Source of the DNA: Candidatus Nezhaarchaeota archaeon
GTDB lineage: Archaea > Thermoproteota > Methanomethylicia > Nezhaarchaeales > WYZ-LMO8
Direction: 5' to 3'
Assembly: GCA_030055465.1 (NCBI GenBank)
Contig: JASFYF010000001.1
Coordinates: 163,179 to 227,178, forward strand
Length of the DNA stretch: 64,000 bases
In this document: piece by piece, positions 1-64,000 of the stretch
Layout: every line of letters starts with the position of its first letter
How positions within the stretch are numbered: position 1 is the stretch's first letter
The notes under the pieces: generated by a model
What the model was told of the DNA's origin: nothing
The model's input: only the letters and a program-made list of their open reading frames with translations
The model's database searches: none
Made by a program: the position numbers and the translations under genes

Positions 1-126
1 ATACTTACTTTGGACATCCTGGTACTTACCCTGCAGATCCTGATACTTACTTTGGACATCCTGGTACTTACCCTGCAGATCCTGATACTTACTTTGGACA
101 TCCTGGTACTTACCCTGCAGATCCTG
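1..126. repeat. Tandem repeat, 3 exact copies of 42 bp (each two diverged 21-mers); may continue upstream
   Basis: ATACTTACTTTGGACATCCTGGTACTTACCCTGCAGATCCTG at 1-42, 43-84, 85-126. No spacers, so not CRISPR. Confidence 0.97.
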
Positions 127-213
127 AATAGAAACCGCAGTGTAAACGAGAGCACAAACGGATATCGCTATTAGCACTATGCCAACGGTCAAGACTATTT
201 TTTCAGCTTTCAT
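1..213 (-). CDS. Membrane-anchored coiled-coil heptad-repeat protein, 3' end beyond window start (not in ORF track)
   Basis: Manual translation from ATG at 213: MKAEKIVLTVGIVLIAISVCALVYTAVSI then (QDLQGKYQDVQSKY)x3, open to position 1. AGAGGA RBS-like sequence upstream. Confidence 0.85.
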   Translation of the reverse strand, partial: MKAEKIVLTVGIVLIAISVCALVYTAVSIQDLQGKYQDVQSKYQDLQGKYQDVQSKYQDLQGKYQDVQSKY

Positions 214-312
214 ATATTTCAAATCCTCTTAGGTTTTCGATAAACAAAACTCTTGTAAGATTTAGTCTTTTGAAAGAAAATATAAAACTTTCTATTTTGG
301 AGGGAAATAACT

Positions 313-338
313 TTTCTTACACTTTAGCTGGTAAGAAA
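313..338. promoter_or_regulatory. 8-10-8 inverted repeat in AT-rich region upstream of the coiled-coil gene; possible operator
   Basis: TTTCTTAC-N10-GTAAGAAA. Confidence 0.3.
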
Positions 339-583
339 GAATTATTATGCTATGTTGTTTTGACTTCCCACGCGATCGAAGAATTACAGTAAAAGCAGAG
401 CCCTTTGTTACTCATAGCTGAGACGGTAAAATACTTCCTGAGATATTGGGATCATTGCTTGGGAGATTCGCCTGCTTCAGGAGGAGTTGGCAGGGCTAGC
501 CTGAGCTTTTGCCACAAGCGAGAAGCCTAAATGCCCGCTCATTTAAGTCCTCGCTTCCAAAAAGAGGGGTTTAGTTGTGAGAA

Positions 584-1870
584 CTATTTCATCGCCTCCC
601 ACAGTAATTCGATCACGTCAAGTGTTTTCAGGCTGCTCCAGCTTCTTTCGGTGGCCTCTTGGAGGTTGCGCCAGCAGAAGGGGCATGCTGAAGATATCAA
701 CTCGGCGCCAACGCTGATTGCCTCCTCTATGCGCTTATCGGAAGCATACCTTGCGAGGTCTGGGAAGGCCGACATGACTACTCCTCCCGCTCCGCAACAC
801 CACGCGTTCTCCTTGATTCTCCTCATTTCCACCAGCTCTAGACCGGGTATGGCCCGTAAGAGCTTCCTTGGCTCCTCGTACACTCCCATGTGGCGGCCCA
901 AGTGACATGGATCGTGATACGTCACGCGTTTCCTGACCTCGTTTTTTAGCTCTTCCTTCTTCACGCGCGCGGCCAGGAACGACGTGATGTGGAGCGCTTC
1001 AAAGCCGTAGTCCAACCCATACCTTTCCTTGTAATCCTCCTTGATCATTCTGTAGCAGCCCGCGCAGGACGTCACAACGAGGCTGGCCCCGGCTTTCTTG
1101 ATGGCTTCCACGTTGTGTTGAGCGAGCTTAAAAGCCCTGTCCACCTGTCCGGTTCTCTGAAGTGGGGAGCCGCAGCACCATTCGTCAAAGCCATTTCTCC
1201 AGAGCACCGTGAAGTCAACTTCAAGTTTCTTGAGAACGCTGAAAGTCGCCGCCGCTATGCTCTTCTGCCTGTATGAGGCGGTGCACCCCACGAAGTAAAC
1301 GACGTCCGCCTTCTCCGGAAGTTCCTCCCTAGCTTCCTTCCGAAGCCAGCTCCACCTGTCCCTGTGAGGCTCCATGTATGGATCGTATTCCTCGAGGGTG
1401 TGCTTACCGTAGCGTTCCTGCTGAGGCATCGGTCCAACCCCTCTTTTAACTGCTTCTTCTCTGGCCGCCTCCAGCCAATCCAAGGCGTAGTAGTGTATTT
1501 CCGGGACCTGGCATTGCTGCGCGCAGTTACCGCAGAGCGTACAGTGGTATAGGAGGTGTGTTAAGCGATCGCTCCATTGAACTTCTCCTCGCGCTAACCC
1601 CCACAACAAGAGGTTTTTACCCCCCAAGTAGTAGGCCTCAAAGGCTCTAAGCTCACCGCTTGGGCACACGCGCATTCTGCCCTTCTCCTGATACGTTGAC
1701 CTGCACTGCCCGCACTTGATGCAGTAGTAGAGGACGTCGACGTAGTCCTTCAGGCCGCCGAAGCGTTTAAGCGGCTCCATTCGGTCCCCCCGATGCGTGC
1801 TCTTTTTAGTCACTCCTCTACCTGCAAGGTATTCTTTCGGGTAGAGCTCAGCGCTCTTCATGTCCATCAC
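584..1870 (-). CDS. HdrD/GlpC-type Fe-S oxidoreductase (2x[4Fe-4S] plus two CCG domains)
   Basis: CIKCGQC and CTLCGNCAQQC ferredoxin motifs; CCG motifs YFVGC/WCCG/TSCAGC and YHDPCHLGR/WCCGAGG/SACPFC. Confidence 0.9.
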   Translation of the reverse strand: MMDMKSAELYPKEYLAGRGVTKKSTHRGDRMEPLKRFGGLKDYVDVLYYCIKCGQCRSTYQEKGRMRVCPSGELRAFEAYYLGGKNLLLWGLARGEVQWSDRLTHLLYHCTLCGNCAQQCQVPEIHYYALDWLEAAREEAVKRGVGPMPQQERYGKHTLEEYDPYMEPHRDRWSWLRKEAREELPEKADVVYFVGCTASYRQKSIAAATFSVLKKLEVDFTVLWRNGFDEWCCGSPLQRTGQVDRAFKLAQHNVEAIKKAGASLVVTSCAGCYRMIKEDYKERYGLDYGFEALHITSFLAARVKKEELKNEVRKRVTYHDPCHLGRHMGVYEEPRKLLRAIPGLELVEMRRIKENAWCCGAGGVVMSAFPDLARYASDKRIEEAISVGAELISSACPFCWRNLQEATERSWSSLKTLDVIELLWEAMK

Positions 1871-3382
1871 CTAGAGGGTATCCAGGAGGTGGCCTGGATT
1901 CATCAAGCCATTCGGGTCGAGCAGGTTCTTGATCTTCTTCAAGAGCACCAAGGTAGGTCCATGTACATACGACAAGTTGGCCCTCGAAGCCCACGGAGAG
2001 AGGTGGTACCGTGCGGCGCTTTTGATGTTTTTCCTTATCTCATCATCTAGCTCAAAAAAGGCCTTACGCATTGTTTCTAGGTCTTGCGGGTCATCCTTGT
2101 TGCACACCATTATGTGCCTGGCGTACACGTGATGGCCATGCATCATGATCCTGCCGTAGAACAAGTCATGCTTGTCGTACTTCTTGAAAACCCCTACCCC
2201 CATGCGGTAGAACTTGGGAACCTCTCTATGAGAGAGGAATGTTCCAACCCATGATATTATGCCCCCCCCCCCACGCGGAGTGGACAGCCAAGCCGGTGCG
2301 ACGTGAATCGGTTTATTGGATGCCAGCGGTAGCTCCGCCCTCTCGTCGACAGGCATAGAGCTCATGACCTCATCGTAAGGTACAAGCTGCGCTCCAGCAT
2401 CAATGGCAGCCCTACTTATGGCCTTTTCGTGGACGTTGAGAAGTTCATCACTTGGAGCAAAGACCACTATGCCGGCCGAGAAATCGGGGATCCCAGACTT
2501 AACGCGTTCGTCCGGGTCTAGGGGAACTTCATCCAGCTTCAGCCTTCGTGAGCCTGTGTGAGCTTTAGTGAACGGGTAGTTGTTAAACCATATGTCCGCT
2601 ATACCTAGGGTCCAGCTTCTCTCCGCCAACCTCTGAATTATTGGATATCCCTTCTCCACCGTTTCAGCCATCAATAAGTAGTATCTCACGGGCATCTTGG
2701 GGTACAACTTTATGGCAGCCTTGGTCACTATGCCTGTGGTTCCCTGCCAACCAACAAACAGGCCACTTATGTCCGGCAGGGGCCACCTGCCAATCCAGTA
2801 TTGGCTTGTCATGCAGCTTCCGCACTTCACTATCTCTCCTGTTGGCAGGACAACCTCCAGCCCGTTTATGGAGTCTCCACCAGTTCCAGAAATCATGCCG
2901 AGGTCGCCAAATCCTGTAGTTATAAGGTACGGAACGACGCCCGTGCCTGAAGGGGCCCATGGAACTCCAACCATCAGGTCTGGATGATGCTCTTCGAGGT
3001 ATCCCACGAGCCCAGCCCACGTTACTCCTCCTTCGACGAGCGCGTAAAGATCATCTTCGTTGACCTCCAAGACCCTGTTCATCCTCCTCAAGTCCACAAC
3101 TATTCCTCCCTCCCTAGGAATGCATAGTCCTGCAGTGCATATCCCCGAAACCCACGGTATGACGGGAATCCTTTCCCTGTTGGCCAACCTCACGATGCCC
3201 TGAACTTCTTCAACGCTGCTGGGCATCACAACGAACTCACATGTTCCCGGCTTCTCAGCCGATATGAAGTCCCAAGAGTACAGGAAAAGAACCTCGGGCC
3301 AGTCAGAAACGTGTTGAACGCCCACTATGGCTTGAAGTTCCCTTAAAATTCTTTCATGCCTATTCAAGGGCTTCACTACCAT
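1871..3382 (-). CDS. FAD-linked oxidase, GlcD/D-lactate dehydrogenase family
   Basis: VVMPSSVEEVQGIVRLAN, GIVVDLRRMNRVLEV, VEGGVTW, GLEVVLPTGEIV, GTTGIVTKA, C-terminal KIKNLLDPNGLMNPG; abuts the HdrD-like gene. Confidence 0.9.
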   Translation of the reverse strand: MVVKPLNRHERILRELQAIVGVQHVSDWPEVLFLYSWDFISAEKPGTCEFVVMPSSVEEVQGIVRLANRERIPVIPWVSGICTAGLCIPREGGIVVDLRRMNRVLEVNEDDLYALVEGGVTWAGLVGYLEEHHPDLMVGVPWAPSGTGVVPYLITTGFGDLGMISGTGGDSINGLEVVLPTGEIVKCGSCMTSQYWIGRWPLPDISGLFVGWQGTTGIVTKAAIKLYPKMPVRYYLLMAETVEKGYPIIQRLAERSWTLGIADIWFNNYPFTKAHTGSRRLKLDEVPLDPDERVKSGIPDFSAGIVVFAPSDELLNVHEKAISRAAIDAGAQLVPYDEVMSSMPVDERAELPLASNKPIHVAPAWLSTPRGGGGIISWVGTFLSHREVPKFYRMGVGVFKKYDKHDLFYGRIMMHGHHVYARHIMVCNKDDPQDLETMRKAFFELDDEIRKNIKSAARYHLSPWASRANLSYVHGPTLVLLKKIKNLLDPNGLMNPGHLLDTL

Positions 3383-3764
3383 TTAAACAATATTATTATA
3401 GTGTCTTAAAATTATTACTTCATTGATAACAACAATAAAAAGCATTACAAAATCAGCGCAAAGACGATGACAGATGCAAAGCACGTTACTTGGAAAAGAA
3501 AACACGAGTGCAAGCCTGAAAAAGCTGCACCGCGCACGAAGCCCACTGCCACTTGTCCTTGGGTTTCCGCCTCCAACCTTTGATGTTCCTTCGCATCTAG
3601 AGTTCCCGCTCCGCGGATGAGTATAACTAAAGCAAAGCCCGTTGCAAAACCTCTTGAACCCTAGGCCAACAAGCAGAGGAGTGCTGAGGCTCATGAGCCT
3701 ATGGCTACGCTCATGGACTTAGCGGCAAGCACATGGAGCCTTCAAGCCCGGCCGTCCAATCCTT

Positions 3765-4799
3765 TCATGGGAACCTCTTAGCTGGGGACGGCTTCAGAAG
3801 CTTGTTGCCGTCCGCCGTTATGAGCATATTCGTCAGCGCGCTCAGGCTGCAAAGCGTCCCCCTACCGATAATCCCCTCGCCCGGGATCCTAGCTATTATC
3901 AGGCCTTCAGCTGTGACCTCCACCTCGGCCCCGATCTCCGAGAGCCTGTGGAGAACTATGTTGCCCATGGCTCCCATCGACTTCTCCATCCAGCAGTGCT
4001 TGAGCGGGCACAGATTACAGTACGCCTTAAACCTCTCAGCGCTCTCCTTCGAGGCGAACCCCGCCGCCACCTCAGCCTTCGTCGTGGAGTAGGCTATGCA
4101 ACAGCCGAGCACCCTGTCTGCGAGGACCCTGCCATCTTTAATGATGCTCGTCCTCACGGCTCCACCCCTAACCTCGTAGCGGTTCTCAACGCCCTCCTCG
4201 AACTTCGCCTTCCCCGTGTTCCTTACATTTTTAAGCCTCTCTTTTAGGTAGGCGCTTACCTCGCTGTTGCCGGCGGCTGCCCTCACTATCGCGCACGTTG
4301 GACAGTAAGATACCGGGGACTCCGCGATGGCTTTGCCCTCTCGGTCCAAGAGCAGGGCCACGACGCCTACGCCCCGCCTCCTTATCAGGGTTCTGCCCCC
4401 AGCCTCCTTAACGTACTGGAGCGCCAGCACCGATGGCGTTACAACCCTCCCGTAACCGTAGAGGTCCGCCACCGCCTTTATCTCCTCCTCGTCGCTCAGC
4501 ACCTCGGCCAGCTTGTCCTTCAGCCTCGCCGGTATCAAGCCGGCGTCGAGCTGAGCCGCCAGCACAGCAGAGGACCACACTATGTCGAGGCCTCTTCCAA
4601 CCTCCTCGCCCCCATCATCTCTTATTACCGCTAGGACGCCGCTGGGCCTCTCGTAGGCGCATATCGTCCCGCGCTCATCCGTCACCGCTTCGGCCACTCC
4701 GTGACAGATGCCGCAGGCGCCCTCCACCTCTCTGAGCTTCTCCGCTCGCTTCAGAACCCTCTCCCGGAACCTCGACGTGCAACTTTCAGGTGAATTCAT
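3765..4799 (-). CDS. Cys-rich hypothetical protein with four repeated beta-beta-beta-alpha-like modules (alternative start 4817)
   Basis: Long ORF with coding-like composition; motifs CGICH, CPTC, GCC, CNLCPLKHC; family not recognised. Confidence 0.75.
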   Translation of the reverse strand: MNSPESCTSRFRERVLKRAEKLREVEGACGICHGVAEAVTDERGTICAYERPSGVLAVIRDDGGEEVGRGLDIVWSSAVLAAQLDAGLIPARLKDKLAEVLSDEEEIKAVADLYGYGRVVTPSVLALQYVKEAGGRTLIRRRGVGVVALLLDREGKAIAESPVSYCPTCAIVRAAAGNSEVSAYLKERLKNVRNTGKAKFEEGVENRYEVRGGAVRTSIIKDGRVLADRVLGCCIAYSTTKAEVAAGFASKESAERFKAYCNLCPLKHCWMEKSMGAMGNIVLHRLSEIGAEVEVTAEGLIIARIPGEGIIGRGTLCSLSALTNMLITADGNKLLKPSPAKRFP

Positions 4800-4931
4800 G
4801 TCCAACCAGCCATCCAACCTCGAAGCTGCTTTTGCGAGGGGTGCCCCGTGTTTTAAGGGCCTTCACGATATTTAAGTACGCCCAGCGCGGGCGGGAAAGA
4901 AAGAGTTTGGGTTTTTCGAGCCCCACACAGT

Positions 4932-5708
4932 CTACTCATCATTAGTTGTGTAGTACATGAGCTGCTCAGCGCGCTTAGGCTTGAACACGGGCTTGCTTCT
5001 CCCCACCTCAACGCCCTCCACGCTCATGTCCTTTAAGTCGAGCACGGGGGGTAAGTCTGGAGGCGCGTAGGGACCGCGCCGCCCCCACAGTTCCACGGCT
5101 CTTCCAGCATTGTAGGGCACCACCTCCCTGTGGGGGTCGCGCTCCTTCATCACGACCGCCGGCTTAACCTCCTCGGGGCTGGGCATGCCCTCAAGCCTCC
5201 TCGTCAACTTGAATTTCCTCCCGTACTTCTCGGCCAGCTCCTCTATGGGGCCGAAGTCGAGGGCCCTCATTGGGCAGCTGGCGACACATATGGGGATCAC
5301 GCCCTGCTCGAGCCTGTCGATGCACATCGTGCACTTCTGCGCCTTCTCTTCGAGGTTGTCGCTTGCAAATAATATTGAGCCGTAGGGGCATGCATCCCAG
5401 CAGGCCCTCCCGCACTTCACCGCCGATGGATTGCAGTACTCCTCGTCTATCAGGACCGCGCCGTACTTGTCCTCCTTGATTATCGCCTTCGCCGGACAGG
5501 CATCAGCGCACTTCGGGTTTTCGCAGTGGTAACAGGGCACCGCGACGAAGTGCACCCTCACCTGCGGCCACGTTCCCTCCTCCCACTCGAGGACCCTCAT
5601 GTACTTCACGGGCCCCGGCGGAACCTGGTTCCATGTCTTGCACGCTATCGTACACGTCTTGCAGCCCGTGCACCTGCTCTGATCAAAGAAGAAGCCGTAC
5701 TGGACCAT
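4932..5708 (-). CDS. DmsB-like 4Fe-4S subunit
   Basis: YGFFFDQSRCTGCKTCTIACK, CYHCENPKCADACP, KCTMCIDR...PICVASCP; start overlaps the stop of the upstream catalytic subunit. Confidence 0.9.
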   Translation of the reverse strand: MVQYGFFFDQSRCTGCKTCTIACKTWNQVPPGPVKYMRVLEWEEGTWPQVRVHFVAVPCYHCENPKCADACPAKAIIKEDKYGAVLIDEEYCNPSAVKCGRACWDACPYGSILFASDNLEEKAQKCTMCIDRLEQGVIPICVASCPMRALDFGPIEELAEKYGRKFKLTRRLEGMPSPEEVKPAVVMKERDPHREVVPYNAGRAVELWGRRGPYAPPDLPPVLDLKDMSVEGVEVGRSKPVFKPKRAEQLMYYTTNDE

Positions 5709-8344
5709 CAGCTCTCACCCTTCAAGGCGTAGAAGGCCCTTTTAACAGGCCCCGAGTACTTCTCGACCTCCACGCAGCCGGTGGCCGTGGGAGGGCACGG
5801 CGGGCTCTTATCGTCGTAGAGGAAAACGGTTGGGCATCCTCCCCAGTCCACGCCCTCCTCGTCGGGGTCGTACCAGGCACCGTGGTGTATCACCACTACC
5901 CCGGGCGATATCCGGGATGTGACGTAGGCCGGCAGAACCGCCCTCCCCACGTCGTTGTACACCAAGCACAGGTCGCCGTCGTTTATCCCCCTCTTCTTGG
6001 CATCGAAGACGTTTATCCAGACGCTGTGCCTGTAGTTCTCCCTCATGTACTGGCTCTGCCAGCCGAAGGAGTGGATCCTGTACCTCGAGTGCGGCGTTAG
6101 CAGCATGAGCGGGTACATCTTGGCGAGTGGGTCCTCCATCCCCCTGACGCACGGCTGGTAGGTGGGGATCGCCGTCTGGTCCCCCCAATCGTTGGGGACC
6201 CATCCGAACCACCTTCCCCTGCCGTCGAAGTGCATTTTACCTCGTTCCTTCTCGTCCAGCATGAAGTCGCACAGAAACTCCACCTTCCCAGACCTGGTGG
6301 AGAAGCCCCTGCCCTTAACGATCGGGCTGTAGCACGGCTGCAGGGGCTTATCGAAGTACTCGTTCAGGTTGACTATTGGCTTCTCTTTGATCTCCTCGAA
6401 GGAGGGTATGGGCTTATCAACCTTGCCTCCGTAGTACTCGACCCCCCTCTCCAGCATCTCCCTCAAGTTCTCGTACCACAAGGCAAAGAACTCCTCTAGG
6501 TTCCTGTCCCAGCTCTCGTCGTCCAGGTATATGGGGAGGTACTTGGCTGGATCTATGCCCAGGGCCCTGGCGAGCTTCGCGTATATCCACATGTGGTGCT
6601 TCGCCTCGCCCCTCGGCCGAATTATCCTGGGGAAGTACTGAAGCGTGTTTATGCATAACACCTGAGTGTCCTCAAACTGGTCTAGCACCGGCAGTATCAC
6701 ATCGGAGAACTTGGCCGTCGGAGTCATGTAGGAGGCGAAGCTAACCACGAGCCTAAGCCTGCTCAAACCTTCAACCACGTGCCCAGTCGAGTAGGTGGCC
6801 GTCACAAGGGCGTTGGTGGTGGACCTGAAGCCGTAGTTCCCATGGAATAGTATCTTCGGGTTGGGGTCCGGATGGGAGGGATCGCAGTTCCACCCTATAA
6901 TCCTCCTAAACTCATCTCTGCTCATCTCCCCCCTCTCAACCTTGCCCAGAAGGCGTAGCATCTGGCCGAACCTAACGCTCCTGTACATCCTCGGGTTTAT
7001 GTTGGGCTCCCGCGGCTGCCTATCGGCGCGCTGCTCGTACAGCATGTAGAAGAGGTGGAACGGCTCTATCCTGAACATGCTCCACGGGTTCGCCAGCGCC
7101 GACCCGCCTGGCATGGCTATGTAGCCCATCATCGATTGAAGTATCACGGCCGCCCTAGCCGCGTTTTCTCCATGGCTTTTCCTTGCCACGCTCCAGTTCT
7201 TCCAGAGGAAGGTCGGCTTGGACTTGGCGTAGAGCCTTGCAAGCCCATATGTGGTTTCAGCCGGGACACCGCATATCTCCTCAGCCCACTCAGGCGTCTT
7301 CGGCACGCCGTCGCCGTAGGGGTTTTCTCGGCTCTTCGGCTCGCCCATCACGTAACCGCGCCAAGCCTTGAAGCCCCTCGGCTCAACCCACTTCTCCACG
7401 AACTCGTGGTTGTACAGGTCCTCCTTGAACAGGACGTAGGCGATCGCGCACATTAGCGCCATGTCGGTGCCAGGCTTAATGGGGATCCACTGGTCGCACA
7501 GGGCCTCGGCGGTGGCGCTGTACCTCGGATCTATCGAGATCACCGGGGTCCCCCTCTCTCTGGCCAGCCTAACGAAGTAGGCGACTTGGTGGCCTGGGCC
7601 ATAGTGATGTATGTCTGGCGTGGCGCCCCACAGGATTATCAGCTTGCTGTTGAGGAGCATGTCCGATGCGCTTCCCCACTCAACCGGCGTCGGGTACTTG
7701 GATGACTGGTCTGGAGCCGCCCGTGCCTCCGGGGGGACGGCGTACTCGCCCATTGCCATGCCGTACATTAAGTGCATGGCCTGCCTCTCTGGATCGAAGG
7801 AGCACCAACCCCACCCTTGGACTCCGCAGTCCAGCCAGCCCAGCAGGTTATCCATGAAGTAGGTGTCGGGGTAGCCGACCATTATGGAATACTTGCCGTA
7901 CTTCTCCTTGCAATACTTTATCTCCTCAGCGATGAGGTTGATAGCCTCGTCCCACGTTATCCTGACGAAGCCGCTTTTGCCCCTGTTCTGCGGGTTTGGG
8001 TTTTCATGGCTCCAGTCCACCCTCTTCAGGGGGTAGAGTATCCGTTGAGGGTGGTGTATCAGCTCGGGCCAGGCGTAGGCGAACTCGCATGGGCGCTGCT
8101 GCAGCCTCTGCTTCACGAAGTCCACGTCGCTGCACACTTCATCCTCCCTAGCCACGTTCCTGTTGTAGAGGTCGTCTGGCTCAACGCCAACTATCCTCCC
8201 CTCCTTCACGCGCAGCTTGAGCACGCAGCCGCCGCCGTGGCACATGGGGTAGCAGCCGCAGTACTTCACCTCCTCGCCCGCGTGCCTCGCCTTCAGCCTC
8301 TCAACTAAGCCGCGGACTCTGTCTTGAGAATGGCTTTCAGCCAA
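5708..8344 (-). CDS. Molybdopterin (Mo/W-bisPGD) oxidoreductase catalytic subunit, DmsA-like, no Tat signal; probable TTG start 8344
   Basis: CYPMCHGGGC Fe-S motif, RILYPLKRV, ITWDEA, IDPRYSATA, WIPIKPGTD, C-terminal HSRYRIHS and molydop-binding domain. TTATAAA about 25 nt upstream of 8344. The ORF-track extension to 8584 overlaps the rhomboid gene. Confidence 0.9.
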   Translation of the reverse strand: MAESHSQDRVRGLVERLKARHAGEEVKYCGCYPMCHGGGCVLKLRVKEGRIVGVEPDDLYNRNVAREDEVCSDVDFVKQRLQQRPCEFAYAWPELIHHPQRILYPLKRVDWSHENPNPQNRGKSGFVRITWDEAINLIAEEIKYCKEKYGKYSIMVGYPDTYFMDNLLGWLDCGVQGWGWCSFDPERQAMHLMYGMAMGEYAVPPEARAAPDQSSKYPTPVEWGSASDMLLNSKLIILWGATPDIHHYGPGHQVAYFVRLARERGTPVISIDPRYSATAEALCDQWIPIKPGTDMALMCAIAYVLFKEDLYNHEFVEKWVEPRGFKAWRGYVMGEPKSRENPYGDGVPKTPEWAEEICGVPAETTYGLARLYAKSKPTFLWKNWSVARKSHGENAARAAVILQSMMGYIAMPGGSALANPWSMFRIEPFHLFYMLYEQRADRQPREPNINPRMYRSVRFGQMLRLLGKVERGEMSRDEFRRIIGWNCDPSHPDPNPKILFHGNYGFRSTTNALVTATYSTGHVVEGLSRLRLVVSFASYMTPTAKFSDVILPVLDQFEDTQVLCINTLQYFPRIIRPRGEAKHHMWIYAKLARALGIDPAKYLPIYLDDESWDRNLEEFFALWYENLREMLERGVEYYGGKVDKPIPSFEEIKEKPIVNLNEYFDKPLQPCYSPIVKGRGFSTRSGKVEFLCDFMLDEKERGKMHFDGRGRWFGWVPNDWGDQTAIPTYQPCVRGMEDPLAKMYPLMLLTPHSRYRIHSFGWQSQYMRENYRHSVWINVFDAKKRGINDGDLCLVYNDVGRAVLPAYVTSRISPGVVVIHHGAWYDPDEEGVDWGGCPTVFLYDDKSPPCPPTATGCVEVEKYSGPVKRAFYALKGES

Positions 8345-8441
8345 ATGCAAAACCCCATAGAACCGGTTTATAAGCCGCCTGTAAAGTACATGTCCAACGC
8401 CTCCACTTTTAAGGCTTAGGGGGGCTTTGGGGCTTCGCGCC

Positions 8442-9200
8442 CTACTCCACGGGTATCTCGTACCATATTCTGCCCTTGTAGTAGGTGACCCTGGACCTCT
8501 TCTTGACCAGCTTGGAGGCTGGAAGAGTGATGAGCCAACCAGCCACGAAGCCCCCCACATGCGCCCAGAAGGCCACGCCCGCAAAGTAGCTGGCAGCTAT
8601 GGATAAGAATCCCATCCATAACTGGTAGAGGAACCACATCAATATGAAGGTCGACGCCTGAACTGACAAAACCAGCGGCAGGAAAAAGAAGAACGTCAAA
8701 AGCCTGAGGCGGGACCTCGGAAACAAGTTCAAGTAGCCTCCAAGCAGCCCTGAGATCGCCCCGCTAGCGCCCACGCAAGGTATTAGAAGGGGATCCACAA
8801 AAACCGGTTTACCGTAGGGGTTGTAGAGTATCATAGGTTCAGCGAACGACGCCTCCACCACTATGTGGATTAGGGACGCCAGCACGCCGCTCACCAAGTA
8901 GAACGCCAGGAACTTCGCTCTTCCAAGCCTCGCCTCGAGGGGGCAGCCGAACACGTAAAGGTACAACATGTTCCCCAGAATGTGCTCCCAGCTCCCATGC
9001 ATGAACATGGATGTTATCAGCGTGTGCAGCCTCTCGCCTCGAACAACGTAGTACGGTACCATGCCTAGCTCCTCTACGGCCAGCTCAAATCTCCATTCCC
9101 CTTGAAGGTAGAAGTACAGGAACACCAAGAGGTTTACGGCTATAAGCAGCCACGTAAGAACAGGTCTCTTGGCGGTTTGGCGGTCGTGCGGTAGCGGCAT
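8442..9200 (-). CDS. Rhomboid family intramembrane serine protease
   Basis: TSMFMHGSWEHILGNM, GASGAISG (catalytic Ser), FWAHVGG (His); start trimmed to MPLPHD. Confidence 0.9.
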   Translation of the reverse strand: MPLPHDRQTAKRPVLTWLLIAVNLLVFLYFYLQGEWRFELAVEELGMVPYYVVRGERLHTLITSMFMHGSWEHILGNMLYLYVFGCPLEARLGRAKFLAFYLVSGVLASLIHIVVEASFAEPMILYNPYGKPVFVDPLLIPCVGASGAISGLLGGYLNLFPRSRLRLLTFFFFLPLVLSVQASTFILMWFLYQLWMGFLSIAASYFAGVAFWAHVGGFVAGWLITLPASKLVKKRSRVTYYKGRIWYEIPVE

Positions 9201-9415
9201 CAATTTGAATACCGTAACTACGGATTTTTCACGATATAAAATGTTTTCTCTTTTTTCCGGCACCTCAGGAATAATGGGGGGCAGCCTACAATGGTGGGGA
9301 CTCCGCTGCCTTGGAAGAAATGGTTCAAAGTAGGGTAGCCCTCCATAACGGGGGAGGGGCTTCAACCTTGAACGTAATGTTTGAATAGAAGTACAATCCT
9401 GCATCTCTCAGCAAT

Positions 9416-11362
9416 ATGGTAAAGGGATGGTTTCTCGTGAAGTCCACAAACGGCTTTTTCTGGTTTGCGTCGGCGATCCTAATGCTCGGAGCGCTCCAAT
9501 TAATAGCCTCCATCGAGCTGTCCGAGGCTGCTTGGGTTGGCGAAGCCATTTATATAAAGGCCGATGGAAGCGTAGAACCCGAGGGCTCACCCATAGCTAC
9601 TGATGATTACGTGATATATAGATTGACGAGCAACGTTGCCGCCGATAATGGGATAATCGTTCAAAGAGACAACATAGTAATCGATGGATGCGGATGCGCC
9701 ATTCAAGGAGTCGGCCCCCAAGACTCTAAGGGGGTTGGAGTGAACGCAACTGGAAGAAGCGGAGTCGTAATCAAAAACGTAGAGATCAGCGGATTCCGCT
9801 ACGGAATATGTCTTAAAGATTCCTCAGGCATCGTCTTGATAAATAACTCCATAAACAACAACATCAACGGCATCGCCCTATGGTCATCGCACAACAACAC
9901 GATCACCAAAAACACGATATCGTCAAACATCGACGACGGCGTGGAGCTCTATCACTCCTTAAACAACACGATAAGCGGAAACAGGATAGTAAGTAACAAC
10001 TACGGCGTCTATCTCCACAGTTCGCATAACAATACAATTGTTGAGAACCGGTTTGAGGGTTGCGGACTCATGGCTTTCGATTCCTATCAAAACGCGGTGG
10101 AATACAACACGGTGAACGGCAGACCGCTCCTATACCTTGAAGGCGTCTCCAACGCTACGGTGGGGGACGCGGGGCAAGTAGTGCTCATCAAGTGTGAAAA
10201 TATGAAAATTGTTGGCTTAAACATATCCAATGCAACGATCGGCATTGAGCTCTGGATGACGAACAACACGATAATATCTAGGAGCTCCTTAAGCAACAAC
10301 GTTGATGGCATCGCCCTATGGTCATCGCACAACAACACCATAGCCGACAACATCATTACCAGGAACTTGTGCGGCGTTGAGCTTTGGTATTCCTCAGGCA
10401 TCGTCTTGATAAATAACTCCATAAACAACAACATCAACGGCATCGCCCTATGGTCATCGCACAACAACACGATCACCAAAAACACGATATCGTCGAGCGA
10501 ATCGCTCAACATCTACCTGTGGCTATCATCCGGTAACATTGTAGTTGAGAATAGCGTGGCTCGCGGCCGCTGCGGAATCTGGCTCGACGAATCCTCAGAC
10601 AACGCCTTCTACCACAACAATATAGCGGACAACGCAATGCAGGTGTATTTCACCCCTGGAAGCCTCAACTCTTGGGACGGCGGTTACCCCTCAGGCGGAA
10701 ACTTCTGGAGCAACCATAGAAGCATCGACGAGAAAAGCGGTTCAGCCCAAGATAAACCCGGGGGCGATGGTATAGGCGACTCGCCATACCCCTTGGACGA
10801 GGTCAACGTTGATCGCTTCCCGCTTATGAATCCTTGGCCGAACAGGGCCGTGAAGGTTGAATCCTCAACGGGGGCCGGCGCCGTTGTCTTCAGGTCCTCG
10901 CCGGGCCTCATAGTTGGCCTCAGGGCCGTGCCCGAGGAAAGCCTCCAAAGTGTCGGTGAGCTTGGCGCCGAGTTCTCGTATGGATTCTTCGCCTTCAACA
11001 TAACTGGCTTAAGGCCGGGCGACGAGGCCTCTGTAACCGTAACGCTTCCATCACCTCTGCCGGTAGGCCTTCGCTATTGGGCGTACTGGAACGACGCTTG
11101 GAGCCAGATTCCCCTGGGAGGCAATGATGGTAATGAATCCGTAACCATTACGTTCAAAGACGGTGGAGCTGGAGATTCCGATGGGGCTGAAAACGGCGTG
11201 ATCGCGTGTCTAGGTGCCTTTGGACGGCTTCGAGCACAAACTGGGGAGGCTACACCGCCAGCTGAGGCGCCGCAACCCGCGTTTCACATAGCAGCATACG
11301 CAGCTGTAGTGGCGGTAGCCGTCGCCGTTATAGCGGTTGTTGTGAGGAGAAGAGGAACCTGA
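9416..11362 (+). CDS. Surface/secreted NosD-type parallel beta-helix protein with choice-of-anchor-U-like domain and C-terminal TM anchor
   Basis: N-terminal hydrophobic segment, IYIKADGSV, many GIxLxxSxNNTI repeats, GGNFWS...DRFPLM, FAFNITGL...FKDGGAGDSDG, TM followed by RRRG. Confidence 0.85.
   Translation: MVKGWFLVKSTNGFFWFASAILMLGALQLIASIELSEAAWVGEAIYIKADGSVEPEGSPIATDDYVIYRLTSNVAADNGIIVQRDNIVIDGCGCAIQGVGPQDSKGVGVNATGRSGVVIKNVEISGFRYGICLKDSSGIVLINNSINNNINGIALWSSHNNTITKNTISSNIDDGVELYHSLNNTISGNRIVSNNYGVYLHSSHNNTIVENRFEGCGLMAFDSYQNAVEYNTVNGRPLLYLEGVSNATVGDAGQVVLIKCENMKIVGLNISNATIGIELWMTNNTIISRSSLSNNVDGIALWSSHNNTIADNIITRNLCGVELWYSSGIVLINNSINNNINGIALWSSHNNTITKNTISSSESLNIYLWLSSGNIVVENSVARGRCGIWLDESSDNAFYHNNIADNAMQVYFTPGSLNSWDGGYPSGGNFWSNHRSIDEKSGSAQDKPGGDGIGDSPYPLDEVNVDRFPLMNPWPNRAVKVESSTGAGAVVFRSSPGLIVGLRAVPEESLQSVGELGAEFSYGFFAFNITGLRPGDEASVTVTLPSPLPVGLRYWAYWNDAWSQIPLGGNDGNESVTITFKDGGAGDSDGAENGVIACLGAFGRLRAQTGEATPPAEAPQPAFHIAAYAAVVAVAVAVIAVVVRRRGT
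9819..10494 (+). repeat. Exact 106-bp intragenic direct repeat (9819-9924 = 10389-10494) plus 32-bp partial third copy (10307-10338)
   Basis: Read directly; offset 570 bp, in frame. Confidence 0.9.
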
Positions 11363-11503
11363 GGCACGCGCTCCGCCCGCCCAAAGACTCCTTGGCTTTT
11401 TAAGCGCCTACACCAATACGGCCTTAAGCGACGTGGGGGCGGGCCGTGCGGTCTCATGTCTTCTCCCAGCAAAACTTATTATTGCATGGTGGGGTTATGA
11501 GGG

Positions 11504-12148
11504 GTGGAGCCAACCGTGAGCTTAGGCTTCCTGCTAGAGGTTGTCGCAATATCCGCCTCCGGGGCGCTTTCACCGGGCCCGCTGACCGCTGTGGCCGCCA
11601 CGATAGGTGCTAGGAGGGGGTGGAGGTCAGGCCTCCTCATAGCTATGGGCCACGCAGCCGTCGAGCTTCCACTCGTAGCTTTCATAGCCGCCGGACTAAT
11701 GGTGGCCATCGAGGGCGCGCTGACATCAAACCTGCTGGCCCTAGCTGGAGGAGCCTTCCTCCTATTCTTCGGCTCACTAACCTTCAGAGACGCCGTGAAG
11801 TTCACGTGGCCACCTAAGGCAAGCGCCCCCTTACTCCACGAGAACCCATTCTTGGTCGGCGCGCTCCTATCGTTGCTGAACCCATTCTTCATCATATGGT
11901 GGCTTGGAGTCGGCTCGCCGCTGGTCTATGAAGCCGTCAGGCTTTGGGGGGTGTACGGGCTCGCCGTAATGTACCTCAGCCACGTATGGCTGGATTTAGC
12001 CTGGCTACCCGCGGTAACGTACCTTGCCTCCCTTGGAAGGCTTAACGTTAAGGCGCTGCGCCTCATGCTCTTCCTGCTCGCCGCAGCCGTCCTTTACTTT
12101 GGATTCTCCTTCGTAGCGAGCGGGTTAACCTCGATCCTAGGGCTTTAA
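11504..12148 (+). CDS. LysE family transporter
   Basis: GALSPGPL, GHAAVE, LLNPFFIIWW; six hydrophobic segments. Confidence 0.85.
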   Translation: MEPTVSLGFLLEVVAISASGALSPGPLTAVAATIGARRGWRSGLLIAMGHAAVELPLVAFIAAGLMVAIEGALTSNLLALAGGAFLLFFGSLTFRDAVKFTWPPKASAPLLHENPFLVGALLSLLNPFFIIWWLGVGSPLVYEAVRLWGVYGLAVMYLSHVWLDLAWLPAVTYLASLGRLNVKALRLMLFLLAAAVLYFGFSFVASGLTSILGL

Positions 12149-12273
12149 GGCCTTAACCGACAACGGCTCCCCTCAGCGCATCCCCTTGGAGCTTGGCGGC
12201 TCGCTTGGTGCTCAAGCCCAAGATAAATTTAAAAGCCCAGCACCCCCATCCCCTTCCCTTGGGGGTGGGATGC

Positions 12274-12888
12274 ATGGATCCCATCCCGTGGAGTAAGGTT
12301 GAAGGCTGGGCGTGCATCGCCTGCGGCGACTGCTGCAAGGACTTCAGGGTTCCCATCAGCGCATACGAGGTTGCAAGGCTCGCAGGATCCTTCGGCTACT
12401 GGGCCATTGAAGCCGGATTGAACTCATATTACTTGAAGAAGAGGCTTGACGGGCGATGCGCATTCCAGGTCCGCAGGAGCGGCAGATGGATATGCGGGGT
12501 GCAGCCGCTTAAGCCGATGGCCTGCAAGCTGTGGCCATTCATGGTTTACGAGAAGCCCCGCTACGGGTGCAGAGACGAAGCGGAGTACGAGTTCAACGGG
12601 CAAAGGTTCTACGTGTACGTAAACCCATACTGTAGGGGCCTAGCCTATGGGAAGCCGTCGCATACCTTCGAAAGTAAGGTCCTCCCGGAATTCATCGAAA
12701 TAAAGCTGGGAATAAGGGAGAGACAAAGTCTCTCAACCTCATCCATAGTTGAGTTGGAGGGTGGACCGCCGGCCGGTGAAGCTGTTGGCGCGCAGCTCCT
12801 GATAGTTGGAACGCCTAGGAGTCCACTCAACATTGTAGGTGCTTTAGGTGACTCTGCAAGGCTCTACCTACGAATCCCCATGCCCTAG
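12274..12888 (+). CDS. YkgJ family cysteine-cluster protein
   Basis: CIACGDCC, CAF, CGVQPLKPMACKLWPF; start trimmed to MDPIPW. Confidence 0.8.
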   Translation: MDPIPWSKVEGWACIACGDCCKDFRVPISAYEVARLAGSFGYWAIEAGLNSYYLKKRLDGRCAFQVRRSGRWICGVQPLKPMACKLWPFMVYEKPRYGCRDEAEYEFNGQRFYVYVNPYCRGLAYGKPSHTFESKVLPEFIEIKLGIRERQSLSTSSIVELEGGPPAGEAVGAQLLIVGTPRSPLNIVGALGDSARLYLRIPMP

Positions 12889-13458
12889 CAGGTGAGGATG
12901 AACCATTTTTTAACGTGCTCAACCAGCCACGACACGAAGCCCATAGTTGGAGCTACAGCGACACAGCTCCCCGAGAAGCCGAGAGCTCCCGCTCCGAGTG
13001 GGAGGGTTAGAGCTCGAGTTATCGTCCGGCAACATCTAAGGCAGCGCTAACATTAAGATGCTGAAGCCTTGCTCGGCGTTATGCGCGCTGACACAACTGG
13101 TCTAGGGCCCCCTGCTGGGTTGGAAGCTGTTGGTGTAGAGCAGCTTTAGGACATGAATGGGGACCGCTGTGGCTCCGCAGATCAGCAACGCAAGGGGCCC
13201 ATGGGCCTCTCCGTGTCGAATATCTAACTGCACTTGAAGCCCCACCAACCCGAGGGCTAAGCCAGCTAAGGGGCGCCGAGGCGGCTGGATGCTCAAGGAG
13301 AGCATTACTCCCTTTCTCCTCTTACACCACGTCTACGAGAAGGCTGGCAGCATCAAGCAAAACCGCTGGTTAGCGCGCTCTCTCAACCGAGCTCATCGGC
13401 GTTCTCAGTTAAGGTTAATGAAGAAAAATCGGAGTTGAAGTTTGCTGTTGACTCCTCC

Positions 13459-13764
13459 TCAGCTCTTACCCTTGCCCTCCTCCACGGCCTTGCCTGCTTC
13501 GGGCTCCTTCTCCACCTTCTTCAGCTCTTCCTCAATTTCCTTCTCTATCTCCTCTATGGGCTTCGGCGGGGGCGTCGTAGCCAGCGTGTAGCCTATCCAG
13601 CCGACGATAGCGAAGACTGCGACAACGGCGACTGCGCCCGTAAGCTTAAGCATGAACGTATCAGCCCCCACCACAGGTGGGAAGAAGACAAGCCAGAGGT
13701 AAACCACTATAACCACTGCGGAGAGCAAGAGCAGGCCTGTGCCCACCAACTTATCCTTGCTCAT
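13459..13764 (-). CDS. Small two-TM conserved hypothetical membrane protein with acidic tail
   Basis: Two TM helices then GWIGYTLATTPPPKPIEEIEKEIEEE. Confidence 0.75.
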   Translation of the reverse strand: MSKDKLVGTGLLLLSAVVIVVYLWLVFFPPVVGADTFMLKLTGAVAVVAVFAIVGWIGYTLATTPPPKPIEEIEKEIEEELKKVEKEPEAGKAVEEGKGKS

Positions 13765-13938
13765 ATCCTCTGCAGCACCTCTAACGCTTAGCTTCATCAA
13801 CAGGCAATTTATCGTTTACGCCTGAGCTAAAGTGCAGCTATCGATCTTCACAGCATCCACTTCACGGGGGGTGCAACCGCAGGACGATGAATGCGTTTAT
13901 CTGCCCGCTGTAGAAATATGTTATATGAGGTGTGAGGA

Positions 13939-14598
13939 ATGGAAGAAACCGTAGGTAGAATCCCCCTGATAGGGGAGAAGGCGCCCAGCTTCGTTGCCAA
14001 GACCACGAAGGGCATTATAAGGTTCCCGGACGACTATAAGGGCAAGTGGGTTGTGCTCTTTTCTCACCCAGGAGACTTCACGCCGGTGTGCACCACCGAG
14101 TTTGTGGCCTTCCAGAAGAGGATTGAGGAGTTCAGGAAGCTTAACTGCGAGCTGGTGGGCCTCAGCATAGACCAGGTCTTCAGCCACATCAAGTGGGTTG
14201 AGTGGATCAGGGAGAAGCTAGGTGTTGAGATAGAGTTCCCGATAATAGCCGATGAGGTTGGCAGAATAGCCAAGACCTTAGGCATGATACATCCAAGCAA
14301 GGCAACCAACACCGTAAGGGCCGTCTTCATAATAGACCCAGATGGGGTTATCAGGGCCATCATGTACTACCCCCAGGAGCTGGGCAGGAACATGGATGAA
14401 ATATTGAGGGCGGTTAAGGCGCTGCAGATCTCAGATAGAGAGAAGGTGGCGATGCCGGCCAACTGGCCCAACAACGAGCTCATAGGCGACAAAGTGATTG
14501 TGCCGCCCCCAACAGATGAGAAGGCCGCCAAGGAGAGGCTGAAGGCATACGAGTGCTTTGACTGGTGGTTCTGCTACAAGAGCGTTTCGAGGGGGTAG
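13939..14598 (+). CDS. Peroxiredoxin (archaeal Prx6/TDXH type)
   Basis: [34 protein letters not shown]. Confidence 0.95.
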
Positions 14599-14603
14599 AC
14601 CAA

Positions 14604-14981
14604 GTGGCCTTAATCAGAAGGGTTTACAAGTGCAACGTGTGCGGCAACATCGTGGAGGTGCTCCACGAAGGGTTTGGCCAACTGGTCTGCTGCGGGAAGC
14701 CGATGCAGCTTCTAGACGAGAAGGTGGCCGAGGAGGGCAGGGAAAAACACGTTCCCGTGGTTGAAGTCCTCGACGGCTCAGTGAGGGTTAAGGTGGGCTC
14801 CAAGCCGCATCCAATGGAGGAGAAGCACTACATAGAGTGGATTGAGGTGGCTGCTGGCGACGAGGTCTACAGGAAGCACCTGAAGCCCGGACAGGCACCC
14901 GAAGCCGAGTTCAAGGTGGGCGCCCGAACCGCAACTGCAAGAATCTACTGCAACATACACGGCCTCTGGAGGAACCCGTAA
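14604..14981 (+). CDS. Desulfoferrodoxin (class I superoxide reductase)
   Basis: YKCNVCGN...[31 protein letters not shown]; GTG start after the Prx stop. Confidence 0.93.
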
Positions 14982-14997
14982 TTCTTTACTTTTCTTT

Positions 14998-15540
14998 TTA
15001 GCCCCTACGATCCTTTGCGAGTAGCTCCTCAGCGCTTCCCGGCGTCGATGACTCCTCCTCCTGGGAGGGCTCTGCGCGTGCAACCTGTAGGGGCTGAAGC
15101 CGTCGGCTGGGCTCGTACAGCGTCCTTCCGAGGAGTTCAACTACGCCTTCAAGCTCCTCTTCGACGCCCGGCAGGACGTGGGCTAAACTGCACCTGACAG
15201 CCTTCACTACCTCGGCTACGCGCGCCAAAGCTGATGCTACATCGCCTACGTCTTTGGCAGCCCTAAGGGTGGTCAACGCCTCTTCGAGGACCACCATGCA
15301 TTGATCGACTGTCCTCGTTATCCTCCTAACTTCAGCCAGCTCCGCTGCGTACATCAACGCCAAGTCCGCGCTGCGGCTTGAATAGGAGTGGACAACCTTC
15401 TCGAACAGGCTTCTCTCCCTCTCAAGCAGCTTGGAGTGGAGCCGGGCAAGCTTGCCCAACTGCACTCTAAGCTTAGCTGACGCGAACTTCAGCTTGGACT
15501 TCAAGGTGGGGCCAATCGAGGACACTTCCACCCCACCCAT
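14998..15540 (-). CDS. ESCRT-III/Snf7 (CdvB-like) paralog
   Basis: KL...RERSLFEKVV...A..YAAELAEVRR...LEEALTTL...GDVASAL pattern of crenarchaeal CdvB proteins. Confidence 0.75.
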   Translation of the reverse strand: MGGVEVSSIGPTLKSKLKFASAKLRVQLGKLARLHSKLLERERSLFEKVVHSYSSRSADLALMYAAELAEVRRITRTVDQCMVVLEEALTTLRAAKDVGDVASALARVAEVVKAVRCSLAHVLPGVEEELEGVVELLGRTLYEPSRRLQPLQVARAEPSQEEESSTPGSAEELLAKDRRG

Positions 15541-15926
15541 CTACCCTGTGAGGCTATGAAGTCTGAGCAACAAGCACCCCGGATCTTATATTGCGGGATA
15601 GCCGATAAAAGGGTGCGTTGAAAGCAGAAATGGAAGGGGATCGACGTGAAAGGCTAAGAAATGAAGGCGAGCGATAAAGGGACTCGCCCTTTAAGGTAGG
15701 CGCGCAAGCCGCCGCTAAAGCGCATACGTTTAAGAGGCTCCTGCCGCAGCCCTCGCCGTTCGTTAATGCTGGAGGAAGCCCTTACTTCCATGTTAATGTT
15801 ATTGTTGTCTAGGCTTGCCCCGCATCCCCGCCCAGCACAGCTGAGAAGCTTCAGCTGGCTCCTCCGCCAAACCCCATAACCCTAAATACCGCGATTGCAT
15901 CTAGATGGCGTCGAGGTGCAGAGGGT

Positions 15927-17195
15927 TTGAGCGGCAGCTTCATCGATGAAGTGATTAAGGTGGATGACGCAATCAGACTGGCTGCCTCGCTCCTCAAGGT
16001 GCCGTCCCGAGAGGTTGAGGTTCCACTGCAGGAGGCCGCTGGACTGATAGCCTCTAGGAGCATCTCAGCCCCATACGATATGCCCCTCTACGATAGGAGC
16101 GCTGTCGACGGCTACGCCGTCCACGCAGAGGACACCTACGGGGCCTCGCTTCACGGCGCCGCGGAGCTCAAGGTTGTCGGCAGGGTGACCTCCTCCACAA
16201 GCATTGAGGAAGTCTCGAAGACATCTCTCAAGCTCAGCGAGGCCGTCGAGATCCTGACGGGGGGCCCCCTGCCACCGGGCGCCGACGCCGTAGTCATGTA
16301 CGAGGACGTCACTCGTATGAACGATAAAATCTACGTTCACAGGGCCCTGCCGAGGTGGGCAAACGTGTCGAGGAGAGGGGAGGACTTTAAGGAGGGCGAA
16401 ACCATCGTTGAGAAAGGCGTGCTCCTAGCGCCTTGGCATCTAGCTGCGCTGGCAGCGTTCGGCTTCAGCAGGGTTCACGTATACGATAAGCTGAAGGTGG
16501 GCATCTTGGCCACCGGCGGCGAGTTGGCGGAGCCCTTGCAACCGGTACCCCTACGCAAGGGGGTTTACAACAGCACGTCGACCATGATCATGAGTTGCCT
16601 TTCAGGCAGAAGATTCATCGAAGCCGTCTACCTCGGAAGAGTTATGGACGACGTGGAGCGCATCGCCGAGGGCATTGAAGGCGCATTTAGAGCCGGCTTC
16701 GACGCGGTTGTGACGACGGGAGGCACGGGCGTAAGCGGGGACGACGTTACGACGCGTGCAGTTGAGAGGGTGGGCACCATTGCGGTGAGGGGCGTGGCGA
16801 TTAGGCCTGGGAGGCCCACAAGCATAGGCGTAGTTGAAGGGAAACCGGTATTCATGCTGTCGGGCTTCCCAGTTGCTGCCCTCGTGGCGCTTGAGTTCGT
16901 CGTTCTACCGGTGATTTACAGGTTGTTTGGGTCGACCCCACAGCCCAAGCCAATCGTCAAGGCCAAGCTCACCAGGAGGCTCGCCAACGTCGTCGGCCAT
17001 AGGTCCTACGTGAGGGCCAAGGTCTTCCGCCGCAACGGTGAACTGATTGTTGAGCCCCTGAGGCTAACCGGCTCAGGGGTCTTGTCAACCCTTGTAAAGG
17101 GCAACGGGATAATAGAGGTTCCGGAGGGCTTGGAGGGCTACGAGCCCGGCGAAGAAGTTAACGTCATATTGATCGGAGGCTTGGAGGGGATGTAG
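15927..17195 (+). CDS. moeA: Molybdopterin molybdenumtransferase MoeA
   Basis: DRSAVDGYAV, TGGPLPPGADAVVMYED, ATGGEL, TTGGTG, GVAIRPGRP, LSGFPVAA. Confidence 0.93.
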   Translation: MSGSFIDEVIKVDDAIRLAASLLKVPSREVEVPLQEAAGLIASRSISAPYDMPLYDRSAVDGYAVHAEDTYGASLHGAAELKVVGRVTSSTSIEEVSKTSLKLSEAVEILTGGPLPPGADAVVMYEDVTRMNDKIYVHRALPRWANVSRRGEDFKEGETIVEKGVLLAPWHLAALAAFGFSRVHVYDKLKVGILATGGELAEPLQPVPLRKGVYNSTSTMIMSCLSGRRFIEAVYLGRVMDDVERIAEGIEGAFRAGFDAVVTTGGTGVSGDDVTTRAVERVGTIAVRGVAIRPGRPTSIGVVEGKPVFMLSGFPVAALVALEFVVLPVIYRLFGSTPQPKPIVKAKLTRRLANVVGHRSYVRAKVFRRNGELIVEPLRLTGSGVLSTLVKGNGIIEVPEGLEGYEPGEEVNVILIGGLEGM

Positions 17196-17416
17196 CCTTG
17201 GCCAAGGTTTTCCACGAACTCGTGCCCCTAGAAGACGTGGAGGCCGCGCTCTCCAAGCACTTGAGGTTGGAGCCGTTAGGGGTCGAGGAGGTTGACCTCG
17301 TAAACTCGTTGGGGCGAACGCTGGCGGAAGACGTTTACTCCCCGATCGATTACCCGCCCTTCGACAGGTCTGAGGTTGACGGCTACGCCGTCCACGCAGA
17401 GGACACCTACGGGGCC
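16107..17416 (+). repeat. Exact 39-bp match between the two moeA paralogs (16107-16145 = 17378-17416)
   Basis: GACGGCTACGCCGTCCACGCAGAGGACACCTACGGGGCC in both genes. Confidence 0.85.
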
Positions 17417-19153
17417 GATGAGGAGAGGCCCGCAGTGCTCGCGGTTACCGGAGGGTCCCCCGTAGGCCGCGCACCTCAAGCTCCTCTGGGCAGAGGAGAG
17501 GCCTTCGAGATAGCGACCGGGGCCGTTGTGCCCCGCGAGGCGAACGCTGTGGTCATGGAGGAATACACCGACAGGGAAAATGGCAGAGTCAAGGTTTACA
17601 GGCCGGTTGCCCCCGGCGAAAACGTGGTTCACGCCGGATCTGACATCTCTCTGGGGGACCTGGCTCTATCCAGGGGAACCCTCCTAGGCCCGCGCGAGCT
17701 GGGGCTTCTAGCTGCCTTGGGCAAGCGCAGGGTTAAGGTCTACCGAAAAGTCAAGGTGGCTGTCTTCTCAACCGGGAACGAGGTTGTCGAGCCGGGCGAA
17801 AAGCTGGAGCTGGGCCAGATCTACGATTCGAACAGCTTCTTCATAGTGTCCTCCCTCTTGGAGATGGGCGCTGAGGCCCGATACGCTGGGCACCTGCCGG
17901 ACGACTATCAATCAATTTTGCATGCTCTTAGATGCGAAGTTGAAGAAAGCGACGTGATAATAACGAGTGGGGGCACATCCGCTGGGGCTGGAGACCTCGT
18001 GTACAGGGCCTTTGACGACCTTGGGAGACCCGGCCTGATAATCCATGGAGTTAAGGTTAAGCCCGGCAAGCCCACGGCTATAGCTGTGGCCCGCGGAAAG
18101 CTTTTGATAGGGCTTCCCGGCTTCCCACTGTCCTGCGCCATGGTGTTCTTGACCGTGGTTAGGCCCCTGATAGCCAAGCTGATGGGCCTTGAGCTGGATG
18201 GATACCAGTCGGTGAAGGCAACCTTCCCGTTCAGGGTTAGAACCGGTCAAGGCAAGACCTGGCTTATACCCGTAAGCCTCGTGAGCTCGGCCAACGGTTT
18301 GGTCGCGTACCCTGTAACCATGAAGTCCGGGGACGTGTCGCCGCTCGTGAGCGCTGAAGGCTACGTCCGGGTCCCTGAGGGCAAAGAGCTCCTTGAGGGG
18401 GGAGAGACGGTGGATGTCTTCTTGATGTCAAGGAGGACCACGACGCCCGAGCTCACGATAATCGGAAGCCACGACGTAGCGCTCTACCGAGTGATAGAGG
18501 TGATGAACATGCGCGGAAGGTGTAAGGTAATAGCGGTGGGCTCCCTAAGGGGGCTTCAAGCTGCAGCTTCAGGTGAAGCCGATTTGGCGCCCGTGCACCT
18601 CCTAGACGAGGAGACTGGCGACTACAACCTGCCATTCATACGCAGGATGAACCTTGAAGGCAAGGTTAGGCTGATAAGGGGTTATGCTAGAAGGATCGGC
18701 TTTATATCTAGGCCTGGCCTCGATGTAAACGGCTTCGAGGACCTCTTCACTAAAGGCTACGCCTTCGTCAACAGGAATAGGGGTTCGGGCACCAGGACCT
18801 TCATCGATGTTAAGCTCAGAGAGGCTTGTGCCGGCCTCCACCTGAGGCTCGAGAAGGTGCCATCCCTTATAAGGGGTTACACGTACGAGGTGAAGACCCA
18901 CACAGCCGTGGCGGCAGCTGTAGCCCACGGGAGGGCCGACGTAGGCGTGGGCATCGAGTACGCAGCGAGGGCCTACAACCTGAGCTTCAAGCCGTTAACT
19001 TGGGAAGTAATGGACTTCGCCGTGCCATCCGAAAGGCTGCAAAAGGCCTCCGTGGAGAGGTTTCGAGAAGCCCTCAGGTCGCGCCGCCTCGCTGAGGCGC
19101 TTAAGGCGATTCCGGGCTACGAGCTCCTCAAGAACAGCGGGGAGCTCATCTAA
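17198..19153 (+). CDS. moeA: MoeA fused to C-terminal PBP/LysR-type oxyanion-binding domain
   Basis: FDRSEVDGYAV, STGNEV, SGGTSAG, KPGKP, GLPGFP; C-terminal IIGSHD, VGSLRGL, NRNRGSGTR, THTAVAAAVAHGRADVGVG. Confidence 0.93.
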   Translation: MAKVFHELVPLEDVEAALSKHLRLEPLGVEEVDLVNSLGRTLAEDVYSPIDYPPFDRSEVDGYAVHAEDTYGADEERPAVLAVTGGSPVGRAPQAPLGRGEAFEIATGAVVPREANAVVMEEYTDRENGRVKVYRPVAPGENVVHAGSDISLGDLALSRGTLLGPRELGLLAALGKRRVKVYRKVKVAVFSTGNEVVEPGEKLELGQIYDSNSFFIVSSLLEMGAEARYAGHLPDDYQSILHALRCEVEESDVIITSGGTSAGAGDLVYRAFDDLGRPGLIIHGVKVKPGKPTAIAVARGKLLIGLPGFPLSCAMVFLTVVRPLIAKLMGLELDGYQSVKATFPFRVRTGQGKTWLIPVSLVSSANGLVAYPVTMKSGDVSPLVSAEGYVRVPEGKELLEGGETVDVFLMSRRTTTPELTIIGSHDVALYRVIEVMNMRGRCKVIAVGSLRGLQAAASGEADLAPVHLLDEETGDYNLPFIRRMNLEGKVRLIRGYARRIGFISRPGLDVNGFEDLFTKGYAFVNRNRGSGTRTFIDVKLREACAGLHLRLEKVPSLIRGYTYEVKTHTAVAAAVAHGRADVGVGIEYAARAYNLSFKPLTWEVMDFAVPSERLQKASVERFREALRSRRLAEALKAIPGYELLKNSGELI

Positions 19154-19267
19154 TGGTTGTTGAACTCAGCCTACATGGGGTCCTATCCCCCCTGCCGGCT
19201 GAATGCAGCTCTTGGGGTTTCGCATCTATTGCGACTAAGGGCAGGGAAGGAGATTTGATTGATTAAA

Positions 19268-19293
19268 CGCCATATGGCGATATGTTTATTATA
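19268..19293 (+). promoter_or_regulatory. 12-bp perfect palindrome followed by TATA-like box upstream of the Fe-S/DsrH/DsrE cluster
   Basis: CGCCATATGGCG (19268-19279) then TTTATTATA; RBS GAGGTGAGGTGA before GTG 19324. Confidence 0.35.
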
Positions 19294-19323
19294 TCCGTTC
19301 CACCTATAGCATGAAGAGGTGAG

Positions 19324-20472
19324 GTGACCGTGAGCGAGTTGGTGCTGCTGATCGATGAACGGTATGCCGGGCAGGCTGATCCGCTGAAAGACGCGATCTC
19401 GAAGATGTTTGGCGCAAGCTTGAGGGTAGTTTTGGTCGCGAATGAATCCTGGGAGGAGGACCTTAAAGCACTCCGAGCCGGCGGGGCAACAATGGCATTT
19501 GTGGTTTCCTTCCTTGGCCCCATGTTGCTGAGCAGGCTCAAGAAGGCCTGCAACCTGGTAGCCCTCGACGACCTGCTGCTGCACATTGCCGGGGCCCACA
19601 CAAACGAGCGCATAGCGGTTTTAACGTCCTCCCCCCTCCAGGAGAGGGTTCTCGTCGAAAACAAGGGGGTCTACGAGGTTACGCCTAAACAGCTCGAAGT
19701 GGTTAAGGTTGATGCAGGCGACCTTAAAGCCATGGGTGAAGGGCTCAAGAGGCTCATCACTCTGGGCTATATGAAGGCCTTCCTAGGCTCGCCGGACCTG
19801 ATTTTATCCTCAGAGGATACGTGGGAGATCCTCCTCGAGGAGGTCGGAGTTAGGAAGGGGTTTGAGTTCATAAATCCCCTGGATGTCCTAGAGGAGTTTC
19901 TCCCATACCTCGCGAAGGAACCCGCAAAGCCGACGGCGTTCGAGCTCAGCCGGATCCTCCCATGCGTGGCTGATTCAGCTAAGATAAGGGTGATAGCGCA
20001 GTTCAACTCACCCATCGGACACGTGCTGCCCTACCTCTACCTCCACTTTAAAAACTCGAAGTACCTGGAACCGTTGGGGACCCTCACCTTTCTGACCGAG
20101 CAAGAAGAGATGGTGACGCTGTTCTCTTCCGGTAGGGCATGCGTCGTGAAGGTTAAAGACGAGGAGAGGGCTAGAAACATCCTCGAAGAGCTGTTGAACC
20201 TTATGGCTAAGGCGCATGAGCTGTGGACTAAGCGCGGGTCCCCAAGCAGCGAGCTCCTCGAAGCTAGGAGGAGGCTGAACGTCATGAGCATCTACGGGCT
20301 GTTACCCAAGACTAACTGCAGGGCCTGCGGAGAGGAAACTTGTATGGCTTTCAGCGTTAAGCTAATGTCGGGCGCAGCGAAGGTTGAACACTGCAGACCG
20401 CTAAGCTCGGATGAGCGTTTTAAAGCCTCCTACCGCAGGCTTAAAGAGATTACGGCTTCACCCTTAGTGTGA
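19324..20472 (+). CDS. Fusion: Asp/Glu/hydantoin-racemase-like N-terminal domain + TBP-like domain + C-terminal [4Fe-4S] (AcsC-type FeS) domain
   Basis: C-terminal YGLLPKTNCRACGEETCMAF...C; middle LPCVADSAKIRVIA...TLFSSGR; N-terminal half ends in racemase-like EFINPLD. N-terminal fold call is inference. Confidence 0.7.
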   Translation: MTVSELVLLIDERYAGQADPLKDAISKMFGASLRVVLVANESWEEDLKALRAGGATMAFVVSFLGPMLLSRLKKACNLVALDDLLLHIAGAHTNERIAVLTSSPLQERVLVENKGVYEVTPKQLEVVKVDAGDLKAMGEGLKRLITLGYMKAFLGSPDLILSSEDTWEILLEEVGVRKGFEFINPLDVLEEFLPYLAKEPAKPTAFELSRILPCVADSAKIRVIAQFNSPIGHVLPYLYLHFKNSKYLEPLGTLTFLTEQEEMVTLFSSGRACVVKVKDEERARNILEELLNLMAKAHELWTKRGSPSSELLEARRRLNVMSIYGLLPKTNCRACGEETCMAFSVKLMSGAAKVEHCRPLSSDERFKASYRRLKEITASPLV

Positions 20473-20480
20473 GGAGAGGT

Positions 20481-20789
20481 ATGGTCCTGCTCCTAGTGTT
20501 GAGCCCGCCCAGCAGCCTCCTCAACAGCCACGCCTTCAGGGTGCTCGTGGAGGGCGCCGAGGCAGCATACCTAGCCAGCAGCGGCGTATACGCCGCCGTT
20601 GAGGGGGGGCCTGTGAGTGGGGAGATAGCAAGGCTTGCGAGGAGGGGGGTTGTATACGTTTCGCGGGAGGACCTACTGGAGAGAGGGGTGAAGCTTGACA
20701 TGCTCATTGATGGAGTAAAGATGCCGAGGAACTTCTACTTGGCCTTTGTCGAACACGCCTTCAAGTCGGGGAAGGTCGTGGTGCTGTAG
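20481..20789 (+). CDS. DsrH/TusB-like protein (alternative start 20469)
   Basis: LLVLSPPS...YLASSGVYAA...VYVSREDLLERGV. Confidence 0.65.
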   Translation: MVLLLVLSPPSSLLNSHAFRVLVEGAEAAYLASSGVYAAVEGGPVSGEIARLARRGVVYVSREDLLERGVKLDMLIDGVKMPRNFYLAFVEHAFKSGKVVVL

Positions 20790-21146
20790 GTGGCAGCTGT
20801 GAAGATAGCCATCAAAATCCTCGTGGGACCATACACATTTCAACATTCAGAAGTAGCCCTCCGCATCGCCGAGAAGGCGTTGGAGGTGGGGGCCAAAGTG
20901 GTCATTTTCCTATATCTTGACGGAGTTCACTGCGCCAAGAGGGGGCAGAGCCCACGCGAGTTCACGAACATCGAGGGCAAGATCGAGGAGCTGAAGCATA
21001 GGGGAGCTGAAGTGGCGGTGTGTTTGAGGTGTGCTGCTGCGAGGGGTTACGGCGAGCGCGACGTGGCTGAAGGGGTTGGAATGATGCCCCTCAACGAGTT
21101 CGCAAGTCAAGTGAAGGACGCCGACGTCGTGATGGTAGTGAAGTAG
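20790..21146 (+). CDS. DsrE/TusD family sulfur-relay protein
   Basis: GPYT, IFLYLDGVH, VCLRCAAARG. Confidence 0.85.
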   Translation: MAAVKIAIKILVGPYTFQHSEVALRIAEKALEVGAKVVIFLYLDGVHCAKRGQSPREFTNIEGKIEELKHRGAEVAVCLRCAAARGYGERDVAEGVGMMPLNEFASQVKDADVVMVVK

Positions 21147-21367
21147 CATCACTGCATGTTTTCCTCTCCTGCTTGCCCCGCGCAGTGGGGGTTGGCTTCC
21201 AAGCGTAAGGCCCCCCACAAGGTCCACACCCCCCTGGGCCAGTTAGGTTTCTGCGTTGCCTTAGACGTTGCGTCGGGCTCACAGCTTGCCTCTCCTCAAA
21301 ACCGGTTTCCCCTGGAAGGGGATTCTACCGCCGGATAAAGCAATAAAGAAAGTGAGGGAGGGTGTAG

Positions 21368-21736
21368 CTAATCGCGTAGCATCAATATGGGCTTTGAGGA
21401 CCTGTCGCTTGAGTGCTTGGTGTACTCCTTCGGATTGAGGTTCGAAACTATGTACTCGAAGGCCGCGTTGGGATCCGACTTTAAACCGCACGTGTACACG
21501 TCCACGGCGGCGTAACCGTACTTAACCCAGGTGTGGATGGCTATGTGGCTCTCGGTTATTAAAGCTATTACGGATACGCCTCCAAGCTCTCCCCCGAAGG
21601 ACCACGATTTAACCTCGTGGAGCGTGCAATGGGCCTTCTCAACAGCCTCCCTCACTATCCTCCTCAGGGCCATTTCGTCGGCGAGGGCTTTGGGGTCGCA
21701 GTCGTAGAGGTTGCCGTAAACGTGTTTGCCGATCAC
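21368..21736 (-). CDS. Pyruvoyl-dependent SpeD-family decarboxylase proenzyme (AdoMetDC or arginine decarboxylase paralog)
   Basis: GKHVYGNL, ESHIAIHTW autocleavage motif, DVYTCG; GTG start 21736 rather than the ORF-track 21889. Confidence 0.9.
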   Translation of the reverse strand: MIGKHVYGNLYDCDPKALADEMALRRIVREAVEKAHCTLHEVKSWSFGGELGGVSVIALITESHIAIHTWVKYGYAAVDVYTCGLKSDPNAAFEYIVSNLNPKEYTKHSSDRSSKPILMLRD

Positions 21737-21975
21737 CTGTTTAACTGGGCATGTCTCCTGCGTGGACACCTCTTCTCTTAAACCTCCAAGAGACCGTGGA
21801 AACTTGTTTAGCTTAAAAAGTTTTCTATAACTGTTGAGGCGCTTCAACATTGTTTTTGAACTTAAACTACACTTAGAGCTGGAGGCCACTCCATCAGTTC
21901 AGCGCGGAACTGCAGAAGCATTAAATTTATTCTTCCAGCAGTGCAAATGGTTCCCTCACCTGAGAGGAGTGCGAT

Positions 21976-23496
21976 TTGAGCGAGTCGGGCGCCGCGAATG
22001 GACGGGTTAGGCTGAAGTACTCTGGATTCGTAGTCTTCGCCTCCAGGATGCTAAGCATCGGCACGGGGCTTATCTTCACCCTGATGGTTACGAGGAACGT
22101 ATCACCGGAGGCATACGGCGTCTACGGGAACATCAGCGACGTCGTCTCCTACTTCACGTTGGCATCATCGATAATTCCGTTCTGGCTGACGAGGGCCGTG
22201 GCGAGGATGCAGCCGGGCTCATCCAGAACCGGCTTAACGGTCAACGCATTGATGGGGATCGCGTTTACGGGGGCATACCTGGCGGTTTACCCGATCTTAA
22301 TCCAAGCGCTCGGGGTGGGCGCGGAGTACCTTCCAGTATACCTGATCGCGGCGTTTACAATACTTGAAGGGCACGTCATAGCGGCCCTGGAGGCCATAGC
22401 GTATCCTAGACGCCCCGAGGTCTTGGGGTTCGGGCTCCTCTTGTTTGAGGCCAGCAAGGTTGTTTTGGGATTCATCTTGATAATCGGCTTAGGGATGGGC
22501 TTGTCCGGCGCCTTGGCCAGCACGATTGTCGCTTGGCTCCTCCAGGCCTGGTTTTACTTTAGGCACGTTCGAGGCGAGCTCGGAGAGGGCTTCAGCTGGG
22601 CTTACGTCAAAAAGTGGTTTAAGGCGTCCCTGCTCAACGTGTACAGCATAGTTTGCAGCAGAATATACGCCTTCACGAGCATCCTCCTCTTCGTCTACGG
22701 AGGGGAGGTATCAAGGGCATACTACGGGGCAGCCTCAACCCTGGCATCCATAGTTGGCTACTCCTCGTCCCTAGCCATCGCCTTATACCCGAGGCTTCTC
22801 TCGGGCTCTAAGCCCGAGGACGTAACGGAAACCTTGAAGCTTGTTTTGATGTTCGCCATCCCCATGAGCGTGGGGGCGCTCGTCCTCTCACAGGAACTGC
22901 TCTACATGCTCAACCCATCCTACGCCGTTGCCTGGGTGATCGTTGTGCTTCTCTCCCTGAACTCGCTGCTCTCAACAGTGTCCTCGCTGTTCGAGTCCAC
23001 CGTAAGCGGGTCCGAGAGGGTGGACAGCGAAGGGCATCTATCCGTGATAAGGCTTGTCAAGAGCAGGCTCTTCAAGCTGATAACGCTCTCCTACGTTCAA
23101 ACAGCGGTGGTTGTGGTGTTGGCGTACCTCATCTTCAGCTCTTCAACCCTTAGCTCCGTTGGCGCAGCCCTATGCCTATCATCCCTCAACCTGCTGGGCA
23201 CGGGACTCACGTTCCTGCCCAAGTACCTGATGGCCAAGGGCAGCGTGGACTTCAAGTTTCCATGGGTTTCCACCGGCAAGTATTTGGCTGCATCGCTGGT
23301 CATGGCTTCCACGCTGTGGCTGCTGCAGGCCCCTCCAAAGCTTGGGTTAACGATAGGTAGAGTAGCCTTCGGCGCCCTTGTGTACTTCGCAGTGCTCCTC
23401 GCAGTTGATGTGGAGGCGAGGGGCCTCCTCAAGGCCCTGCGAAGGGGCGTTCAAAGGACCTTAAACTCCGGGAGGCTGGCCGACCTCTTCTCGTAG
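21976..23496 (+). CDS. Polysaccharide flippase/MATE-like membrane protein
   Basis: About 13 hydrophobic segments; YGVYG, YYGAA, LYPRLL patterns. Confidence 0.75.
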   Translation: MSESGAANGRVRLKYSGFVVFASRMLSIGTGLIFTLMVTRNVSPEAYGVYGNISDVVSYFTLASSIIPFWLTRAVARMQPGSSRTGLTVNALMGIAFTGAYLAVYPILIQALGVGAEYLPVYLIAAFTILEGHVIAALEAIAYPRRPEVLGFGLLLFEASKVVLGFILIIGLGMGLSGALASTIVAWLLQAWFYFRHVRGELGEGFSWAYVKKWFKASLLNVYSIVCSRIYAFTSILLFVYGGEVSRAYYGAASTLASIVGYSSSLAIALYPRLLSGSKPEDVTETLKLVLMFAIPMSVGALVLSQELLYMLNPSYAVAWVIVVLLSLNSLLSTVSSLFESTVSGSERVDSEGHLSVIRLVKSRLFKLITLSYVQTAVVVVLAYLIFSSSTLSSVGAALCLSSLNLLGTGLTFLPKYLMAKGSVDFKFPWVSTGKYLAASLVMASTLWLLQAPPKLGLTIGRVAFGALVYFAVLLAVDVEARGLLKALRRGVQRTLNSGRLADLFS

Positions 23497-23903
23497 CAGC
23501 TCAAGGAGCTCGAATGGGCCTCCTCCATAAGTCCAGTTGCCCCCGCAGCCGCCACCCTTGAGGTCAAGACCTCGCTCACCGCGACCTTCAAGAACCTTTC
23601 GCGGGTCTCTTCAAGGTAATCCTCAACGCGTAGTGCTTCTCTCGAATTATATCGATGAATCCAACCTCCTCATAGCTGAGGTGAACGACATGTTCAGCTC
23701 GCTCCAGGCCGATGCCTTGCTTCTCGGCGTGAGGCTTCAGCATCGATTCAATCCGGAGGCAATCCGCGAAGCTTTCCTGCAGCAAGCGTGTCGGTTTAAG
23801 TTGAAGGACGCAAACTTGACTTTGCGAGGGACGCGTAAGCGGGGCCGGGTGGCGTGGATGGGTTTTTCAGCATAAGTGGGCGCTGCTCATCAGTTCCCAT
23901 TCC

Positions 23904-24198
23904 CTAGGCTACGCTAGAAGTTGCGTGGATGTGTCCCGTTGGGGCCTGGATAACCTTCTTCCTTGCCCTCTGCAGGAGGCACCACACGGCGCCCCGCGAC
24001 ACGCCCATTCTGCTCGGCTTCCTACCTGCGATAGGCCTTCAAGACCCGCTAGCCGGAGAATCCTCGAGCTCCAAGAACGTGGGCTCAAGGCCGCTAGGCG
24101 GAGGAAGAGTCAAACCGATTCTCAGCGGCGTCGCCATCACCGTGACCGGCTTAGACTACCCCCTCCTTCCCGCTGCGCCTGAGCCTCCGTCTTCGCAT
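23904..24198 (-). pseudogene. DUF134 family HTH protein pseudogene
   Basis: Across frameshifts reads MRRRRLRRS/GRRG*SKPVTV...LELE/ILRLAGLEGLSQ/RMGVSRGAVWCLLQRARKKVIQA; divergent from DUF5320 and Mrp, the usual context of this family. Confidence 0.75.
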
Positions 24199-24321
24199 GG
24201 TTGCGCCACCACTCAAGGTTTATGCTTTGCAACTTCGCTAGGTCCGCGCACAAGCCTGCATTGCCCTCTCCCATTCGTGGCCGCTTGTCTTCATTTAAGC
24301 GGGAACACGTTCATACGTTTC

Positions 24322-24360
24322 TGTGATATTTCACAAAATTTAAAAATGTGCTTAGACACA
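24322..24360. promoter_or_regulatory. Two related palindromes in the divergent promoter region
   Basis: TGTGA-TATT-TCACA (24322-24335) and TGTG-N6-CACA (24347-24360) flanking TTTAAAAA. Confidence 0.4.
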
Positions 24361-24380
24361 AAATATTTTCAGAGGTGAGG

Positions 24381-24734
24381 GTGTTGGCATGGGTTTGGAG
24401 GTCTGGACCTTGGCCAGGTAGGGGGCCATTCAGCCACCTGCCACCGTGGCAGAGGCCGGGATGGCTTTTTGGGCGAGGATGGTGCGGATGGCTTCCCAGT
24501 CATCCATGGATCTACGCGGGGTCTCCAAGAGTTTGGGCCTACGTGCCCTACGCGCCACCCACCTATCCGGCATTGGACCCGCCGCAAGCATTGCTAAGAG
24601 AAGAGCTGGCGGCACTTGAAGACTACAAGAAAAAGCTTGGAGAGGAGGAGGCCAGCATAGAGGCGAGGATTAAAGAGCTGAAGTCAAGGCTTGAAAAGGG
24701 TGAGGGAAGACTCCCAGAGCAGCAAAGATCCTGA
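24381..24734 (+). CDS. DUF5320-like Gly/Trp/Pro-rich protein with C-terminal coiled coil
   Basis: GPWPGRGPFSHLPPWQRPGW...EELAALEDYKKKL...IEARIKELK; RBS GAGGTGA. Confidence 0.8.
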   Translation: MLAWVWRSGPWPGRGPFSHLPPWQRPGWLFGRGWCGWLPSHPWIYAGSPRVWAYVPYAPPTYPALDPPQALLREELAALEDYKKKLGEEEASIEARIKELKSRLEKGEGRLPEQQRS

Positions 24735-24940
24735 GCTAATCGTCCAACGTAAGCCTCGTTGGCGCACTAGTGCACTGCCCCACTTTATATCCATAGATTC
24801 ACGGCACGCCTAGGTTAGCGAAATAGCACATTCTACCTTTTCCATTATCCCTAGTTTATTTTTTAAACAGAAAAAATATTAAAACATTCAAAACATTGAA
24901 TTCGAGGCCTCAAGTTCATCGAGGTTCAGGTGGAGAATTC

Positions 24941-25858
24941 ATGAGCTCGGAATGCGGCGGCAAATGCGATTCCTGCTCTAAGGCGAGCACTTGCTCTGAC
25001 CCTAGAAAAGAAGAATGGGAGGACGAGCAAAGGCTCAAGCAGAACTTGAGCAAGATCAAGCATAAAATAGCAATCATAAGCGGCAAGGGAGGAGTTGGGA
25101 AGAGCACCGTCACCGTGAACCTAGCCATGGCCTTCGCCATGCAAGGCCACGTGGATAGGGTGGGGATACTTGACGTGGACATCCACGGCCCCAGCATCCC
25201 CAAGATGCTTGGGTTGAAAGGCGAAAGGCTTCAGGCCCTCCCAGCGGGCTTAGTTTTCCCGGTGGTTGGGCCGCTTGGGATAAGGGTCGTGTCCATGGAC
25301 TTCCTTCTCCCGAGCGATGAGGTTCCGGTGATATGGCGCGGGCCGATGAAAATGAGGGCCATCAAGCAGTTCCTCTCAGATATAACTTGGGGGGACCTGG
25401 ACTACCTCTTCATAGACCTGCCGCCGGGCACGGGCGATGAGCCCCTCAGCGTGGTGCAATTCATGCAGAACATTGATGGGGTCGTGATAGTCACCATACC
25501 CTCCGAGGTATCTCAGGTTGTCGTCAAGAAGGCCGTCACCTTCGCCAGAGAGCTTAAGGTTCCTGTGATCGGAATAGTGGAGAACATGAGTGGGTTCGTC
25601 TGCCCCAACTGCGGCTCGGAGGTAGACATATTCAAGGTTGGCGGAGGGCAAAGGATATCGGAGGAGCTCGGCGTTCCGTTTCTAGGGAAGATACCGATAG
25701 ACCCAAGGATATGTGAGGACTCCGATAAGGGCGTTCCGTTCATAGTTGGGCACGCCGACTCCCCAGCAGCGAGGGCCTTCATGGAGATCGTCGAAAAGAT
25801 CGATCGCTTCCTGAACTCTTCATCGAAGGATACATCGAGTAATCAAGAGAGCAACTAG
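24941..25858 (+). CDS. mrp: Mrp/NBP35 Fe-S cluster carrier ATPase
   Basis: N-terminal CGGKCDSC...C, SGKGGVGKST, DLPPGTGD, ENMSGFVCPNC. Confidence 0.95.
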   Translation: MSSECGGKCDSCSKASTCSDPRKEEWEDEQRLKQNLSKIKHKIAIISGKGGVGKSTVTVNLAMAFAMQGHVDRVGILDVDIHGPSIPKMLGLKGERLQALPAGLVFPVVGPLGIRVVSMDFLLPSDEVPVIWRGPMKMRAIKQFLSDITWGDLDYLFIDLPPGTGDEPLSVVQFMQNIDGVVIVTIPSEVSQVVVKKAVTFARELKVPVIGIVENMSGFVCPNCGSEVDIFKVGGGQRISEELGVPFLGKIPIDPRICEDSDKGVPFIVGHADSPAARAFMEIVEKIDRFLNSSSKDTSSNQESN

Positions 25859-26380
25859 CGAAGACACGCGTGCCTGCAACCTTCAGCGTGCTTGAAGCAT
25901 AGCCCTTTAGGTATAATTGAGTTGGGCCCACTGCAGGAAAACAAGGATCAAGCAAGAACAAGGAGGAGCCGGTCACCTCCCTGTCAAGGCAGAAAGGGAG
26001 GTCTCGGCGCGCGGCTTTCGCATCATTAAATTAACATCGCAACCCATGGTTGTAGCGCTGTTGGCAACGAAGGTGAACGCTGAGAGGGACACGAGATTAT
26101 GGTGGAAACCATGCTTCAGCTGAAGCCTAATGATGTTTCGCGAGGTAGGATTGCGCCGGCGTTGAAAGACCAACGCGAGCACAGGTGTCGAGGCTTACAT
26201 GCGCTTCTGAGCCTATACACGCAACTTGGGCGCGCGGGCTCGGGAGCCAAAGCAGGCGATCGCAGAGGCTGAATTGGAGAGGCGCGTGCTTCACGGCTAG
26301 GAATACCGGAGCCTTTGCCCACGCCGGCGCGAGAGGCTTCGACATCATGGTTGGACTACCCCCTGCCGTGAAGGCTGGCG

Positions 26381-28912
26381 TCACCCGCTGCCGCGCTCGT
26401 GACGTTGCCTCCGCCTGCGGAGCAGCAGCCCAGAAACCTTCTTTACTTCAACAGCTGTAAACGCTAGCGCTGAGACCAGCAGCACGTACCCCCAACCCTC
26501 CATTGATATTGGCACGGCGTGGAACCATTCCGGCACCGCGTATAAAGCTATAAGCTGAAGGGCCAATCCCGCCCCCACGCTAATGGGTATGTAGGGGTTG
26601 ATGGTTAGGCTCCCCTTGAGGTTCATGAAGAACGGTTCCCTCTCCTTTTGGGCCTGCAACCCGTTAAACCACTGCACAACGACCACAGAGGTAAAGACTA
26701 TTGACACCGCGGTCTCGACGTCGTAGACCCCGAGCAGGTGGATGAAGAGCAGGAGGTTCAGGAGGCCCATCACAAGCCCGAAGAAGAGTATTCTAGCCGC
26801 CTGAGCCGAATCGAAGAACTGCCTTTCGGGCTTCTTGGGGGGACGCTCCATCACGTTTCCCTCTTCCTTGGTGAAGGGGAAGGCCTTATCCACAACGCCC
26901 TCCGTGACTAGGTTAATCCAGAGTATCTGGGTTGGGTATAGTGGCAGCGGCAGGCCCATGAGTACGGCAGAGGATATCAGCGTCAGCTCCCCTAGGCACG
27001 TTGAAACTAGGTAGTATATGGCCTTCCTGATGTTGTCGGCTATCAGCCTGCCATTCCTGATGGCATCTACTATGACCTTGAGGTTGTTGTCCAGTATTAT
27101 CATTTTGGCGGCGCTTTTCGCTGCCTCCGTTCCAGAGCCCATGGCTATGCCCAAGTCGGCGATCTTCAAGGCTGGAACGTCGTTCACCCCGTCGCCCGTC
27201 ACCACCACTATCTCACCCCTCTCTTGGAGCACCTTGACGACCCTGTGCTTGTGCTCGGGCAGCACGCGCGCCAGAACCGTGGCCTTATTGAGGGCCACAT
27301 GCAGCTCCTCGTCGCTCATTGACTCCACATCCCTCCCGGTCAGTATCAGGTCCCCCTCGCTCCATATTCCGACCTCCTTGGCCACCGCCTTAGCCGTGAG
27401 GGGGTGGTCGCCCGTTATCATTATGACCTTGATGCCGGCCTTCTTGGCTGTGGCCACCGCCTCCTTAACCCCGCTCTTGGGAGGATCCAGGAAGCCTACG
27501 AGGCCCGCAATCTCTATCCTCCAACTGCTCACGTCATCCCCATTCCACTCCCCAACGCCGAAGGCCAGGACCCTGAGCCCCCGCTCGGCCATCGCGTTCA
27601 GCGCGCCTCCAAGCTCTTTCAGGCGATCGTCGTCGGCAGCGGCCATGGCGGCGAGGGCCTCAAACGCCCCCTTCACGAATAGGGTGGGCTTGCCGTCAAC
27701 CTCGTTGACTGTGGCCATGAACTTGCGCTTCACGTCGAACGGGTACTCCTTGATTCTTGGATGTGCTTTCCTCAACTCCTCGTATTCTGCCCCAACCCAG
27801 TTGGCCAAGGCTACGTCTATCGGGTCCCCAATGCCTCCGCGCGAGTTGTTGCACAGCGCCGCCACAAGCTTAACCTTATCGGGGTTTAAAGCGAGGACGT
27901 CGTTGACCCTCAGCCTGCCCTCAGTTATCGTTCCGGTCTTGTCCGACGCTATGACGGTGGCGCTGCCCAAGGTTTCAACGGCCGGCAGGTGCCTCGTCAA
28001 CGTCTTCCTCTTGCTGAGCATCAGCGCCCCCACCACCAAAACAAAGGTTACAACTATCGGCAAACCCTCGGGAACCGCCGAGACGAGCTCCGCCACGAGG
28101 AGGTAGGCCACCTCTATTATGTCCCTCCCCTGCACCATCCCCACCACGCCCACCCCGGCAAGCAGCGCTACCAGGAAAACCACGTACCTTCTCACGAACG
28201 AGTTGATGGCCCTGTTAAGGGGGGTTTCGGGCGGCTTCTCCTTGGCTTTCTCGGCTATCGAGGCTAGGTAGGTGTTCCTTCCCGTTCTGGCGACCAGGCC
28301 CTTCCCGGAGCCCTTAACCACGACCGTCCCAGCCAACGCCATGTTCCTCAGCTCGTAGGGCATGGAATCCGCCGGCAGAACAACGGAGTGGTCCTTCGAT
28401 ACGGGTATAGACTCGCCCGTGAGCGTCGACTCGTCAATCATGAGCCCCGAACTTTCAATGAGCCTCAAGTCGGCGGTTACAAGGTCCCCCTCGGCTAGAA
28501 CCACGACGTCTCCGGGGACGAGCTCGGAGGAGGGAGCTTCAACCAAGGTTCCGTCCCTCAGCACCTTCACCTTGCTCTCGCTCAGCTTCTTCAGGGCCCT
28601 TATGGAGCTTTCAGCCTTCATCTCCTGCCAGTAGCCCAGGAATCCGTTGGCGAGTACCAACAGGGCGATTATCGTGAAGTCCCTGACCTTGCCCAGGAGG
28701 GCAGATGTGGCGGCGGCCGCGAGCAGTATGTAAACCAAGAAGCTCTTGAACTGCCTGAGGAAGACGCCCAGCCTGCTTACCTTCTCCTCCTCCAAGAGGT
28801 TTCTGCCGTAAATCTGAAGCCTCCTCTCGGCCTCCTCTCGGCTTAACCCTTGAGGGGACGCCCGCAATTCCCTCATCAGCGCGTCGACTTCGACTGCGTG
28901 GGGGGAGCTCAT
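26381..28912 (-). CDS. P-type cation-transporting ATPase (P2A-like)
   Basis: TGES, PEGLP, DKTGT, KGAFE, DPPK, TGDH, GDGVND. Confidence 0.95.
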   Translation of the reverse strand: MSSPHAVEVDALMRELRASPQGLSREEAERRLQIYGRNLLEEEKVSRLGVFLRQFKSFLVYILLAAAATSALLGKVRDFTIIALLVLANGFLGYWQEMKAESSIRALKKLSESKVKVLRDGTLVEAPSSELVPGDVVVLAEGDLVTADLRLIESSGLMIDESTLTGESIPVSKDHSVVLPADSMPYELRNMALAGTVVVKGSGKGLVARTGRNTYLASIAEKAKEKPPETPLNRAINSFVRRYVVFLVALLAGVGVVGMVQGRDIIEVAYLLVAELVSAVPEGLPIVVTFVLVVGALMLSKRKTLTRHLPAVETLGSATVIASDKTGTITEGRLRVNDVLALNPDKVKLVAALCNNSRGGIGDPIDVALANWVGAEYEELRKAHPRIKEYPFDVKRKFMATVNEVDGKPTLFVKGAFEALAAMAAADDDRLKELGGALNAMAERGLRVLAFGVGEWNGDDVSSWRIEIAGLVGFLDPPKSGVKEAVATAKKAGIKVIMITGDHPLTAKAVAKEVGIWSEGDLILTGRDVESMSDEELHVALNKATVLARVLPEHKHRVVKVLQERGEIVVVTGDGVNDVPALKIADLGIAMGSGTEAAKSAAKMIILDNNLKVIVDAIRNGRLIADNIRKAIYYLVSTCLGELTLISSAVLMGLPLPLYPTQILWINLVTEGVVDKAFPFTKEEGNVMERPPKKPERQFFDSAQAARILFFGLVMGLLNLLLFIHLLGVYDVETAVSIVFTSVVVVQWFNGLQAQKEREPFFMNLKGSLTINPYIPISVGAGLALQLIALYAVPEWFHAVPISMEGWGYVLLVSALAFTAVEVKKVSGLLLRRRRQRHERGSG

Positions 28913-29003
28913 GATTGCCTCAGCACACGCTGAGGGCCATCAACTTAAAAAAGGTTTCTTGGGGGGTGGAGGGGAAGAGAAAAGAGGCGAGCGCAGGGGA
29001 GAG

Positions 29004-30542
29004 CTAAACGCTCAGGCCCGCCGAGACGGGTGCGAGCACAGCGTTTCCTCCACGACCCCTCTCAAGCCTTCGACCGAGAACGCTGAATCCCACGTATGTG
29101 ACAGCGCAGCCGATGAATGTGGCCCACCACCAGTAACCCCAACCCCACTGGCCCAACGTGTAGACGTAGTAGCCGCCGAGCACCGTCATTGCTAGGCCGT
29201 AGACCATGCAGGCTATTGCCCCGTACTTGTGCGCTCCGCGCCAGTAAAGCGTCGTCGCCAAGGTGAAGATGAATATGCAGCCAAGCCCCGTGGCGGCGCC
29301 GGCCATCAGGTAGGCTAGGAGGGGCGGCGGCTGGGACACCACCCAGAGCAGCGGTATCAGTGCGAACAGCGCTGTTAAGGCCTTGGCAACTATTAGCGTC
29401 CTCCTCTCGCTCATGTTCGGCTTGAGCGTTCTGAGCAGGTCGTTGGTTATGCTTCCAGCCATGACCAGGACCATCCCGGCCAGGGTTGAAAGCGAGGCCG
29501 CGAAGACCGCAGCCATGTAGAGGCCTGAAACCGCAGGCCCAGCCAGCAGCGCAACGTACGGTGCAGCCGCGTCAGCCCTAGCCGGCGTTCCCAGCACGGC
29601 TGTCCCGAAGAGAGCCCTGGCGGCTAAGCCCGTTATGAGGTTAGCCCACGGTATCGATGACGCCACAACCACTGTGAGGGTCATGATCGCTAGGTCCCTT
29701 CTCGTTAGCCTCCTCATCCCCAGGAGCCTGGCAACGTTGTGCGGGAAGCCTATAGCCATGGTAACGAAGAGCCCCAGAGACGCCGTTAAGCCTATGAGGT
29801 CCGCGGCGTACTGGTTGTTAGGTGGGAGGTCGGGCCTCAGAACCATGACCAGCTTCGGGTCTTGCGCCGCGAGCGCCTCGTTAAGGTTCAGGGGGCCTCC
29901 AACCATTGCTAAGGCCATGTAAGCCAGCAGGTAGCACGCGAACACCATCAATACTGCTTGGATGGACAGGGTCCACTGGGTTCCCCTGTAGCCTCCCATG
30001 ATCATATAGGCTATCATTATGACGGCGCTCATCACTATGGACAGGGTCCACGGAGACCCTGTAACGACGTGCCAGGCGGTCGCCGCAGCCTTGTACTGGC
30101 CAACCGAGTACACCAACATGAGGAGCGTGTAGACCACGCTTGCAACGGCCCCCACAAGCCTGCTATCGTAGAGCTTCCCGACGAGCTCCGAAACCGTTGA
30201 GGCGCCCAGCTTCTCCGACATGCCCCTCAGCTTGGGGCCCACCACAACCGCGCACGGTATGATCCCTATGAGGGTCCACACGCCGGCCAGCCATATGCCC
30301 GACCAGCCGAAGGCGTAGGTTATCCCCATCAGGCCCAAGCACGCCCAACCGCTCATCCACGTTGCGCTTATGGCGAGGCCCGTGACCACCGGGCCGAAGT
30401 TCCTGCTGCCGAGAAGCCACGAGGATAGCGTGGAGCCGGCCTTCTTGAGTAGAACGCTCACCGCAACGCATATCCCAAGCATGACTGCGAGCCAAGCAAT
30501 CGCCGAGCACACGTCAAGGCTTGAAGGCGATGGAAGCTCCAT
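29004..30542 (-). CDS. Sodium:solute symporter (SSS family)
   Basis: GSRNFGP, SATWMSGWACLG, GGYRGT, HNVARLL, FAASLSTL; start trimmed to MELPS. Confidence 0.9.
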   Translation of the reverse strand: MELPSPSSLDVCSAIAWLAVMLGICVAVSVLLKKAGSTLSSWLLGSRNFGPVVTGLAISATWMSGWACLGLMGITYAFGWSGIWLAGVWTLIGIIPCAVVVGPKLRGMSEKLGASTVSELVGKLYDSRLVGAVASVVYTLLMLVYSVGQYKAAATAWHVVTGSPWTLSIVMSAVIMIAYMIMGGYRGTQWTLSIQAVLMVFACYLLAYMALAMVGGPLNLNEALAAQDPKLVMVLRPDLPPNNQYAADLIGLTASLGLFVTMAIGFPHNVARLLGMRRLTRRDLAIMTLTVVVASSIPWANLITGLAARALFGTAVLGTPARADAAAPYVALLAGPAVSGLYMAAVFAASLSTLAGMVLVMAGSITNDLLRTLKPNMSERRTLIVAKALTALFALIPLLWVVSQPPPLLAYLMAGAATGLGCIFIFTLATTLYWRGAHKYGAIACMVYGLAMTVLGGYYVYTLGQWGWGYWWWATFIGCAVTYVGFSVLGRRLERGRGGNAVLAPVSAGLSV

Positions 30543-30650
30543 CAACCTGACCACCCCCTGCCCCTGAGGGCTACGCTTAGGACGGCAAGCAAGGCGCTTG
30601 CCACGATGACGGCTAGGAGGCACATCCACGGGGTCAACAGGTCGACGCCC

Positions 30651-31055
30651 TCACCCATCGATGGGCACCTCCGCCATCTCCTTGCTGAGCCTCCTCGACA
30701 CGATGAGCCCAGCGTACGTGAGCAGCACCGGCAGACCCTTCCTGCTTACGTCGCCCGAGAGCAACAGCCCCGCTTCTCTAAGCTTCCTCACGCTCCACTT
30801 CATCGTGGACTCGGGAACGTTCAGCTTGGCCGACAGCTCCCTGACGAGGCTTGAAAGCGTTCGGTCGCCGTTGCCGTTCAAGTACAGCTCGAGTAGAATC
30901 CTCTTCTGGAGGGCGGTTAAGCCCAAAGATGCAAGCTTCGTGAGGGCAAACTCAAGCTCGCGGAGAACGGGATTCTCCCAGTTCAGGTCTTTCCGGTTTG
31001 GTTTATCAACTAGAAGGGTTTTGCGGTTACGCCGTTCCTTCGAAAAGGCAGACAC
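30651..31055 (-). CDS. Winged-helix DNA-binding protein
   Basis: LTALQKRILL...LVRELSAKLNVPESTMKWSVRKLREAGLL...VLLTYAG. Confidence 0.7.
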   Translation of the reverse strand: MSAFSKERRNRKTLLVDKPNRKDLNWENPVLRELEFALTKLASLGLTALQKRILLELYLNGNGDRTLSSLVRELSAKLNVPESTMKWSVRKLREAGLLLSGDVSRKGLPVLLTYAGLIVSRRLSKEMAEVPIDG

Positions 31056-32819
31056 CTGTACTCAAAGCCGTTTCACCGGCACTTACTGCTGGCCAATTGC
31101 TATTTAAGCTTTGAGGGCAACAGGAGTTGACCATCCACATCTCTGCGATGCAGCGGAAATGATGAGGCAATAAGCCGAGTGCAAGCGCCTCTTAAGCTCG
31201 GAGGCAGCAAGCTGCAGCAGATTTAAAGGTTTAGGGCCTTTTAGGAGGGTCTCTGGGATGGTCTTGCCGAGGACGATATTTCACGGCATTCTTCATCAGT
31301 ATTGAGAATTCCCCAGATCGAATTCAGCAACGCCGTAAACTGCGGCCGGCTTTGAAGTTGCCGGCGAGAGCCCATTTGAAGCCTGATTTTAAAGGCGTCA
31401 AAAGTAAAGCTTCTAATTATAAGCATTAGATGTCGTTTTTTAGAGGATGTTAAAATAATGGTATTTTATTATTTTCATGTCTTTTCGTTTAGCCAGCATT
31501 TCATTCTTCTCAATGTTAGCTATTTTATGCTATGCTTATCTTTCTAGCGGCATTAAGGCGCAGTTAATGGTTTCGGCTCATCTCGTAACCGTAGACGCGC
31601 CTGAAGGCGGTGGGAATGCTATTATTATAGAGGTTGTTATTAAGACAAAAACAGGCAACCCACCGAGCTGCTTCTGCGTGTCCCCCCGAGACTAAAGGGT
31701 CGCCTCAATTTTTCAGGTCGTGGAGAAACAACTCCGGCCCCTTGCTAGTTTACGGCGATTTCTCCTCAGGCCTCCGCGTCAACTGCATGGCGAGTGAGCG
31801 GCGCCGCCCTTGATGATGGCAGGGCATGGTGATCGCTTGACTTATTCGAAGAGGGGATGAACCAGCATTCTTCATAGCTAGAATCAGCAGAGGGCTTTAA
31901 GATGATGTGATGAGGAGTCTTCATGACCGGAGAGCCAGCTACAACTGTAGATGAATGGTTGCCGAGGATGGGGTTTGGCGCCCTGCAGCTACATAGCCTT
32001 TGGAACGCGGATTAAGCAACAGCCCTACACGAGGAGGAAGTGCAAGGGAGAATGAGGTTCCCTGAGAATGAACGCTGCTTGCTGCTGCACCGGCTCTCAA
32101 TGTTAGCCATAATGGCCCCGCGGGGTTTGGTGTTCCAGGGCAATTCCAGCGCTAATAAAAAGGAAAGGTTGAAAGGCGCTTTCCACCGCTCCTCCAAGAG
32201 CCTCGAGGTGTTTCGCGCAATGGCTCGCCTTCCAGGGTTCGGGTAGCGCTTACCCCGATTCTTTGGGGGCGCGGCCCTCCATGAAGCTGGAAGCGCCCTC
32301 AGGGGCTTCTAGCTCAAACCGCCTCGTCGAAGGCGAGCTTTCGAAAACGCTTCGGCTCCAAAACAGGCGTTTTTAAGCAGGTTGATGCCCCTTAAAGGGG
32401 TCTGCCCCACCGCCGAGCGCGCCACGTAGCTTATAGTGGCTGCCGCTACCACTGTAGCCCTGCTTCTAACTCGAGAAGGCGCAGGGCTGCCCCTTTAAGG
32501 CCTAGCCGTTGCTGCCTCCACCGTCCCTCTCCAACCCCCATTTTCCTCTTCAACCATCTTCTCGGCTGGTGGCTGATGCTTCGAAGCTGGGGTTGGATGG
32601 CGGATGCCCCGGAACATGTGATGCTGGGCCTAGATGCAGTTGTGGCCTTCAACCTGCCTCCGGCGGCAATGTGAATGGAGGGGGTGGATTTATGATGCGT
32701 TACGGTGAGTTTTGCCCGCTGGAGCCGGGGGGAACTGCGCTTCGGAGGGGACTCCGCGCTCTAATCGACGCTCAGCTGATTATAGCTCATATTCGTTTTA
32801 AAGCTTCATCGTTAATATC

Positions 32820-33430
32820 GTGACAGCATAATTGATAGCTTCAATGTTTTTCTAATTGTTTTGATTCTTAATGGAAATTAAATTATGCTTGTTTTATTAA
32901 TCGTTATAGTATACATGGTTTTTTTTCGTTTTTATGTTTTGCTTATTGGTTGTACTTATCATTGGCTCCATTACGCATATGTTTGGGTGGAGGTCCCCTC
33001 AATCATGTACCTTCATCCCACATGTTTGAGTTATACCCTATCAAACAAGTGCAGCCTCGGATGGTGAAGCCTCAAAACTTAAACATGTATCTAAACAATA
33101 AATTCAAATATAAGAAACAATTGAACAAAATTTTACTTAACGCTTATAAAATAAATTACAATTTTTGATTTTTAAAACAAATATTTTTAAATTAAAAATA
33201 GATTTTCTGTAATTAATTATTAAACTAATAATGATATATTATAAATTTTGATTTTATAAGTTAATTATATTTGATCAATTAAAATAATCTATAAAAGTCT
33301 TAGTACAAAATCGAATATTTAAAACTACAAAATAAACCTTATAGTAGTAATAATGAAAATAACTAAACATTAAATCAGTTAAATTTTTGAATTATATTTG
33401 CTAGACCAAAAAACACTTAATTTGTTGTCC
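32820..33430. other. Very AT-rich non-coding core inside a ~2.9 kb gene-free divergent region
   Basis: Long A/T runs, visibly far lower GC than flanking genes; only short low-complexity ORFs. Confidence 0.85.
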
Positions 33431-34024
33431 AGAAAAATCAAAGCGCTGTTACAGCCAATGGGCATCAGCACCATGCAAGAGGGGCGAGCCCCCATCATCC
33501 ATGGAATTCCACAGATGGCTCCTGCCCCATCCATCAAATGCAGCATCGAGCGTTAATGCTCCATCATGTCTGCCGAGGTCAACTTGGGGCCTTATAGCCG
33601 TTTAGGTTTGCCGGCTCCACCGATGCGCGTGTCCCCTTCCAGTTTGGCTTGAAGCTCTGCCATCGTTGAGCTGGGCGCGAACGAAGATTATTATTAAATA
33701 ATAATAGAGGTCATTAATTCAAGCAATCCGATGGGTTAACAAGCATCTTGGAGCCGCGGGGTAAGCGAAGACACCAAGCCAGCCCCCGCAGGCCCTTCAA
33801 CGGCTTTCCGCTGCGCGACCCCCTACATCGTCGATACGTTTCACCGAGGCCTCTTGCCTATAATAATAACTTTAATATTAATAATACTATGCCTTATTCC
33901 TCTCCAAGAGTTCCTCAAAGCGTGGAGGAGCGCAGCGTAATAACTCTTATAAACTCAACTCCTTGAAACCATGTAGGGGTTTAAGCTTGAAGGCTACGCA
34001 AGGTGGCTCCTGGAGGAGCTTAAC

Positions 34025-35533
34025 TTGAAAACCTGGTGTAAAATGCTACTGGTATTCGCTGCGCTTTTAGCCTTCTCCTTAGCAGCCATGTCTCTAATAC
34101 GCGTGGAGAGCGACTTCGTCGGCGAGAAGCTAATCGATGAGTGGCTTAACCATAGGGGCAGCGAGGGCCTCGACGTTAACTCGACGCCGATGATCCTCGT
34201 GCAGGCGGTGACCCTCTCGCTCTTCCTGCTGGTTGTTGTCGGAACAGCCATGAAGATGGAGTGGAGGGTGAGCTTAGCCGTAATAGGCATAGTTGCCGTC
34301 GTCTTCCTCGCCGTGGCCACACCTCAATCCTTCATCCACAAGGCAATCGAGTGGAACCTAATTCTCTTCCTCATAGGATCCATGACCCTCGCCGGGATAC
34401 TCCGCGAGCTCGGGGTCTTCAGGTTCCTGGCCATCAGCATGGTGAAGGCGAGCAAGGGAAGCGCGTTGACCCTGGTTCTCCTGCTCGTTCTGCTGTCGTT
34501 CGCGACGGCGGCCGTGCTAGACGAGGTCACGAGCATTATATATGTCACGATACTGGTGTTCGAGTTAACGTCGCTCCTCGAGGTGGATGCGAAGCGGCTC
34601 CTAGTGCTCTCCGTGCTGGCCACCAACACCGGCAGCCTAGCCCTGCCCATAGGCAACCCCATAGGCATATACGTCTTCTTCACGACTGAGATGAGCTTCT
34701 CCAGCTACGTGGAGCGCGCTCTGCCGTTAGCGCTCTTCGAGCTCGCCATTCTAATCCTACTCGTCCTGGTGATTGAGAGGGGACACATCGCCGAGCTGGG
34801 TAGAGCCATAAAGGAAAGGAGAGGCCAGCTGGAACTATTCGTAAACCAATACTACAAGGAGGTTGACGAGAGGTACGCCAAGAGGTTGAGGTACGGCATC
34901 ATACTGTTGGCAGCGTTCATAGCGCTGATATCGACAAACGAGCTGGTAAGCCACGCGTTAGCTGAGGCACTACACGTAGACGTCAACGCCCACTGCCTGC
35001 TCGCATTCATACCCTACGTGTTCGTTGCCCTAGGGATACTAGTAGTGCCAGCGGAGGAGATACCGAAGCATTTCGAGAAAAGCGTTGAGTGGCCGGCCCT
35101 CATCTTCTTCATAGGGCTCTTCATACTCGGCCACTCGTTGATGAGCAGTGGAGTTATGATTAAGCTTGCCTACCTCTTCTCTCAGTCCGTAACGTTAATG
35201 CTTCCGCTGCTGCTTTTAAGCAGCACTTACCTAAGCGCCGTGCTCGACAACCTGTCAGTTGTAGTTGCGTTTACGCCTGTGGCTACGCTCATGCACTCAA
35301 TAGGGCTAACCTCCGAGATCATATACTTCGCCATGCTGGCAGGCGGGGTTCTCGGGGGGAACTACACCCCTATAGGGTCCACCGCCAACATCGTCGCCGT
35401 CTCAATAGCTGAGAGGAGGGGGCTATACATGAGCTGGAGGCATTGGCTGAAGCTCTCCACGATAACCACGACGATCCAAGTTCTCGCAGCGCTGGCCTTC
35501 CTCTATGCACTTCAGGTTCTACTTCCGCTATGA
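34025..35533 (+). CDS. ArsB/NhaD (SLC13-like) permease
   Basis: IEWNLILFLIG, AVLDEVT, ATNTGSLALPIGNP, SAVLDN, LGGNYTPIGSTAN. Confidence 0.88.
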   Translation: MKTWCKMLLVFAALLAFSLAAMSLIRVESDFVGEKLIDEWLNHRGSEGLDVNSTPMILVQAVTLSLFLLVVVGTAMKMEWRVSLAVIGIVAVVFLAVATPQSFIHKAIEWNLILFLIGSMTLAGILRELGVFRFLAISMVKASKGSALTLVLLLVLLSFATAAVLDEVTSIIYVTILVFELTSLLEVDAKRLLVLSVLATNTGSLALPIGNPIGIYVFFTTEMSFSSYVERALPLALFELAILILLVLVIERGHIAELGRAIKERRGQLELFVNQYYKEVDERYAKRLRYGIILLAAFIALISTNELVSHALAEALHVDVNAHCLLAFIPYVFVALGILVVPAEEIPKHFEKSVEWPALIFFIGLFILGHSLMSSGVMIKLAYLFSQSVTLMLPLLLLSSTYLSAVLDNLSVVVAFTPVATLMHSIGLTSEIIYFAMLAGGVLGGNYTPIGSTANIVAVSIAERRGLYMSWRHWLKLSTITTTIQVLAALAFLYALQVLLPL

Positions 35534-35608
35534 GCTCAACTGCAGGTTAAGATTTAGGGTGCCAACCTTTAAAGGCCGTGGCCTACATGAGATAATCGGT
35601 GCAGCTCC

Positions 35609-36238
35609 TTGACCTCGGAGTCCAAGGACGATGTAAGGTTGAGGGTGTGGAGGGCCCTAGTTGCCGGCGGCGCCGCCCTTCCCCCCTTCCCGGTGGAGGG
35701 GAGAATACCGAACTTCAAGGGCGCCGGGAAGGCGGCTAAAAAGCTTAGAGACATCAGCAAGTACGTCGATGCCGAAGTTGTTCTCTGCAACCCGGACTCC
35801 CCTCAGAGGCCGGTGAGGGAGGTGGCTTTGATGGACGGCAAAACCCTGGTCGTGGCCACTCCGAGGATGTCGAAGGGGTTCCTCGCGCTTCAGGGACCAG
35901 CCAATCCAGCCTACGCCTCAACCCTTAGGGGACTAATGGAGCTGGGCAAGCCCGTGAAGCCGGGGGACTACGACGTTGACGTCTTCGTGGCCGGCTCGGT
36001 GGCTGTGGGTCTGGACGGGTATAGGCTTGGAAAGGGAACGGGCTACTCCGACGTCGAGTACTCCGCGTGGCTTAAGGCAGGATCTATATCGAGGAATACG
36101 TTGAAGGTCACGACGGTCCACGACCTCCAAGTCGTCGAGCGCGTGCCCCGGGATCCCTGGGACGTGCCGGTGGACCTCATATTGACGCCGACAAGGGTCA
36201 TATGGGCTAAGCATGTGAAGGGTGAACAGCCACATTAA
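35609..36238 (+). CDS. 5-formyltetrahydrofolate cyclo-ligase family protein
   Basis: RIPNFKGA, NPDSPQ, GYRLGKGTGYSD, HDLQV...DVPVDLILTP. Confidence 0.9.
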   Translation: MTSESKDDVRLRVWRALVAGGAALPPFPVEGRIPNFKGAGKAAKKLRDISKYVDAEVVLCNPDSPQRPVREVALMDGKTLVVATPRMSKGFLALQGPANPAYASTLRGLMELGKPVKPGDYDVDVFVAGSVAVGLDGYRLGKGTGYSDVEYSAWLKAGSISRNTLKVTTVHDLQVVERVPRDPWDVPVDLILTPTRVIWAKHVKGEQPH

Positions 36239-36323
36239 AGGCTTGCACCGCTCTGCGAAACGCTCAGCTTATTAATATATAGGCCAGTTGATAGGTAGCT
36301 CTAGGCTTAGCGGTGAATAAGCT

Positions 36324-37121
36324 GTGAGGCGGGACATGCTCGTAGAGGAGATAATGAAGCGAGATTACGCAGTGATCGACACTGATAAGCCGATAACCTA
36401 CGCATTAAAGCTGATGAAGAAGGCCGACGCGGACGGGTTTCTTGTGGCTGAGGGAGAGGGACTCGCAGGCTTGGCCAGCTACTGGGACTTGATGTTGAGG
36501 CTCATGAATGTTAGGGTTAGAGGAGCCGACGCATCCAGCATCTACGTTTCGAGCGTAATGGAACCGGTGAGCGGAGTTTTGAGTCCGAAGTCCAGGGTGG
36601 TGGAGGCAGCCCAGAAGATTGCAGGGGACCCCTTCCACATGATCCCAGTTTTGGAAGGAAAGAAGCTTGTTGGAGTCGTCGAGGCCGTCGACTTGGCTAA
36701 AGCGCTCCTCGAAGACGAGGTGCCAGCCTCAAGCGTATGCTTGAGGAACGCCCCCATAGTTAACGTGTCGGACCGGATCATACATGCAAGGAAGCTCATG
36801 TTGGACTCGGGGCTTCGAAGCCTCGCCGTAGCCAATGAGGATGTGGTCATCGGCGTCGTAAACGACGACCAAGTCGTGGAGGCCTACGTAAACCTGATAC
36901 TCAGGGCACCTGCGGAGAGGCAGAAGGCACAGGTGAAGAGCCTCCTAGTGAGCGATTTGGGGCCGAGGCACGTGAAGGTCGACGTCGACGCGTCCCTCGC
37001 CGAGGTCTCAGAGCTTATGCTGAAAAGCGCGGTTAAGGGCATCCCAATCTTGGAGTCCGCGTCGCTTGCGGGGTTCGTATCCGTGGCGGAGATAGCTAAG
37101 TTCATTGCAGCTCAAGCTTAA
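36324..37121 (+). CDS. Four-CBS-domain protein
   Basis: Repeated CBS patterns (VEEIM, IPVLEGKKLVGVV, IHARKLML, VIGVV). Confidence 0.85.
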   Translation: MRRDMLVEEIMKRDYAVIDTDKPITYALKLMKKADADGFLVAEGEGLAGLASYWDLMLRLMNVRVRGADASSIYVSSVMEPVSGVLSPKSRVVEAAQKIAGDPFHMIPVLEGKKLVGVVEAVDLAKALLEDEVPASSVCLRNAPIVNVSDRIIHARKLMLDSGLRSLAVANEDVVIGVVNDDQVVEAYVNLILRAPAERQKAQVKSLLVSDLGPRHVKVDVDASLAEVSELMLKSAVKGIPILESASLAGFVSVAEIAKFIAAQA

Positions 37122-37382
37122 TAATCTCTCAAAAACCCTAACGCTGAGGCCTAGGACTTGACCCGGCACATCCTTCTTGAACCTCACAATGCACGCCCCG
37201 CTCCTTCCATGTGGCTTCAACACCCTGCCCGAGTACCTGTCCCCGTACCCATCTTCAACCAGAACCTCCTTACCCACAAGCCTCGCCGAGGCGGCGGGGC
37301 TTCCCCCAAACTTAACGATGAGCTCTCTCGCGTGCCTCCTTTTAGGCCTCACCCTGAAGTTCACGATCCTGCCCGTTATCAT
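37008..37382 (-). CDS. rpl35ae: 50S ribosomal protein L35Ae with C-terminal extension overlapping the CBS gene
   Basis: GRIVNFR, LVGKEV, GRVLKPHGRSGACIVRFKKDVPGQVLG. Confidence 0.82.
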   Translation of the reverse strand: MITGRIVNFRVRPKRRHARELIVKFGGSPAASARLVGKEVLVEDGYGDRYSGRVLKPHGRSGACIVRFKKDVPGQVLGLSVRVFERLLSLSCNELSYLRHGYEPRKRRGLQDWDALNRAFQHKL

Positions 37383-37428
37383 GGGTTCATTTCTCCTAGG
37401 CCGACACATGCTCGGGGGGCTTAGAGGT

Positions 37429-39381
37429 ATGGGTTTATCGACTCAGGAGCTCAACGTGGATGTGCTGGTGGTGTGCGAGAAGAACTCCGTCGCTAAGGCC
37501 GTCGCCTCAGCCCTCAGCGGCGGCTCCTACTCCACGATGAGCGTAGCCGGGGTGCAATGCTACAGGTTCCCGGTCGGCGGCCGAGCGTGGGTTGTGATGG
37601 GCCTACGAGGGCACTTAATGGACTTCAACTTCGAGGGCAAACTCAACAGCTGGAGCTCGGTGAACCCCAAGGAACTCTTCAAGGCTCAACCCGTAAGGTT
37701 AGTTCGAAAGGAAGGAGTGCAGTACATGGAAGCCTTAAAGGCGCTGGGGAGGGGGGCTGAGGAGGTTGTCCTGGCTCTGGACGCCGATGTCGAGGGCGAG
37801 GGAATAGCATTCGAGGTCATCGAAGTCGTGAAGTCTATTAACCCCTACGCCGAGTTCAAGAGGGCTTGGTTTTCAAGCATTGATAGGGATGAACTGATAG
37901 CAGCGTTCAACAACTTGAGGAGCCCCAACAGGCTGCTCGCCGAAAAGTGCTTCGCCAGATCTATAATCGACCTAACTGTCGGAGCCTCCTTCACGAGGCT
38001 TCTAACGCTAAGCGTCAAGGCTGTTAAGCCCGCAGCGCTCCCCAAGGGGCGTTTCATAAGCTACGGCCCATGCCAGAGCCCAACCCTTTACTTCGTGGTG
38101 CAGAGGGCGCTGGAGAGGGAGGCCTTCCAAAGTCAGAAGTTCTATAGGGTTGTGGCCAAGCTTAAGGTCGACGGCAGGGTTATCGAGGCCGAGCACGCCA
38201 AGGGCAGGTTCAGCTCCAGGGAGGATGCCGAGAAGGCCAAGGTTAAAGCCGATGCGGCTAAGACGGCGGAGGTTGCGGAGGTCAAGGGATCAAAGACGAG
38301 GAGGGCTCCGCCCAAACCCCTCGACACGATAGAGCTTGAAAGCCTAGCAAGCAGGCACCTGAACATGAGGGCTAAGAGGGCCCTGGATTTAGCCGAGGAG
38401 CTTTACAGGAGGGGCTTCATAAGCTATCCCAGAACCGAAACGCAGGTTTACCCTCCATCAATATACGAGAGGCTTAAGGCATTCGCAGCCCACCCGGACC
38501 TCGGCCAATACGTGAGGGGGCTGCTCAAGTTGGGGGCTAAACCAACGTCGGGGCCTAAGGATGATAAGGCCCACCCGCCGATACACCCGGTGAAGGCCGC
38601 TTCAAGGATTGAAGTTGAAGGAGCCTTGGGGAGAGACGCGTGGAGGCTCTACGAGCTCGTGGCTAGACACTTCATAGCGACTTTCAGCCAGCCGGCGCAA
38701 CTTGAAAGCCGAAGGCACGTGTTCAACGTGGGCGGGGAAAAGTTCACTTTCACAACGCTTGAGGTTGCGGAGAAGGGTTTCCTGGCTGTGTACCCCTACG
38801 ATCAACCTAGGGAGGTGGCCCACCTCAACGTGAAACCCGGCGACGTGCTCCCAGTCCTCGCAGTCGAGGTGAGGGAGGGCGAAACAGAGCCTCCACCATT
38901 CGTATCGGAGAGCGAGCTGCTAAAGCTCATGGAGAAGTGGGGTATCGGAACCGACGCGACCATGCAGGACCACATACAGACCAACATTGATAGGGGCTAC
39001 ATGTACATAGAGGCTAAGAGGTGCATTCCCACAGAACTTGGAAGGCAGCTGATAGTGCAGCTCGAAAAACACGTACCCGAAGTCGTGAGGCCCGAGGTTA
39101 GAGGAATGATGGAGAGGCAGCTGGCCAGAATAGCGTCGGGAGAGGAGGGCATGGAGTCCGTGATCTCCAAGGCTAAGGAGTACTTCCTGGCACAATACGA
39201 GAAGTTGGAGAAGAGCATTGACGAGGTGGCCAAAGAGGTGGCCGACGTCGCCTCTAAGAGCATCGCGGAGGTGGAGGGCAGAAAGAGGGCAGGGAGAAGG
39301 GGCTTCGGGAAGCCGAAGAAGAAGGGCTTCAGGAACACCGGGTTTTGGAGGAGGCCCACCCCGCCTAGCAGGCCACCTTAA
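37429..39381 (+). CDS. topA: Type IA DNA topoisomerase
   Basis: TOPRIM VCEKNSVA/GHL/ALDADVEGE, SYGPCQSP, catalytic GFISYPRTET, GIGTDAT; start trimmed from 37177. Confidence 0.95.
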   Translation: MGLSTQELNVDVLVVCEKNSVAKAVASALSGGSYSTMSVAGVQCYRFPVGGRAWVVMGLRGHLMDFNFEGKLNSWSSVNPKELFKAQPVRLVRKEGVQYMEALKALGRGAEEVVLALDADVEGEGIAFEVIEVVKSINPYAEFKRAWFSSIDRDELIAAFNNLRSPNRLLAEKCFARSIIDLTVGASFTRLLTLSVKAVKPAALPKGRFISYGPCQSPTLYFVVQRALEREAFQSQKFYRVVAKLKVDGRVIEAEHAKGRFSSREDAEKAKVKADAAKTAEVAEVKGSKTRRAPPKPLDTIELESLASRHLNMRAKRALDLAEELYRRGFISYPRTETQVYPPSIYERLKAFAAHPDLGQYVRGLLKLGAKPTSGPKDDKAHPPIHPVKAASRIEVEGALGRDAWRLYELVARHFIATFSQPAQLESRRHVFNVGGEKFTFTTLEVAEKGFLAVYPYDQPREVAHLNVKPGDVLPVLAVEVREGETEPPPFVSESELLKLMEKWGIGTDATMQDHIQTNIDRGYMYIEAKRCIPTELGRQLIVQLEKHVPEVVRPEVRGMMERQLARIASGEEGMESVISKAKEYFLAQYEKLEKSIDEVAKEVADVASKSIAEVEGRKRAGRRGFGKPKKKGFRNTGFWRRPTPPSRPP

Positions 39382-39385
39382 GACT

Positions 39386-40399
39386 TCACTTAGCCGCCAA
39401 GCCCAAGAGGCCCACTACGTCCTCTAATGAGAACATCAACCTGTAGGCTATCGACACCGCCGTGGTGCACTGAGATAGGCAGCCCCTGCACCTGCTGGTC
39501 TCCCGCGCGGCTTCAAGCCTAAGCCGAGAATTCCATATATCCTTCAGCCCCTGCTTAACCGCGTTGCCCATGAAGCTCCCTCTAACCGAGTTGCACGCGT
39601 AGACGGAGCCGTCGGGGTCAACCATGAAGTAGAGGTTTCCAGCATCGCATATGCGCGGCAACGATGATGCGAAGTAGCTCTTCAGCGCCTTTATATACCA
39701 CGTGGTAGGCGCGACGTATGACGGCTTCAACCTCTTAAGCCTCAAAAGCTCGTCAACTAAGGCTTCAACATCCTCCAAGCTTACTTCACCTCGCCGTGGA
39801 GGGTAGGGCAGCACCGGCTGGAAGGAGACGAAGTCAACTCTCCCCATCAGCCACCTGAAGAGCTTAGCCACCTCGCGGACGTTGCCCCCGTAAACGGTTA
39901 GGTCAACTCCAACTCTGGCCCCAGCGTTCCTCAGTAGGTTTATGGTCCTCAAGGCCCTTCTAAAGGTACCCTTAAATCCCCTAGTCGAGTCGTGCGTCTC
40001 CTCAAAGCCGTCGAGGGACACGTTAACCATGTTGAAGGCCTTGCTAAGCGATCTAGCCCTATCCGGTGTAACCAGGGTGCCGTTCGTGCTTAGAACGGTG
40101 AAGACACCGCGATCCCTTGCCCTGGCCGCCAGCAGCTCCAAGTCCCTTCGAAGAAGTGGCTCTCCACCGGAGAAATCTATCGTTGAAACCCCGAAATCGC
40201 AGAGCGCATCAATAAGCCTGAGGGCCTCATCCGTATCTAGCTCCGGAGTGCTCCTTTTCCACCAATCGCAGAACACGCACCTAAGATTACACTTGGCGGT
40301 GCAACAGTACACGACGAAGCTTGGCTTAGGCGCCATCAGCTTGTATGAGAGGTAGGAGGCCAGAATCCTTAAAGCGTAGCGCAATTGGGTCGCCACCAA
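39386..40399 (-). CDS. Radical SAM protein with C-terminal twitch/SPASM-like cysteines
   Basis: CTAKCNLRCVFC, SGGEPLL, CDAG...YAC, CRGCLSQC. Confidence 0.9.
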   Translation of the reverse strand: MVATQLRYALRILASYLSYKLMAPKPSFVVYCCTAKCNLRCVFCDWWKRSTPELDTDEALRLIDALCDFGVSTIDFSGGEPLLRRDLELLAARARDRGVFTVLSTNGTLVTPDRARSLSKAFNMVNVSLDGFEETHDSTRGFKGTFRRALRTINLLRNAGARVGVDLTVYGGNVREVAKLFRWLMGRVDFVSFQPVLPYPPRRGEVSLEDVEALVDELLRLKRLKPSYVAPTTWYIKALKSYFASSLPRICDAGNLYFMVDPDGSVYACNSVRGSFMGNAVKQGLKDIWNSRLRLEAARETSRCRGCLSQCTTAVSIAYRLMFSLEDVVGLLGLAAK

Positions 40400-40405
40400 C
40401 GACGC

Positions 40406-42373
40406 TCAGATGAGCAAAGCCCTGAAAATAAGGTGTAGGAGGGCGCCCATAAGCGTTGCTACGGCAATGCTGACTGTAGAGATGGCCGCAGCGCTCCTCC
40501 ACCCGAATTCCTTCACGAGCGCGGCCAAAGTTGCCACGCATGGTATGTACGTCGCCACCACAACCCCGAAGACGTACATCTGCTGCGGAGTCATAACCGA
40601 GGCAAGATCGGCGGTGCCCACGGACTCGGCCAGCAGCGTCACCACCAGCTCCTTCCTCAAGAAGCCGAAGAGCAGCGGTATAAACGTCTGAGGTGGAAGC
40701 CCCAGAAGCCCTTCCGTGTAGGGCCTCACGAAGGCCACAGCCGGCTCCAGCAGGTTTAAAGCCTTTAAGCCCTCGAGGAGCGCGCTTGCGCACATGATTA
40801 TTGGGAGGGCTATGCGCATGAACTCTTTGGTTTTAACCCACATCTTGGAGATCACAACCCTGACGCTGGGCCTCCTGTAGGGAGGCATCTCCATGATTAG
40901 GCCCACGGGCTCCCCTGGCATCACCTTAAAGGCTGCCCTAACGGTCAAGAAAAGCGCCACCAAAACGAGCATGTACACGGTTATGGCTGAGGCTACTCCG
41001 AGAAACCTCCCGACGACGCTTAATATAACCACGGTCCTCGCGGAGCACGGAACGAACACGACCGATAAGCCGCATAGGCGGCGTTCCCTATCGGTCTCGA
41101 GAATCCTGCAGCCGGTGCACGCGGGAACGTTGCAGCCGAAGCCTAGGAGGAGGGGTATCAGCGCCTTGCCGTGGAGACCCATCTTGTGCATTAGGCTGTC
41201 CGTCAGGTATGCGGCCCTTGGAAGATACCCCGAGTCCTCAAGGATCGAGAGGACCAAGTAGAATGGGACTATGTAAGGCAAGACAATAGTGAAGCTGGAC
41301 GCGAAGCCCGTTATTAACCCCTCAACCACAACCGCGACCGCCTGCGGGGGTAGGAGACCCCGCAAAAACATCCGTGAAGGCTCGACGAGGACCGCGTTTA
41401 GGGCTTCCTCAACGATCGGCGAGATTCCGGCCCCGCTGTAGAAGGCAAAGCTCAGCATCCCCAGGAGAACTAGGGCTAAGACCGCGTAGCCCATTATCGG
41501 GTGGGTTGTGACGCGCTCAAGGGTCCTCTCCCACCTTACCCTAGGCTTAGCGGTGACCTCCTGAACCTGCGAGACAATGCTCGTTATCTTCGCGTACCGT
41601 TCAGCGGCGATTACAACTGGAGCCGGCTCGCCGTGCATTTCCTCAAGCTCCTTGGCCAGCCTGTCGGCAACCCCCAGTATCTCTTGTTCCCCGGCCCTGG
41701 TTAGAAGCTCTATTATCAGCGGGTCGCGCTCGAGAAGCTTAATGCTCATCCACCTGGATGGATACTTCTCGCTTAACCTGGACTTCTTCACGTGCTCCTC
41801 AAGCACGATGAGCCTATTCTCGATCTCCCTGCCGTAGAGCAGCCTCCTCGGCTTAAGGGGGGCCCTCCCTTCAGCTCCATCCACTATAGCGTTAAGCAGC
41901 TCGTTGAGGCCCAAGCCTGTTATGGCTACCGTCGGCACCACCTGCACCCCGAGGAGCTCGGAAAGCCTCTTGGCGTTTACGTTAATCCCCTTCCTCTCAG
42001 CCATGTCCACCTGGTTGAGCGCTAAGATTATGGGCGCCTCGAGCTCCACGAGCTGGAGGGTTAGGTACAGGTTCCTTTCTAGGGCGGAGGCGTCCACCAC
42101 GTTGACCACGACATTCGCCTCGCGCGAGGCGACGAAGTCCCGCGTCACAACTTCCTCAGCCGAGAACGCCGACAGCGAGTACGTGCCTGGCAAGTCTATG
42201 ACCCTAATCTTGTATCCCTTAAAGTAGAGGGAGCCCTCAGCTTTCTCCACGGTTTTGCCAGGCCAGTTGCCTATCTTCTGGTTTAACCCCGTCAGCTGGT
42301 TGAAAATGCAGCTCTTGCCAACGTTGGCGTTCCCAGCCAGAGCTATGGTTAATGCTGGGCTCATAAGGGTCAC
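40406..42373 (-). CDS. feoB: Ferrous iron transporter FeoB
   Basis: GNANVGKS, GNWPGKTVE, DLPGTYSL, NQVD, GFGCNVP, MEMPPY, YIPCVAT. Confidence 0.96.
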   Translation of the reverse strand: MTLMSPALTIALAGNANVGKSCIFNQLTGLNQKIGNWPGKTVEKAEGSLYFKGYKIRVIDLPGTYSLSAFSAEEVVTRDFVASREANVVVNVVDASALERNLYLTLQLVELEAPIILALNQVDMAERKGINVNAKRLSELLGVQVVPTVAITGLGLNELLNAIVDGAEGRAPLKPRRLLYGREIENRLIVLEEHVKKSRLSEKYPSRWMSIKLLERDPLIIELLTRAGEQEILGVADRLAKELEEMHGEPAPVVIAAERYAKITSIVSQVQEVTAKPRVRWERTLERVTTHPIMGYAVLALVLLGMLSFAFYSGAGISPIVEEALNAVLVEPSRMFLRGLLPPQAVAVVVEGLITGFASSFTIVLPYIVPFYLVLSILEDSGYLPRAAYLTDSLMHKMGLHGKALIPLLLGFGCNVPACTGCRILETDRERRLCGLSVVFVPCSARTVVILSVVGRFLGVASAITVYMLVLVALFLTVRAAFKVMPGEPVGLIMEMPPYRRPSVRVVISKMWVKTKEFMRIALPIIMCASALLEGLKALNLLEPAVAFVRPYTEGLLGLPPQTFIPLLFGFLRKELVVTLLAESVGTADLASVMTPQQMYVFGVVVATYIPCVATLAALVKEFGWRSAAAISTVSIAVATLMGALLHLIFRALLI

Positions 42374-42987
42374 TGCAGCTTCTGCACCGCTATCCTGGAC
42401 GCGAGCCCATAGCCTAGAACGAGCCTGGTGCCCCTAACGTCGATCTCAACGGGCCCCCTTAAAGGGGCTCTGCCGACCACCTCGATTAAGGTGCCCGGAG
42501 TCACGCCCATCTCGGCAAGCCTCCTCATAGCGGACGAGCCGCACACGGTGGAGACGATTATCCCTCTTTCTCCCGGCTTAAGCTCGACGAGCGGCTTAAG
42601 GTTCTCTATCCTTTCGTTGAGGTTGGCCAGCGCGCCGTAGAAGGCTTCGAGGTCCCTCTTTGTTAATCCGTGCTTGCGCCTCCAATGCCTCCCCCAATCC
42701 GCCACGTTCCTGCTCCACTTCTCGCTGCCGTGAACGAAGACGTCGTGAATGTAGAGCTCCCGATGCTTTAAAATCCTCTTAACCCCTTCATCGGTGACCT
42801 CGTAATAGTCGCCTCTGCTCACCGCGAGCCCGAGCTTCACGGCTTCGTCTAGGAGCTGCCTGACCTTGGATGGCGGCTCGTTGAGCTCTTTAGCCAGCAG
42901 GCTTTCGTTTGGAAATAAGCCCCTCTGCTTGAAGGCCATAAGCGCCTCGAGGAGGCATGAAAGGACGTCCTTGCTAACGCTCAACAA
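42370..42987 (-). CDS. DtxR-like winged helix + atypical His-rich segment + FeoA domain
   Basis: wHTH LAKELN...VRQLL, VTDEG...KHR, C-terminal FeoA RRLAEMGVTPG...APLRGPV; TTG start after GGAGGGG. Confidence 0.8.
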   Translation of the reverse strand: MLSVSKDVLSCLLEALMAFKQRGLFPNESLLAKELNEPPSKVRQLLDEAVKLGLAVSRGDYYEVTDEGVKRILKHRELYIHDVFVHGSEKWSRNVADWGRHWRRKHGLTKRDLEAFYGALANLNERIENLKPLVELKPGERGIIVSTVCGSSAMRRLAEMGVTPGTLIEVVGRAPLRGPVEIDVRGTRLVLGYGLASRIAVQKLQ

Positions 42988-43028
42988 CTCCCCTCCAAGA
43001 TAATGCCCCACGCCGCTATCACGTCTGA

Positions 43029-43041
43029 TTTGGCGACCTAT
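43029..43041. promoter_or_regulatory. Candidate DtxR-family operator upstream of the feo operon
   Basis: TTTGG-CGA-CCTAT matches 8/10 positions of a TTAGG-N3-CCTAA palindrome (consensus recalled, not verified). Confidence 0.3.
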
Positions 43042-43134
43042 TGAACTTTTCGGGCGGAACCATAAATGGGAAGAAGCCCCTAAAGGGAGGGTAAAGGGTA
43101 AAAACTTCTTCGCGCTACTGATACGTGGGTTGAC

Positions 43135-43845
43135 ATGGCAGCTTTAAGGGCCGTCGCCTACTCAAGGACCTCAACCGATATGCAAACGACCGAGCAGCAG
43201 ATAAACACGATAAAGGACTACGTTGCCACAAACGGCATTGAAGTGGTGGCGTGGTTCAGCGACCCCGACGTTTCTGGTGCCATACCAGCGCTTGAGCGCG
43301 AAGGCTTCAAAGAAATGCTGCACTACATAGAGCAAAACGGTATAACAGCCATAGTCGTCTACGCCATAGATAGGCTTGGAAGAAGCTTCATGGACATATT
43401 CAAGACCCTGAGTGAGCTTGACAAGAAGGGGATAACCGTCATAAGCATAAGGGACAGGTTCCTTCAAACCCTCGACCCAAACATCAGGAGGCTTGTGCTG
43501 GCAGTTTTAGCATGGGCCTCCGAGTACGAGGTTAAGCTGACGAGGGAGAGGGTTAGGCTAGCCATGAAGAGGAGGGAGGTTCAGGAGAAGATCGAGAAGA
43601 TAAGGAAGGTCAACAAGATCTACGCGGAGACGAGGCAGCTCATAAAGCAGCTGTACACCCAAGGGTGGAGCCTCCGCAAAATATCGAAAACCATGAACCT
43701 CAGCCTCTACGCCGTCCGTAAAGTTCTTGTGTGCGAAGGAGTTTTAGATCCCGGAAAGCAGAGCTGCCCCCGATGCGGACATAAGCTGGTGTGGGACGAC
43801 ATAGAGAGCACATACAAGTGCAGGTCCTGCGGCTACAAGTCATAG
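43135..43845 (+). CDS. Small serine recombinase (resolvase/invertase type) with C-terminal HTH and Zn ribbon
   Basis: AVAYSRTST (catalytic Ser), IDRLGR, EYE...RER, HTH QGWSLRKISKTMNLS, CPRCG...CRSCG. Confidence 0.9.
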   Translation: MAALRAVAYSRTSTDMQTTEQQINTIKDYVATNGIEVVAWFSDPDVSGAIPALEREGFKEMLHYIEQNGITAIVVYAIDRLGRSFMDIFKTLSELDKKGITVISIRDRFLQTLDPNIRRLVLAVLAWASEYEVKLTRERVRLAMKRREVQEKIEKIRKVNKIYAETRQLIKQLYTQGWSLRKISKTMNLSLYAVRKVLVCEGVLDPGKQSCPRCGHKLVWDDIESTYKCRSCGYKS

Positions 43846-43885
43846 CTCGAAGCCGAGCCCACTGGAGCTATTAGGCGAGCAGCAT

Positions 43886-43932
43886 ATTTTCAACCTCTGA
43901 TTAGAGGCGAAAATAGTTAAGAAAATAGTTAA
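43886..43932. repeat. Imperfect inverted repeat plus 12-bp tandem duplication just downstream of the recombinase
   Basis: TATTTTC-AA-CCTCT-GATT-AGAGG-C-GAAAATA; GAAAATAGTTAA x2 at 43909-43932. Confidence 0.7.
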
Positions 43933-43977
43933 GTAACATGGGCGCGCAGGGATAATTGGATTTAAGGGGATCCGCTG

Positions 43978-44784
43978 ATGAGCGGCGCAGCCACATCAAC
44001 TTTCACCATTGAGGTCCTATGCAAGACCGCCCTCTCCAAGAGCGGGATCTACGGCGTCGACTACTCGTTGAATCCCTACTTCGGCTGCGAGCACTCCTGC
44101 ATCTACTGCTACGTTCCAAGGTTCACGCCCCACAGGCTTAAAGGCAGGCGCTGGGGCCGCTTCGTCGAGGTTAAAACTAATATTTCGAAGGTTCTAGCCG
44201 GAGAGCTGAAGGCCCTGTCAAAGGGTAGAATCCTTGTAAGCAGCGTGACCGACCCCTACCAGCCCGCGGAGCGTAGATACCAGTTGACGCGGGGGTGCCT
44301 GGAGCTGCTGGCGGGAAGGGGCTTTGAGGTCACGGTGCTGACGAAATCAAACCTCTTCACTAGGGACTTAGACGTGATAGACGCAAGGGGCTTCGAGGTG
44401 GGAGTTACCGTGACGACGCTTCAAGCCTACAGGGAGCTCGAGCCGGGAGCGCCTCCGCCCTTAGCGAGGCTTAAGGCCTTAGAGGAGGCTTCCGAGAGCG
44501 GCTTCAAGACGTTCTTGTTTCTAGGACCATTAATACCAGGAGTGGTTGACGAAGAAGTGGAGGAGCTTCTCGAGTTGGCCCGCGCCTCCGGGGTTGGGTA
44601 CGTGATAGTCGACAAGCTCAACACGAGGGGGGACGTCGCCCAATCAATCCTTGAAGCGCTTAAGGAGCCTCAACGCACGAGGTTCGCCAAGGCGCTCGCC
44701 GAGAAGAAGTGGGCCTTCAACTTTAAGGGAAGAATCGCTGAGCTATGCCGTAAGCTAAACCTACAATGCGACTTCTGCTTCTAG
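43978..44784 (+). CDS. SPL-family (spore photoproduct lyase-like) radical SAM protein
   Basis: LNPYFGCEHSCIYCY, SSVTDPYQPAE, LTKS, EPGAPPP. Confidence 0.88.
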   Translation: MSGAATSTFTIEVLCKTALSKSGIYGVDYSLNPYFGCEHSCIYCYVPRFTPHRLKGRRWGRFVEVKTNISKVLAGELKALSKGRILVSSVTDPYQPAERRYQLTRGCLELLAGRGFEVTVLTKSNLFTRDLDVIDARGFEVGVTVTTLQAYRELEPGAPPPLARLKALEEASESGFKTFLFLGPLIPGVVDEEVEELLELARASGVGYVIVDKLNTRGDVAQSILEALKEPQRTRFAKALAEKKWAFNFKGRIAELCRKLNLQCDFCF

Positions 44785-45368
44785 AAATTGACAGCATCAA
44801 TCCGCGCTGAGCCGTGCAGGTGGCCAAGGCCTTCACGCGTCCGCCTCTCCTCGTAAACCTCATCTATTAGGATCTCTAGGGCTTTTAATGGCTCGTAGCC
44901 CCCCTCAAATATCAGCGAGTTCAGCTTGGAGTAGTGATACTTGACCTCTTGATAGTAGGAGCTTAGAAGCTCCCACGGAGGCTCGATGACCTCCCCAAAG
45001 CCAACCCCACGACAGCAGTAGTCAAGGTTAATCAGGTCTTGCCTTCCAGGACTGTAAGGAATGAACGGGTAAAGCCTACATCGCATGGGCCTAGCCGGGT
45101 ATACCCTACAGTATGGCTTATCGTTGAACTCCAAGAACGCGCAAAGCCCTCCCCTGCTGGCTAGAACCGGTATCGCCACCATGTCCGCTATTACCGCCGC
45201 CACATACCTGCCCTTCAGCTCTCCCCAATGTAAACCTAGGAATTCAGCTACCCTACAAACATCAAAGGCTGTGAGGCTAACGTTAGGTCCGTGGCAGCAG
45301 CTGCCGCACCTCGAGCACGACAGCTTTACCTTTCCGCCTACAGCCACCTCTCCGTATTGGTGCACCAT
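44781..45368 (-). CDS. YkgJ family cysteine-cluster protein (second copy)
   Basis: CSRCGSCC, CAFL, CRVYPARPMRCRLYPF. Confidence 0.85.
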   Translation of the reverse strand: MVHQYGEVAVGGKVKLSCSRCGSCCHGPNVSLTAFDVCRVAEFLGLHWGELKGRYVAAVIADMVAIPVLASRGGLCAFLEFNDKPYCRVYPARPMRCRLYPFIPYSPGRQDLINLDYCCRGVGFGEVIEPPWELLSSYYQEVKYHYSKLNSLIFEGGYEPLKALEILIDEVYEERRTREGLGHLHGSARIDAVNF

Positions 45369-45488
45369 GATGGTCAGAGGAAGTTAGTGCCCCGACAGAT
45401 AAGCATTTTGCCTGGCGGCCTAGCTCCCGGCGCTGTTTAGGATGCGTGCGCTTCAGCCCACACGTGGTGAAAGCACCTGATATGTGCT

Positions 45489-46706
45489 TTAACCCCTGCG
45501 CTTAAGGGTTATGGACAGCGCGAAGGCTATTGAAGTCAAGGTCACGCCGAAGCCCATCAGGTACGTGGGCCTGTAGCTGCCGTACATATCGGCTACGAGG
45601 CCTCCCACCGCCGGGGAGGTCAGCAAGCCCACGCCGCATAGCAGCGTCCACAGCCCGGTTATGGAGCCCATAACCCCCCAGCCGTAAATGTCCTTGACCA
45701 AGGCTGCGTATAGCGGCCACATGGCTCCGTAGCCTATGCCGACCACACCGTTCCACAGTGCTATGTCAATGTAGTTTTGCTGGCGCACCATTAGCGCGGA
45801 TCCGAGTAAGCCAATGGCTGTTATAGAGTTGCAGAGCGCTATCGCCAGCCTCCTACCAGTCTTATCCGACAATATTGGTATGACCAACGTCCCAATGATG
45901 CCCACAAAACCTATCACGCTGAATAGCGCGGTGGAGGCCCCTCTATCGAGCATCAACTCCAAGTAGGCATAGTTCTTAACAAAGGTCATTGGAACCATTA
46001 TCGCGAACGACGCGAGCATGTAGGAGAGACCTCCAAGCCAAAACCTCTTGTCACTCAGTATCGAAGTAAAGCCTTTAACGTGCTCTTTAAGGCTCTTTGC
46101 GGGCGCGTCGCCCACCTCTGGCTCCTCAGCGAGGAGCACTAGGGGCAAGAGCAAAGCTAAAGATGCAGCGCCTAAAATCAGCCAGCAACCCCTCCAACCT
46201 ACGTAGGGCACCAACATCGGTATCACGAAGCCTAAAGTGCCGAAGCCCACGTTGGGGCCCAGCTGGAGTATCCCCAACGAGAAGCCCCTCCTCGCCGGGT
46301 AAACCCTCTGAACCCACACGGTCAGAGGGGTCCAACACACCGAGGCGCCAATGCCGGATATGCCGAGAAACAGCGCTCCACTCCAATCCGAGAACGCGAC
46401 GCTCATGAGGGCTGCTCCTATGCCGAGCAGCGGCAGGAACGCTAGGGTGGTCCTTTTTATGCCCTTAACATCCACTAGGAAGCCCACGAAGACCGACGAC
46501 ACAGTGTAGAGGGCTAGACAGGTAGTGTAGATAAGCCCTGCCTGCGCGTTAGTCAAGTTCAGCTCCCTCATTATTTCGGGCAGCAACATGCTGTAGGCGT
46601 ACCTTATGCCGTAAGACATGAATGCAGCCGAAAAGCACGCTGCAAGTATTAGGAGTGGACGCTTAACGCACTTCACCTCTCCGCTCCCGGCCGCCTGAAC
46701 CATCAT
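45489..46706 (-). CDS. MFS transporter
   Basis: About 12 TM; GFLVDVKGIKR, LSDKTGRR, YGWRG-like motif. Confidence 0.9.
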   Translation of the reverse strand: MMVQAAGSGEVKCVKRPLLILAACFSAAFMSYGIRYAYSMLLPEIMRELNLTNAQAGLIYTTCLALYTVSSVFVGFLVDVKGIKRTTLAFLPLLGIGAALMSVAFSDWSGALFLGISGIGASVCWTPLTVWVQRVYPARRGFSLGILQLGPNVGFGTLGFVIPMLVPYVGWRGCWLILGAASLALLLPLVLLAEEPEVGDAPAKSLKEHVKGFTSILSDKRFWLGGLSYMLASFAIMVPMTFVKNYAYLELMLDRGASTALFSVIGFVGIIGTLVIPILSDKTGRRLAIALCNSITAIGLLGSALMVRQQNYIDIALWNGVVGIGYGAMWPLYAALVKDIYGWGVMGSITGLWTLLCGVGLLTSPAVGGLVADMYGSYRPTYLMGFGVTLTSIAFALSITLKRRG

Positions 46707-46732
46707 GCTTCACCTTAAATCAAGGTTGAAGG

Positions 46733-47176
46733 TCAAGTTAAAAGCTCTAAGCGCAGGGCCCCGCTCATGCAGTGCTTCACGCAGAAGGGCATCTCCGATG
46801 GCTTCCCGGCGCAGGTATCACACTTCTCAATCTTCTTGGTCTCCAAGTTGAACCATACCGCCCGAAGGGGACATGCATCGATGCATGCCCTACAGCCGTT
46901 GCACCTATCCGCCTTTAAGGCCACCACGCCCTCGTCGTCCCTTTCAAGCGCCCTTGCAGGGCAAACCTCAATGCATGGAGCCTCAACACATTGGTTGCAA
47001 AGCCTTGCATTGAACTTCATAACCGCCTTTCCACGCGCGCCGAGCAGGATTGCCTTCTCTATCTTTATCCTGAAGGCCCCTACTGGCAGCTTGTGGAGCT
47101 GCTTACACGCAACCTCGCACGAGAAGCAGCCAGTGCAGATATCAGGGTTAAAAGAGAGAACCCTAGCCATTTTCAT
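46733..47176 (-). CDS. 4Fe-4S dicluster protein (FdhB/DmsB-like, short)
   Basis: CTGCFSCEVAC, CNQCVEAPCIEVCP, CNGCRACIDACP, KCDTC...FCVKHC; ATGA overlap with the upstream gene. Confidence 0.92.
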   Translation of the reverse strand: MKMARVLSFNPDICTGCFSCEVACKQLHKLPVGAFRIKIEKAILLGARGKAVMKFNARLCNQCVEAPCIEVCPARALERDDEGVVALKADRCNGCRACIDACPLRAVWFNLETKKIEKCDTCAGKPSEMPFCVKHCMSGALRLELLT

Positions 47177-49338
47177 TCTCCTCCAGCCCTGCGAACCCTG
47201 CAGAGCAGGCCGCGCAGGACCCTTGTGCCCACTATCGGTTCATATCCGTATGGGGGCTTCATCGGTATTATTGAGTTCACATTGTACTTTACGGCGCGGT
47301 CCTCGTAGGTCTCGCCTTCAGGGTACCACCACAAGGCCTGGGCCGATACAACCCTCGGGTTAATACCGTAGCTTAGGAAGGCCTTCAGCTTAACCTTGCC
47401 TTTACTCATGGGGGTTTCGACGTACACCCAGTCGCCCTCCTCGATGCCGTAGGCGCTGGCGGTTTGAGGGTGCATCTCGAGTAGGGGGTTGGGTAGAAGC
47501 TCGCGCAGATAGGGAACGTTGTGGCCCATTGATTGATACGACGCTATGTGCCTCGAGCCGGTGATCAGTATCAACGGGTACTCCGAAGCCAGCTCAGGCG
47601 TTGAGTAGGGGCTCTCGGGAGGCTCAACGTACTCCGGCAGCGGGTCGTACCCGTACTTTTCAAGCAAAGTCGAGTACAGCTCGCATTTACCCGTCGGGGT
47701 CCTGAAGCCCGGTTTGCCGTCCTCCCTCAGCATTCCCCTCTCGTACCTTCTCTCAGCTAGGACCTCAGATGCGATGTACCCCTTCTTCTTGAAGTCCTCA
47801 AACGTTAAGCCGAGCTCCCGAAGCCTGTAATCCAGAAGCTCCCTGTAACTGGAAACCGGAAACGGAATCTTAAGCTTCATCCTTCTCATAAGCTCGAAGA
47901 GCACTTCGTTGTCGTCCCTGCACTCGTGGAGCGGCTCTATAACCCGCTGCCGCGCAGCTATGAAGTTGGTGTAGCAGAAGGCATCGCATATATCCTCGCA
48001 CTCCAAGTATGTGGCTGAGGGCAGGACGTAGTCGGCTAGCTCGGCCGTGGGGGTCATGAAGAAGTCCATGACGACCAACAGCTCGAGCTTCTTTAACGCC
48101 TCCACGACTTCCCTGGTGCCCTCGAAGTTAACGGCTAGGTTGGAGGTAGCTACGAGGGCTTTAATTGGATATGGCTTGCCGGTCAGCATGGCCTCGAAGA
48201 CGCTGGGAGGATGAGGCAAGCACCTGAAAGAGGTTGGACCCGAGAGTAGAGGATACTTGTGAGCCCCTATGGTCTTCCCCTCAACTTCTGGAGGCAGGCG
48301 AAGCTGCCTCTTCAAGTTCATGTAGGTGAGCTTTATCGGGTATTGCGGAAGCTCGGCTCCTCCTCTCACGTTGAGGTTTCCGGTTATGGCAACCAGAATG
48401 GATATGGCCCTGCTGGCCTGCACGGAGTTGTAGCTCATCGAGACTCCAAGGTGCGAGTGAAGGGCTGCGGGCTTCAAAGTGGCGTAGAGCCTGGCCGCTT
48501 CGACTATTTGCTGCCTCGGAACCCATGTTATCTCCTCGACCTTCTCGGGAGGATACTCCTGAGCCCTCTCAGCCAAGGCGTTAAAGCCGTAGCACCACCG
48601 CTCCACGAAGTCCGCATCGTAGAGCCTCTCGTTGATTACGACGTTGAGCATCCCCAGAGCCAAGGCTCCATCCGTCCCAGGCCTCACCTGGAGCCACAGA
48701 TCCGCCATGGATGCAAGCTCGGTGAAGCGGGGGTCAATGACTATAAGCTTAGCTCCTCTCTTCTTGGCCTCAACTATCCTCTTGCCGAGGGCCGGAAAAG
48801 TGTGAACGGGGTTGTACCCCCACAGAACCACGCACCTGCTCACCCTGAAGTCCGGAACCCCAAGCTCGCACGTGTAGGCTTCACCGCACGTTAGTAGGTC
48901 CGCGGTCAAGTGGGGGGTGTAACAATAATGGCAGTTGCCTATAAGCTGGTTTGGCGAGCCGAGAGAAGCCAGGAAAATGCTCAGCCCCACGGCCACCCTC
49001 TTCGGGTAGGTTCCATATGATATGGATATGGATTCAGGCCCGTACTTCTCCTTTATTTCTAATAGCTTCGAGCACACCTCCTCGAGGGCTTCTTCCCAGC
49101 TTATCCGCCTCCACTTGCCTTCACCCTTCTCGCCAACCCTTTTAAGGGGGTGCTTCAACCTGTCAGGGTGATACAAGGTCTGCAGGAACGACAAGCCTTT
49201 GGGACACATGTAGCCCTCGCTGAGGGGATGATTCGGATCTCCCTCCAGCCTTACCACCCTGCCATCATCGGCAACGTGGGCTAAAACCCCGCACTCGCAC
49301 ATGCATCCCCCGCACACGGTTCTAACCACGCGGGGCAT
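47173..49338 (-). CDS. Mo/W-bisPGD oxidoreductase, acetylene-hydratase-like branch, no Tat signal
   Basis: CGGCMCEC...CPKG, LGSPN...CHYC, IDPRFT, RPGTD, GKPYPIKA, DFFMTPTAELADYVLP, GYDPLP. Confidence 0.88.
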   Translation of the reverse strand: MPRVVRTVCGGCMCECGVLAHVADDGRVVRLEGDPNHPLSEGYMCPKGLSFLQTLYHPDRLKHPLKRVGEKGEGKWRRISWEEALEEVCSKLLEIKEKYGPESISISYGTYPKRVAVGLSIFLASLGSPNQLIGNCHYCYTPHLTADLLTCGEAYTCELGVPDFRVSRCVVLWGYNPVHTFPALGKRIVEAKKRGAKLIVIDPRFTELASMADLWLQVRPGTDGALALGMLNVVINERLYDADFVERWCYGFNALAERAQEYPPEKVEEITWVPRQQIVEAARLYATLKPAALHSHLGVSMSYNSVQASRAISILVAITGNLNVRGGAELPQYPIKLTYMNLKRQLRLPPEVEGKTIGAHKYPLLSGPTSFRCLPHPPSVFEAMLTGKPYPIKALVATSNLAVNFEGTREVVEALKKLELLVVMDFFMTPTAELADYVLPSATYLECEDICDAFCYTNFIAARQRVIEPLHECRDDNEVLFELMRRMKLKIPFPVSSYRELLDYRLRELGLTFEDFKKKGYIASEVLAERRYERGMLREDGKPGFRTPTGKCELYSTLLEKYGYDPLPEYVEPPESPYSTPELASEYPLILITGSRHIASYQSMGHNVPYLRELLPNPLLEMHPQTASAYGIEEGDWVYVETPMSKGKVKLKAFLSYGINPRVVSAQALWWYPEGETYEDRAVKYNVNSIIPMKPPYGYEPIVGTRVLRGLLCRVRRAGGE

Positions 49339-49409
49339 TCCTCATCGATTAGCATTTATTGGATATCTTTAGGCTATTTTAGTGTTGCGAAAAAGCTGTA
49401 GGAAGCCCA

Positions 49410-50093
49410 CTAAAGGACGAGCCTTAAAGCTTCCTCCGCCCTTCCTCTGAACACTACTCTGCCCTCATCAATCAACAGGGCCTCATCCGCCACGGACAAC
49501 AGCGGAAGCGGGTCATGAGTTGAGACAACTATCGCTGAGCTATCCTTTAAGTCCTCTAGAACCCGTACAACGCTTCTACGCTTGGATAGGTGCACGTGGG
49601 CTAGGGGTTCATCGAGGAAGAGGTACCTAGGCTTCAGGGCCAACGCCCTCACCAAGGCGATGAGCTGCTTCTCGCCGATGGACAGTCCGCCGACAGCTCT
49701 CTCCTCAGCCAAATGCTTCATGTTGAGCAACTCAACTAATCTCAGGACCTCCCTTAGCGCCTCCCCCTCTCTTAAGCCTCGAAGCTTGAAGCCGTAAGCC
49801 AAGTTGTCGAGTACGGAGCCCCTTATAACGCGCGGGGATTCGTGGACGTAGATCACCTCCCTTCTAACGCGTAGCTTATCGGGGTCTTTGAGTGACCAGT
49901 AGTCCACTCCATCCACCATTACCTTCCCTTTGGTGGCCTTGTATAGAAGAGAGGACACCTTAAGCAAGGTTGTTTTGCCGCTTCCGTTGGGCCCCATGAC
50001 CACCGTTAGGCCCCTATCGAACTGAGCGTCAACGTCACGTAGGACGTGGCGGTCGCCGGAGTAGCTGAACCAGATCTTCCTCAACTCTATCAT
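49410..50093 (-). CDS. tupC: Tungstate ABC transporter ATPase
   Basis: GPNGSGKTT, LSIGEKQ, FLDEP; in operon with tupA and tupB. Confidence 0.8.
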   Translation of the reverse strand: MIELRKIWFSYSGDRHVLRDVDAQFDRGLTVVMGPNGSGKTTLLKVSSLLYKATKGKVMVDGVDYWSLKDPDKLRVRREVIYVHESPRVIRGSVLDNLAYGFKLRGLREGEALREVLRLVELLNMKHLAEERAVGGLSIGEKQLIALVRALALKPRYLFLDEPLAHVHLSKRRSVVRVLEDLKDSSAIVVSTHDPLPLLSVADEALLIDEGRVVFRGRAEEALRLVL

Positions 50094-50737
50094 GAGAGCC
50101 TCCTCTTGATCAACCTACTGGACATGGCAACAACTACTATCGCCAGGAGCAACAATAAGCCTAAGGTCAAGGCCTTGTCGAATTCCCCTTTCTCCACCTC
50201 GAGGGCTATGGCCGTCGTTAAAACCCTCGTGGTTCCCTTAATGTTTCCACCAACGAGCAAGGCGACTCCGAGTTCCCCTATAGCCCTCGCGAAGGCGACC
50301 AGCACCACCACGAGCACTTCGCCAAGCACTTCCTTAACTACAAGCCCATATGCCTGAAGCTTGCTGGCACCTAGGGACACCGCCAGCTCCCAGTAGTTGT
50401 CGATGGCCCTAGCGAAGAGCTCGTAGGAGAGCGATATGAATAGCGGAGTTATCAAAGCCGCCTGCCCAATGATTATTGCTTGTGGGGTGTAAAGTAGGTT
50501 TAGCCATCCCAGGGGCCCAGACCGACTGAAGGCCAAGTACACGAGGAGCCCTACCAAGACCGCCGGAAAGCCCACCAACGCGTTGAAGACCCCCACAACC
50601 GGGTCTCGCCAACGGGACCTCGAGGATGCTAGCTTAACTGATGCGGGTATGCTCCAAGCAGCTGCGAGGAGCGTGGCGCTGGAGGATATTAAGAGGGACC
50701 TCGCCACCACATCGAGGATTTCGCCGCACATGGTCAT
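50090..50737 (-). CDS. tupB: Tungstate ABC transporter permease
   Basis: VLVGLLVYLAFSRSGPLG, AFARAIGELG, VGGNIKGTTRVLTTAI. Confidence 0.88.
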   Translation of the reverse strand: MTMCGEILDVVARSLLISSSATLLAAAWSIPASVKLASSRSRWRDPVVGVFNALVGFPAVLVGLLVYLAFSRSGPLGWLNLLYTPQAIIIGQAALITPLFISLSYELFARAIDNYWELAVSLGASKLQAYGLVVKEVLGEVLVVVLVAFARAIGELGVALLVGGNIKGTTRVLTTAIALEVEKGEFDKALTLGLLLLLAIVVVAMSSRLIKRRLS

Positions 50738-51633
50738 CCACCGAGGGCCTGCTTCTGCCAACAGAGCGTAAGCATCGGGATGACCCCTTTAGCTGGGTGG
50801 AAGATCTGCAGCCCATACTCCCCCATGCCGTAGGAACTTATCGCGGCTTGGCACTCATCAGATGTCAGAAACTCCACAAACAGCCTTGCCATGCCGTAAT
50901 TGACTTTGAACTTGTTTGGGTTAACTATGTAGGCGCTGTACACGTTCACGAGTTCCTCGCCTTCATTAATGAGCACCACGAGTCGATCAACTGCGCCCTC
51001 ACTCCTCAACTTAATGTAGGTGCCTACATCGCTTAGCGTGTACGCTCCTAAATTGTCGGACACTAGCAGAGCCTTAACCATATTTGACCCCACATCAAGG
51101 TACCATTCACACCCCTCAACGTTTAGGCCCGCCTCCCTCCAAAGGGCCAACTCCCTCTCATGCGTCCCAGAGCGATCACCCCGGCTCACGAAGACAGCTT
51201 CACCCCTCAGCCCAGCATCGTAAATCCTCTTAAAGGCCTCCACAGGGTCGGCTAGGCCGCTGATTTTCGCCGGATCCTCTTTCGGCCCAAGCACCACGAA
51301 GTAGTTGAATGCGAATATCCTCCCCTCCACCAGGAAGCCACCATCCAAGTACCTCTTCTCCAAGTTTGGCGCGTGGGAGAGGACGACGTCCACGTCACCT
51401 CTCGACGCCAACTCAAGTGACTGCCCGCTGCCCAGAGGCATCAAGTGTATGGTTATACCGTAAGCTCGAGAGAAGTCATCGACGAGCCTGTCAAGTAGGC
51501 CCGTGTAGTACAGGCTCGTGGTGGTGGCCACCCTGAGAACACCTCCATTGCTGGAGGTGACAAGCATGCAGTATACGCTTGCCACCACTATTACGGTAAA
51601 CGCCGCGGCGGCAGCAACCTTAAATGCGTTCAT
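50734..51633 (-). CDS. tupA: Tungstate-binding protein
   Basis: RVATTTS signature, GSGQSL...GDVD...SHAP, FVSRGDRSGTH, YTLSD. Confidence 0.92.
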   Translation of the reverse strand: MNAFKVAAAAAFTVIVVASVYCMLVTSSNGGVLRVATTTSLYYTGLLDRLVDDFSRAYGITIHLMPLGSGQSLELASRGDVDVVLSHAPNLEKRYLDGGFLVEGRIFAFNYFVVLGPKEDPAKISGLADPVEAFKRIYDAGLRGEAVFVSRGDRSGTHERELALWREAGLNVEGCEWYLDVGSNMVKALLVSDNLGAYTLSDVGTYIKLRSEGAVDRLVVLINEGEELVNVYSAYIVNPNKFKVNYGMARLFVEFLTSDECQAAISSYGMGEYGLQIFHPAKGVIPMLTLCWQKQALGG

Positions 51634-51741
51634 ACGTCACATCTAGTGGCAGCTGAGGAATTATAAATCTGCTGAAAGAAGGGACCTCTCCTCCAGCCAT
51701 TAATGGCGAGGCTTGAACGATTGTCAATTTTCGCGCAGCTT

Positions 51742-53142
51742 CTACCTCACTGTTTCTTCATGATAATGCAAGGGCTCCCCCAACGCTAAGCGCGCCACCT
51801 CACCTATCGCCTCCGCGTAGGTTGGATGAGCATATACTGCCTCCGCCAGGTCTGCTAACGTTAAGCCCTTGCTCATCGCAACGGCCAGCACGTGTATCAC
51901 TTCAGCAGCCTCGTTGCCCACAATCTCAGCGCCCAAAATCCTGTTGGTTTCATGTTCGACAACAAGCTTGACGAATCCGTCGCTCGTCTTGGATAACGCC
52001 GAAATGTTTCTGCCAAGGGCCGAGTAGGGAAGCCTATAGCACCTACACTTAAAGCCAAGTTTGCCGGCCTCTTGCTCCGTCAAGCCCACCAACGCCACTT
52101 GGGGGTGCGAGAAGGCCACCACCGGTACGGGTTCGCGAAGCGCCTTAGATGTCCCCTTCCATATGATGTCTGCGACTACTAAACCATCCCTGAAGGCCTT
52201 GTGGGCCAGCTGCGGTGGACCGGCAACGTCGCCCGCTGCAAACACGTTCGGTACGCTGGTTCGAAGTTGAGCATCGACTTTAACGCCGGCGCCATCATGC
52301 TTTACTCCCAAGGTCTCGAGGCCTAAACCCTCAACGTTCGCCTTCCTGCCCACGGCTACTAGAACCTTCTCTACCTCTATCTCCCTTTGCAATCCGCCTG
52401 ATGACACGAGCACCTTAGCTCCGCCGTTAACCCGGGAGACGCCCTTAACGGCTGAATTGAAGTATGTTTTAACCCCCAGCTTCTTCATGTATCTTTCCAC
52501 CACCGCTGATGCATCCCGGTCCATAAAGTAAAGGGGCCTTTCAAGCACCTCTATGAGGTGCACCTCTTTGCCTAGCATGGCTAAAGCCGTCGCCACCTCT
52601 ACGCCGACGGCTCCTGCACCCACCACAGCTATGGATTCCGGTGGAGATCTAAGCCTGAAGAACTCTCTGTTGGATATTATTGTCTCCCCATCAAATGGCA
52701 CTCCTGGTAATGGTCTAGGATCGGAGCCTGTGGCTATAACTATGAACTTGCATTCCAGCCTAGTGCTCGAGGATCCCTCAACGACTTCGACTTCCCGGTT
52801 GCTGATTAGCTTCCCATGGCCCTTGTAAACGTCGACGCCCTGAAGTAGGATCTTTACGCCTTCACGCGCCCTGAAGGCAGCCCTCTCCAGGTGCTTCATG
52901 ACCAATTGCGGCGATGTAATCTTGAAGTCTAGCGAGAAGCCCAAATGCCTTAGCGAGGCGCCATTAAAGAGGGCCTCGGCAACATCCATGAGCGCTTTGG
53001 ATGGTATACACCCGTAGTTCGCACATTCTCCACCTAGCTCCCCCCTCTCGATGAGGGCCACTTTGAAGCCGCGCCGGCTGAGCGAAATGGCAGCAACATA
53101 GCCTGCTGGGCCGCCGCCTATCACCACAACGTCGTACAGCAA
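51742..53142 (-). CDS. lpdA: Dihydrolipoamide dehydrogenase
   Basis: GGGPAGY, GGECANYGCIPSK, GAGAVGVE, AHKA, HPTYAEA. Confidence 0.92.
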   Translation of the reverse strand: MLYDVVVIGGGPAGYVAAISLSRRGFKVALIERGELGGECANYGCIPSKALMDVAEALFNGASLRHLGFSLDFKITSPQLVMKHLERAAFRAREGVKILLQGVDVYKGHGKLISNREVEVVEGSSSTRLECKFIVIATGSDPRPLPGVPFDGETIISNREFFRLRSPPESIAVVGAGAVGVEVATALAMLGKEVHLIEVLERPLYFMDRDASAVVERYMKKLGVKTYFNSAVKGVSRVNGGAKVLVSSGGLQREIEVEKVLVAVGRKANVEGLGLETLGVKHDGAGVKVDAQLRTSVPNVFAAGDVAGPPQLAHKAFRDGLVVADIIWKGTSKALREPVPVVAFSHPQVALVGLTEQEAGKLGFKCRCYRLPYSALGRNISALSKTSDGFVKLVVEHETNRILGAEIVGNEAAEVIHVLAVAMSKGLTLADLAEAVYAHPTYAEAIGEVARLALGEPLHYHEETVR

Positions 53143-53446
53143 GTTGAGTCACCAGTGAACGTTAGAGTCTCGGCAACTTTAAACTTTGACGTGGACCAAA
53201 ACCGACCCCAACTTGAAGGTTAAGGTTGACCTCGTCTAGCGCGAAGAGCTCAGCGGGGCTGCGTTCTAAGCGAGTTTTCAGGTGAACTCACACCACTTAA
53301 GGCCCAACAGCTTAAGGTTGACGGGATGAGCCCACATCCACCGCGCCCTCGCCAACATTGAGCTATTAGGCGAATATTGGAGTCCCGGCACCGCTCTAAA
53401 GCACAATCTTTAGGACTCACGCCCGTTATAAGGCTCTAAACGGCTT

Positions 53447-54742
53447 CTAGGAGGTTGGCAAGGGGCGCTTCCCAATGGTGACGGGCACATCAATTGCTCT
53501 TCCGCCCCTGAGCACCGTCAGCTCCACGGTCTGCCCAGGCACCGTGTACTCCTCTAGGTAGCTCACCAAGAAGTCGAAGTTTGTAACCTTCACGCCGTCA
53601 ATCGCTATAATTATGTCTCCGCCAACCTCTATGTACCTTCCATCAAAGTAGACCTGCTTGGTTCCACCCTTTATCCCAGCTTTGTCAGCAGGCCCACCGG
53701 GAGTAACCCGCGTTATCAAAACCCCGTAAGTGACGTTCACGCCCATCATCTTAGCTATTGGATAGTTCATGTCAACCCCGCTGATGCCCATCCACGGGTG
53801 GCCCTCATATCTCCCCGTGGACACGAGCGAGCCTATCTCCTTCAGGATCGTGTTGGATGGAATGGCGAAGCCCAACCCTTGAGAGTCGCTTACGATTGCG
53901 GTTGTTATTCCCACGACGCTGCCTCTAAGGTTTACGAGGGGGCCTCCGGAGTTGCCTGGATTCAGGGGGGCTGTCGTCTGAATAACGTTGGGTATAGCGT
54001 ATCCCCCTGTTTGATCCTCGACTAATGTTCTGCCAAGGGCGCTCACAACGCCCACGCTCATGGAGCCGGCTAAGCCGTAGGGGTTACCTATGGCTATCAC
54101 GACGTCGCCGACGTTAAGGGTTGATGAGCTCTCGATAACCAGAGGCTTCAGCTTATCGCGGGGGGCGTCGGCTGCAAGCACGGCGAGATCGGAGTAGACG
54201 TCGTAGCCGAGCGCACGTGCCGGGTATTCCTCCCCATCAATGAAGGTCACGGTTATCGTGAAGCGGGAACCGTCAACTACGGCGTTTTCAACTACGTGGT
54301 AGTTCGTAATGATAACCATCATTCCGCTGTGGTTGTAAACGAAGCCCGAACCCTGAGAGTAAAGCGCGTAGTAGGAGTCCCCCCAAAAACTGTAGCTCAT
54401 CCTGTAAATCTTGATAACCACGACGGACTCCCTGACCTCCTCGTAAATCCATGAGAATGCGGACTCGTTTTTGAGGGTCAAGTCAACCGGAACGCTTTGA
54501 GCGGACTTCAAAAGACTATGCACTTGCTGCCGCAGCGCGGAGACCTCATCTTCAAGCTTGCCGATTTTATCGGAGAGCTCCGCGTAACGGGGAAAGTAAC
54601 CTACCGCTCCGCAGAAAAAGTAGCCTAATACTCCACCAGTGATCAACCCCACGATAAGTAAGGCTATTAAAACTCCCCTTGATCCTCTCCTCTTCTCGCA
54701 CACCGGTCCTGGCCAAGGCTCCGGCATAGACGTAGTCAGCAC
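53447..54742 (-). CDS. Membrane-anchored HtrA/DegP-like serine protease with PDZ domain
   Basis: TM, short coiled coil, TNYHV, DLAVL, NPGNSGGP, PDZ GGPADKAG. Confidence 0.93.
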   Translation of the reverse strand: MLTTSMPEPWPGPVCEKRRGSRGVLIALLIVGLITGGVLGYFFCGAVGYFPRYAELSDKIGKLEDEVSALRQQVHSLLKSAQSVPVDLTLKNESAFSWIYEEVRESVVVIKIYRMSYSFWGDSYYALYSQGSGFVYNHSGMMVIITNYHVVENAVVDGSRFTITVTFIDGEEYPARALGYDVYSDLAVLAADAPRDKLKPLVIESSSTLNVGDVVIAIGNPYGLAGSMSVGVVSALGRTLVEDQTGGYAIPNVIQTTAPLNPGNSGGPLVNLRGSVVGITTAIVSDSQGLGFAIPSNTILKEIGSLVSTGRYEGHPWMGISGVDMNYPIAKMMGVNVTYGVLITRVTPGGPADKAGIKGGTKQVYFDGRYIEVGGDIIIAIDGVKVTNFDFLVSYLEEYTVPGQTVELTVLRGGRAIDVPVTIGKRPLPTS

Positions 54743-54810
54743 CCCCTCCCCTTATTCAAGGTTTGCTCGTTGAAGTATAAGCGACTTTACAATAATAAAA
54801 AGATAGTTGT

Positions 54811-55308
54811 TTACTGTGTTTTTTGTATGACAGTCTTGGAGTGAATTTCTATCTCGAGCACTTTAGCGTTCTCAACGTCAACCTTCACGAAGGCGCAACC
54901 AGCAGCGTCTTTCTTGAGCGTTACCACGGCCATCGTAGCTTTAAGGGTTACGGTGCCGTCCTCCCCCACCACAGCCTTCACTATGGGCTTAATGGATGCA
55001 ACCGTATAGCCATCGTTGAGCAGGTCTTGGACGTTTCCATCGCTTTCAGCGATCCCCATAACCTTGTTCTTAAACTCCTCGCTAACTTCTAGGAAACCAC
55101 AAAACCCTCTTAAGCCCTTCCCACACTGAGGGATTCGCATTCCGCTGAAGCCCTTGAATGGATGTAGAGCCCCGCCGTCCATGGAGCCCGCATCGCTCGC
55201 GCAGAGGTTCTTCAGCTCTAAAGCATAGGTGGCGTTAAGCACCGCGAAGCATGCGATCGCCGCCACCGCAGCTGCCAACGTTATCGCCACTACTTTACGC
55301 TTATTCAT
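54811..55308 (-). CDS. Secreted hypothetical protein
   Basis: Signal-like N-terminus MNKRK + hydrophobic stretch; EVSEEFKNKV...VQDLLNDGY. Confidence 0.7.
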   Translation of the reverse strand: MNKRKVVAITLAAAVAAIACFAVLNATYALELKNLCASDAGSMDGGALHPFKGFSGMRIPQCGKGLRGFCGFLEVSEEFKNKVMGIAESDGNVQDLLNDGYTVASIKPIVKAVVGEDGTVTLKATMAVVTLKKDAAGCAFVKVDVENAKVLEIEIHSKTVIQKTQ

Positions 55309-55501
55309 AACGACCCCACTTTAAGGGGGGTTGGGGTGCGCTCTTAAGCGTTTACCAGATTTCCATCCAACTTGCACCCGAATCTCCTGCGCCTTCCCCC
55401 ATCACCAGTGAGTGCGGGCCTCCAGCCGCAATCCTCGAAGTTTTTAACTTCGGGTGCGCGCTATACAAATCCATCAGCACTCGAAGAGCAGGGAAAGGTG
55501 G

Positions 55502-55810
55502 ATGGCTTCAGATCAACGCTACTTCAAGTACCTGGTAGGATGGCTTATCGTGGGCACAAAGGGGGGACTCACCCGCGCACGGATAATCCAAGCATTGAAG
55601 AATGGGCCTAAAAACGCAAATCAGCTGGCTAACGCCCTTGGACTTGACTACAAGACCGTGAGGCATCACCTAGAGGTGCTGGTCAAGAACGGGATGGTTC
55701 TGGCAGTCGGCGAGGGCTACGGAACCACGTACTTCCTCTCTGAAACTATGGAGAAGAACTACCCCCTCTTCGAGGAGGTTCTGGGAAGAATTGGGAAAAA
55801 AATAAAATAG
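55502..55810 (+). CDS. ArsR-like winged-helix regulator
   Basis: GTKGGLTRARII...NANQLANALGLDYKTVRHHLEVL...YGTTYFL. Confidence 0.88.
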   Translation: MASDQRYFKYLVGWLIVGTKGGLTRARIIQALKNGPKNANQLANALGLDYKTVRHHLEVLVKNGMVLAVGEGYGTTYFLSETMEKNYPLFEEVLGRIGKKIK

Positions 55811-55835
55811 GAGGGAATCCTCTACGGGGAAAATC

Positions 55836-56279
55836 GTGGGTGGAGATCGAGAGGGCAGGTCGCTGCTCCTACCAATACTGATCATTTCATTGGCAATAAC
55901 GACCATATTACTCCTAGCGGTGCATCTATGGTTTCGGCCCTCATTGCATCCCTGGGGACTCCGCGAGCGGCCCCTGCTGATAAGCCTCTGGGACATAGAG
56001 TTCTTCTACATAGCTAAGACGGTCTTCTCAACTTTGAACGCCCTTCTCCTCTTATCTCTCCTCGCCATATATGTAGACATGTACAGAAAGACGAGGTCTG
56101 AGTTTACCGTTGGACTCATAATTTTCTCGTTCACACTTCTCCTCTACGCGCTTACTTCCAACCCGCTGCTCGCCGCTGCTTTCGGCTTCAGGCCCTTTGG
56201 CCTAGGCCCTTTCGCCCTTCTGCCGGATCTCTTCGCGTTCTCAGCTCTCGTAGTCCTAATATACTTAACCGCAAAGTAG
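55836..56279 (+). CDS. Four-TM hypothetical membrane protein
   Basis: YRKTRSEFTVGL, NPLL...GFRPFGLGPF...LPDLF. Confidence 0.75.
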   Translation: MGGDREGRSLLLPILIISLAITTILLLAVHLWFRPSLHPWGLRERPLLISLWDIEFFYIAKTVFSTLNALLLLSLLAIYVDMYRKTRSEFTVGLIIFSFTLLLYALTSNPLLAAAFGFRPFGLGPFALLPDLFAFSALVVLIYLTAK

Positions 56280-56306
56280 GGACAGCGAGCGGCTTCGCCG
56301 CAACAA

Positions 56307-57260
56307 CTATTGTAAACGATGGAGGCTTGCTCTTCCTAGAACTATGAAACGCCTGCCCTCGTAGTCAACCATTCTTATTAAGCCTCTACCCTCAAGATCC
56401 TTGAGGGTTGCCAAAGGGTCTGAGAGGGTTCTCCTCAACAGTTCAACGGCGTAGCTGAACTCTAATGGATGCACGGAAAGAGTAGCTAGCAAGTACCGCA
56501 GCGGGTCATCGATGGATGGCGGAGGAGGCTCTAGGGAGGATAGCAGCCTCACCTCGCACTTAACACTCTTGCTAATCACGCCGTGAGCAACGGCGAGGTC
56601 CTCTTCGGATGGGGGCTTAACCCACGGTTCTGCTGGTGGCCTCACAGGGGGCATGATGTATACTGCTTTCGGTTTAACTTCAGCTACTACGCCAGATAGT
56701 GCTTCGATGTTCCACAAGCTATCGTTAAGCCCCCTTACTAGTGTGGTCTCGGTTATTAATTCCCCACTGTAGCTATCCGAGAATCTGATGATGCCATCAA
56801 TCACCTCGTCGAGCCTTAGTGATCGGTGAGGTCTATTAACCCTTCTCCAGGGCTCCTCGGCGGCGGCATCGATCTTTATGGATACCAAGTCGGCCTCATT
56901 TAAGCTGTCCCTCACGCTCTCCATCCACAACAATGACGCATTAGTCAAAACTGCCACTGGTTTACTTGTCCTCTCCCTTATCATGCGTATCTTTAGCTTC
57001 AAGTCAGCATCCAAGGTTGGCTCCCCATCAGGGACGAAGGACACGTAGTCCACATCGACTTCGCGTCTCAGCGCATCGGTGACAGCTTCAACGAGTTCGC
57101 CCACGCTGCAAAAGCGCCTGCGCTTAATCGTGAGCTTAGTTGTCGCCCCAAGCTGGCAGTAGACGCATGAATATGAACAATGCTTGTAGGGAACATTATT
57201 TATTCCAAGCGATAGTCCAAGCCTCCTAGAGTGTACAGGACCAAAAACTAGGCTGCACAT
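56307..57260 (-). CDS. Radical SAM protein (COG0731-like)
   Basis: FGPVHSRRLGLSLGIN, KHCSYSCVYCQLG, DGEPTL, VLTNASL; start trimmed from 57452. Confidence 0.88.
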   Translation of the reverse strand: MCSLVFGPVHSRRLGLSLGINNVPYKHCSYSCVYCQLGATTKLTIKRRRFCSVGELVEAVTDALRREVDVDYVSFVPDGEPTLDADLKLKIRMIRERTSKPVAVLTNASLLWMESVRDSLNEADLVSIKIDAAAEEPWRRVNRPHRSLRLDEVIDGIIRFSDSYSGELITETTLVRGLNDSLWNIEALSGVVAEVKPKAVYIMPPVRPPAEPWVKPPSEEDLAVAHGVISKSVKCEVRLLSSLEPPPPSIDDPLRYLLATLSVHPLEFSYAVELLRRTLSDPLATLKDLEGRGLIRMVDYEGRRFIVLGRASLHRLQ

Positions 57261-57742
57261 CTTCAACGTGAAGATATCCTGCAGAGGAGCATTTAAAAGT
57301 CCCCCGGTACCTAGAGGGCAAAGCATTAATATTGGTGAGATGCCTAAGCATAAGCCACACCGGAATTCACGGATGGTTACACTCCTAGGGTTGGAAGAAT
57401 TAGATCTTGCGGTGTAGGGGCTCTCCACAAGCATAACATTAACCTTCAGCAACTTTAGTGAAGGTAAGGCGATGCCAGGACAGCACGCTTCTTAATGACG
57501 CGTGGCCCTCATGACTAAGGCCTTAAAACCATCCAAGAGCGCGGCGGAGCGTAACCCCTTGATGTCGCTGGGACCTGAAAGCAACCTTTAAGGATTGTTG
57601 CCGCGCTGTTAACTTTGGAGCTGTTATAAATAGGCAGGAGAATTGTGCTACAGTTGCCGTCGCACCCCCTGTTCATGCTGCTCCTCTTATCCCTAGCCCT
57701 GATGCCCTTTTGTGGCTGTACTCTATTCCTAGGGCTTTGGCC

Positions 57743-58493
57743 TTGAAGCGTATATTTTCTACTCGATCTCATGCTTTCTGGGCTAGATTTAATCGTGATC
57801 CTTTTAGGGTTTGGGGCATGTTCACACGACTAGCCTTGGCTTTCCAGCCTCTAGGTGTCAGCATGTCAGCGAGCTACGTCATCGCTCTAGTGATGATAGT
57901 GGCATCTATGACGCTCAGCGCAGTTAATGTAGTGCTCGTCGAGGTTCCCAGAAAGGTGGTTGTGCCCCACGTGAAGTACGTGACCATGTACGTGACCATA
58001 TTCGGGGTGCCATACTCGGTGCCAGAGCTCAGATTCGTGAGCTCTAAGACGCTAATAGCCGTGAACGCCGGGGAAGCCGTTGTACCGCTCTTCGTATCGG
58101 TTACAGTATTGGCGCTCATCTCTATGCAGAGGACCTCTCTAACAGCCATCACAGCCACTTTGGTTGTTGTTGCCGCGATCTCTTCCACATCCTACATGAC
58201 CTCAAAGGTTGTCCCCGGGGGTGGGCATCGTCGTACCGGCTTTGATGCCTCCTTTAACGGCTGCAATGTCACCGCTGCTCCTGCTGAGCGCTCTAAGCCT
58301 AGCAGAGCTCGCCCCAGCCGCATCATATGTGGGAGCCGTCTTAGGGACCCTCGTGGGTGCCGACCTAGTGAACTTGGTAAAGAACTTCGATAAACTACAG
58401 GCACCTCTCGTGAGTATAGGCGGAGCGGGGACCTTTGACGGGATTTACCTAAGCGGAATAACCGCTCTGCTGTTAACACTCCTTTTTGTCTGA
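57743..58493 (+). pseudogene. DUF1614 family membrane protein, frameshifted
   Basis: Split over ORFs 57710-58393 and 58209-58493. An extra G in the G5 run at 58217-58221 breaks VVPG/VGIVVP. C-terminal GADLVNL...SIGGAGTFDGI. Additional probable shifts in the N-terminal part. Confidence 0.8.
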
Positions 58494-58656
58494 GAAGGCA
58501 TAATAAGCAAAACAGCCGGAGCTCTGGTTGTGGTAGCGGATTACAACCTGAAAGCCTCGCCGTTTAGGGCTGGGATGATGATGTGGTAAGGTTTATAATC
58601 TTTGTATCCTCTAGTGTATTCTGAAATAGCCGTGGGGAGGCGACTCTCAGACGTGG

Positions 58657-59058
58657 CTTGAGCTTAAGAGCACTAGGCATGCCAGGTACTGGTGCGGCTA
58701 TCACTTCGTGTGGATACCTAAGCACCGTAGGGATGTTCTCGTAGATGCTGTTGCTGAATACACTAGAGAGGTGCTGAAGCAGATACTCCTCGAGCTCGGC
58801 TGTGAGCCTATAGCCATCGAGGTTCTACCCGATCATGTACACGTGTTCTGCTCATGTCCTCCACGGCTATCCCCAGCCTACGTGGTGAACTACCTTAAGG
58901 GTAAAAGCGCTAGGAGGTTACTACAGAGGTTCCCAGAGCTGAAGGCTGGTGCCAAAGGTGGGCTGTGGTCTAGAAGCTACTTCGTTGCAACGGTTGGTAA
59001 GGTGTCGGCAGATGTCGTTGAGAGGTATGTGGTGGAGCAGTGGGAGAAAGAGAGGTGA
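58657..59058 (+). CDS. tnpA: IS200 TnpA (Y1 HUH transposase); canonical start codon missing
   Basis: ELKSTRHARYWCGYHFVWIPKHRR, DHVH, YLKGKSAR, LWSRSYF, RYV. In-frame upstream there is CTT, not ATG/GTG/TTG. Confidence 0.85.
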   Translation, partial: LELKSTRHARYWCGYHFVWIPKHRRDVLVDAVAEYTREVLKQILLELGCEPIAIEVLPDHVHVFCSCPPRLSPAYVVNYLKGKSARRLLQRFPELKAGAKGGLWSRSYFVATVGKVSADVVERYVVEQWEKER

Positions 59059-59400
59059 AGAGAACGGCGACGCTGAGACTAGTACCGGACAGAGATTCCG
59101 GGGGCAAGCTCAAGCTGCTGTGCTCGCTGTCAGCTAAGCTCTGAAACGAGGTCAACTAAGTTGGCGAGGAGAATACATCCACGACTTGCCCGCTCCGTAG
59201 AGCCAAAGACGGATACCGCAAGAGAGTATGTAGAGGATTACTGAGATGCTACAAACGCAGTAGGGTGTTCAACGCAGACCTAGCAGAAGCACACAGCATA
59301 ATGCTCAAAGCGAAAACCATACCCCATGCGGGTTTAGGGGTAACGCGCCCGAGACCGGGCGCAGGGCTAAACCGGGAGTGTAGCTCTAAACCCCCCCGGA
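59055..59400 (+). pseudogene. tnpB: tnpB relic with two nonsense codons and a large in-frame internal deletion
   Basis: MKRTATLRLVP...SAKL*NEVN* joined to EENTSTTCPL...RGLLRC...FNAD. Confidence 0.85.
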
Positions 59401-59432
59401 ACCCTCATCCTTTAGGGCGGGGAGGAGATCAA
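59330..59432 (+). ncRNA. Putative omegaRNA (reRNA) scaffold of the IS605 right end; guide would continue into 59433 onward
   Basis: GGGGTAACGCGCCCGAGACCGGGCGCAGGGCTAAACC hairpin and right-end hairpin retained; position matches the TnpB omegaRNA paradigm; expression unproven. Confidence 0.5.
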
Positions 59433-59434
59433 CG

Positions 59435-60880
59435 TTAACTCTCAGCTTCTCGTTGGTGTAGGCGTTCCACAGGAGCTGCGCGCTCAATGTTTATGCAGCC
59501 GGGGTCTGGACCGGTGACGAGACCTAAATAAGCGTAGGCCCTAGCCCTGCATCCCCCGCACACGTACCTGTAACTGCATCTGCAACATGGTTCCTCAAAG
59601 TCATCCCTATTCCTTAAGCATAGGAGCAACCTTGATGTTGCCCATATATCCTCGAAGCTTCGCTCCCTAAGCGAGCCAACCTTAACGGGCAGGAAAACGC
59701 AGGGAACTACATCGCCGTTCGGCTCTATGGCGGCGTATATTCTGCCGGCGCCGCAGCCTCCTATAAACTCGGCTAAAGCCACTGTTGCAGGATCAGCAAC
59801 AACCGCGAAGTGCGTTGGAGCTACCACCCTGCCGCAGCTCTCCTGTATAGCTACCCTAGCCAGCTGGGGAGCTGTGGATAATACCTCGATCTTCCTTGTG
59901 GTTGCAAGCCTGTAGATCACCTTCAAGATTTCCTCCCTCTCCTCGGGGGTTAAATCCCACATTGAGATTTCCGTGCCCCTGCCCACAGGTATAAAATTGA
60001 AGAACACCACCCTTCTGACCCCAAGTTCCTCGCATAAATCAACGATCTCCTCAACCTCATGCTTGTTTAAAGAGGTTAAAGTCGTAGCCACCCCTGTTGT
60101 CAGGCCTACTTCAACGCAGTTTCTTATTCCTCTAACAGCCTTCTCCCATGCTCCTGGGAGGCCCCTAAAACTATCATGTTTCCTCGGGTTCGCTGAGTCC
60201 AAGCTGACTTCAACGTATCTCACACCCAAGTCCTTGAGCTTTTCAGCCATGCTCCTAGATATTAACGTACCATTCGTCGCCACCGAGACGTAGATGCCTC
60301 TGGAGGCAGCTTCGCGCGCCACAACCGGAAACTCTGGGTGGAGCAGCGGCTCTCCACCCGAAAAGGCCACAGCCGCTACGTAAGCCCTATCAAGATCATC
60401 GATTACTTTAAGCTTCTCCTGCAGGGTCAACTCGTCGGGTAGGGGCTTCTCAGCCCTTTGATAGCAGTGCTTGCACTTCAAGTTGCACATGCTGGTGAGG
60501 TTCCACACGACCAAGAACGGTGCGGGTAGCCTCTGGGGTTTAGTGACGCCGTATTCGGCTATCCCCCTCAATACTAGGGCCAATCCCCTTCTAACAGCGG
60601 GATCCCTGACGTAGTCCTTAACCGCGTCTGAATCTAGGCGCATCAGCCCAACGATGGCACTCAGGGCGAGCTTCAAAACGTAGGTGTCCAGCCTGCAGAG
60701 GCTTAACAAGTGTTGGTCATGCTCAACTAGAAGGTTAAGGGCGTGTTCTAACCTAGACTTATAACCGTGAGGGCATTCGGAAGTCGTGCGCCTTATCATT
60801 AACCGGAAAAGCCTGTTGCCAGCAGCCAACCTTATGGCCTGCACCAAGCCCTTGATGTTCAAGGGCACCGCCGAGAACAT
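59435..60880 (-). CDS. Radical SAM/SPASM protein with N-terminal extension (NirJ/AhbC-like family)
   Basis: VVWNLTSMCNLKCKHCY, SGGEP, GCGAGR...PC, CCRCSYRYVCGGCRARA. Confidence 0.9.
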   Translation of the reverse strand: MFSAVPLNIKGLVQAIRLAAGNRLFRLMIRRTTSECPHGYKSRLEHALNLLVEHDQHLLSLCRLDTYVLKLALSAIVGLMRLDSDAVKDYVRDPAVRRGLALVLRGIAEYGVTKPQRLPAPFLVVWNLTSMCNLKCKHCYQRAEKPLPDELTLQEKLKVIDDLDRAYVAAVAFSGGEPLLHPEFPVVAREAASRGIYVSVATNGTLISRSMAEKLKDLGVRYVEVSLDSANPRKHDSFRGLPGAWEKAVRGIRNCVEVGLTTGVATTLTSLNKHEVEEIVDLCEELGVRRVVFFNFIPVGRGTEISMWDLTPEEREEILKVIYRLATTRKIEVLSTAPQLARVAIQESCGRVVAPTHFAVVADPATVALAEFIGGCGAGRIYAAIEPNGDVVPCVFLPVKVGSLRERSFEDIWATSRLLLCLRNRDDFEEPCCRCSYRYVCGGCRARAYAYLGLVTGPDPGCINIERAAPVERLHQREAES

Positions 60881-60955
60881 ATGGCGAGGGTCGAAGAGAA
60901 AAGCTTTGCCCCCTCAAGTTCATTGGCTCCAAGCGTGCCCACTTCAAGGGCCGAC

Positions 60956-62008
60956 TTAACGCCGTGGAAGCGCGTTCGCTATGTCGAGCAAGTCGTTCAG
61001 GAGGGCGTAACCAGTCGGTTTCCCTCCGGCCCCAGCCCCTATAATAGTGACTTCGCCCAGAGCTTCCGTCTCAAACCTCAAAGCGTTTAAAACGCCTGAA
61101 ACAGACGCAAAGACGTCAGTTAAAGGCACCAGTTCAGGAGAGACCCTAGCGGAGAGGCTGCCGCCATTCCTCGAGATTTCGGCCAGCAGCTTAATCTTGA
61201 ATCCCCGTTTCATAGCGTCCAACACTTCACGCACCGTCAAGCCTCTTATACCTCTACGCTTAACGTCTTGAGGTTTCAAGTCTGCGCCCATCAACACGTT
61301 GGCGAGTATCGCGGTTTTCGCCGCAGCATCCCAGCCATCAACGTCCAATGATGGGTCGGCTTCAGCGTATCCCAGCTCCTGGGCTTTGCGTAGCGCCTCC
61401 TCATAGCTTATGCCGCTCTCCATCTCGCTCAATATGAAGTTCGTCACGCCGTTTACGATTCCCCTTATCGCCTTAACCTCCTGGGCGGCTAGGCAGTACC
61501 ACCTTAAATTGAACGTGGGCGTGCCGCTTAGCACGGTGCCTTCAAACCTCAGCTTCACGTTTTTGGCCTTAGCTATGCTCATCAACTCTCGGTAAGCTAA
61601 AGCTATGGGTCCCTTATTGGTTGTAGCCACGTTCTTGCCCATATTCAAGGCCTCCCTTATATGGGTTAGCCCAGGCTCACCTGTCTCAATGTTGGTCCAT
61701 GTAACCTCTACCACGGTGTCCGAGGCTGTTTCCCTTATTGCCTCCAAGTTGCTTAAGTCCCTCTTGGCTGGCAAATCATAGATGTCAAGCCTTCTGCCAC
61801 CCTCAACTATGCTTAAAGCTCGCTTCAGATCCAACCCGTCTTCGTTGATTATGGTGCCCCACTTCAAGTCGCATATCCCTACAACCTTTACCTCGACGCC
61901 AAACCTATTCGCCAATACCTCCCTGCTCTCGAGGAGGAGCTCGGTGAAGCCTCTCCCAACAACGCCGAAGCCCACTAAGAGCGTGCTGAGCTTATTCATG
62001 AAGCCCAC
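60956..62008 (-). CDS. hom: Homoserine dehydrogenase
   Basis: GFGVVG, TTNKGP, FEGTVLSGTP, GIVNGVTN, GYAEADP..DVDGWDAAAK, GAGAGG. Confidence 0.95.
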   Translation of the reverse strand: MGFMNKLSTLLVGFGVVGRGFTELLLESREVLANRFGVEVKVVGICDLKWGTIINEDGLDLKRALSIVEGGRRLDIYDLPAKRDLSNLEAIRETASDTVVEVTWTNIETGEPGLTHIREALNMGKNVATTNKGPIALAYRELMSIAKAKNVKLRFEGTVLSGTPTFNLRWYCLAAQEVKAIRGIVNGVTNFILSEMESGISYEEALRKAQELGYAEADPSLDVDGWDAAAKTAILANVLMGADLKPQDVKRRGIRGLTVREVLDAMKRGFKIKLLAEISRNGGSLSARVSPELVPLTDVFASVSGVLNALRFETEALGEVTIIGAGAGGKPTGYALLNDLLDIANALPRR

Positions 62009-62153
62009 ACGCTTAAGCTGTGTTGAGCTTACTAATTAAACTCTTTTTCTTTGTCAAAGCAGTCCCTTCTTCAGACCTAAGGCAGGGAGAGTTGGGAGCG
62101 TCAGACGGCGATAACTTTCTTAGACCTAGAGCACAGAAACTTCTAGATACAGT

Positions 62154-62942
62154 ATGGTCGTCGTAAATTCGAGGCTCGTATACTCTAAAGTTAAGAAGTA
62201 TGAGAGGTTGACGAAGTTCTTCAGAATGCTTGAACTCAACGATGAGGTTCAGGCTTTGCTTAGAATGGCCAACACCATGGCTGTGACGAGGCTCTTCTAC
62301 AACGACCACGGCGTTGTCCACTCCCGAACGGTCTCCGGTTCAGCCCTAGAGATTATGGATGTGCTTGAACAAAGGGGGGTTCAACCATCAATTGTAAAGG
62401 ATGGGGAGGGAAGCCTTGAAGACTCCAGAATAGTGGTGCTGGGCGGAGCGTACCTTCACGACGTGGGAAACGCAATCCACAGGGAGGCCCATCATGTTCA
62501 TGGGGTATTTTTAGCTAATGAACTCCTGAAGAAGATGATGTCGAAGCTCTACAGCGACGACAAGCATAAGGCCCACATCATAAGGCAGGAGGTGCTCCAC
62601 GCGATATTCTCCCACGACGAAAACGTGACCTCTTTAACCATTGAGTCCGGGGTGGTCAAAGTGGCCGACGGCACTGACATGGCTGAGGGCAGAGCCAGGG
62701 TACCCTATAAGCTGGGCAAAAGCGATATACACGGCTTCTCAGCTCTGGCAATTAAGAGGGTCGAAATAAGTGAGGGCGTGAGTAGGCCGTTAAAGATCAC
62801 GGTGGACATGGATAACGAGGCGGGTATATTCCAGGTGGAGGAGGTTTTAGGGGCTAAGATCAGGGGGTCAAGCATATCTAGCCTAGTTGAGGTTCAAGCC
62901 CTAAAGAGGGGTGAGCTACTGAAGAGCTGGAAGGCCATTTAA
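62154..62942 (+). CDS. HD-domain phosphohydrolase
   Basis: YNDHGVVH, AYLHDVGN, SHDE, VADGTD. Confidence 0.9.
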   Translation: MVVVNSRLVYSKVKKYERLTKFFRMLELNDEVQALLRMANTMAVTRLFYNDHGVVHSRTVSGSALEIMDVLEQRGVQPSIVKDGEGSLEDSRIVVLGGAYLHDVGNAIHREAHHVHGVFLANELLKKMMSKLYSDDKHKAHIIRQEVLHAIFSHDENVTSLTIESGVVKVADGTDMAEGRARVPYKLGKSDIHGFSALAIKRVEISEGVSRPLKITVDMDNEAGIFQVEEVLGAKIRGSSISSLVEVQALKRGELLKSWKAI

Positions 62943-63005
62943 GAGGCGTGCTTGAAAAAGCTTAAAGTCCACGAAAGATGCTTACTGAAATGTTGGGGAA
63001 AGGAA

Positions 63006-63545
63006 ATGGACGTGCTGGAGGCTATTAAAAGCAGGAGGAGCATTAGAAAGTTTAGGAAAGAAAGTCTCCCTCCAAAAACAGTCAGAGAGATCCTAGAGGC
63101 GGGCCGCTGGGCTCCTTCAGCTAGGAACAGTCAGCCTTGGAGGTTCATAGTGATAAGGGACGAGGAACTTAAGAGGAGGATAGCTGAAGCAACGTCAGCG
63201 GGCAAGTTCCTTGCCGATGCATCCATTGGTGTGGCCGTGGTCGTCAACCCCAAAGCTACTAGGCACCCGGTGGAGGACGGCGCCAATGCCACCATGAATA
63301 TGCTGCTGGCGGCCCATTCCATGGGTTTAGGAGCTTGCTGGATTGGAAGTTACGGCTCACCTTACGAGGAGGAGGTTAAGCAACTGCTCGAGGTGCCGAG
63401 GGATTGGCTCCTGATCTCGATAATAGCTCTAGGTTACCCTGCCGAGAAGCCTGAATCAAGCAGAATTGAGCTCAAGGAGCTGGTTTACGTAGATAGGTTC
63501 GGATCTAAGGAGAGGTTGGAGGAGGTTGCTGGCTTCAACGCCTAA
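63006..63545 (+). CDS. Nitroreductase family protein
   Basis: RRSIRKF, APSARNSQPWRF, MLLAAHSMGLGACWIG, LGYP; start trimmed from 62952. Confidence 0.92.
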   Translation: MDVLEAIKSRRSIRKFRKESLPPKTVREILEAGRWAPSARNSQPWRFIVIRDEELKRRIAEATSAGKFLADASIGVAVVVNPKATRHPVEDGANATMNMLLAAHSMGLGACWIGSYGSPYEEEVKQLLEVPRDWLLISIIALGYPAEKPESSRIELKELVYVDRFGSKERLEEVAGFNA

Positions 63546-63706
63546 CAGCGCGTGAAGGCTTTATGTTGTTTTTTAGCTCAAATCACCGATCGCCTGCATT
63601 ACAAAGTTGTTGGTTTAAGTCATATGGTCAAAATCTTAAGCTTTGCTGAAAATCTTATAAGCAAGCTCAGCGCTAAGAGCACCTGTTTAATATAGGGTGA
63701 TTAACG

Positions 63707-64000
63707 ATGCCAAATATAGAGGGCCTAGTAAACGATTTAAAGGCGAAGGAGGTATCAACAATCGATGACCTTAAAGAGGTGTACGCAAAAACATACGCCT
63801 TCAAAACAATAGCTGTGAGCGGAAAAACCCATCAAATATCAATGCCGGACGAGGTTTTCTCAATGCTTAAAAACATGACTAAAATGCTTAAGAAAGCTGG
63901 GGTTAAAGGTAAAATAAACGTAAACGACTTAACGATGCTGCTAGTGCTCTTGGGCTACTCGAAGCTTAACAGAATACTTCAAGAAGCTAACGTGACGACA
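63707..64000 (+). CDS. Lower-GC hypothetical protein, possibly ribbon-helix-helix-like; runs off the window end (not in ORF track)
   Basis: 98 open codons MPNIEGLVNDLK...KTHQISMPDEVFSMLKNM...NDLTMLLVLLG; GGGTGA RBS. Confidence 0.7.
   Translation, partial: MPNIEGLVNDLKAKEVSTIDDLKEVYAKTYAFKTIAVSGKTHQISMPDEVFSMLKNMTKMLKKAGVKGKINVNDLTMLLVLLGYSKLNRILQEANVTT

Follow-up and report, generated by a model that had tools for sequence, protein, structure and literature searches.

A predicted soluble bisPGD oxidoreductase beside a TupABC-type importer in a Nezhaarchaeota archaeon, related to acetylene hydratase and catechol dehydroxylases

Acetylene hydratase (AH) of Pelobacter (Syntrophotalea) acetylenicus, represented by the structure 2e7z, is a single-subunit cytoplasmic enzyme without a Tat signal. 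Its substrate site is bounded by a hydrophobic ring that we take to comprise Ile14, Ile113, Ile142, Trp179, Trp293, and Trp472, residue letters that agree with the 2e7z sequence. The catechol dehydroxylases of Gordonibacter are likewise Tat-less and comparatively small, are accompanied by a small 4Fe-4S partner and an adjoining MFS transporter, and in the case of DOPAC dehydroxylation by G. pamelaeae are not inhibited by tungstate (Maini Rekdal et al., 2020; PMC7028382). Here we describe an archaeal locus whose catalytic subunit, judged by its sequence, falls on an orphan branch of the enzyme group to which these two types belong.

The window, a 64,000-nt stretch of a contig from a Candidatus Nezhaarchaeota archaeon, contains a run of six genes on its minus strand, all of which are present, together with the motifs quoted for them, where the original prediction had placed them. 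The run opens with genes for a tupA-like tungstate-binding protein (50734..51633, 299 aa, with a hydrophobic segment at the N-terminus), a tupB-like ABC permease (50090..50761, 223 aa), and a tupC-like ABC ATPase (49410..50093, 227 aa, without a TOBE domain). These are followed, after a 71-nt spacer (49339..49409), by genes for the catalytic subunit of a cytoplasmic W/Mo-bisPGD enzyme (47173..49338, 721 aa), an electron-transfer subunit (46733..47176, 147 aa), and an MFS transporter (45489..46706, 405 aa). The spacer includes an A/T-rich stretch, AAAATAGCCTAAAGATATCCAATAAAT, that could contain an archaeal TATA element, as well as an in-frame TGA located 6 nt before the ATG of the enzyme gene, so that neither an N-terminal extension nor a Tat leader is possible. 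According to the coordinates, the stop codon of the enzyme gene and the start codon of the Fe-S gene overlap as ATGA, and the MFS gene begins 26 nt downstream of the Fe-S gene. A gene for a dihydrolipoyl dehydrogenase-like disulfide reductase (Pfam and NCBIfam matches) lies upstream of tupA.

The catalytic subunit is a member of the Mo/W-bisPGD (DMSO reductase, or MopB) superfamily, an assignment supported by both its Pfam domains (Molybdop_Fe4S4, Molybdopterin, and Molydop_binding, all above cut-off) and its four-domain fold. Its N-terminus reads MPRVVRTVC9GGC12M13C14EC16, and the FS0 ligands Cys9, Cys12, Cys16, and Cys45 correspond to Cys9, Cys12, Cys16, and Cys46 of AH. Lys47 is also present, and an LGSPN motif at residues 126-130 precedes the segment N135-C-H-Y-C139-Y. 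When aligned with 2e7z, Met13 falls opposite Asp13 and Cys139 opposite the tungsten ligand Cys141. Because Cys139 is kept in 118 of 121 aligned sequences and Cys136 is not, we assign Cys139 as the metal ligand; the FS0 cysteines, Lys47, and Arg596 are conserved in the alignment as well. A sequence search against solved structures placed AH at the top (410 bits, 38% identity) and PsrA second (286 bits), and an AF2 model of the enzyme (pLDDT 90.6) gave TM scores of 0.90 to 2e7z, 0.83 to PsrA, and 0.73-0.90 across many structures of the family, with formate dehydrogenases ranking below both AH and PsrA. The proposed likeness to AH is thus borne out by sequence and by fold, and the two also agree in protein size, in being cytoplasmic and Tat-less, in the FS0 cysteines, in a lysine between cluster and pterin, in a cysteine ligand at the same position, and in an arginine (Arg606 in AH, Arg596 here).

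The substrate site is where the two enzymes part. Every one of the 116 full-length AH relatives has Asp13, but not one of the archaeal enzyme's 215 relatives does, and Trp179 and Trp293, invariant in the Asp13 clade (117/117), are replaced in the subclade of the archaeal enzyme by a gap and by Ser/Thr, respectively. In the archaeal enzyme itself the AH positions become a gap (Trp179), Ser295 (Trp293), Cys (Ile14), Tyr (Ile113), Tyr (Ile142), and a gap (Trp472). The predicted pocket would be lined by Met13, Cys14, Tyr111, Tyr140, Ser295, and His296, where AH has Asp13 and its Ile/Trp ring. As Asp13, Trp179, and Trp293 are all missing, an AH-type mechanism is impossible, and with the Asp13 clade monophyletic (support 100) and the archaeal enzyme outside it, identity with AH was rejected. 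Hydratase chemistry had originally been excluded on the strength of Met13, and this part of the argument does not carry: the residue is not telling, given that all 215 relatives lack Asp13 and that His is the one usually found at this position.

In the SH-aLRT tree, the clade containing the archaeal enzyme (44 rows) has a support of 100, as does a subclade within it that is defined by Met13. The AH clade (100) and a clade uniting Cldh, Dodh, a third Gordonibacter sequence, and two environmental sequences (100) stand apart from it; all belong to one superclade (98), to which PsrA is a distant outgroup. FastTree trees agree with this. The clade bears the signature CxxC[H/M]CEC...[D/N]xHxC and is placed beside the AH clade, and its branching relative to the Cldh/Dodh clade has a support of 86 or appears as open forks. 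The archaeal enzyme carries Met13, Asn135, His137, and His296 as markers of its clade. Within the Met13 subclade, three coupled replacements (His13 to Met, Asp135 to Asn, and Arg296 to His) are found at positions where the sister groups keep the original residues, and the chemistry of the subclade may therefore differ from that of its sisters. Cys136 and Cys157 are likewise specific to the subclade and co-occur with Met13.

The Gordonibacter dehydroxylases are about as near to the archaeal enzyme as AH, or slightly nearer: in BLAST, Dodh scored 451 bits and Cldh 424 (36-38% identity), compared with 395 for AH. They also resemble the archaeal locus in build, each having a Tat-less enzyme with an adjoining Fe-S partner gene and an adjoining MFS gene. 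The original prediction, which proposed an uncharacterized soluble W-dependent pathway, overlooked this precedent: the Gordonibacter systems share this build (PMC7028382) and are as close as AH. Differences are nonetheless clear. Cldh and Dodh are 788-799 aa long rather than 721 aa, read GCH[EN]GC with the first cluster cysteine missing and His at position 13 where the archaeal enzyme has CGGCMCEC, carry the ligand cysteine in D-S-C rather than N-C-H-Y-C, and come from gut Actinobacteria rather than an archaeon. Placement of the archaeal enzyme inside the Cldh/Dodh clade was rejected, the two clades being separate with a support of 100 each.

The electron-transfer subunit (Pfam Fer4_11) has 16 cysteines arranged in four C-x2-C-x(2-8)-C-x3-C groups, as read from the translation, corresponding to four [4Fe-4S] motifs. 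Its top NCBIfam matches, TtrB, DmsB, and NrfC, are all under cut-off, and its relatives in the PDB are the four-cluster subunits of AOR, Psr, Nar, Arr, and Pcr. Orthologues of 49-54% identity come after the enzyme gene in related loci, and in three cases (P0014, P0015, and P0076) the partner is fused to the enzyme. In 10 of the 11 distinct gene arrangements of the Met13 subclade, the partner either flanks the enzyme gene, downstream or upstream, or is fused with it; the L126 orthologue is without an adjoining Fe-S gene. Such partners are much rarer in the sister classes (4/18 and 20/66, with crude gene calling). The coupled translation suggested by the ATGA overlap, together with this recurrent adjacency or fusion, argues for real electron transfer and upholds the expectation that the Fe-S subunit implies redox catalysis.

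The MFS transporter (Pfam MFS_1) is most similar, among NCBIfam families, to the SfMCT lactate transporter (107 bits) and the oxalate/formate antiporter (87 bits), in both cases far under cut-off. Its best PDB match is also SfMCT (40 bits), in which Arg280, presumably the carboxylate-binding residue, is replaced here by Thr. A 35%-identical MFS gene is convergent to the enzyme/Fe-S pair in P0004-type loci, but the MFS genes adjoining the pair are not orthologous between loci (35% and 21% identity). The synteny with an MFS gene, named beforehand as a check, is thus a recurrent link between the pair and a transporter of this type, not the conservation of one transporter. In the same genome, a paralogue of the MFS gene is located directly upstream of an AOR gene. 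Neighbors in the wider family include aryl-CoA ligases, IclR regulators, PEP-utilising enzymes, and UbiD; within the Met13 subclade they include a carboxylesterase, an OYE-type reductase, RidA, and an alpha/beta hydrolase, each seen once only. All of these neighbors and the MFS paralogue beside AOR were counted in favor of an organic substrate. Counted against the reading favored below were the single sightings of the subclade neighbors, the lack of orthology among the MFS genes, the Thr in place of Arg280, the finding of no class I benzoyl-CoA reductase in the genome, and the wide occurrence of UbiD genes in archaea.

The three genes preceding the enzyme are predicted to encode a TupABC-type transporter, putatively selective for tungstate. 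The binding protein (Pfam PBP_like_2) matches TupA as its sole NCBIfam family, at 155.9 bits against a cut-off of 400, and in the PDB it comes closest to two proteins that bind tungstate, 3lr1 (154 bits) and 5my5, whose TTTS and SRGDxSGTH stretches line up with its own. The alignment with solved TupA proteins covers the full length, these motifs included, and the genes follow the order A-B-C, as in TupABC transporters of the Eubacterium acidaminophilum, Geobacter, and Desulfovibrio types. The permease (Pfam BPD_transp_1) matches NF038017 ABC_perm1 above cut-off (190 bits), whereas TupB (113) and ModB (85) fall under theirs; the ATPase (Pfam ABC_tran) has generic matches to ModC and WtpC (about 104 bits, under cut-off). 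We attribute the Tup scores below the NCBIfam equivalog cut-offs to the divergence of archaeal sequences. About 30 nt before the tupA ATG there is a TTTATAA element, and TupABC probably has its own promoter. The importer is the only Mo/W ABC importer found on the contig, which carries about ten W/Mo enzymes (four AOR-family and six to seven bisPGD genes), and we therefore view it as a general supply rather than, as the original prediction had it, an importer belonging to this one enzyme. The TupA-type binding protein, the finding of no second Mo/W ABC importer on the contig, the four AOR-family genes, and the two moeA genes found in the window were counted in favor of tungsten.

Taken together, we consider it reasonably probable that the enzyme and its Fe-S protein form a soluble, ferredoxin-linked reductase of a polar organic substrate; here we infer which way the electrons flow, what donates them, which metal is bound, and what class of substrate is acted on. 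The sequence appears compatible with either tungsten or molybdenum and with either direction of electron flow. The two genes would specify a cytoplasmic alpha-beta tungsten (or molybdenum) oxidoreductase, in which a low-potential donor in the cytoplasm, most likely ferredoxin, may feed electrons to the four [4Fe-4S] clusters of beta; from there they would travel via the alpha cluster (Cys9/12/16/45) and Lys47 to the pterin-bound metal on Cys139. There a polar substrate would be reduced, most plausibly with loss of an oxygen or hydroxyl group; dehydroxylation is proposed because the Gordonibacter catechol dehydroxylases are the one characterized group of the same build. The MFS protein probably moves substrate or product, and TupABC would provide tungstate for this enzyme and for the organism's other W/Mo enzymes. 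More tentatively, the Met13/Asn135/His296 subclade, whose members come from Bathyarchaeia-like archaea and from a small number of bacteria, might constitute a distinct tungsten-dependent, ferredoxin-driven enzyme that strips a hydroxyl or oxo group from an imported phenolic or other organic acid. In that case no aryl dehydroxylase would have preceded it among archaea. Alternatively, its remodelled Met/Cys/Tyr pocket might support a reaction new to bisPGD enzymes; we hold either possibility with low confidence.

The same alpha-beta complex could instead operate oxidatively, hydroxylating an organic substrate with water or dehydrogenating it and delivering the electrons by way of beta to an acceptor such as ferredoxin. 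A four-cluster wire is neutral with respect to direction, one of the sequences in the eLife superclade tree comes from the cluster for anaerobic degradation of 3,5-dihydroxybenzoate in Thauera aromatica AR-1, and CCG/Hdr-like and HdrA-like genes that could accept electrons adjoin the pair in related loci. We nevertheless regard this as unlikely, since the sole biochemically supported soluble alpha-beta members are reductive and no acceptor gene is kept beside the pair across arrangements. Reduction of a compound of sulfur, selenium, or arsenic, whether inorganic or organic (for instance polysulfide, persulfide, thiosulfate, or an S-oxide), with a soft substrate in the pocket of Met13, Cys14, Cys136, and Cys157, seems to us distinctly improbable. 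PsrA is the second-best structure, and PsrA/PhsA (2vpw of T. thermophilus) has a cysteine ligand and, like the enzyme here, a beta subunit of the four-cluster type, but Psr is exported by Tat and anchored by an NrfD-type protein, whereas the cluster described here encodes neither a Tat signal nor an NrfD anchor. PhsA, a top NCBIfam match at 332 bits, reaches less than half of its cut-off of 694. Although Cys136 and Cys157 come with Met13, the clade groups with organic-substrate enzymes, and PsrA is the distant outgroup. Sulfur-related neighbors, among them the disulfide reductase upstream of tupA, a Pyr_redox plus rhodanese protein (L112), a Psr-like ABC set (L113), and CCG proteins (L101, L102, and L106), vary between loci.

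Two further readings return the enzyme to its described relatives. AH is the nearest solved fold and is active only after reduction to W(IV), so a non-redox hydratase or hydro-lyase might be envisaged in which His137, Glu15, or a tyrosine acts as the acid and beta serves only to keep the metal reduced. With Asp13, Trp179, and Trp293 all missing, we give this very little credence; moreover, a permanent four-cluster wire would be costly for activation alone, and no partner fusions were retrieved among AH and its 116 relatives, whereas the partner studied here is kept and sometimes fused. That the enzyme is a formate dehydrogenase supplied by an MFS of the oxalate/formate type is scarcely credible. 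The MFS bears a remote resemblance to the oxalate/formate antiporter family, and the Fdh-alpha model (TIGR01591) matches at 333 bits, but this is half of its cut-off of 666, the alignment to FdhH covers the N-terminal half only, and Cys139 is followed by Tyr140, leaving no Cys-His dyad. The enzyme thus did not fall within a characterized clade such as that of formate dehydrogenase, an outcome named beforehand as contradicting the original prediction.

The group to which AH and the catechol dehydroxylases belong comprises thousands of enzymes in anaerobes of sediments, aquifers, and hot springs, and to our knowledge substrates are established only for AH and a few gut dehydroxylases. Against this background the locus is a well-defined orphan enzyme and introduces no new principle. 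It offers a compact example of an orphan branch, in which catalytic subunit, Fe-S partner, transporter, and tungstate importer are found together, and sequence markers now set this branch apart from both AH and its closest sister groups. Should the substrate prove to be phenolic, Bathyarchaeia would have a specific means of drawing on aromatics of plant or lignin origin as electron acceptors, and reductive dehydroxylation would be extended to archaea and to tungsten.

The genes in question form a contiguous minus-strand run that opens with tupA (50734-51633) and continues through tupB (50090-50761), tupC (49410-50093), a 71-nt spacer, the gene for a 721-aa bisPGD enzyme (47173-49338), the gene for a 147-aa Fe-S protein whose ATG overlaps the TGA of the enzyme gene (46733-47176) and, 26 nt past this, the gene for a 405-aa MFS transporter (45489-46706). 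Each product was recognized by both Pfam and NCBIfam profiles, and the gene run and motifs described in the original prediction proved correct in every detail. Solved tungstate-binding TupA proteins align with the whole length of the binding protein, which keeps their TTTS and SRGDxSGTH stretches. The enzyme begins MPRVVRTVCGGCMCEC. The in-frame TGA that sits 6 nt 5′ of its ATG leaves no room for a Tat leader, and the enzyme is thus predicted to be cytoplasmic. Its Fe-S partner has 16 cysteines, arranged in four ferredoxin-type motifs; relatives of this protein with solved structures are four-cluster subunits in AOR, Psr, Nar, Arr and Pcr enzymes. A TTTATAA element 5′ of tupA, together with the distinct A/T-rich stretch of the spacer that precedes the enzyme gene, suggests that the tup genes and the enzyme gene may constitute two transcription units. 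The synteny of an Lpd-like gene (51742-53142) and a CxxCxxCC gene (44781-45368) is kept in none of the related loci. Just downstream of the cluster, on the plus strand, lie a serine-recombinase-like ORF (43135-43845) and a radical SAM gene of the PA0069/Rv2578c type (43978-44784), neither of which is conserved beside related enzymes.

The best PDB match of the enzyme is the acetylene hydratase (AH) of Pelobacter acetylenicus (2e7z, 410 bits), followed by PsrA (286 bits) and then by formate dehydrogenases. An AlphaFold model built with 28 homologues as input (pLDDT 90.6, pTM 0.92) likewise superposes best on 2e7z (TM 0.90), with PsrA next (TM 0.83). The pocket was read solely through alignment to AH, whose sequence was rebuilt from a printed alignment and whose residue numbers were checked against the letters. 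Cluster ligands Cys9/12/16/46 of AH correspond to Cys9/12/16/45, Lys48 to Lys47, the tungsten ligand Cys141 to Cys139, and Arg606 to Arg596. Elsewhere the pocket is altered: Asp13, Ile14, Ile113, Ile142 and Trp293 of AH align with Met13, Cys14, Tyr111, Tyr140 and Ser295, respectively, and Trp179 falls in a gap. Cys139 is kept in 118 of 121 aligned sequences. A formate dehydrogenase-like ligand dyad of Cys136 and His137 was ruled out because position 136 varies (47 Ala and 25 Cys among the 121).

Among the enzyme's top 120 database relatives, position 13 is His in 81, Met in 28 and Asp in none, and Asp13 is still absent when 95 genome-derived relatives are added (0/215). Using AH as the seed of a second search gave a distinct set of sequences, in which all 116 full-length members carry Asp13; Trp179 and Trp293 are present in 117 of 117 sequences of the AH clade, AH included. 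Since Asp13 is universal among the full-length AH relatives and absent from the 215 relatives of our enzyme, these alignments identify it as the signature of a large, distinct AH clade, outside which the usual residue is His, not Met. The AH relatives (P0121-P0240) include Bradyrhizobium-, Paraburkholderia- and Cupriavidus-labelled proteins, and because all full-length members keep the Asp13/Trp179/Trp293 set, AH-type active sites seem far more widespread than the known acetylene fermenters. A literature search for 'acetylene hydratase-like' proteins and Asp13 homologues found almost nothing.

Phylogenetic analysis supports this division. In a FastTree phylogeny of 335 sequences rooted on PsrA, the Asp13 clade is monophyletic (120 rows, support 100) and embedded among lineages with His13; support is likewise 100 for the Met13 group (30 rows). 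An IQ-TREE analysis (LG+C20 PMSF, SH-aLRT) covered 84 sequences, among them three from Gordonibacter that came from the alignment accompanying PMC7028382: the catechol dehydroxylases Cldh and Dodh and a third sequence. This tree resolves one superclade (98) containing the Cldh/Dodh clade (100), small His13 groups, the AH clade (100) accompanied by a few non-Asp sisters, and the clade of our enzyme (44 rows, 100), which has the motif CxxC[H/M]CEC...[D/N]xHxC[YFW]; the branching order of these four groups has support of 86 or consists of open forks. BLAST scores for Dodh (451 bits), the third Gordonibacter sequence (443), Cldh (424), AH (395, compared without its last 68 residues) and PsrA (278) fit roughly equal distances of the enzyme from the Gordonibacter sequences and AH. 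A motif search of the eLife alignments for members of the enzyme's clade found none, and gaps probably break the motifs there.

Within this clade, the Met13 sequences form a subclade of their own (13 rows in the IQ-TREE phylogeny, support 100), distinguished by linked substitutions. His13 pairs with Asp135 in 71 sequences and Met13 with Asn135 in 26, with only three mixed cases, and position 296, which adjoins the residue aligned to Trp293 of AH, is Arg in 77 of 81 His13 sequences versus His in 27 of 28 Met13 sequences. The subclade is further marked by Cys136, Cys157, Tyr111 and a seven-residue insertion at 535-541. Thus, two ionisable residues predicted to lie near the metal appear to have been swapped jointly, and their joint loss suggests that the substrate or the proton path may differ from that of the sister enzymes.

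We compared 11 distinct arrangements of Met13-subclade genes, comprising the window, archaeal contigs (74-77% identity) and bacterial contigs (53-55% identity). The Fe-S partner is adjacent or fused in 10 of these: its gene comes immediately after the enzyme gene in the archaeal loci and immediately before it in three bacterial loci, and in L112 the two are fused. Two other members, P0014 and P0076, are further fusions. The sole exception is locus L126, where the enzyme gene is flanked by a methylase-like gene and an unknown ORF. In the sister classes, a partner follows only 4 of 18 and 20 of 66 genes, counted with the same crude gene calling as for the subclade. A second bisPGD gene is next door in 5/11 arrangements and a Mo/W oxyanion ABC transporter is nearby in 3/11. 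The expected synteny with the MFS gene was partly recovered: such a gene lies beside the pair or three genes away in 4/11, but its position and orientation vary and not all copies are orthologous (35% and 21% identity to the MFS protein of the window). A role for this protein as a lactate or monocarboxylate carrier is unsupported, as scores fall far below cut-offs and Arg280 of SfMCT aligns with Thr.

Across 80 genome loci of the wider family (36-49% identity), recurrent neighbours include phenylacetate-CoA-ligase-like and other acyl-CoA ligases, IclR and sigma-54 regulators, PEP-utilising enzymes and hydantoinase-like proteins, which is a context of anaerobic aromatic-acid metabolism. At locus L123 of an archaeon of the same order (G010, C1:160001-180000), a 776-aa homologue of the enzyme is directly preceded by genes for a UbiD-family decarboxylase (475 aa) and an AMP-forming CoA ligase (559 aa), suggesting aromatic-acid chemistry for that paralogue group. 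On the source contig, markers of class I benzoyl-CoA reductase are absent; UbiD is present and uninformative.

The source genome, a single 1.02-Mb contig estimated to be 67% complete, is rich in molybdenum and tungsten enzymes. It carries four AOR-family genes and, besides our enzyme, bisPGD paralogues of 45% and 42% identity, three more distant ones and a fragment with an in-frame TAG (C1:127778-128308, minus strand; 38% identity to residues 8-190) that is possibly a pseudogene. The window also contains two tandem moeA genes (15927-19153, plus strand), the second of which encodes a 651-aa fusion with a PBP_like oxyanion-binding-type domain, and a DmsAB-like pair (4932-8584, minus strand) of a 958-aa bisPGD protein and a 258-aa Fer4_11 protein. 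The former has no recognisable Fe4S4 domain match, and among solved proteins it is most similar to TorA and DMSO reductases (212-181 bits), as well as to pyrogallol hydroxytransferase (154 bits); the pair is predicted to be a second soluble, anchorless molybdo- or tungstoenzyme. With tupABC, the tandem moeA genes and two bisPGD enzyme pairs, the window represents a molybdenum/tungsten cofactor island.

Conserved linkage to tup can be rejected, as TupA or TupB homologues occur in 0/80 wider-family loci. Within the subclade, tup is found only at the window; L107 and L111 have Mod/Wtp-type transporters with a TOBE domain instead, and L111 additionally carries MobA- and XdhC-like genes. Because a tblastn search using Mod/Wtp components of related loci as queries turned up no second Mo/W transporter on a contig with this many such enzymes, TupABC is probably the general tungstate supply of a tungsten-rich organism rather than the enzyme's own importer, as had been proposed; tungsten is accordingly a likely metal for the enzyme. 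Elsewhere on the contig (C1:924619-927645, minus strand), a paralogue of the MFS protein (33% identity, 388 aa) is encoded 16 nt upstream of an AOR-family gene (614 aa), so the pairing of MFS and tungstoenzyme genes recurs in this genome. At L122 (C1:374001-394000), the 45% paralogue faces a block of three genes, also conserved in two related genomes (L119, L120), for a four-cluster Fe-S protein, a 531-aa SdhB-like/CCG fusion and a 491-aa SdhA/FrdA-like flavoprotein. Positions 584-3382 (minus strand) encode an FAD_binding_4 protein (503 aa) and then a CCG and Fer4_8 protein (428 aa), a pair resembling GlcD/GlcF or D-lactate dehydrogenase.

The closest precedent is provided by the Gordonibacter dehydroxylases, which are Tat-less, smaller than the Eggerthella enzymes, and encoded with a small 4Fe-4S protein beside MFS transporters (Maini Rekdal et al., PMC7028382). 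These authors found them closest to AH, pointed out that uncharacterised homologues occur in environmental bacteria 'and even Archaea', and reported that DOPAC dehydroxylation by G. pamelaeae was not blocked by tungstate. The cluster in the window has exactly the same architecture, but its enzyme falls in a different clade and its active-site residues differ, which places it outside the AH clade, the Cldh/Dodh clade, FDH and Psr/Phs. By analogy with the soluble dehydroxylases, it is most probably a cytoplasmic reductase wired through its partner. Electrons from ferredoxin would enter through the four clusters of the Fe-S partner and cross the enzyme's own cluster (Cys9/12/16/45) and Lys47 to the pterins, a polar substrate would be reduced at the Cys139-bound tungsten, and the MFS protein would carry substrate or product. 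We hold this general scheme with moderate confidence; that the reaction is de-oxygenation of an aryl compound or organic acid is a tentative proposal.

The same complex might run oxidatively as a hydroxylase, which we judge unlikely. A Met/Cys-rich pocket and scattered sulfur-related neighbours hint that a sulfur, selenium or arsenic compound is reduced in the cytoplasm; given a position outside Psr/Phs, we assign this a low probability. A non-redox hydratase resembling AH is highly improbable: the Asp13 and Trp179/Trp293 of the AH clade are missing, and the adjacent or fused Fe-S partner in 10/11 arrangements points to redox catalysis. Formate dehydrogenase, the characterised clade named in the original prediction, does not include the enzyme, and this activity can be virtually dismissed. 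That prediction therefore stands in denying acetylene hydratase function and probably in proposing a redox enzyme, but not in treating the missing Asp13 as special or in assigning a dedicated importer. Absence of Asp13 is usual across a family with thousands of members, and the architecture has a published precedent. The new element is a modest one, a defined Met13/Asn135/His296 subclade that has an obligate Fe-S partner and occurs in Bathyarchaeia-like archaea and a few bacteria.

Follow-up and report, generated by a model that had tools for sequence, protein, structure and literature searches.

A probably immobile and decaying IS200/IS605-family element between two convergent genes of a Nezhaarchaeota genome

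Reduced derivatives of IS200/IS605 elements, the PATEs, have been described in haloarchaea and Geobacillus, where they keep both ends of the element and, in many cases, also the right-end RNA (Dyall-Smith et al. 2011, PMC3119063; Gomes-Filho et al. 2015, PMC4615843; Meers et al. 2023, PMC10055086). The idea that PATEs are used in trans by TnpA and TnpB has already been published (Meers et al. 2023, PMC10055086), i.e., the proposal that a protein-less element could donate guide RNA in trans is in print for PATEs and is not new here. For IS608, it is known that the pairing between cleavage site and DNA guide is needed for the formation of the transpososome (He et al. 2011, PMC3201880).

The window, i.e., the whole stretch of 64,000 nucleotides of Candidatus Nezhaarchaeota archaeon DNA that was analysed, contains an IS200/IS605 element of 888 bp (58545–59432, + strand), see Table 1. 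This element is a real feature of the window and a member of an IS family with a wide distribution among hot-spring archaea. It is located directly 3' of a TTAC tetranucleotide, in the short spacer between convergent DUF1614 and radical SAM/SPASM genes, and 2 bp separate its right end from the stop codon of the radical SAM gene (59435–59437), in agreement with the coordinates of the original prediction. The structural reading given there, an IS605-type element whose tnpB has an internal deletion that keeps the frame and whose ends are recognisable, is also right. TTAC is found 5' of the left end in more than 30 related copies with unrelated flanks. We suggest that the element is probably an immobile, decaying copy of an IS605-type insertion sequence, i.e., an ordinary fossil.

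Table 1. Position, strand and properties of the element's parts and of the adjoining features
Feature	Position	Strand	Remarks
TTAC target tetranucleotide	58541..58544	+	Flanks the element, outside it; also the TnpB TAM
Left end	58545..58591	+	Linker AACCTG, DNA guide AAAG 58551-58554, imperfect hairpin 58555-58574
Putative archaeal TATA box, TTTATAA	58592..58598	+	Putative tnpA promoter; motif shared, in an identical position, with L066, L068 and L069
tnpA, Y1/HUH transposase, 142-codon open frame	58630..59058	+	Pfam Y1_Tnp E = 1e-35, profile positions 3-121
tnpB N-terminal remnant	59040..59159	+	GTG 59040, 34 codons, TGA 59142-59144, four codons, TAA 59157-59159
tnpB C-terminal remnant, Zn-finger and RuvC-III tail	59160..59330	+	In-frame join after a deletion of ~900 nt
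omegaRNA (right-end RNA) scaffold remnant	59289..59432	+	Middle stem GCGCC/GGCGC and outer third stem retained
Right end	59399..59432	+	DNA guide GAAC 59399-59402, hairpin 59403-59422, cleavage motif TCAA 59429-59432
Flank, would-be omegaRNA guide (CGTTAACTCTCAGCTTCTCG)	59433..59452	+	Guide role hypothetical
Radical SAM/SPASM neighbour gene	59435..60880	-	Intact, outside the element; Pfam Radical_SAM E = 1.5e-32, SPASM E = 4e-11

A search of the 62 genomes of the class with the TnpA protein gave no match above 47% identity, and therefore the close relatives were taken from a large protein collection. Here, P0001, annotated as an IS200/IS605 transposase, is 93% identical to the window TnpA. The contig of P0001, from a Thermoprotei MAG, carries the closest full-length relative, L066, an element of 1825 bp with tnpA and a tnpB of 436 aa. 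There are 30 more TnpB relatives, from Desulfurococcales, Sulfolobales, Bathyarchaeia and other MAGs.

The alignment with L066 reveals what has been lost from tnpB. The window aligns only to positions 1–631 and 1534–1819 of the L066 element, i.e., ~900 nt (positions 632–1533) are deleted, and L066 TnpB can be aligned to the window only over residues 1–39 and 341–419. The N-terminal remnant is 79% identical to residues 1–39, but the TGA replaces a conserved Trp codon and the TAA a Tyr codon. The number of codons, the two stops and the in-frame join to the tail are all as the original prediction had described them (about 35 N-terminal codons joined to a Zn-finger/RuvC-III tail). In the tail, zinc ligands have decayed, CPLC having become CPLR and KH having become KR, and the Pfam scan of this genome gave no match to the tnpB remnant, including Cas12f1-like_TNB in its C-terminal part. 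The full-length tnpB of IS605-type elements, with RuvC-like nuclease (OrfB_IS605) and Zn-ribbon, is thus absent from the window copy. No convincing microhomology was found at the deletion junction. The exact 18-mer of this junction gave three matches in metagenome contigs, all of them chance matches of 18–21 nt without extended similarity; thus, there is no sign that this deletion derivative has spread. The remnant also evolves faster than tnpA, with a dN/dS of 0.29 compared to 0.07.

The tnpA gene encodes the Y1 (HUH) transposase that is typical of IS605-type elements, with both its HUH motif and its catalytic Tyr region; however, the window copy has its start codon in the wrong frame. The start region is GTGGAGGGCGAC in the relatives and GTGGGGAGGCGAC in the window, where one extra base in GTGGGGAGG, right after the GTG used by the family (58632–58634), has shifted the frame, and the next in-frame start is the GTG at 58708, codon 27. 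Neither tnpA nor its out-of-frame GTG was mentioned in the original prediction. The dN/dS of 0.07 was obtained against L066 and reveals strong purifying selection over the divergence from L066. As tnpA is otherwise intact and its dN/dS is this low, the frameshift should be either recent or a local assembly error in the G run. A general homopolymer or indel error of the assembly is unlikely and was rejected, since the frames of five large aminoacyl-tRNA synthetase genes are open over 477–1067 aa, although there may be a local error. A second +1 G frameshift is present in DUF1614, ~400 bp upstream of the extra base in tnpA. For annotators, tnpA is here better called a pseudogene.

As in other IS605-type elements, there is a fixed tetranucleotide 5' of the element, subterminal hairpins at both ends, and neither target duplication nor inverted repeats; in the window copy the hairpins are recognisable but mismatched. 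All four end motifs that had been proposed, TTAC and AAAG on the left and GAAC and TCAA on the right, are present, AAAG 5' of the left hairpin foot and GAAC 5' of the right one. The left linker AACCTG is one base longer than the consensus AACTG; longer left-end linkers also occur in L068 and L092, two apparently intact relatives. The left hairpin, CCTCGCCG-TTTA-GGGCTGGG, has two mismatches compared to the consensus CCTCGCCC/GGGCGGGG and its fold as single-stranded DNA is weak (-3.0 kcal/mol, z = 0), while the right hairpin, CCTCATCC-TTTA-GGGCGGGG, has one uncompensated A-C mismatch. At the right boundary, 19 of the 20 aligned relatives end in GTCAG, while the window ends in TCAA. Here guide and cleavage motif covary: GAAC/TCAG is the combination of the family, and it is replaced by the compensating pair GAAA/TCAT in L070. 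In the window the combination is GAAC/TCAA with a C-A at the last position, and by the pairing rule from IS608 the motif would no longer be complementary to its guide. Of the IS608-like end logic that was originally suggested, the guides and TTAC are in place, but the right-end motif departs from the TCAG of the family.

A consensus structure of the omegaRNA scaffold was built from the 20 relatives, with compensatory changes in 12 of its 36 pairs. Compared to this structure, the window has two deletions, one of 13 nt that takes away the inner first stem's 5' arm and one of 11 nt that takes away the inner third stem. This contradicts the earlier statement that the 3' hairpins are intact. The inner first stem is present in every one of the 20 relatives, while the inner third stem is also absent from L083, which adjoins a full-length TnpB. 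In the long-range helix a U-A pair is now C-A (CCUCCCC to CCCCCCC). Nevertheless, the window obtains 105.8 bits (E = 6e-33) with the right-end covariance model R1, compared to 149–178 bits for intact relatives, and this score is as high as those of the more distant L079 and L080, located downstream of long TnpB matches. The z-score of the scaffold fold is -1.5, compared to -6.4 in L066. Using the Rfam models, HgcC (RF00062) gave 25.8 bits, under its gathering score of 50, and sot0042 (RF02656) gave no match to the window at E up to 1. The flank that follows the scaffold is complementary to the radical SAM mRNA at its last five codons and its stop codon. The geometry of the prediction, antisense to the 3' end of this mRNA, is correct, but it does not indicate a function.

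The genome was searched in the form of a 1.02-Mb contig, which is roughly two thirds of it (completeness 67%, 32 tRNAs found) and whose ends showed no overlap when compared for circularity. In this contig there is one tnpA only, and no intact TnpB of any kind, as every TnpB-like match is in a short or broken frame. The best match to L066 TnpB outside the element, at 35% identity over 129 aa, is a fragment (C1:43282–43656). The prediction depended on a cognate full-length tnpB elsewhere in the genome and named its absence as what would speak against it; no cognate is present in the assembled ~67%, about a third of the genome being missing. A DNA search of the contig with the whole element returned only the match to itself, i.e., the element is single-copy, but other relics of the same IS are present, namely a decayed PATE and solo hairpins. 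The two flanking genes are direct neighbours in three related genomes, where less than 90 nt separate their alignable ends and no IS is present, so the gene pair without insertion that had been expected in relatives does exist. However, the exact empty site, TTAC followed by CGTTAA, is unrecoverable, as the nearest genomes are only ~70% identical there. The radical SAM gene itself has 67–69% identity to its orthologues in seven related genomes.

It can be speculated that the element is still mobile, as a tnpA-only derivative similar to IS200, where the shifted start results from an assembly error or can be bypassed, and TnpA moves both the element and the PATE and solo-hairpin relics. The 142-codon frame is open with its HUH motif and catalytic Tyr region, the dN/dS is low, the TATA box is conserved, and both ends are recognisable. 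The extra base is in a G run, and together with the second +1 G in DUF1614 it could be the result of a local sequencing problem; however, the long housekeeping genes are free of indels. The cleavage motif TCAA also no longer fits the guide GAAC, unlike the TCAG of the family, there are three mismatches in the hairpins, two of them in the left one, and neither a second copy in the contig nor a true match to the junction 18-mer in the metagenome collection was found. We consider it unlikely that this element still moves.

The original prediction went in another direction: the element would be kept as a protein-less omegaRNA donor, whose guide (59433–59452) programmes a TnpB in trans to cut TTAC-CGTTAAC, by which the element is retained. 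This agrees with the recognition of the last 144 nt by the family model, with the ~220-bp PATEs L033 and L028 in related genomes, which keep exactly this scaffold, and with the trans use of PATE omegaRNAs that has already been proposed (Meers et al., PMC10055086), and part of the genome is missing. But the 1.02-Mb contig contains no cognate or intact TnpB, the inner first stem, which all 20 relatives keep, is deleted, the long-range helix has its U-A changed to C-A, the fold z-score is only -1.5, and the tnpB remnant evolves faster than tnpA, so that such a donor appears very unlikely. Least probable of all is an antisense regulator, i.e., a transcript that starts at the tnpA promoter, crosses the right end and continues into the convergent radical SAM gene at its 3' end, by which the mRNA of this gene would be modulated. 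The + strand past 59432 is indeed complementary to this mRNA, the TATA box is conserved, and between 58541 and 60900 the + strand contains no run of at least five T and a sole run of four T, at 60240. However, this arrangement is an accident of the landing place, as any IS between convergent genes looks alike, relatives without the insertion keep the same gene pair, and conservation stops at the limits of the IS. Both roles that were foreseen for the RNA are thus unsupported: a cognate TnpB is absent from the contig, two stems and the thermodynamic signal of the scaffold are lost, and the ends and the tnpA start are damaged. It is highly improbable that the right-end RNA and its guide still act in either way, by a TnpB from the unassembled third cutting the vacated TTAC-CGTTAAC or by read-through that tunes the radical SAM gene. 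If the TnpB version were true, a tnpB-less element would be retained by a nuclease that it no longer encodes itself.

We therefore prefer to see the element as a decaying fossil, and we infer its loss of mobility and the following order of events from the comparisons above. The element was probably inserted 3' of TTAC by TnpA-catalysed single-strand 'peel-and-paste' transposition. Afterwards, ~900 bp of tnpB would have been lost in one internal deletion, and the remnant would have drifted, gaining two nonsense codons and losing zinc ligands as well as two small parts of the scaffold. The ends were altered too, by the weakening of the hairpins and by the exchange of the final base in the cleavage motif of the right end. 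One inserted base would then have put the tnpA start out of frame. As neither a working transposase nor a cognate TnpB was found in the assembled part of the genome, the element should neither move nor programme a nuclease, and the remaining scaffold is probably just what the deletion left behind. Some observations count against the fossil reading. The tnpA frame is otherwise intact with a dN/dS of 0.07, intact-looking relatives (L083, L068 and L092) tolerate similar variation, the window scaffold scores as high as those of L079 and L080, and a cognate TnpB or a second tnpA may be present in the unassembled ~third of the genome.

As one more decayed IS200/IS605 copy, the element matters little alone. 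However, together with its relatives it forms a natural series within one archaeal IS family, from a full-length element through tnpB-deleted copies and ~220-bp PATEs that retain the scaffold to solo hairpins of ~40 nt. The PATEs of related genomes keep the scaffold, with 150.7 bits for L033 and 121 bits for L028 using model R1, and L042 is a true PATE as well. Within it, the DNA guide of the right end and the cleavage motif change together. From the series one can also see which omegaRNA stems can be lost in nature, which may help in the trimming of TnpB guide RNAs.

Among the known systems, the element resembles IS608 of Helicobacter pylori and the IS605 group in the order of its genes, a Y1/HUH tnpA followed by a co-oriented and overlapping tnpB. 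As in IS608, insertion is 3' of TTAC, the pairing of AAAG with TTAC at the left end is exactly the same (PMC3201880), the hairpins are subterminal and imperfect with a 4-nt DNA guide 5' of each foot, and inverted repeats and a target duplication are both absent. The distances are not those of IS608: TTAC and the left hairpin foot are 9–10 nt apart (19 nt in IS608), and the cleavage site on the right reaches to 7 nt past the foot (10 nt in IS608). Motif and guide are TCAG/GAAC in the family of the element and TCAA/GAAT in IS608. The window copy has, moreover, lost tnpB and is damaged in tnpA, in both ends and in the scaffold. PATEs are likewise reduced IS200/IS605 derivatives with a left end, a right end and, as a remnant here, the right-end RNA. 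However, PATEs consist of the ends only, have no coding capacity and are usually multicopy, while this element still has the 142-codon tnpA frame together with parts of tnpB, occurs once in the contig, is with its 888 bp four times longer than the PATEs of its family, and has a less intact scaffold than real PATEs. Finally, as in the TnpB omegaRNA/sotRNA sot0042 (RF02656) and in HgcC (RF00062), the RNA extends from the tnpB 3' end up to the right end of the element. Intact relatives of the family match both Rfam models in the correct place, for example L033 with 53.6 bits for sot0042 and 37.8 bits for HgcC, although all scores are under the gathering thresholds of 88 and 50, and the window copy differs from these RNAs by the absence of two stems.

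The convergent genes for a DUF1614 membrane protein and a radical SAM/SPASM protein are 941 bp apart. Reading 58200-59800 and listing its ORFs shows that 888 bp of this is a single IS200/IS605 element on the + strand (window 58545-59432), with the radical SAM stop codon 2 bp past its right end. What the original prediction stated about the element at the sequence level is correct. It did overlook tnpA and its shifted start. In three species of a neighbouring genus (G003, G004 and G005) the two genes are convergent and adjacent, with <90 nt between the alignable ends vs 1016 nt in the window; the insertion is thus specific to the lineage of the window. The predicted empty site is seen as gene adjacency; its exact sequence is not conserved in these relatives at their distance. 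The DUF1614 gene is spread over two frames, as the run CCCGGGGGTGGG (window 58203-58225) has one G too many; this +1 frameshift lies ~400 bp upstream of the extra base in tnpA. A relative's 253-aa protein aligns in frame 2 up to ~58225 and in frame 3 from 58203. At 40% vs 69%, its N-terminal part is far less conserved than the C-terminal one.

Features of the locus (window coordinates) and related sequences elsewhere in the contig (C1, contig coordinates)
Feature	Position	Strand	Basis or remark
DUF1614 membrane protein gene	57710-58493	+	ends at 58493
Flanking TTAC	58541-58544	+	sequence
AAAG guide, 5' of left hairpin	58551-58554	+	sequence
Left hairpin	58555-58574	+	sequence
TTTATAA box	58592-58598	+	sequence
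Y1/HUH transposase frame (tnpA), 142 codons	58630-59058	+	Pfam Y1_Tnp, E = 1e-35
tnpB remnant	from GTG 59040, overlaps tnpA end	+	translation
G+C-rich structured region	between tnpB remnant and right end	+	sequence
GAAC guide, right end	59399-59402	+	sequence
Right hairpin	59403-59422	+	sequence
Terminal TCAA	59429-59432	+	sequence
Radical SAM/SPASM gene	59435-60880	-	Pfam
Solo hairpin relic (L100)	C1:6175-6217	+	right-end model; clear left/right hybrid
Broken TnpB-like gene	C1:42977-43698	-	other, more distant subfamily
Decayed PATE-like relic (L098)	C1:579211-579375	-	TATA box + omegaRNA scaffold remnant, 37.8 bits
Broken TnpB-like gene	C1:654263-655450	+	other, more distant subfamily
Lone left-end relic	C1:704719-704754	-	pattern search
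Broken TnpB-like gene	C1:791661-792865	-	other, more distant subfamily
Broken TnpB-like gene	C1:793083-793388	+	other, more distant subfamily
Broken TnpB-like gene	C1:798325-799499	+	other, more distant subfamily
Solo hairpin relic (L099)	C1:875694-875736	-	right-end model; clear left/right hybrid
Right-end-like relic (L101), ~50 nt, ends GGTCAG	C1:~903230-903290	+	right-end model

The closest TnpA in a large protein collection (P0001, 93% identity) comes from contig L066 of a Thermoprotei MAG. There it belongs to a complete element of 1825 bp, in which tnpA overlaps a tnpB of 436 aa. Two stretches of this relative align to the element studied here, positions 1-631 at 88% and positions 1534-1819 at 77%, which leaves ~900 nt missing. 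The join is in frame, and the remnant reads 34 residues, TGA, NEVN, TAA and then a Zn-finger/RuvC-III tail stretch. The two stops stand for the Trp and Tyr of a conserved LWNEANY motif, and two zinc ligands are gone. Translation and alignment thus bear out the predicted in-frame reduction of tnpB with two stops. By dN/dS against L066 (C-terminal piece 0.29, N-terminal piece 0.16, tnpA 0.07), the remnant evolves faster than tnpA. The 18-mer across the deletion junction met only chance matches in the metagenome collection, so the derivative has not visibly spread.

The start of tnpA is also changed. The three closest relatives read TAGCC-GTG-GAG-GGC-GAC, while the element reads TAGCC-GTG-GGG-AGG-CGA-C. 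This one extra base puts the GTG start of the family out of frame, and translation from it ends after nine codons. In the long frame the first ATG, GTG or TTG is GTG 58708, which corresponds to residue 27, within the first conserved strand (YHFVWIPK).

The ends were compared with those of copies in related genomes and at 30 TnpB-related loci of public genomes, in all over 30 left and 20 right ends whose flanks are unrelated. All left ends lie 3' of TTAC and read AACTGAAAG-CCTCGCCC-TTTA-GGGCGGGG. The right-end consensus is GGAAC-CCTCGCCC-TTTA-GGGCGGGGAGGAGGTCAG, and relatives diverge directly after TCAG, the final base being G in 19/20. In IS608, cleavage tetranucleotides base-pair with 4-nt guides 5' of the hairpin feet, and transpososome assembly requires this pairing (PMC3201880). 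Similarly, the family pairs AAAG with TTAC (left) and GAAC with TCAG (right). The one exception, locus L070 (3275-3334), has GAAA with TCAT, a compensating change, so that guide and cleavage motif covary across the 20 right ends; this fits the IS608 rule, with a Watson-Crick pair at the last position. The element instead has GAAC with TCAA, making the last pair C-A. In its hairpins, two changes on the left (CCTCGCCG/GGGCTGGG) and one on the right (CCTCATCC) are uncompensated, and as single-stranded DNA the left end folds no better than shuffled sequence. The left linker is the consensus plus one base, which may be without effect, as the linkers of two other loci (L068 and L092) are also longer.

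Aligned over their last 170 nt, 20 relatives give a consensus omegaRNA scaffold of 36 pairs, 12 with compensatory double changes. It consists of a nested first stem (CCCC..[YCCCG..CGGGR]..GGGG), a second stem (GCGCC/GGCGC or GGGCC/GGCCC), a nested third stem and a long-range helix (CCUCCCC/GGGGAGG). Intact relatives match Rfam sot0042 and HgcC at the expected place with scores below threshold; both are archaeal RNAs known for overlapping the 3' ends of tnpB (PMC4615843). The predicted long-range helix (columns 135-141 with 178-185 of the right-end alignment A3) draws on the bases that form the hairpin's 3' arm in the right-end DNA, so the RNA fold and the TnpA-recognised single-stranded DNA fold would be mutually exclusive.

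The original prediction called the 3' hairpins intact, which does not hold. Besides the right-hairpin mismatch, the element shows two losses in the scaffold: 13 nt that carry the inner first stem's 5' arm, deleted in none of the 20 relatives compared, and 11 nt that make up the inner third stem. One U-A pair of the long-range helix is now C-A. In locus L083 (3126-3286), next to a TnpB matched in full length (residues 1-431), the inner third stem is missing as well, which suggests that this stem is dispensable. Under a covariance model of the 20 relatives, the element scores 105.8 bits, intact close relatives 149-178 and true PATEs (palindrome-associated transposable elements) of related genomes 108-151. 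The RNA of L066 folds at -83.2 kcal/mol (z = -6.4), that of the element at -56.4 kcal/mol (z = -1.5).

The search for partner proteins covered the single contig of 1,024,082 bp (67% completeness); its ends do not overlap and it carries just 32 tRNAs, so about one third of the genome is absent from it. It contains one tnpA, the element's own. No intact TnpB and no cognate of the element was found in these 1.02 Mb: all TnpB-like matches are in short or broken frames (<=247 aa), and none of the clear genes, at ~43, 655, 792 and 799 kb, has escaped frameshifts or in-frame stops. Outside the element, the best match to the L066 TnpB is only 35% over 129 aa. A weak match to the Cas12f1-like_TNB zinc ribbon (PF07282, E = 0.0015, window 43759-43839, C1:206937-207017) in a 247-aa frame lies inside a stand-alone serine recombinase and is not TnpB. 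The right-end model finds four further places. Those near 6.2, 875.7 and 903.3 kb are short hairpins of about 40-50 nt; in L100 and L099 (~40 nt) TTAC is followed by ..CTGAAAG..hairpin..GTCAG, a left-end 5' half fused to a right-end 3' half. One solo hairpin of the contig adjoins a tRNA gene. Given one tnpA, broken TnpB frames and relic-only matches, the contig appears to hold only relics of the family and no working protein component.

Related genomes contain a graded series of reduced derivatives (L033 G006:C29, L042 G006:C34, L028 G006:C3, L031, L036, L039, L050, L091), with several copies each in G006, G008 and G040. Their PATEs (~220 bp) retain both ends and the complete scaffold (108-151 bits, family model), and their solo hairpins (~40 nt) are TTAC-flanked with GGTCAG at the end. 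In other genomes the family has undergone further internal or 5' deletions, each independent and with breakpoints of its own (L034 G008:C39, L090, L085, L095); L034 combines both ends with a 163-aa C-terminus of TnpB and lacks tnpA.

The simplest account makes the element a fossil: a copy of IS605 type that would first have lost tnpB and whose tnpA start, scaffold and two ends now also seem damaged. A local assembly error at the extra G is possible, and the element could then be a still-active tnpA-only copy. However, five large aminoacyl-tRNA synthetase genes of the contig have unbroken frames (477-1067 aa), which makes a general indel error unlikely, and we regard activity as improbable. Geometry would allow read-through from the element into the radical SAM gene, the predicted antisense source. 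The TATA box is conserved, and across the whole gene no stretch of five or more T occurs on the + strand. The same picture is, however, expected of any IS landing between convergent genes.

The original prediction further suggested that the element is a guide donor for TnpB in trans. Here the contig has no intact TnpB and the scaffold appears damaged, so this proposal does not fare well for the element. Trans guide donation has already been proposed for PATEs (PMC10055086), and the idea would suit the real PATEs of related genomes better. The element itself is a damaged new representative of a well-known kind.
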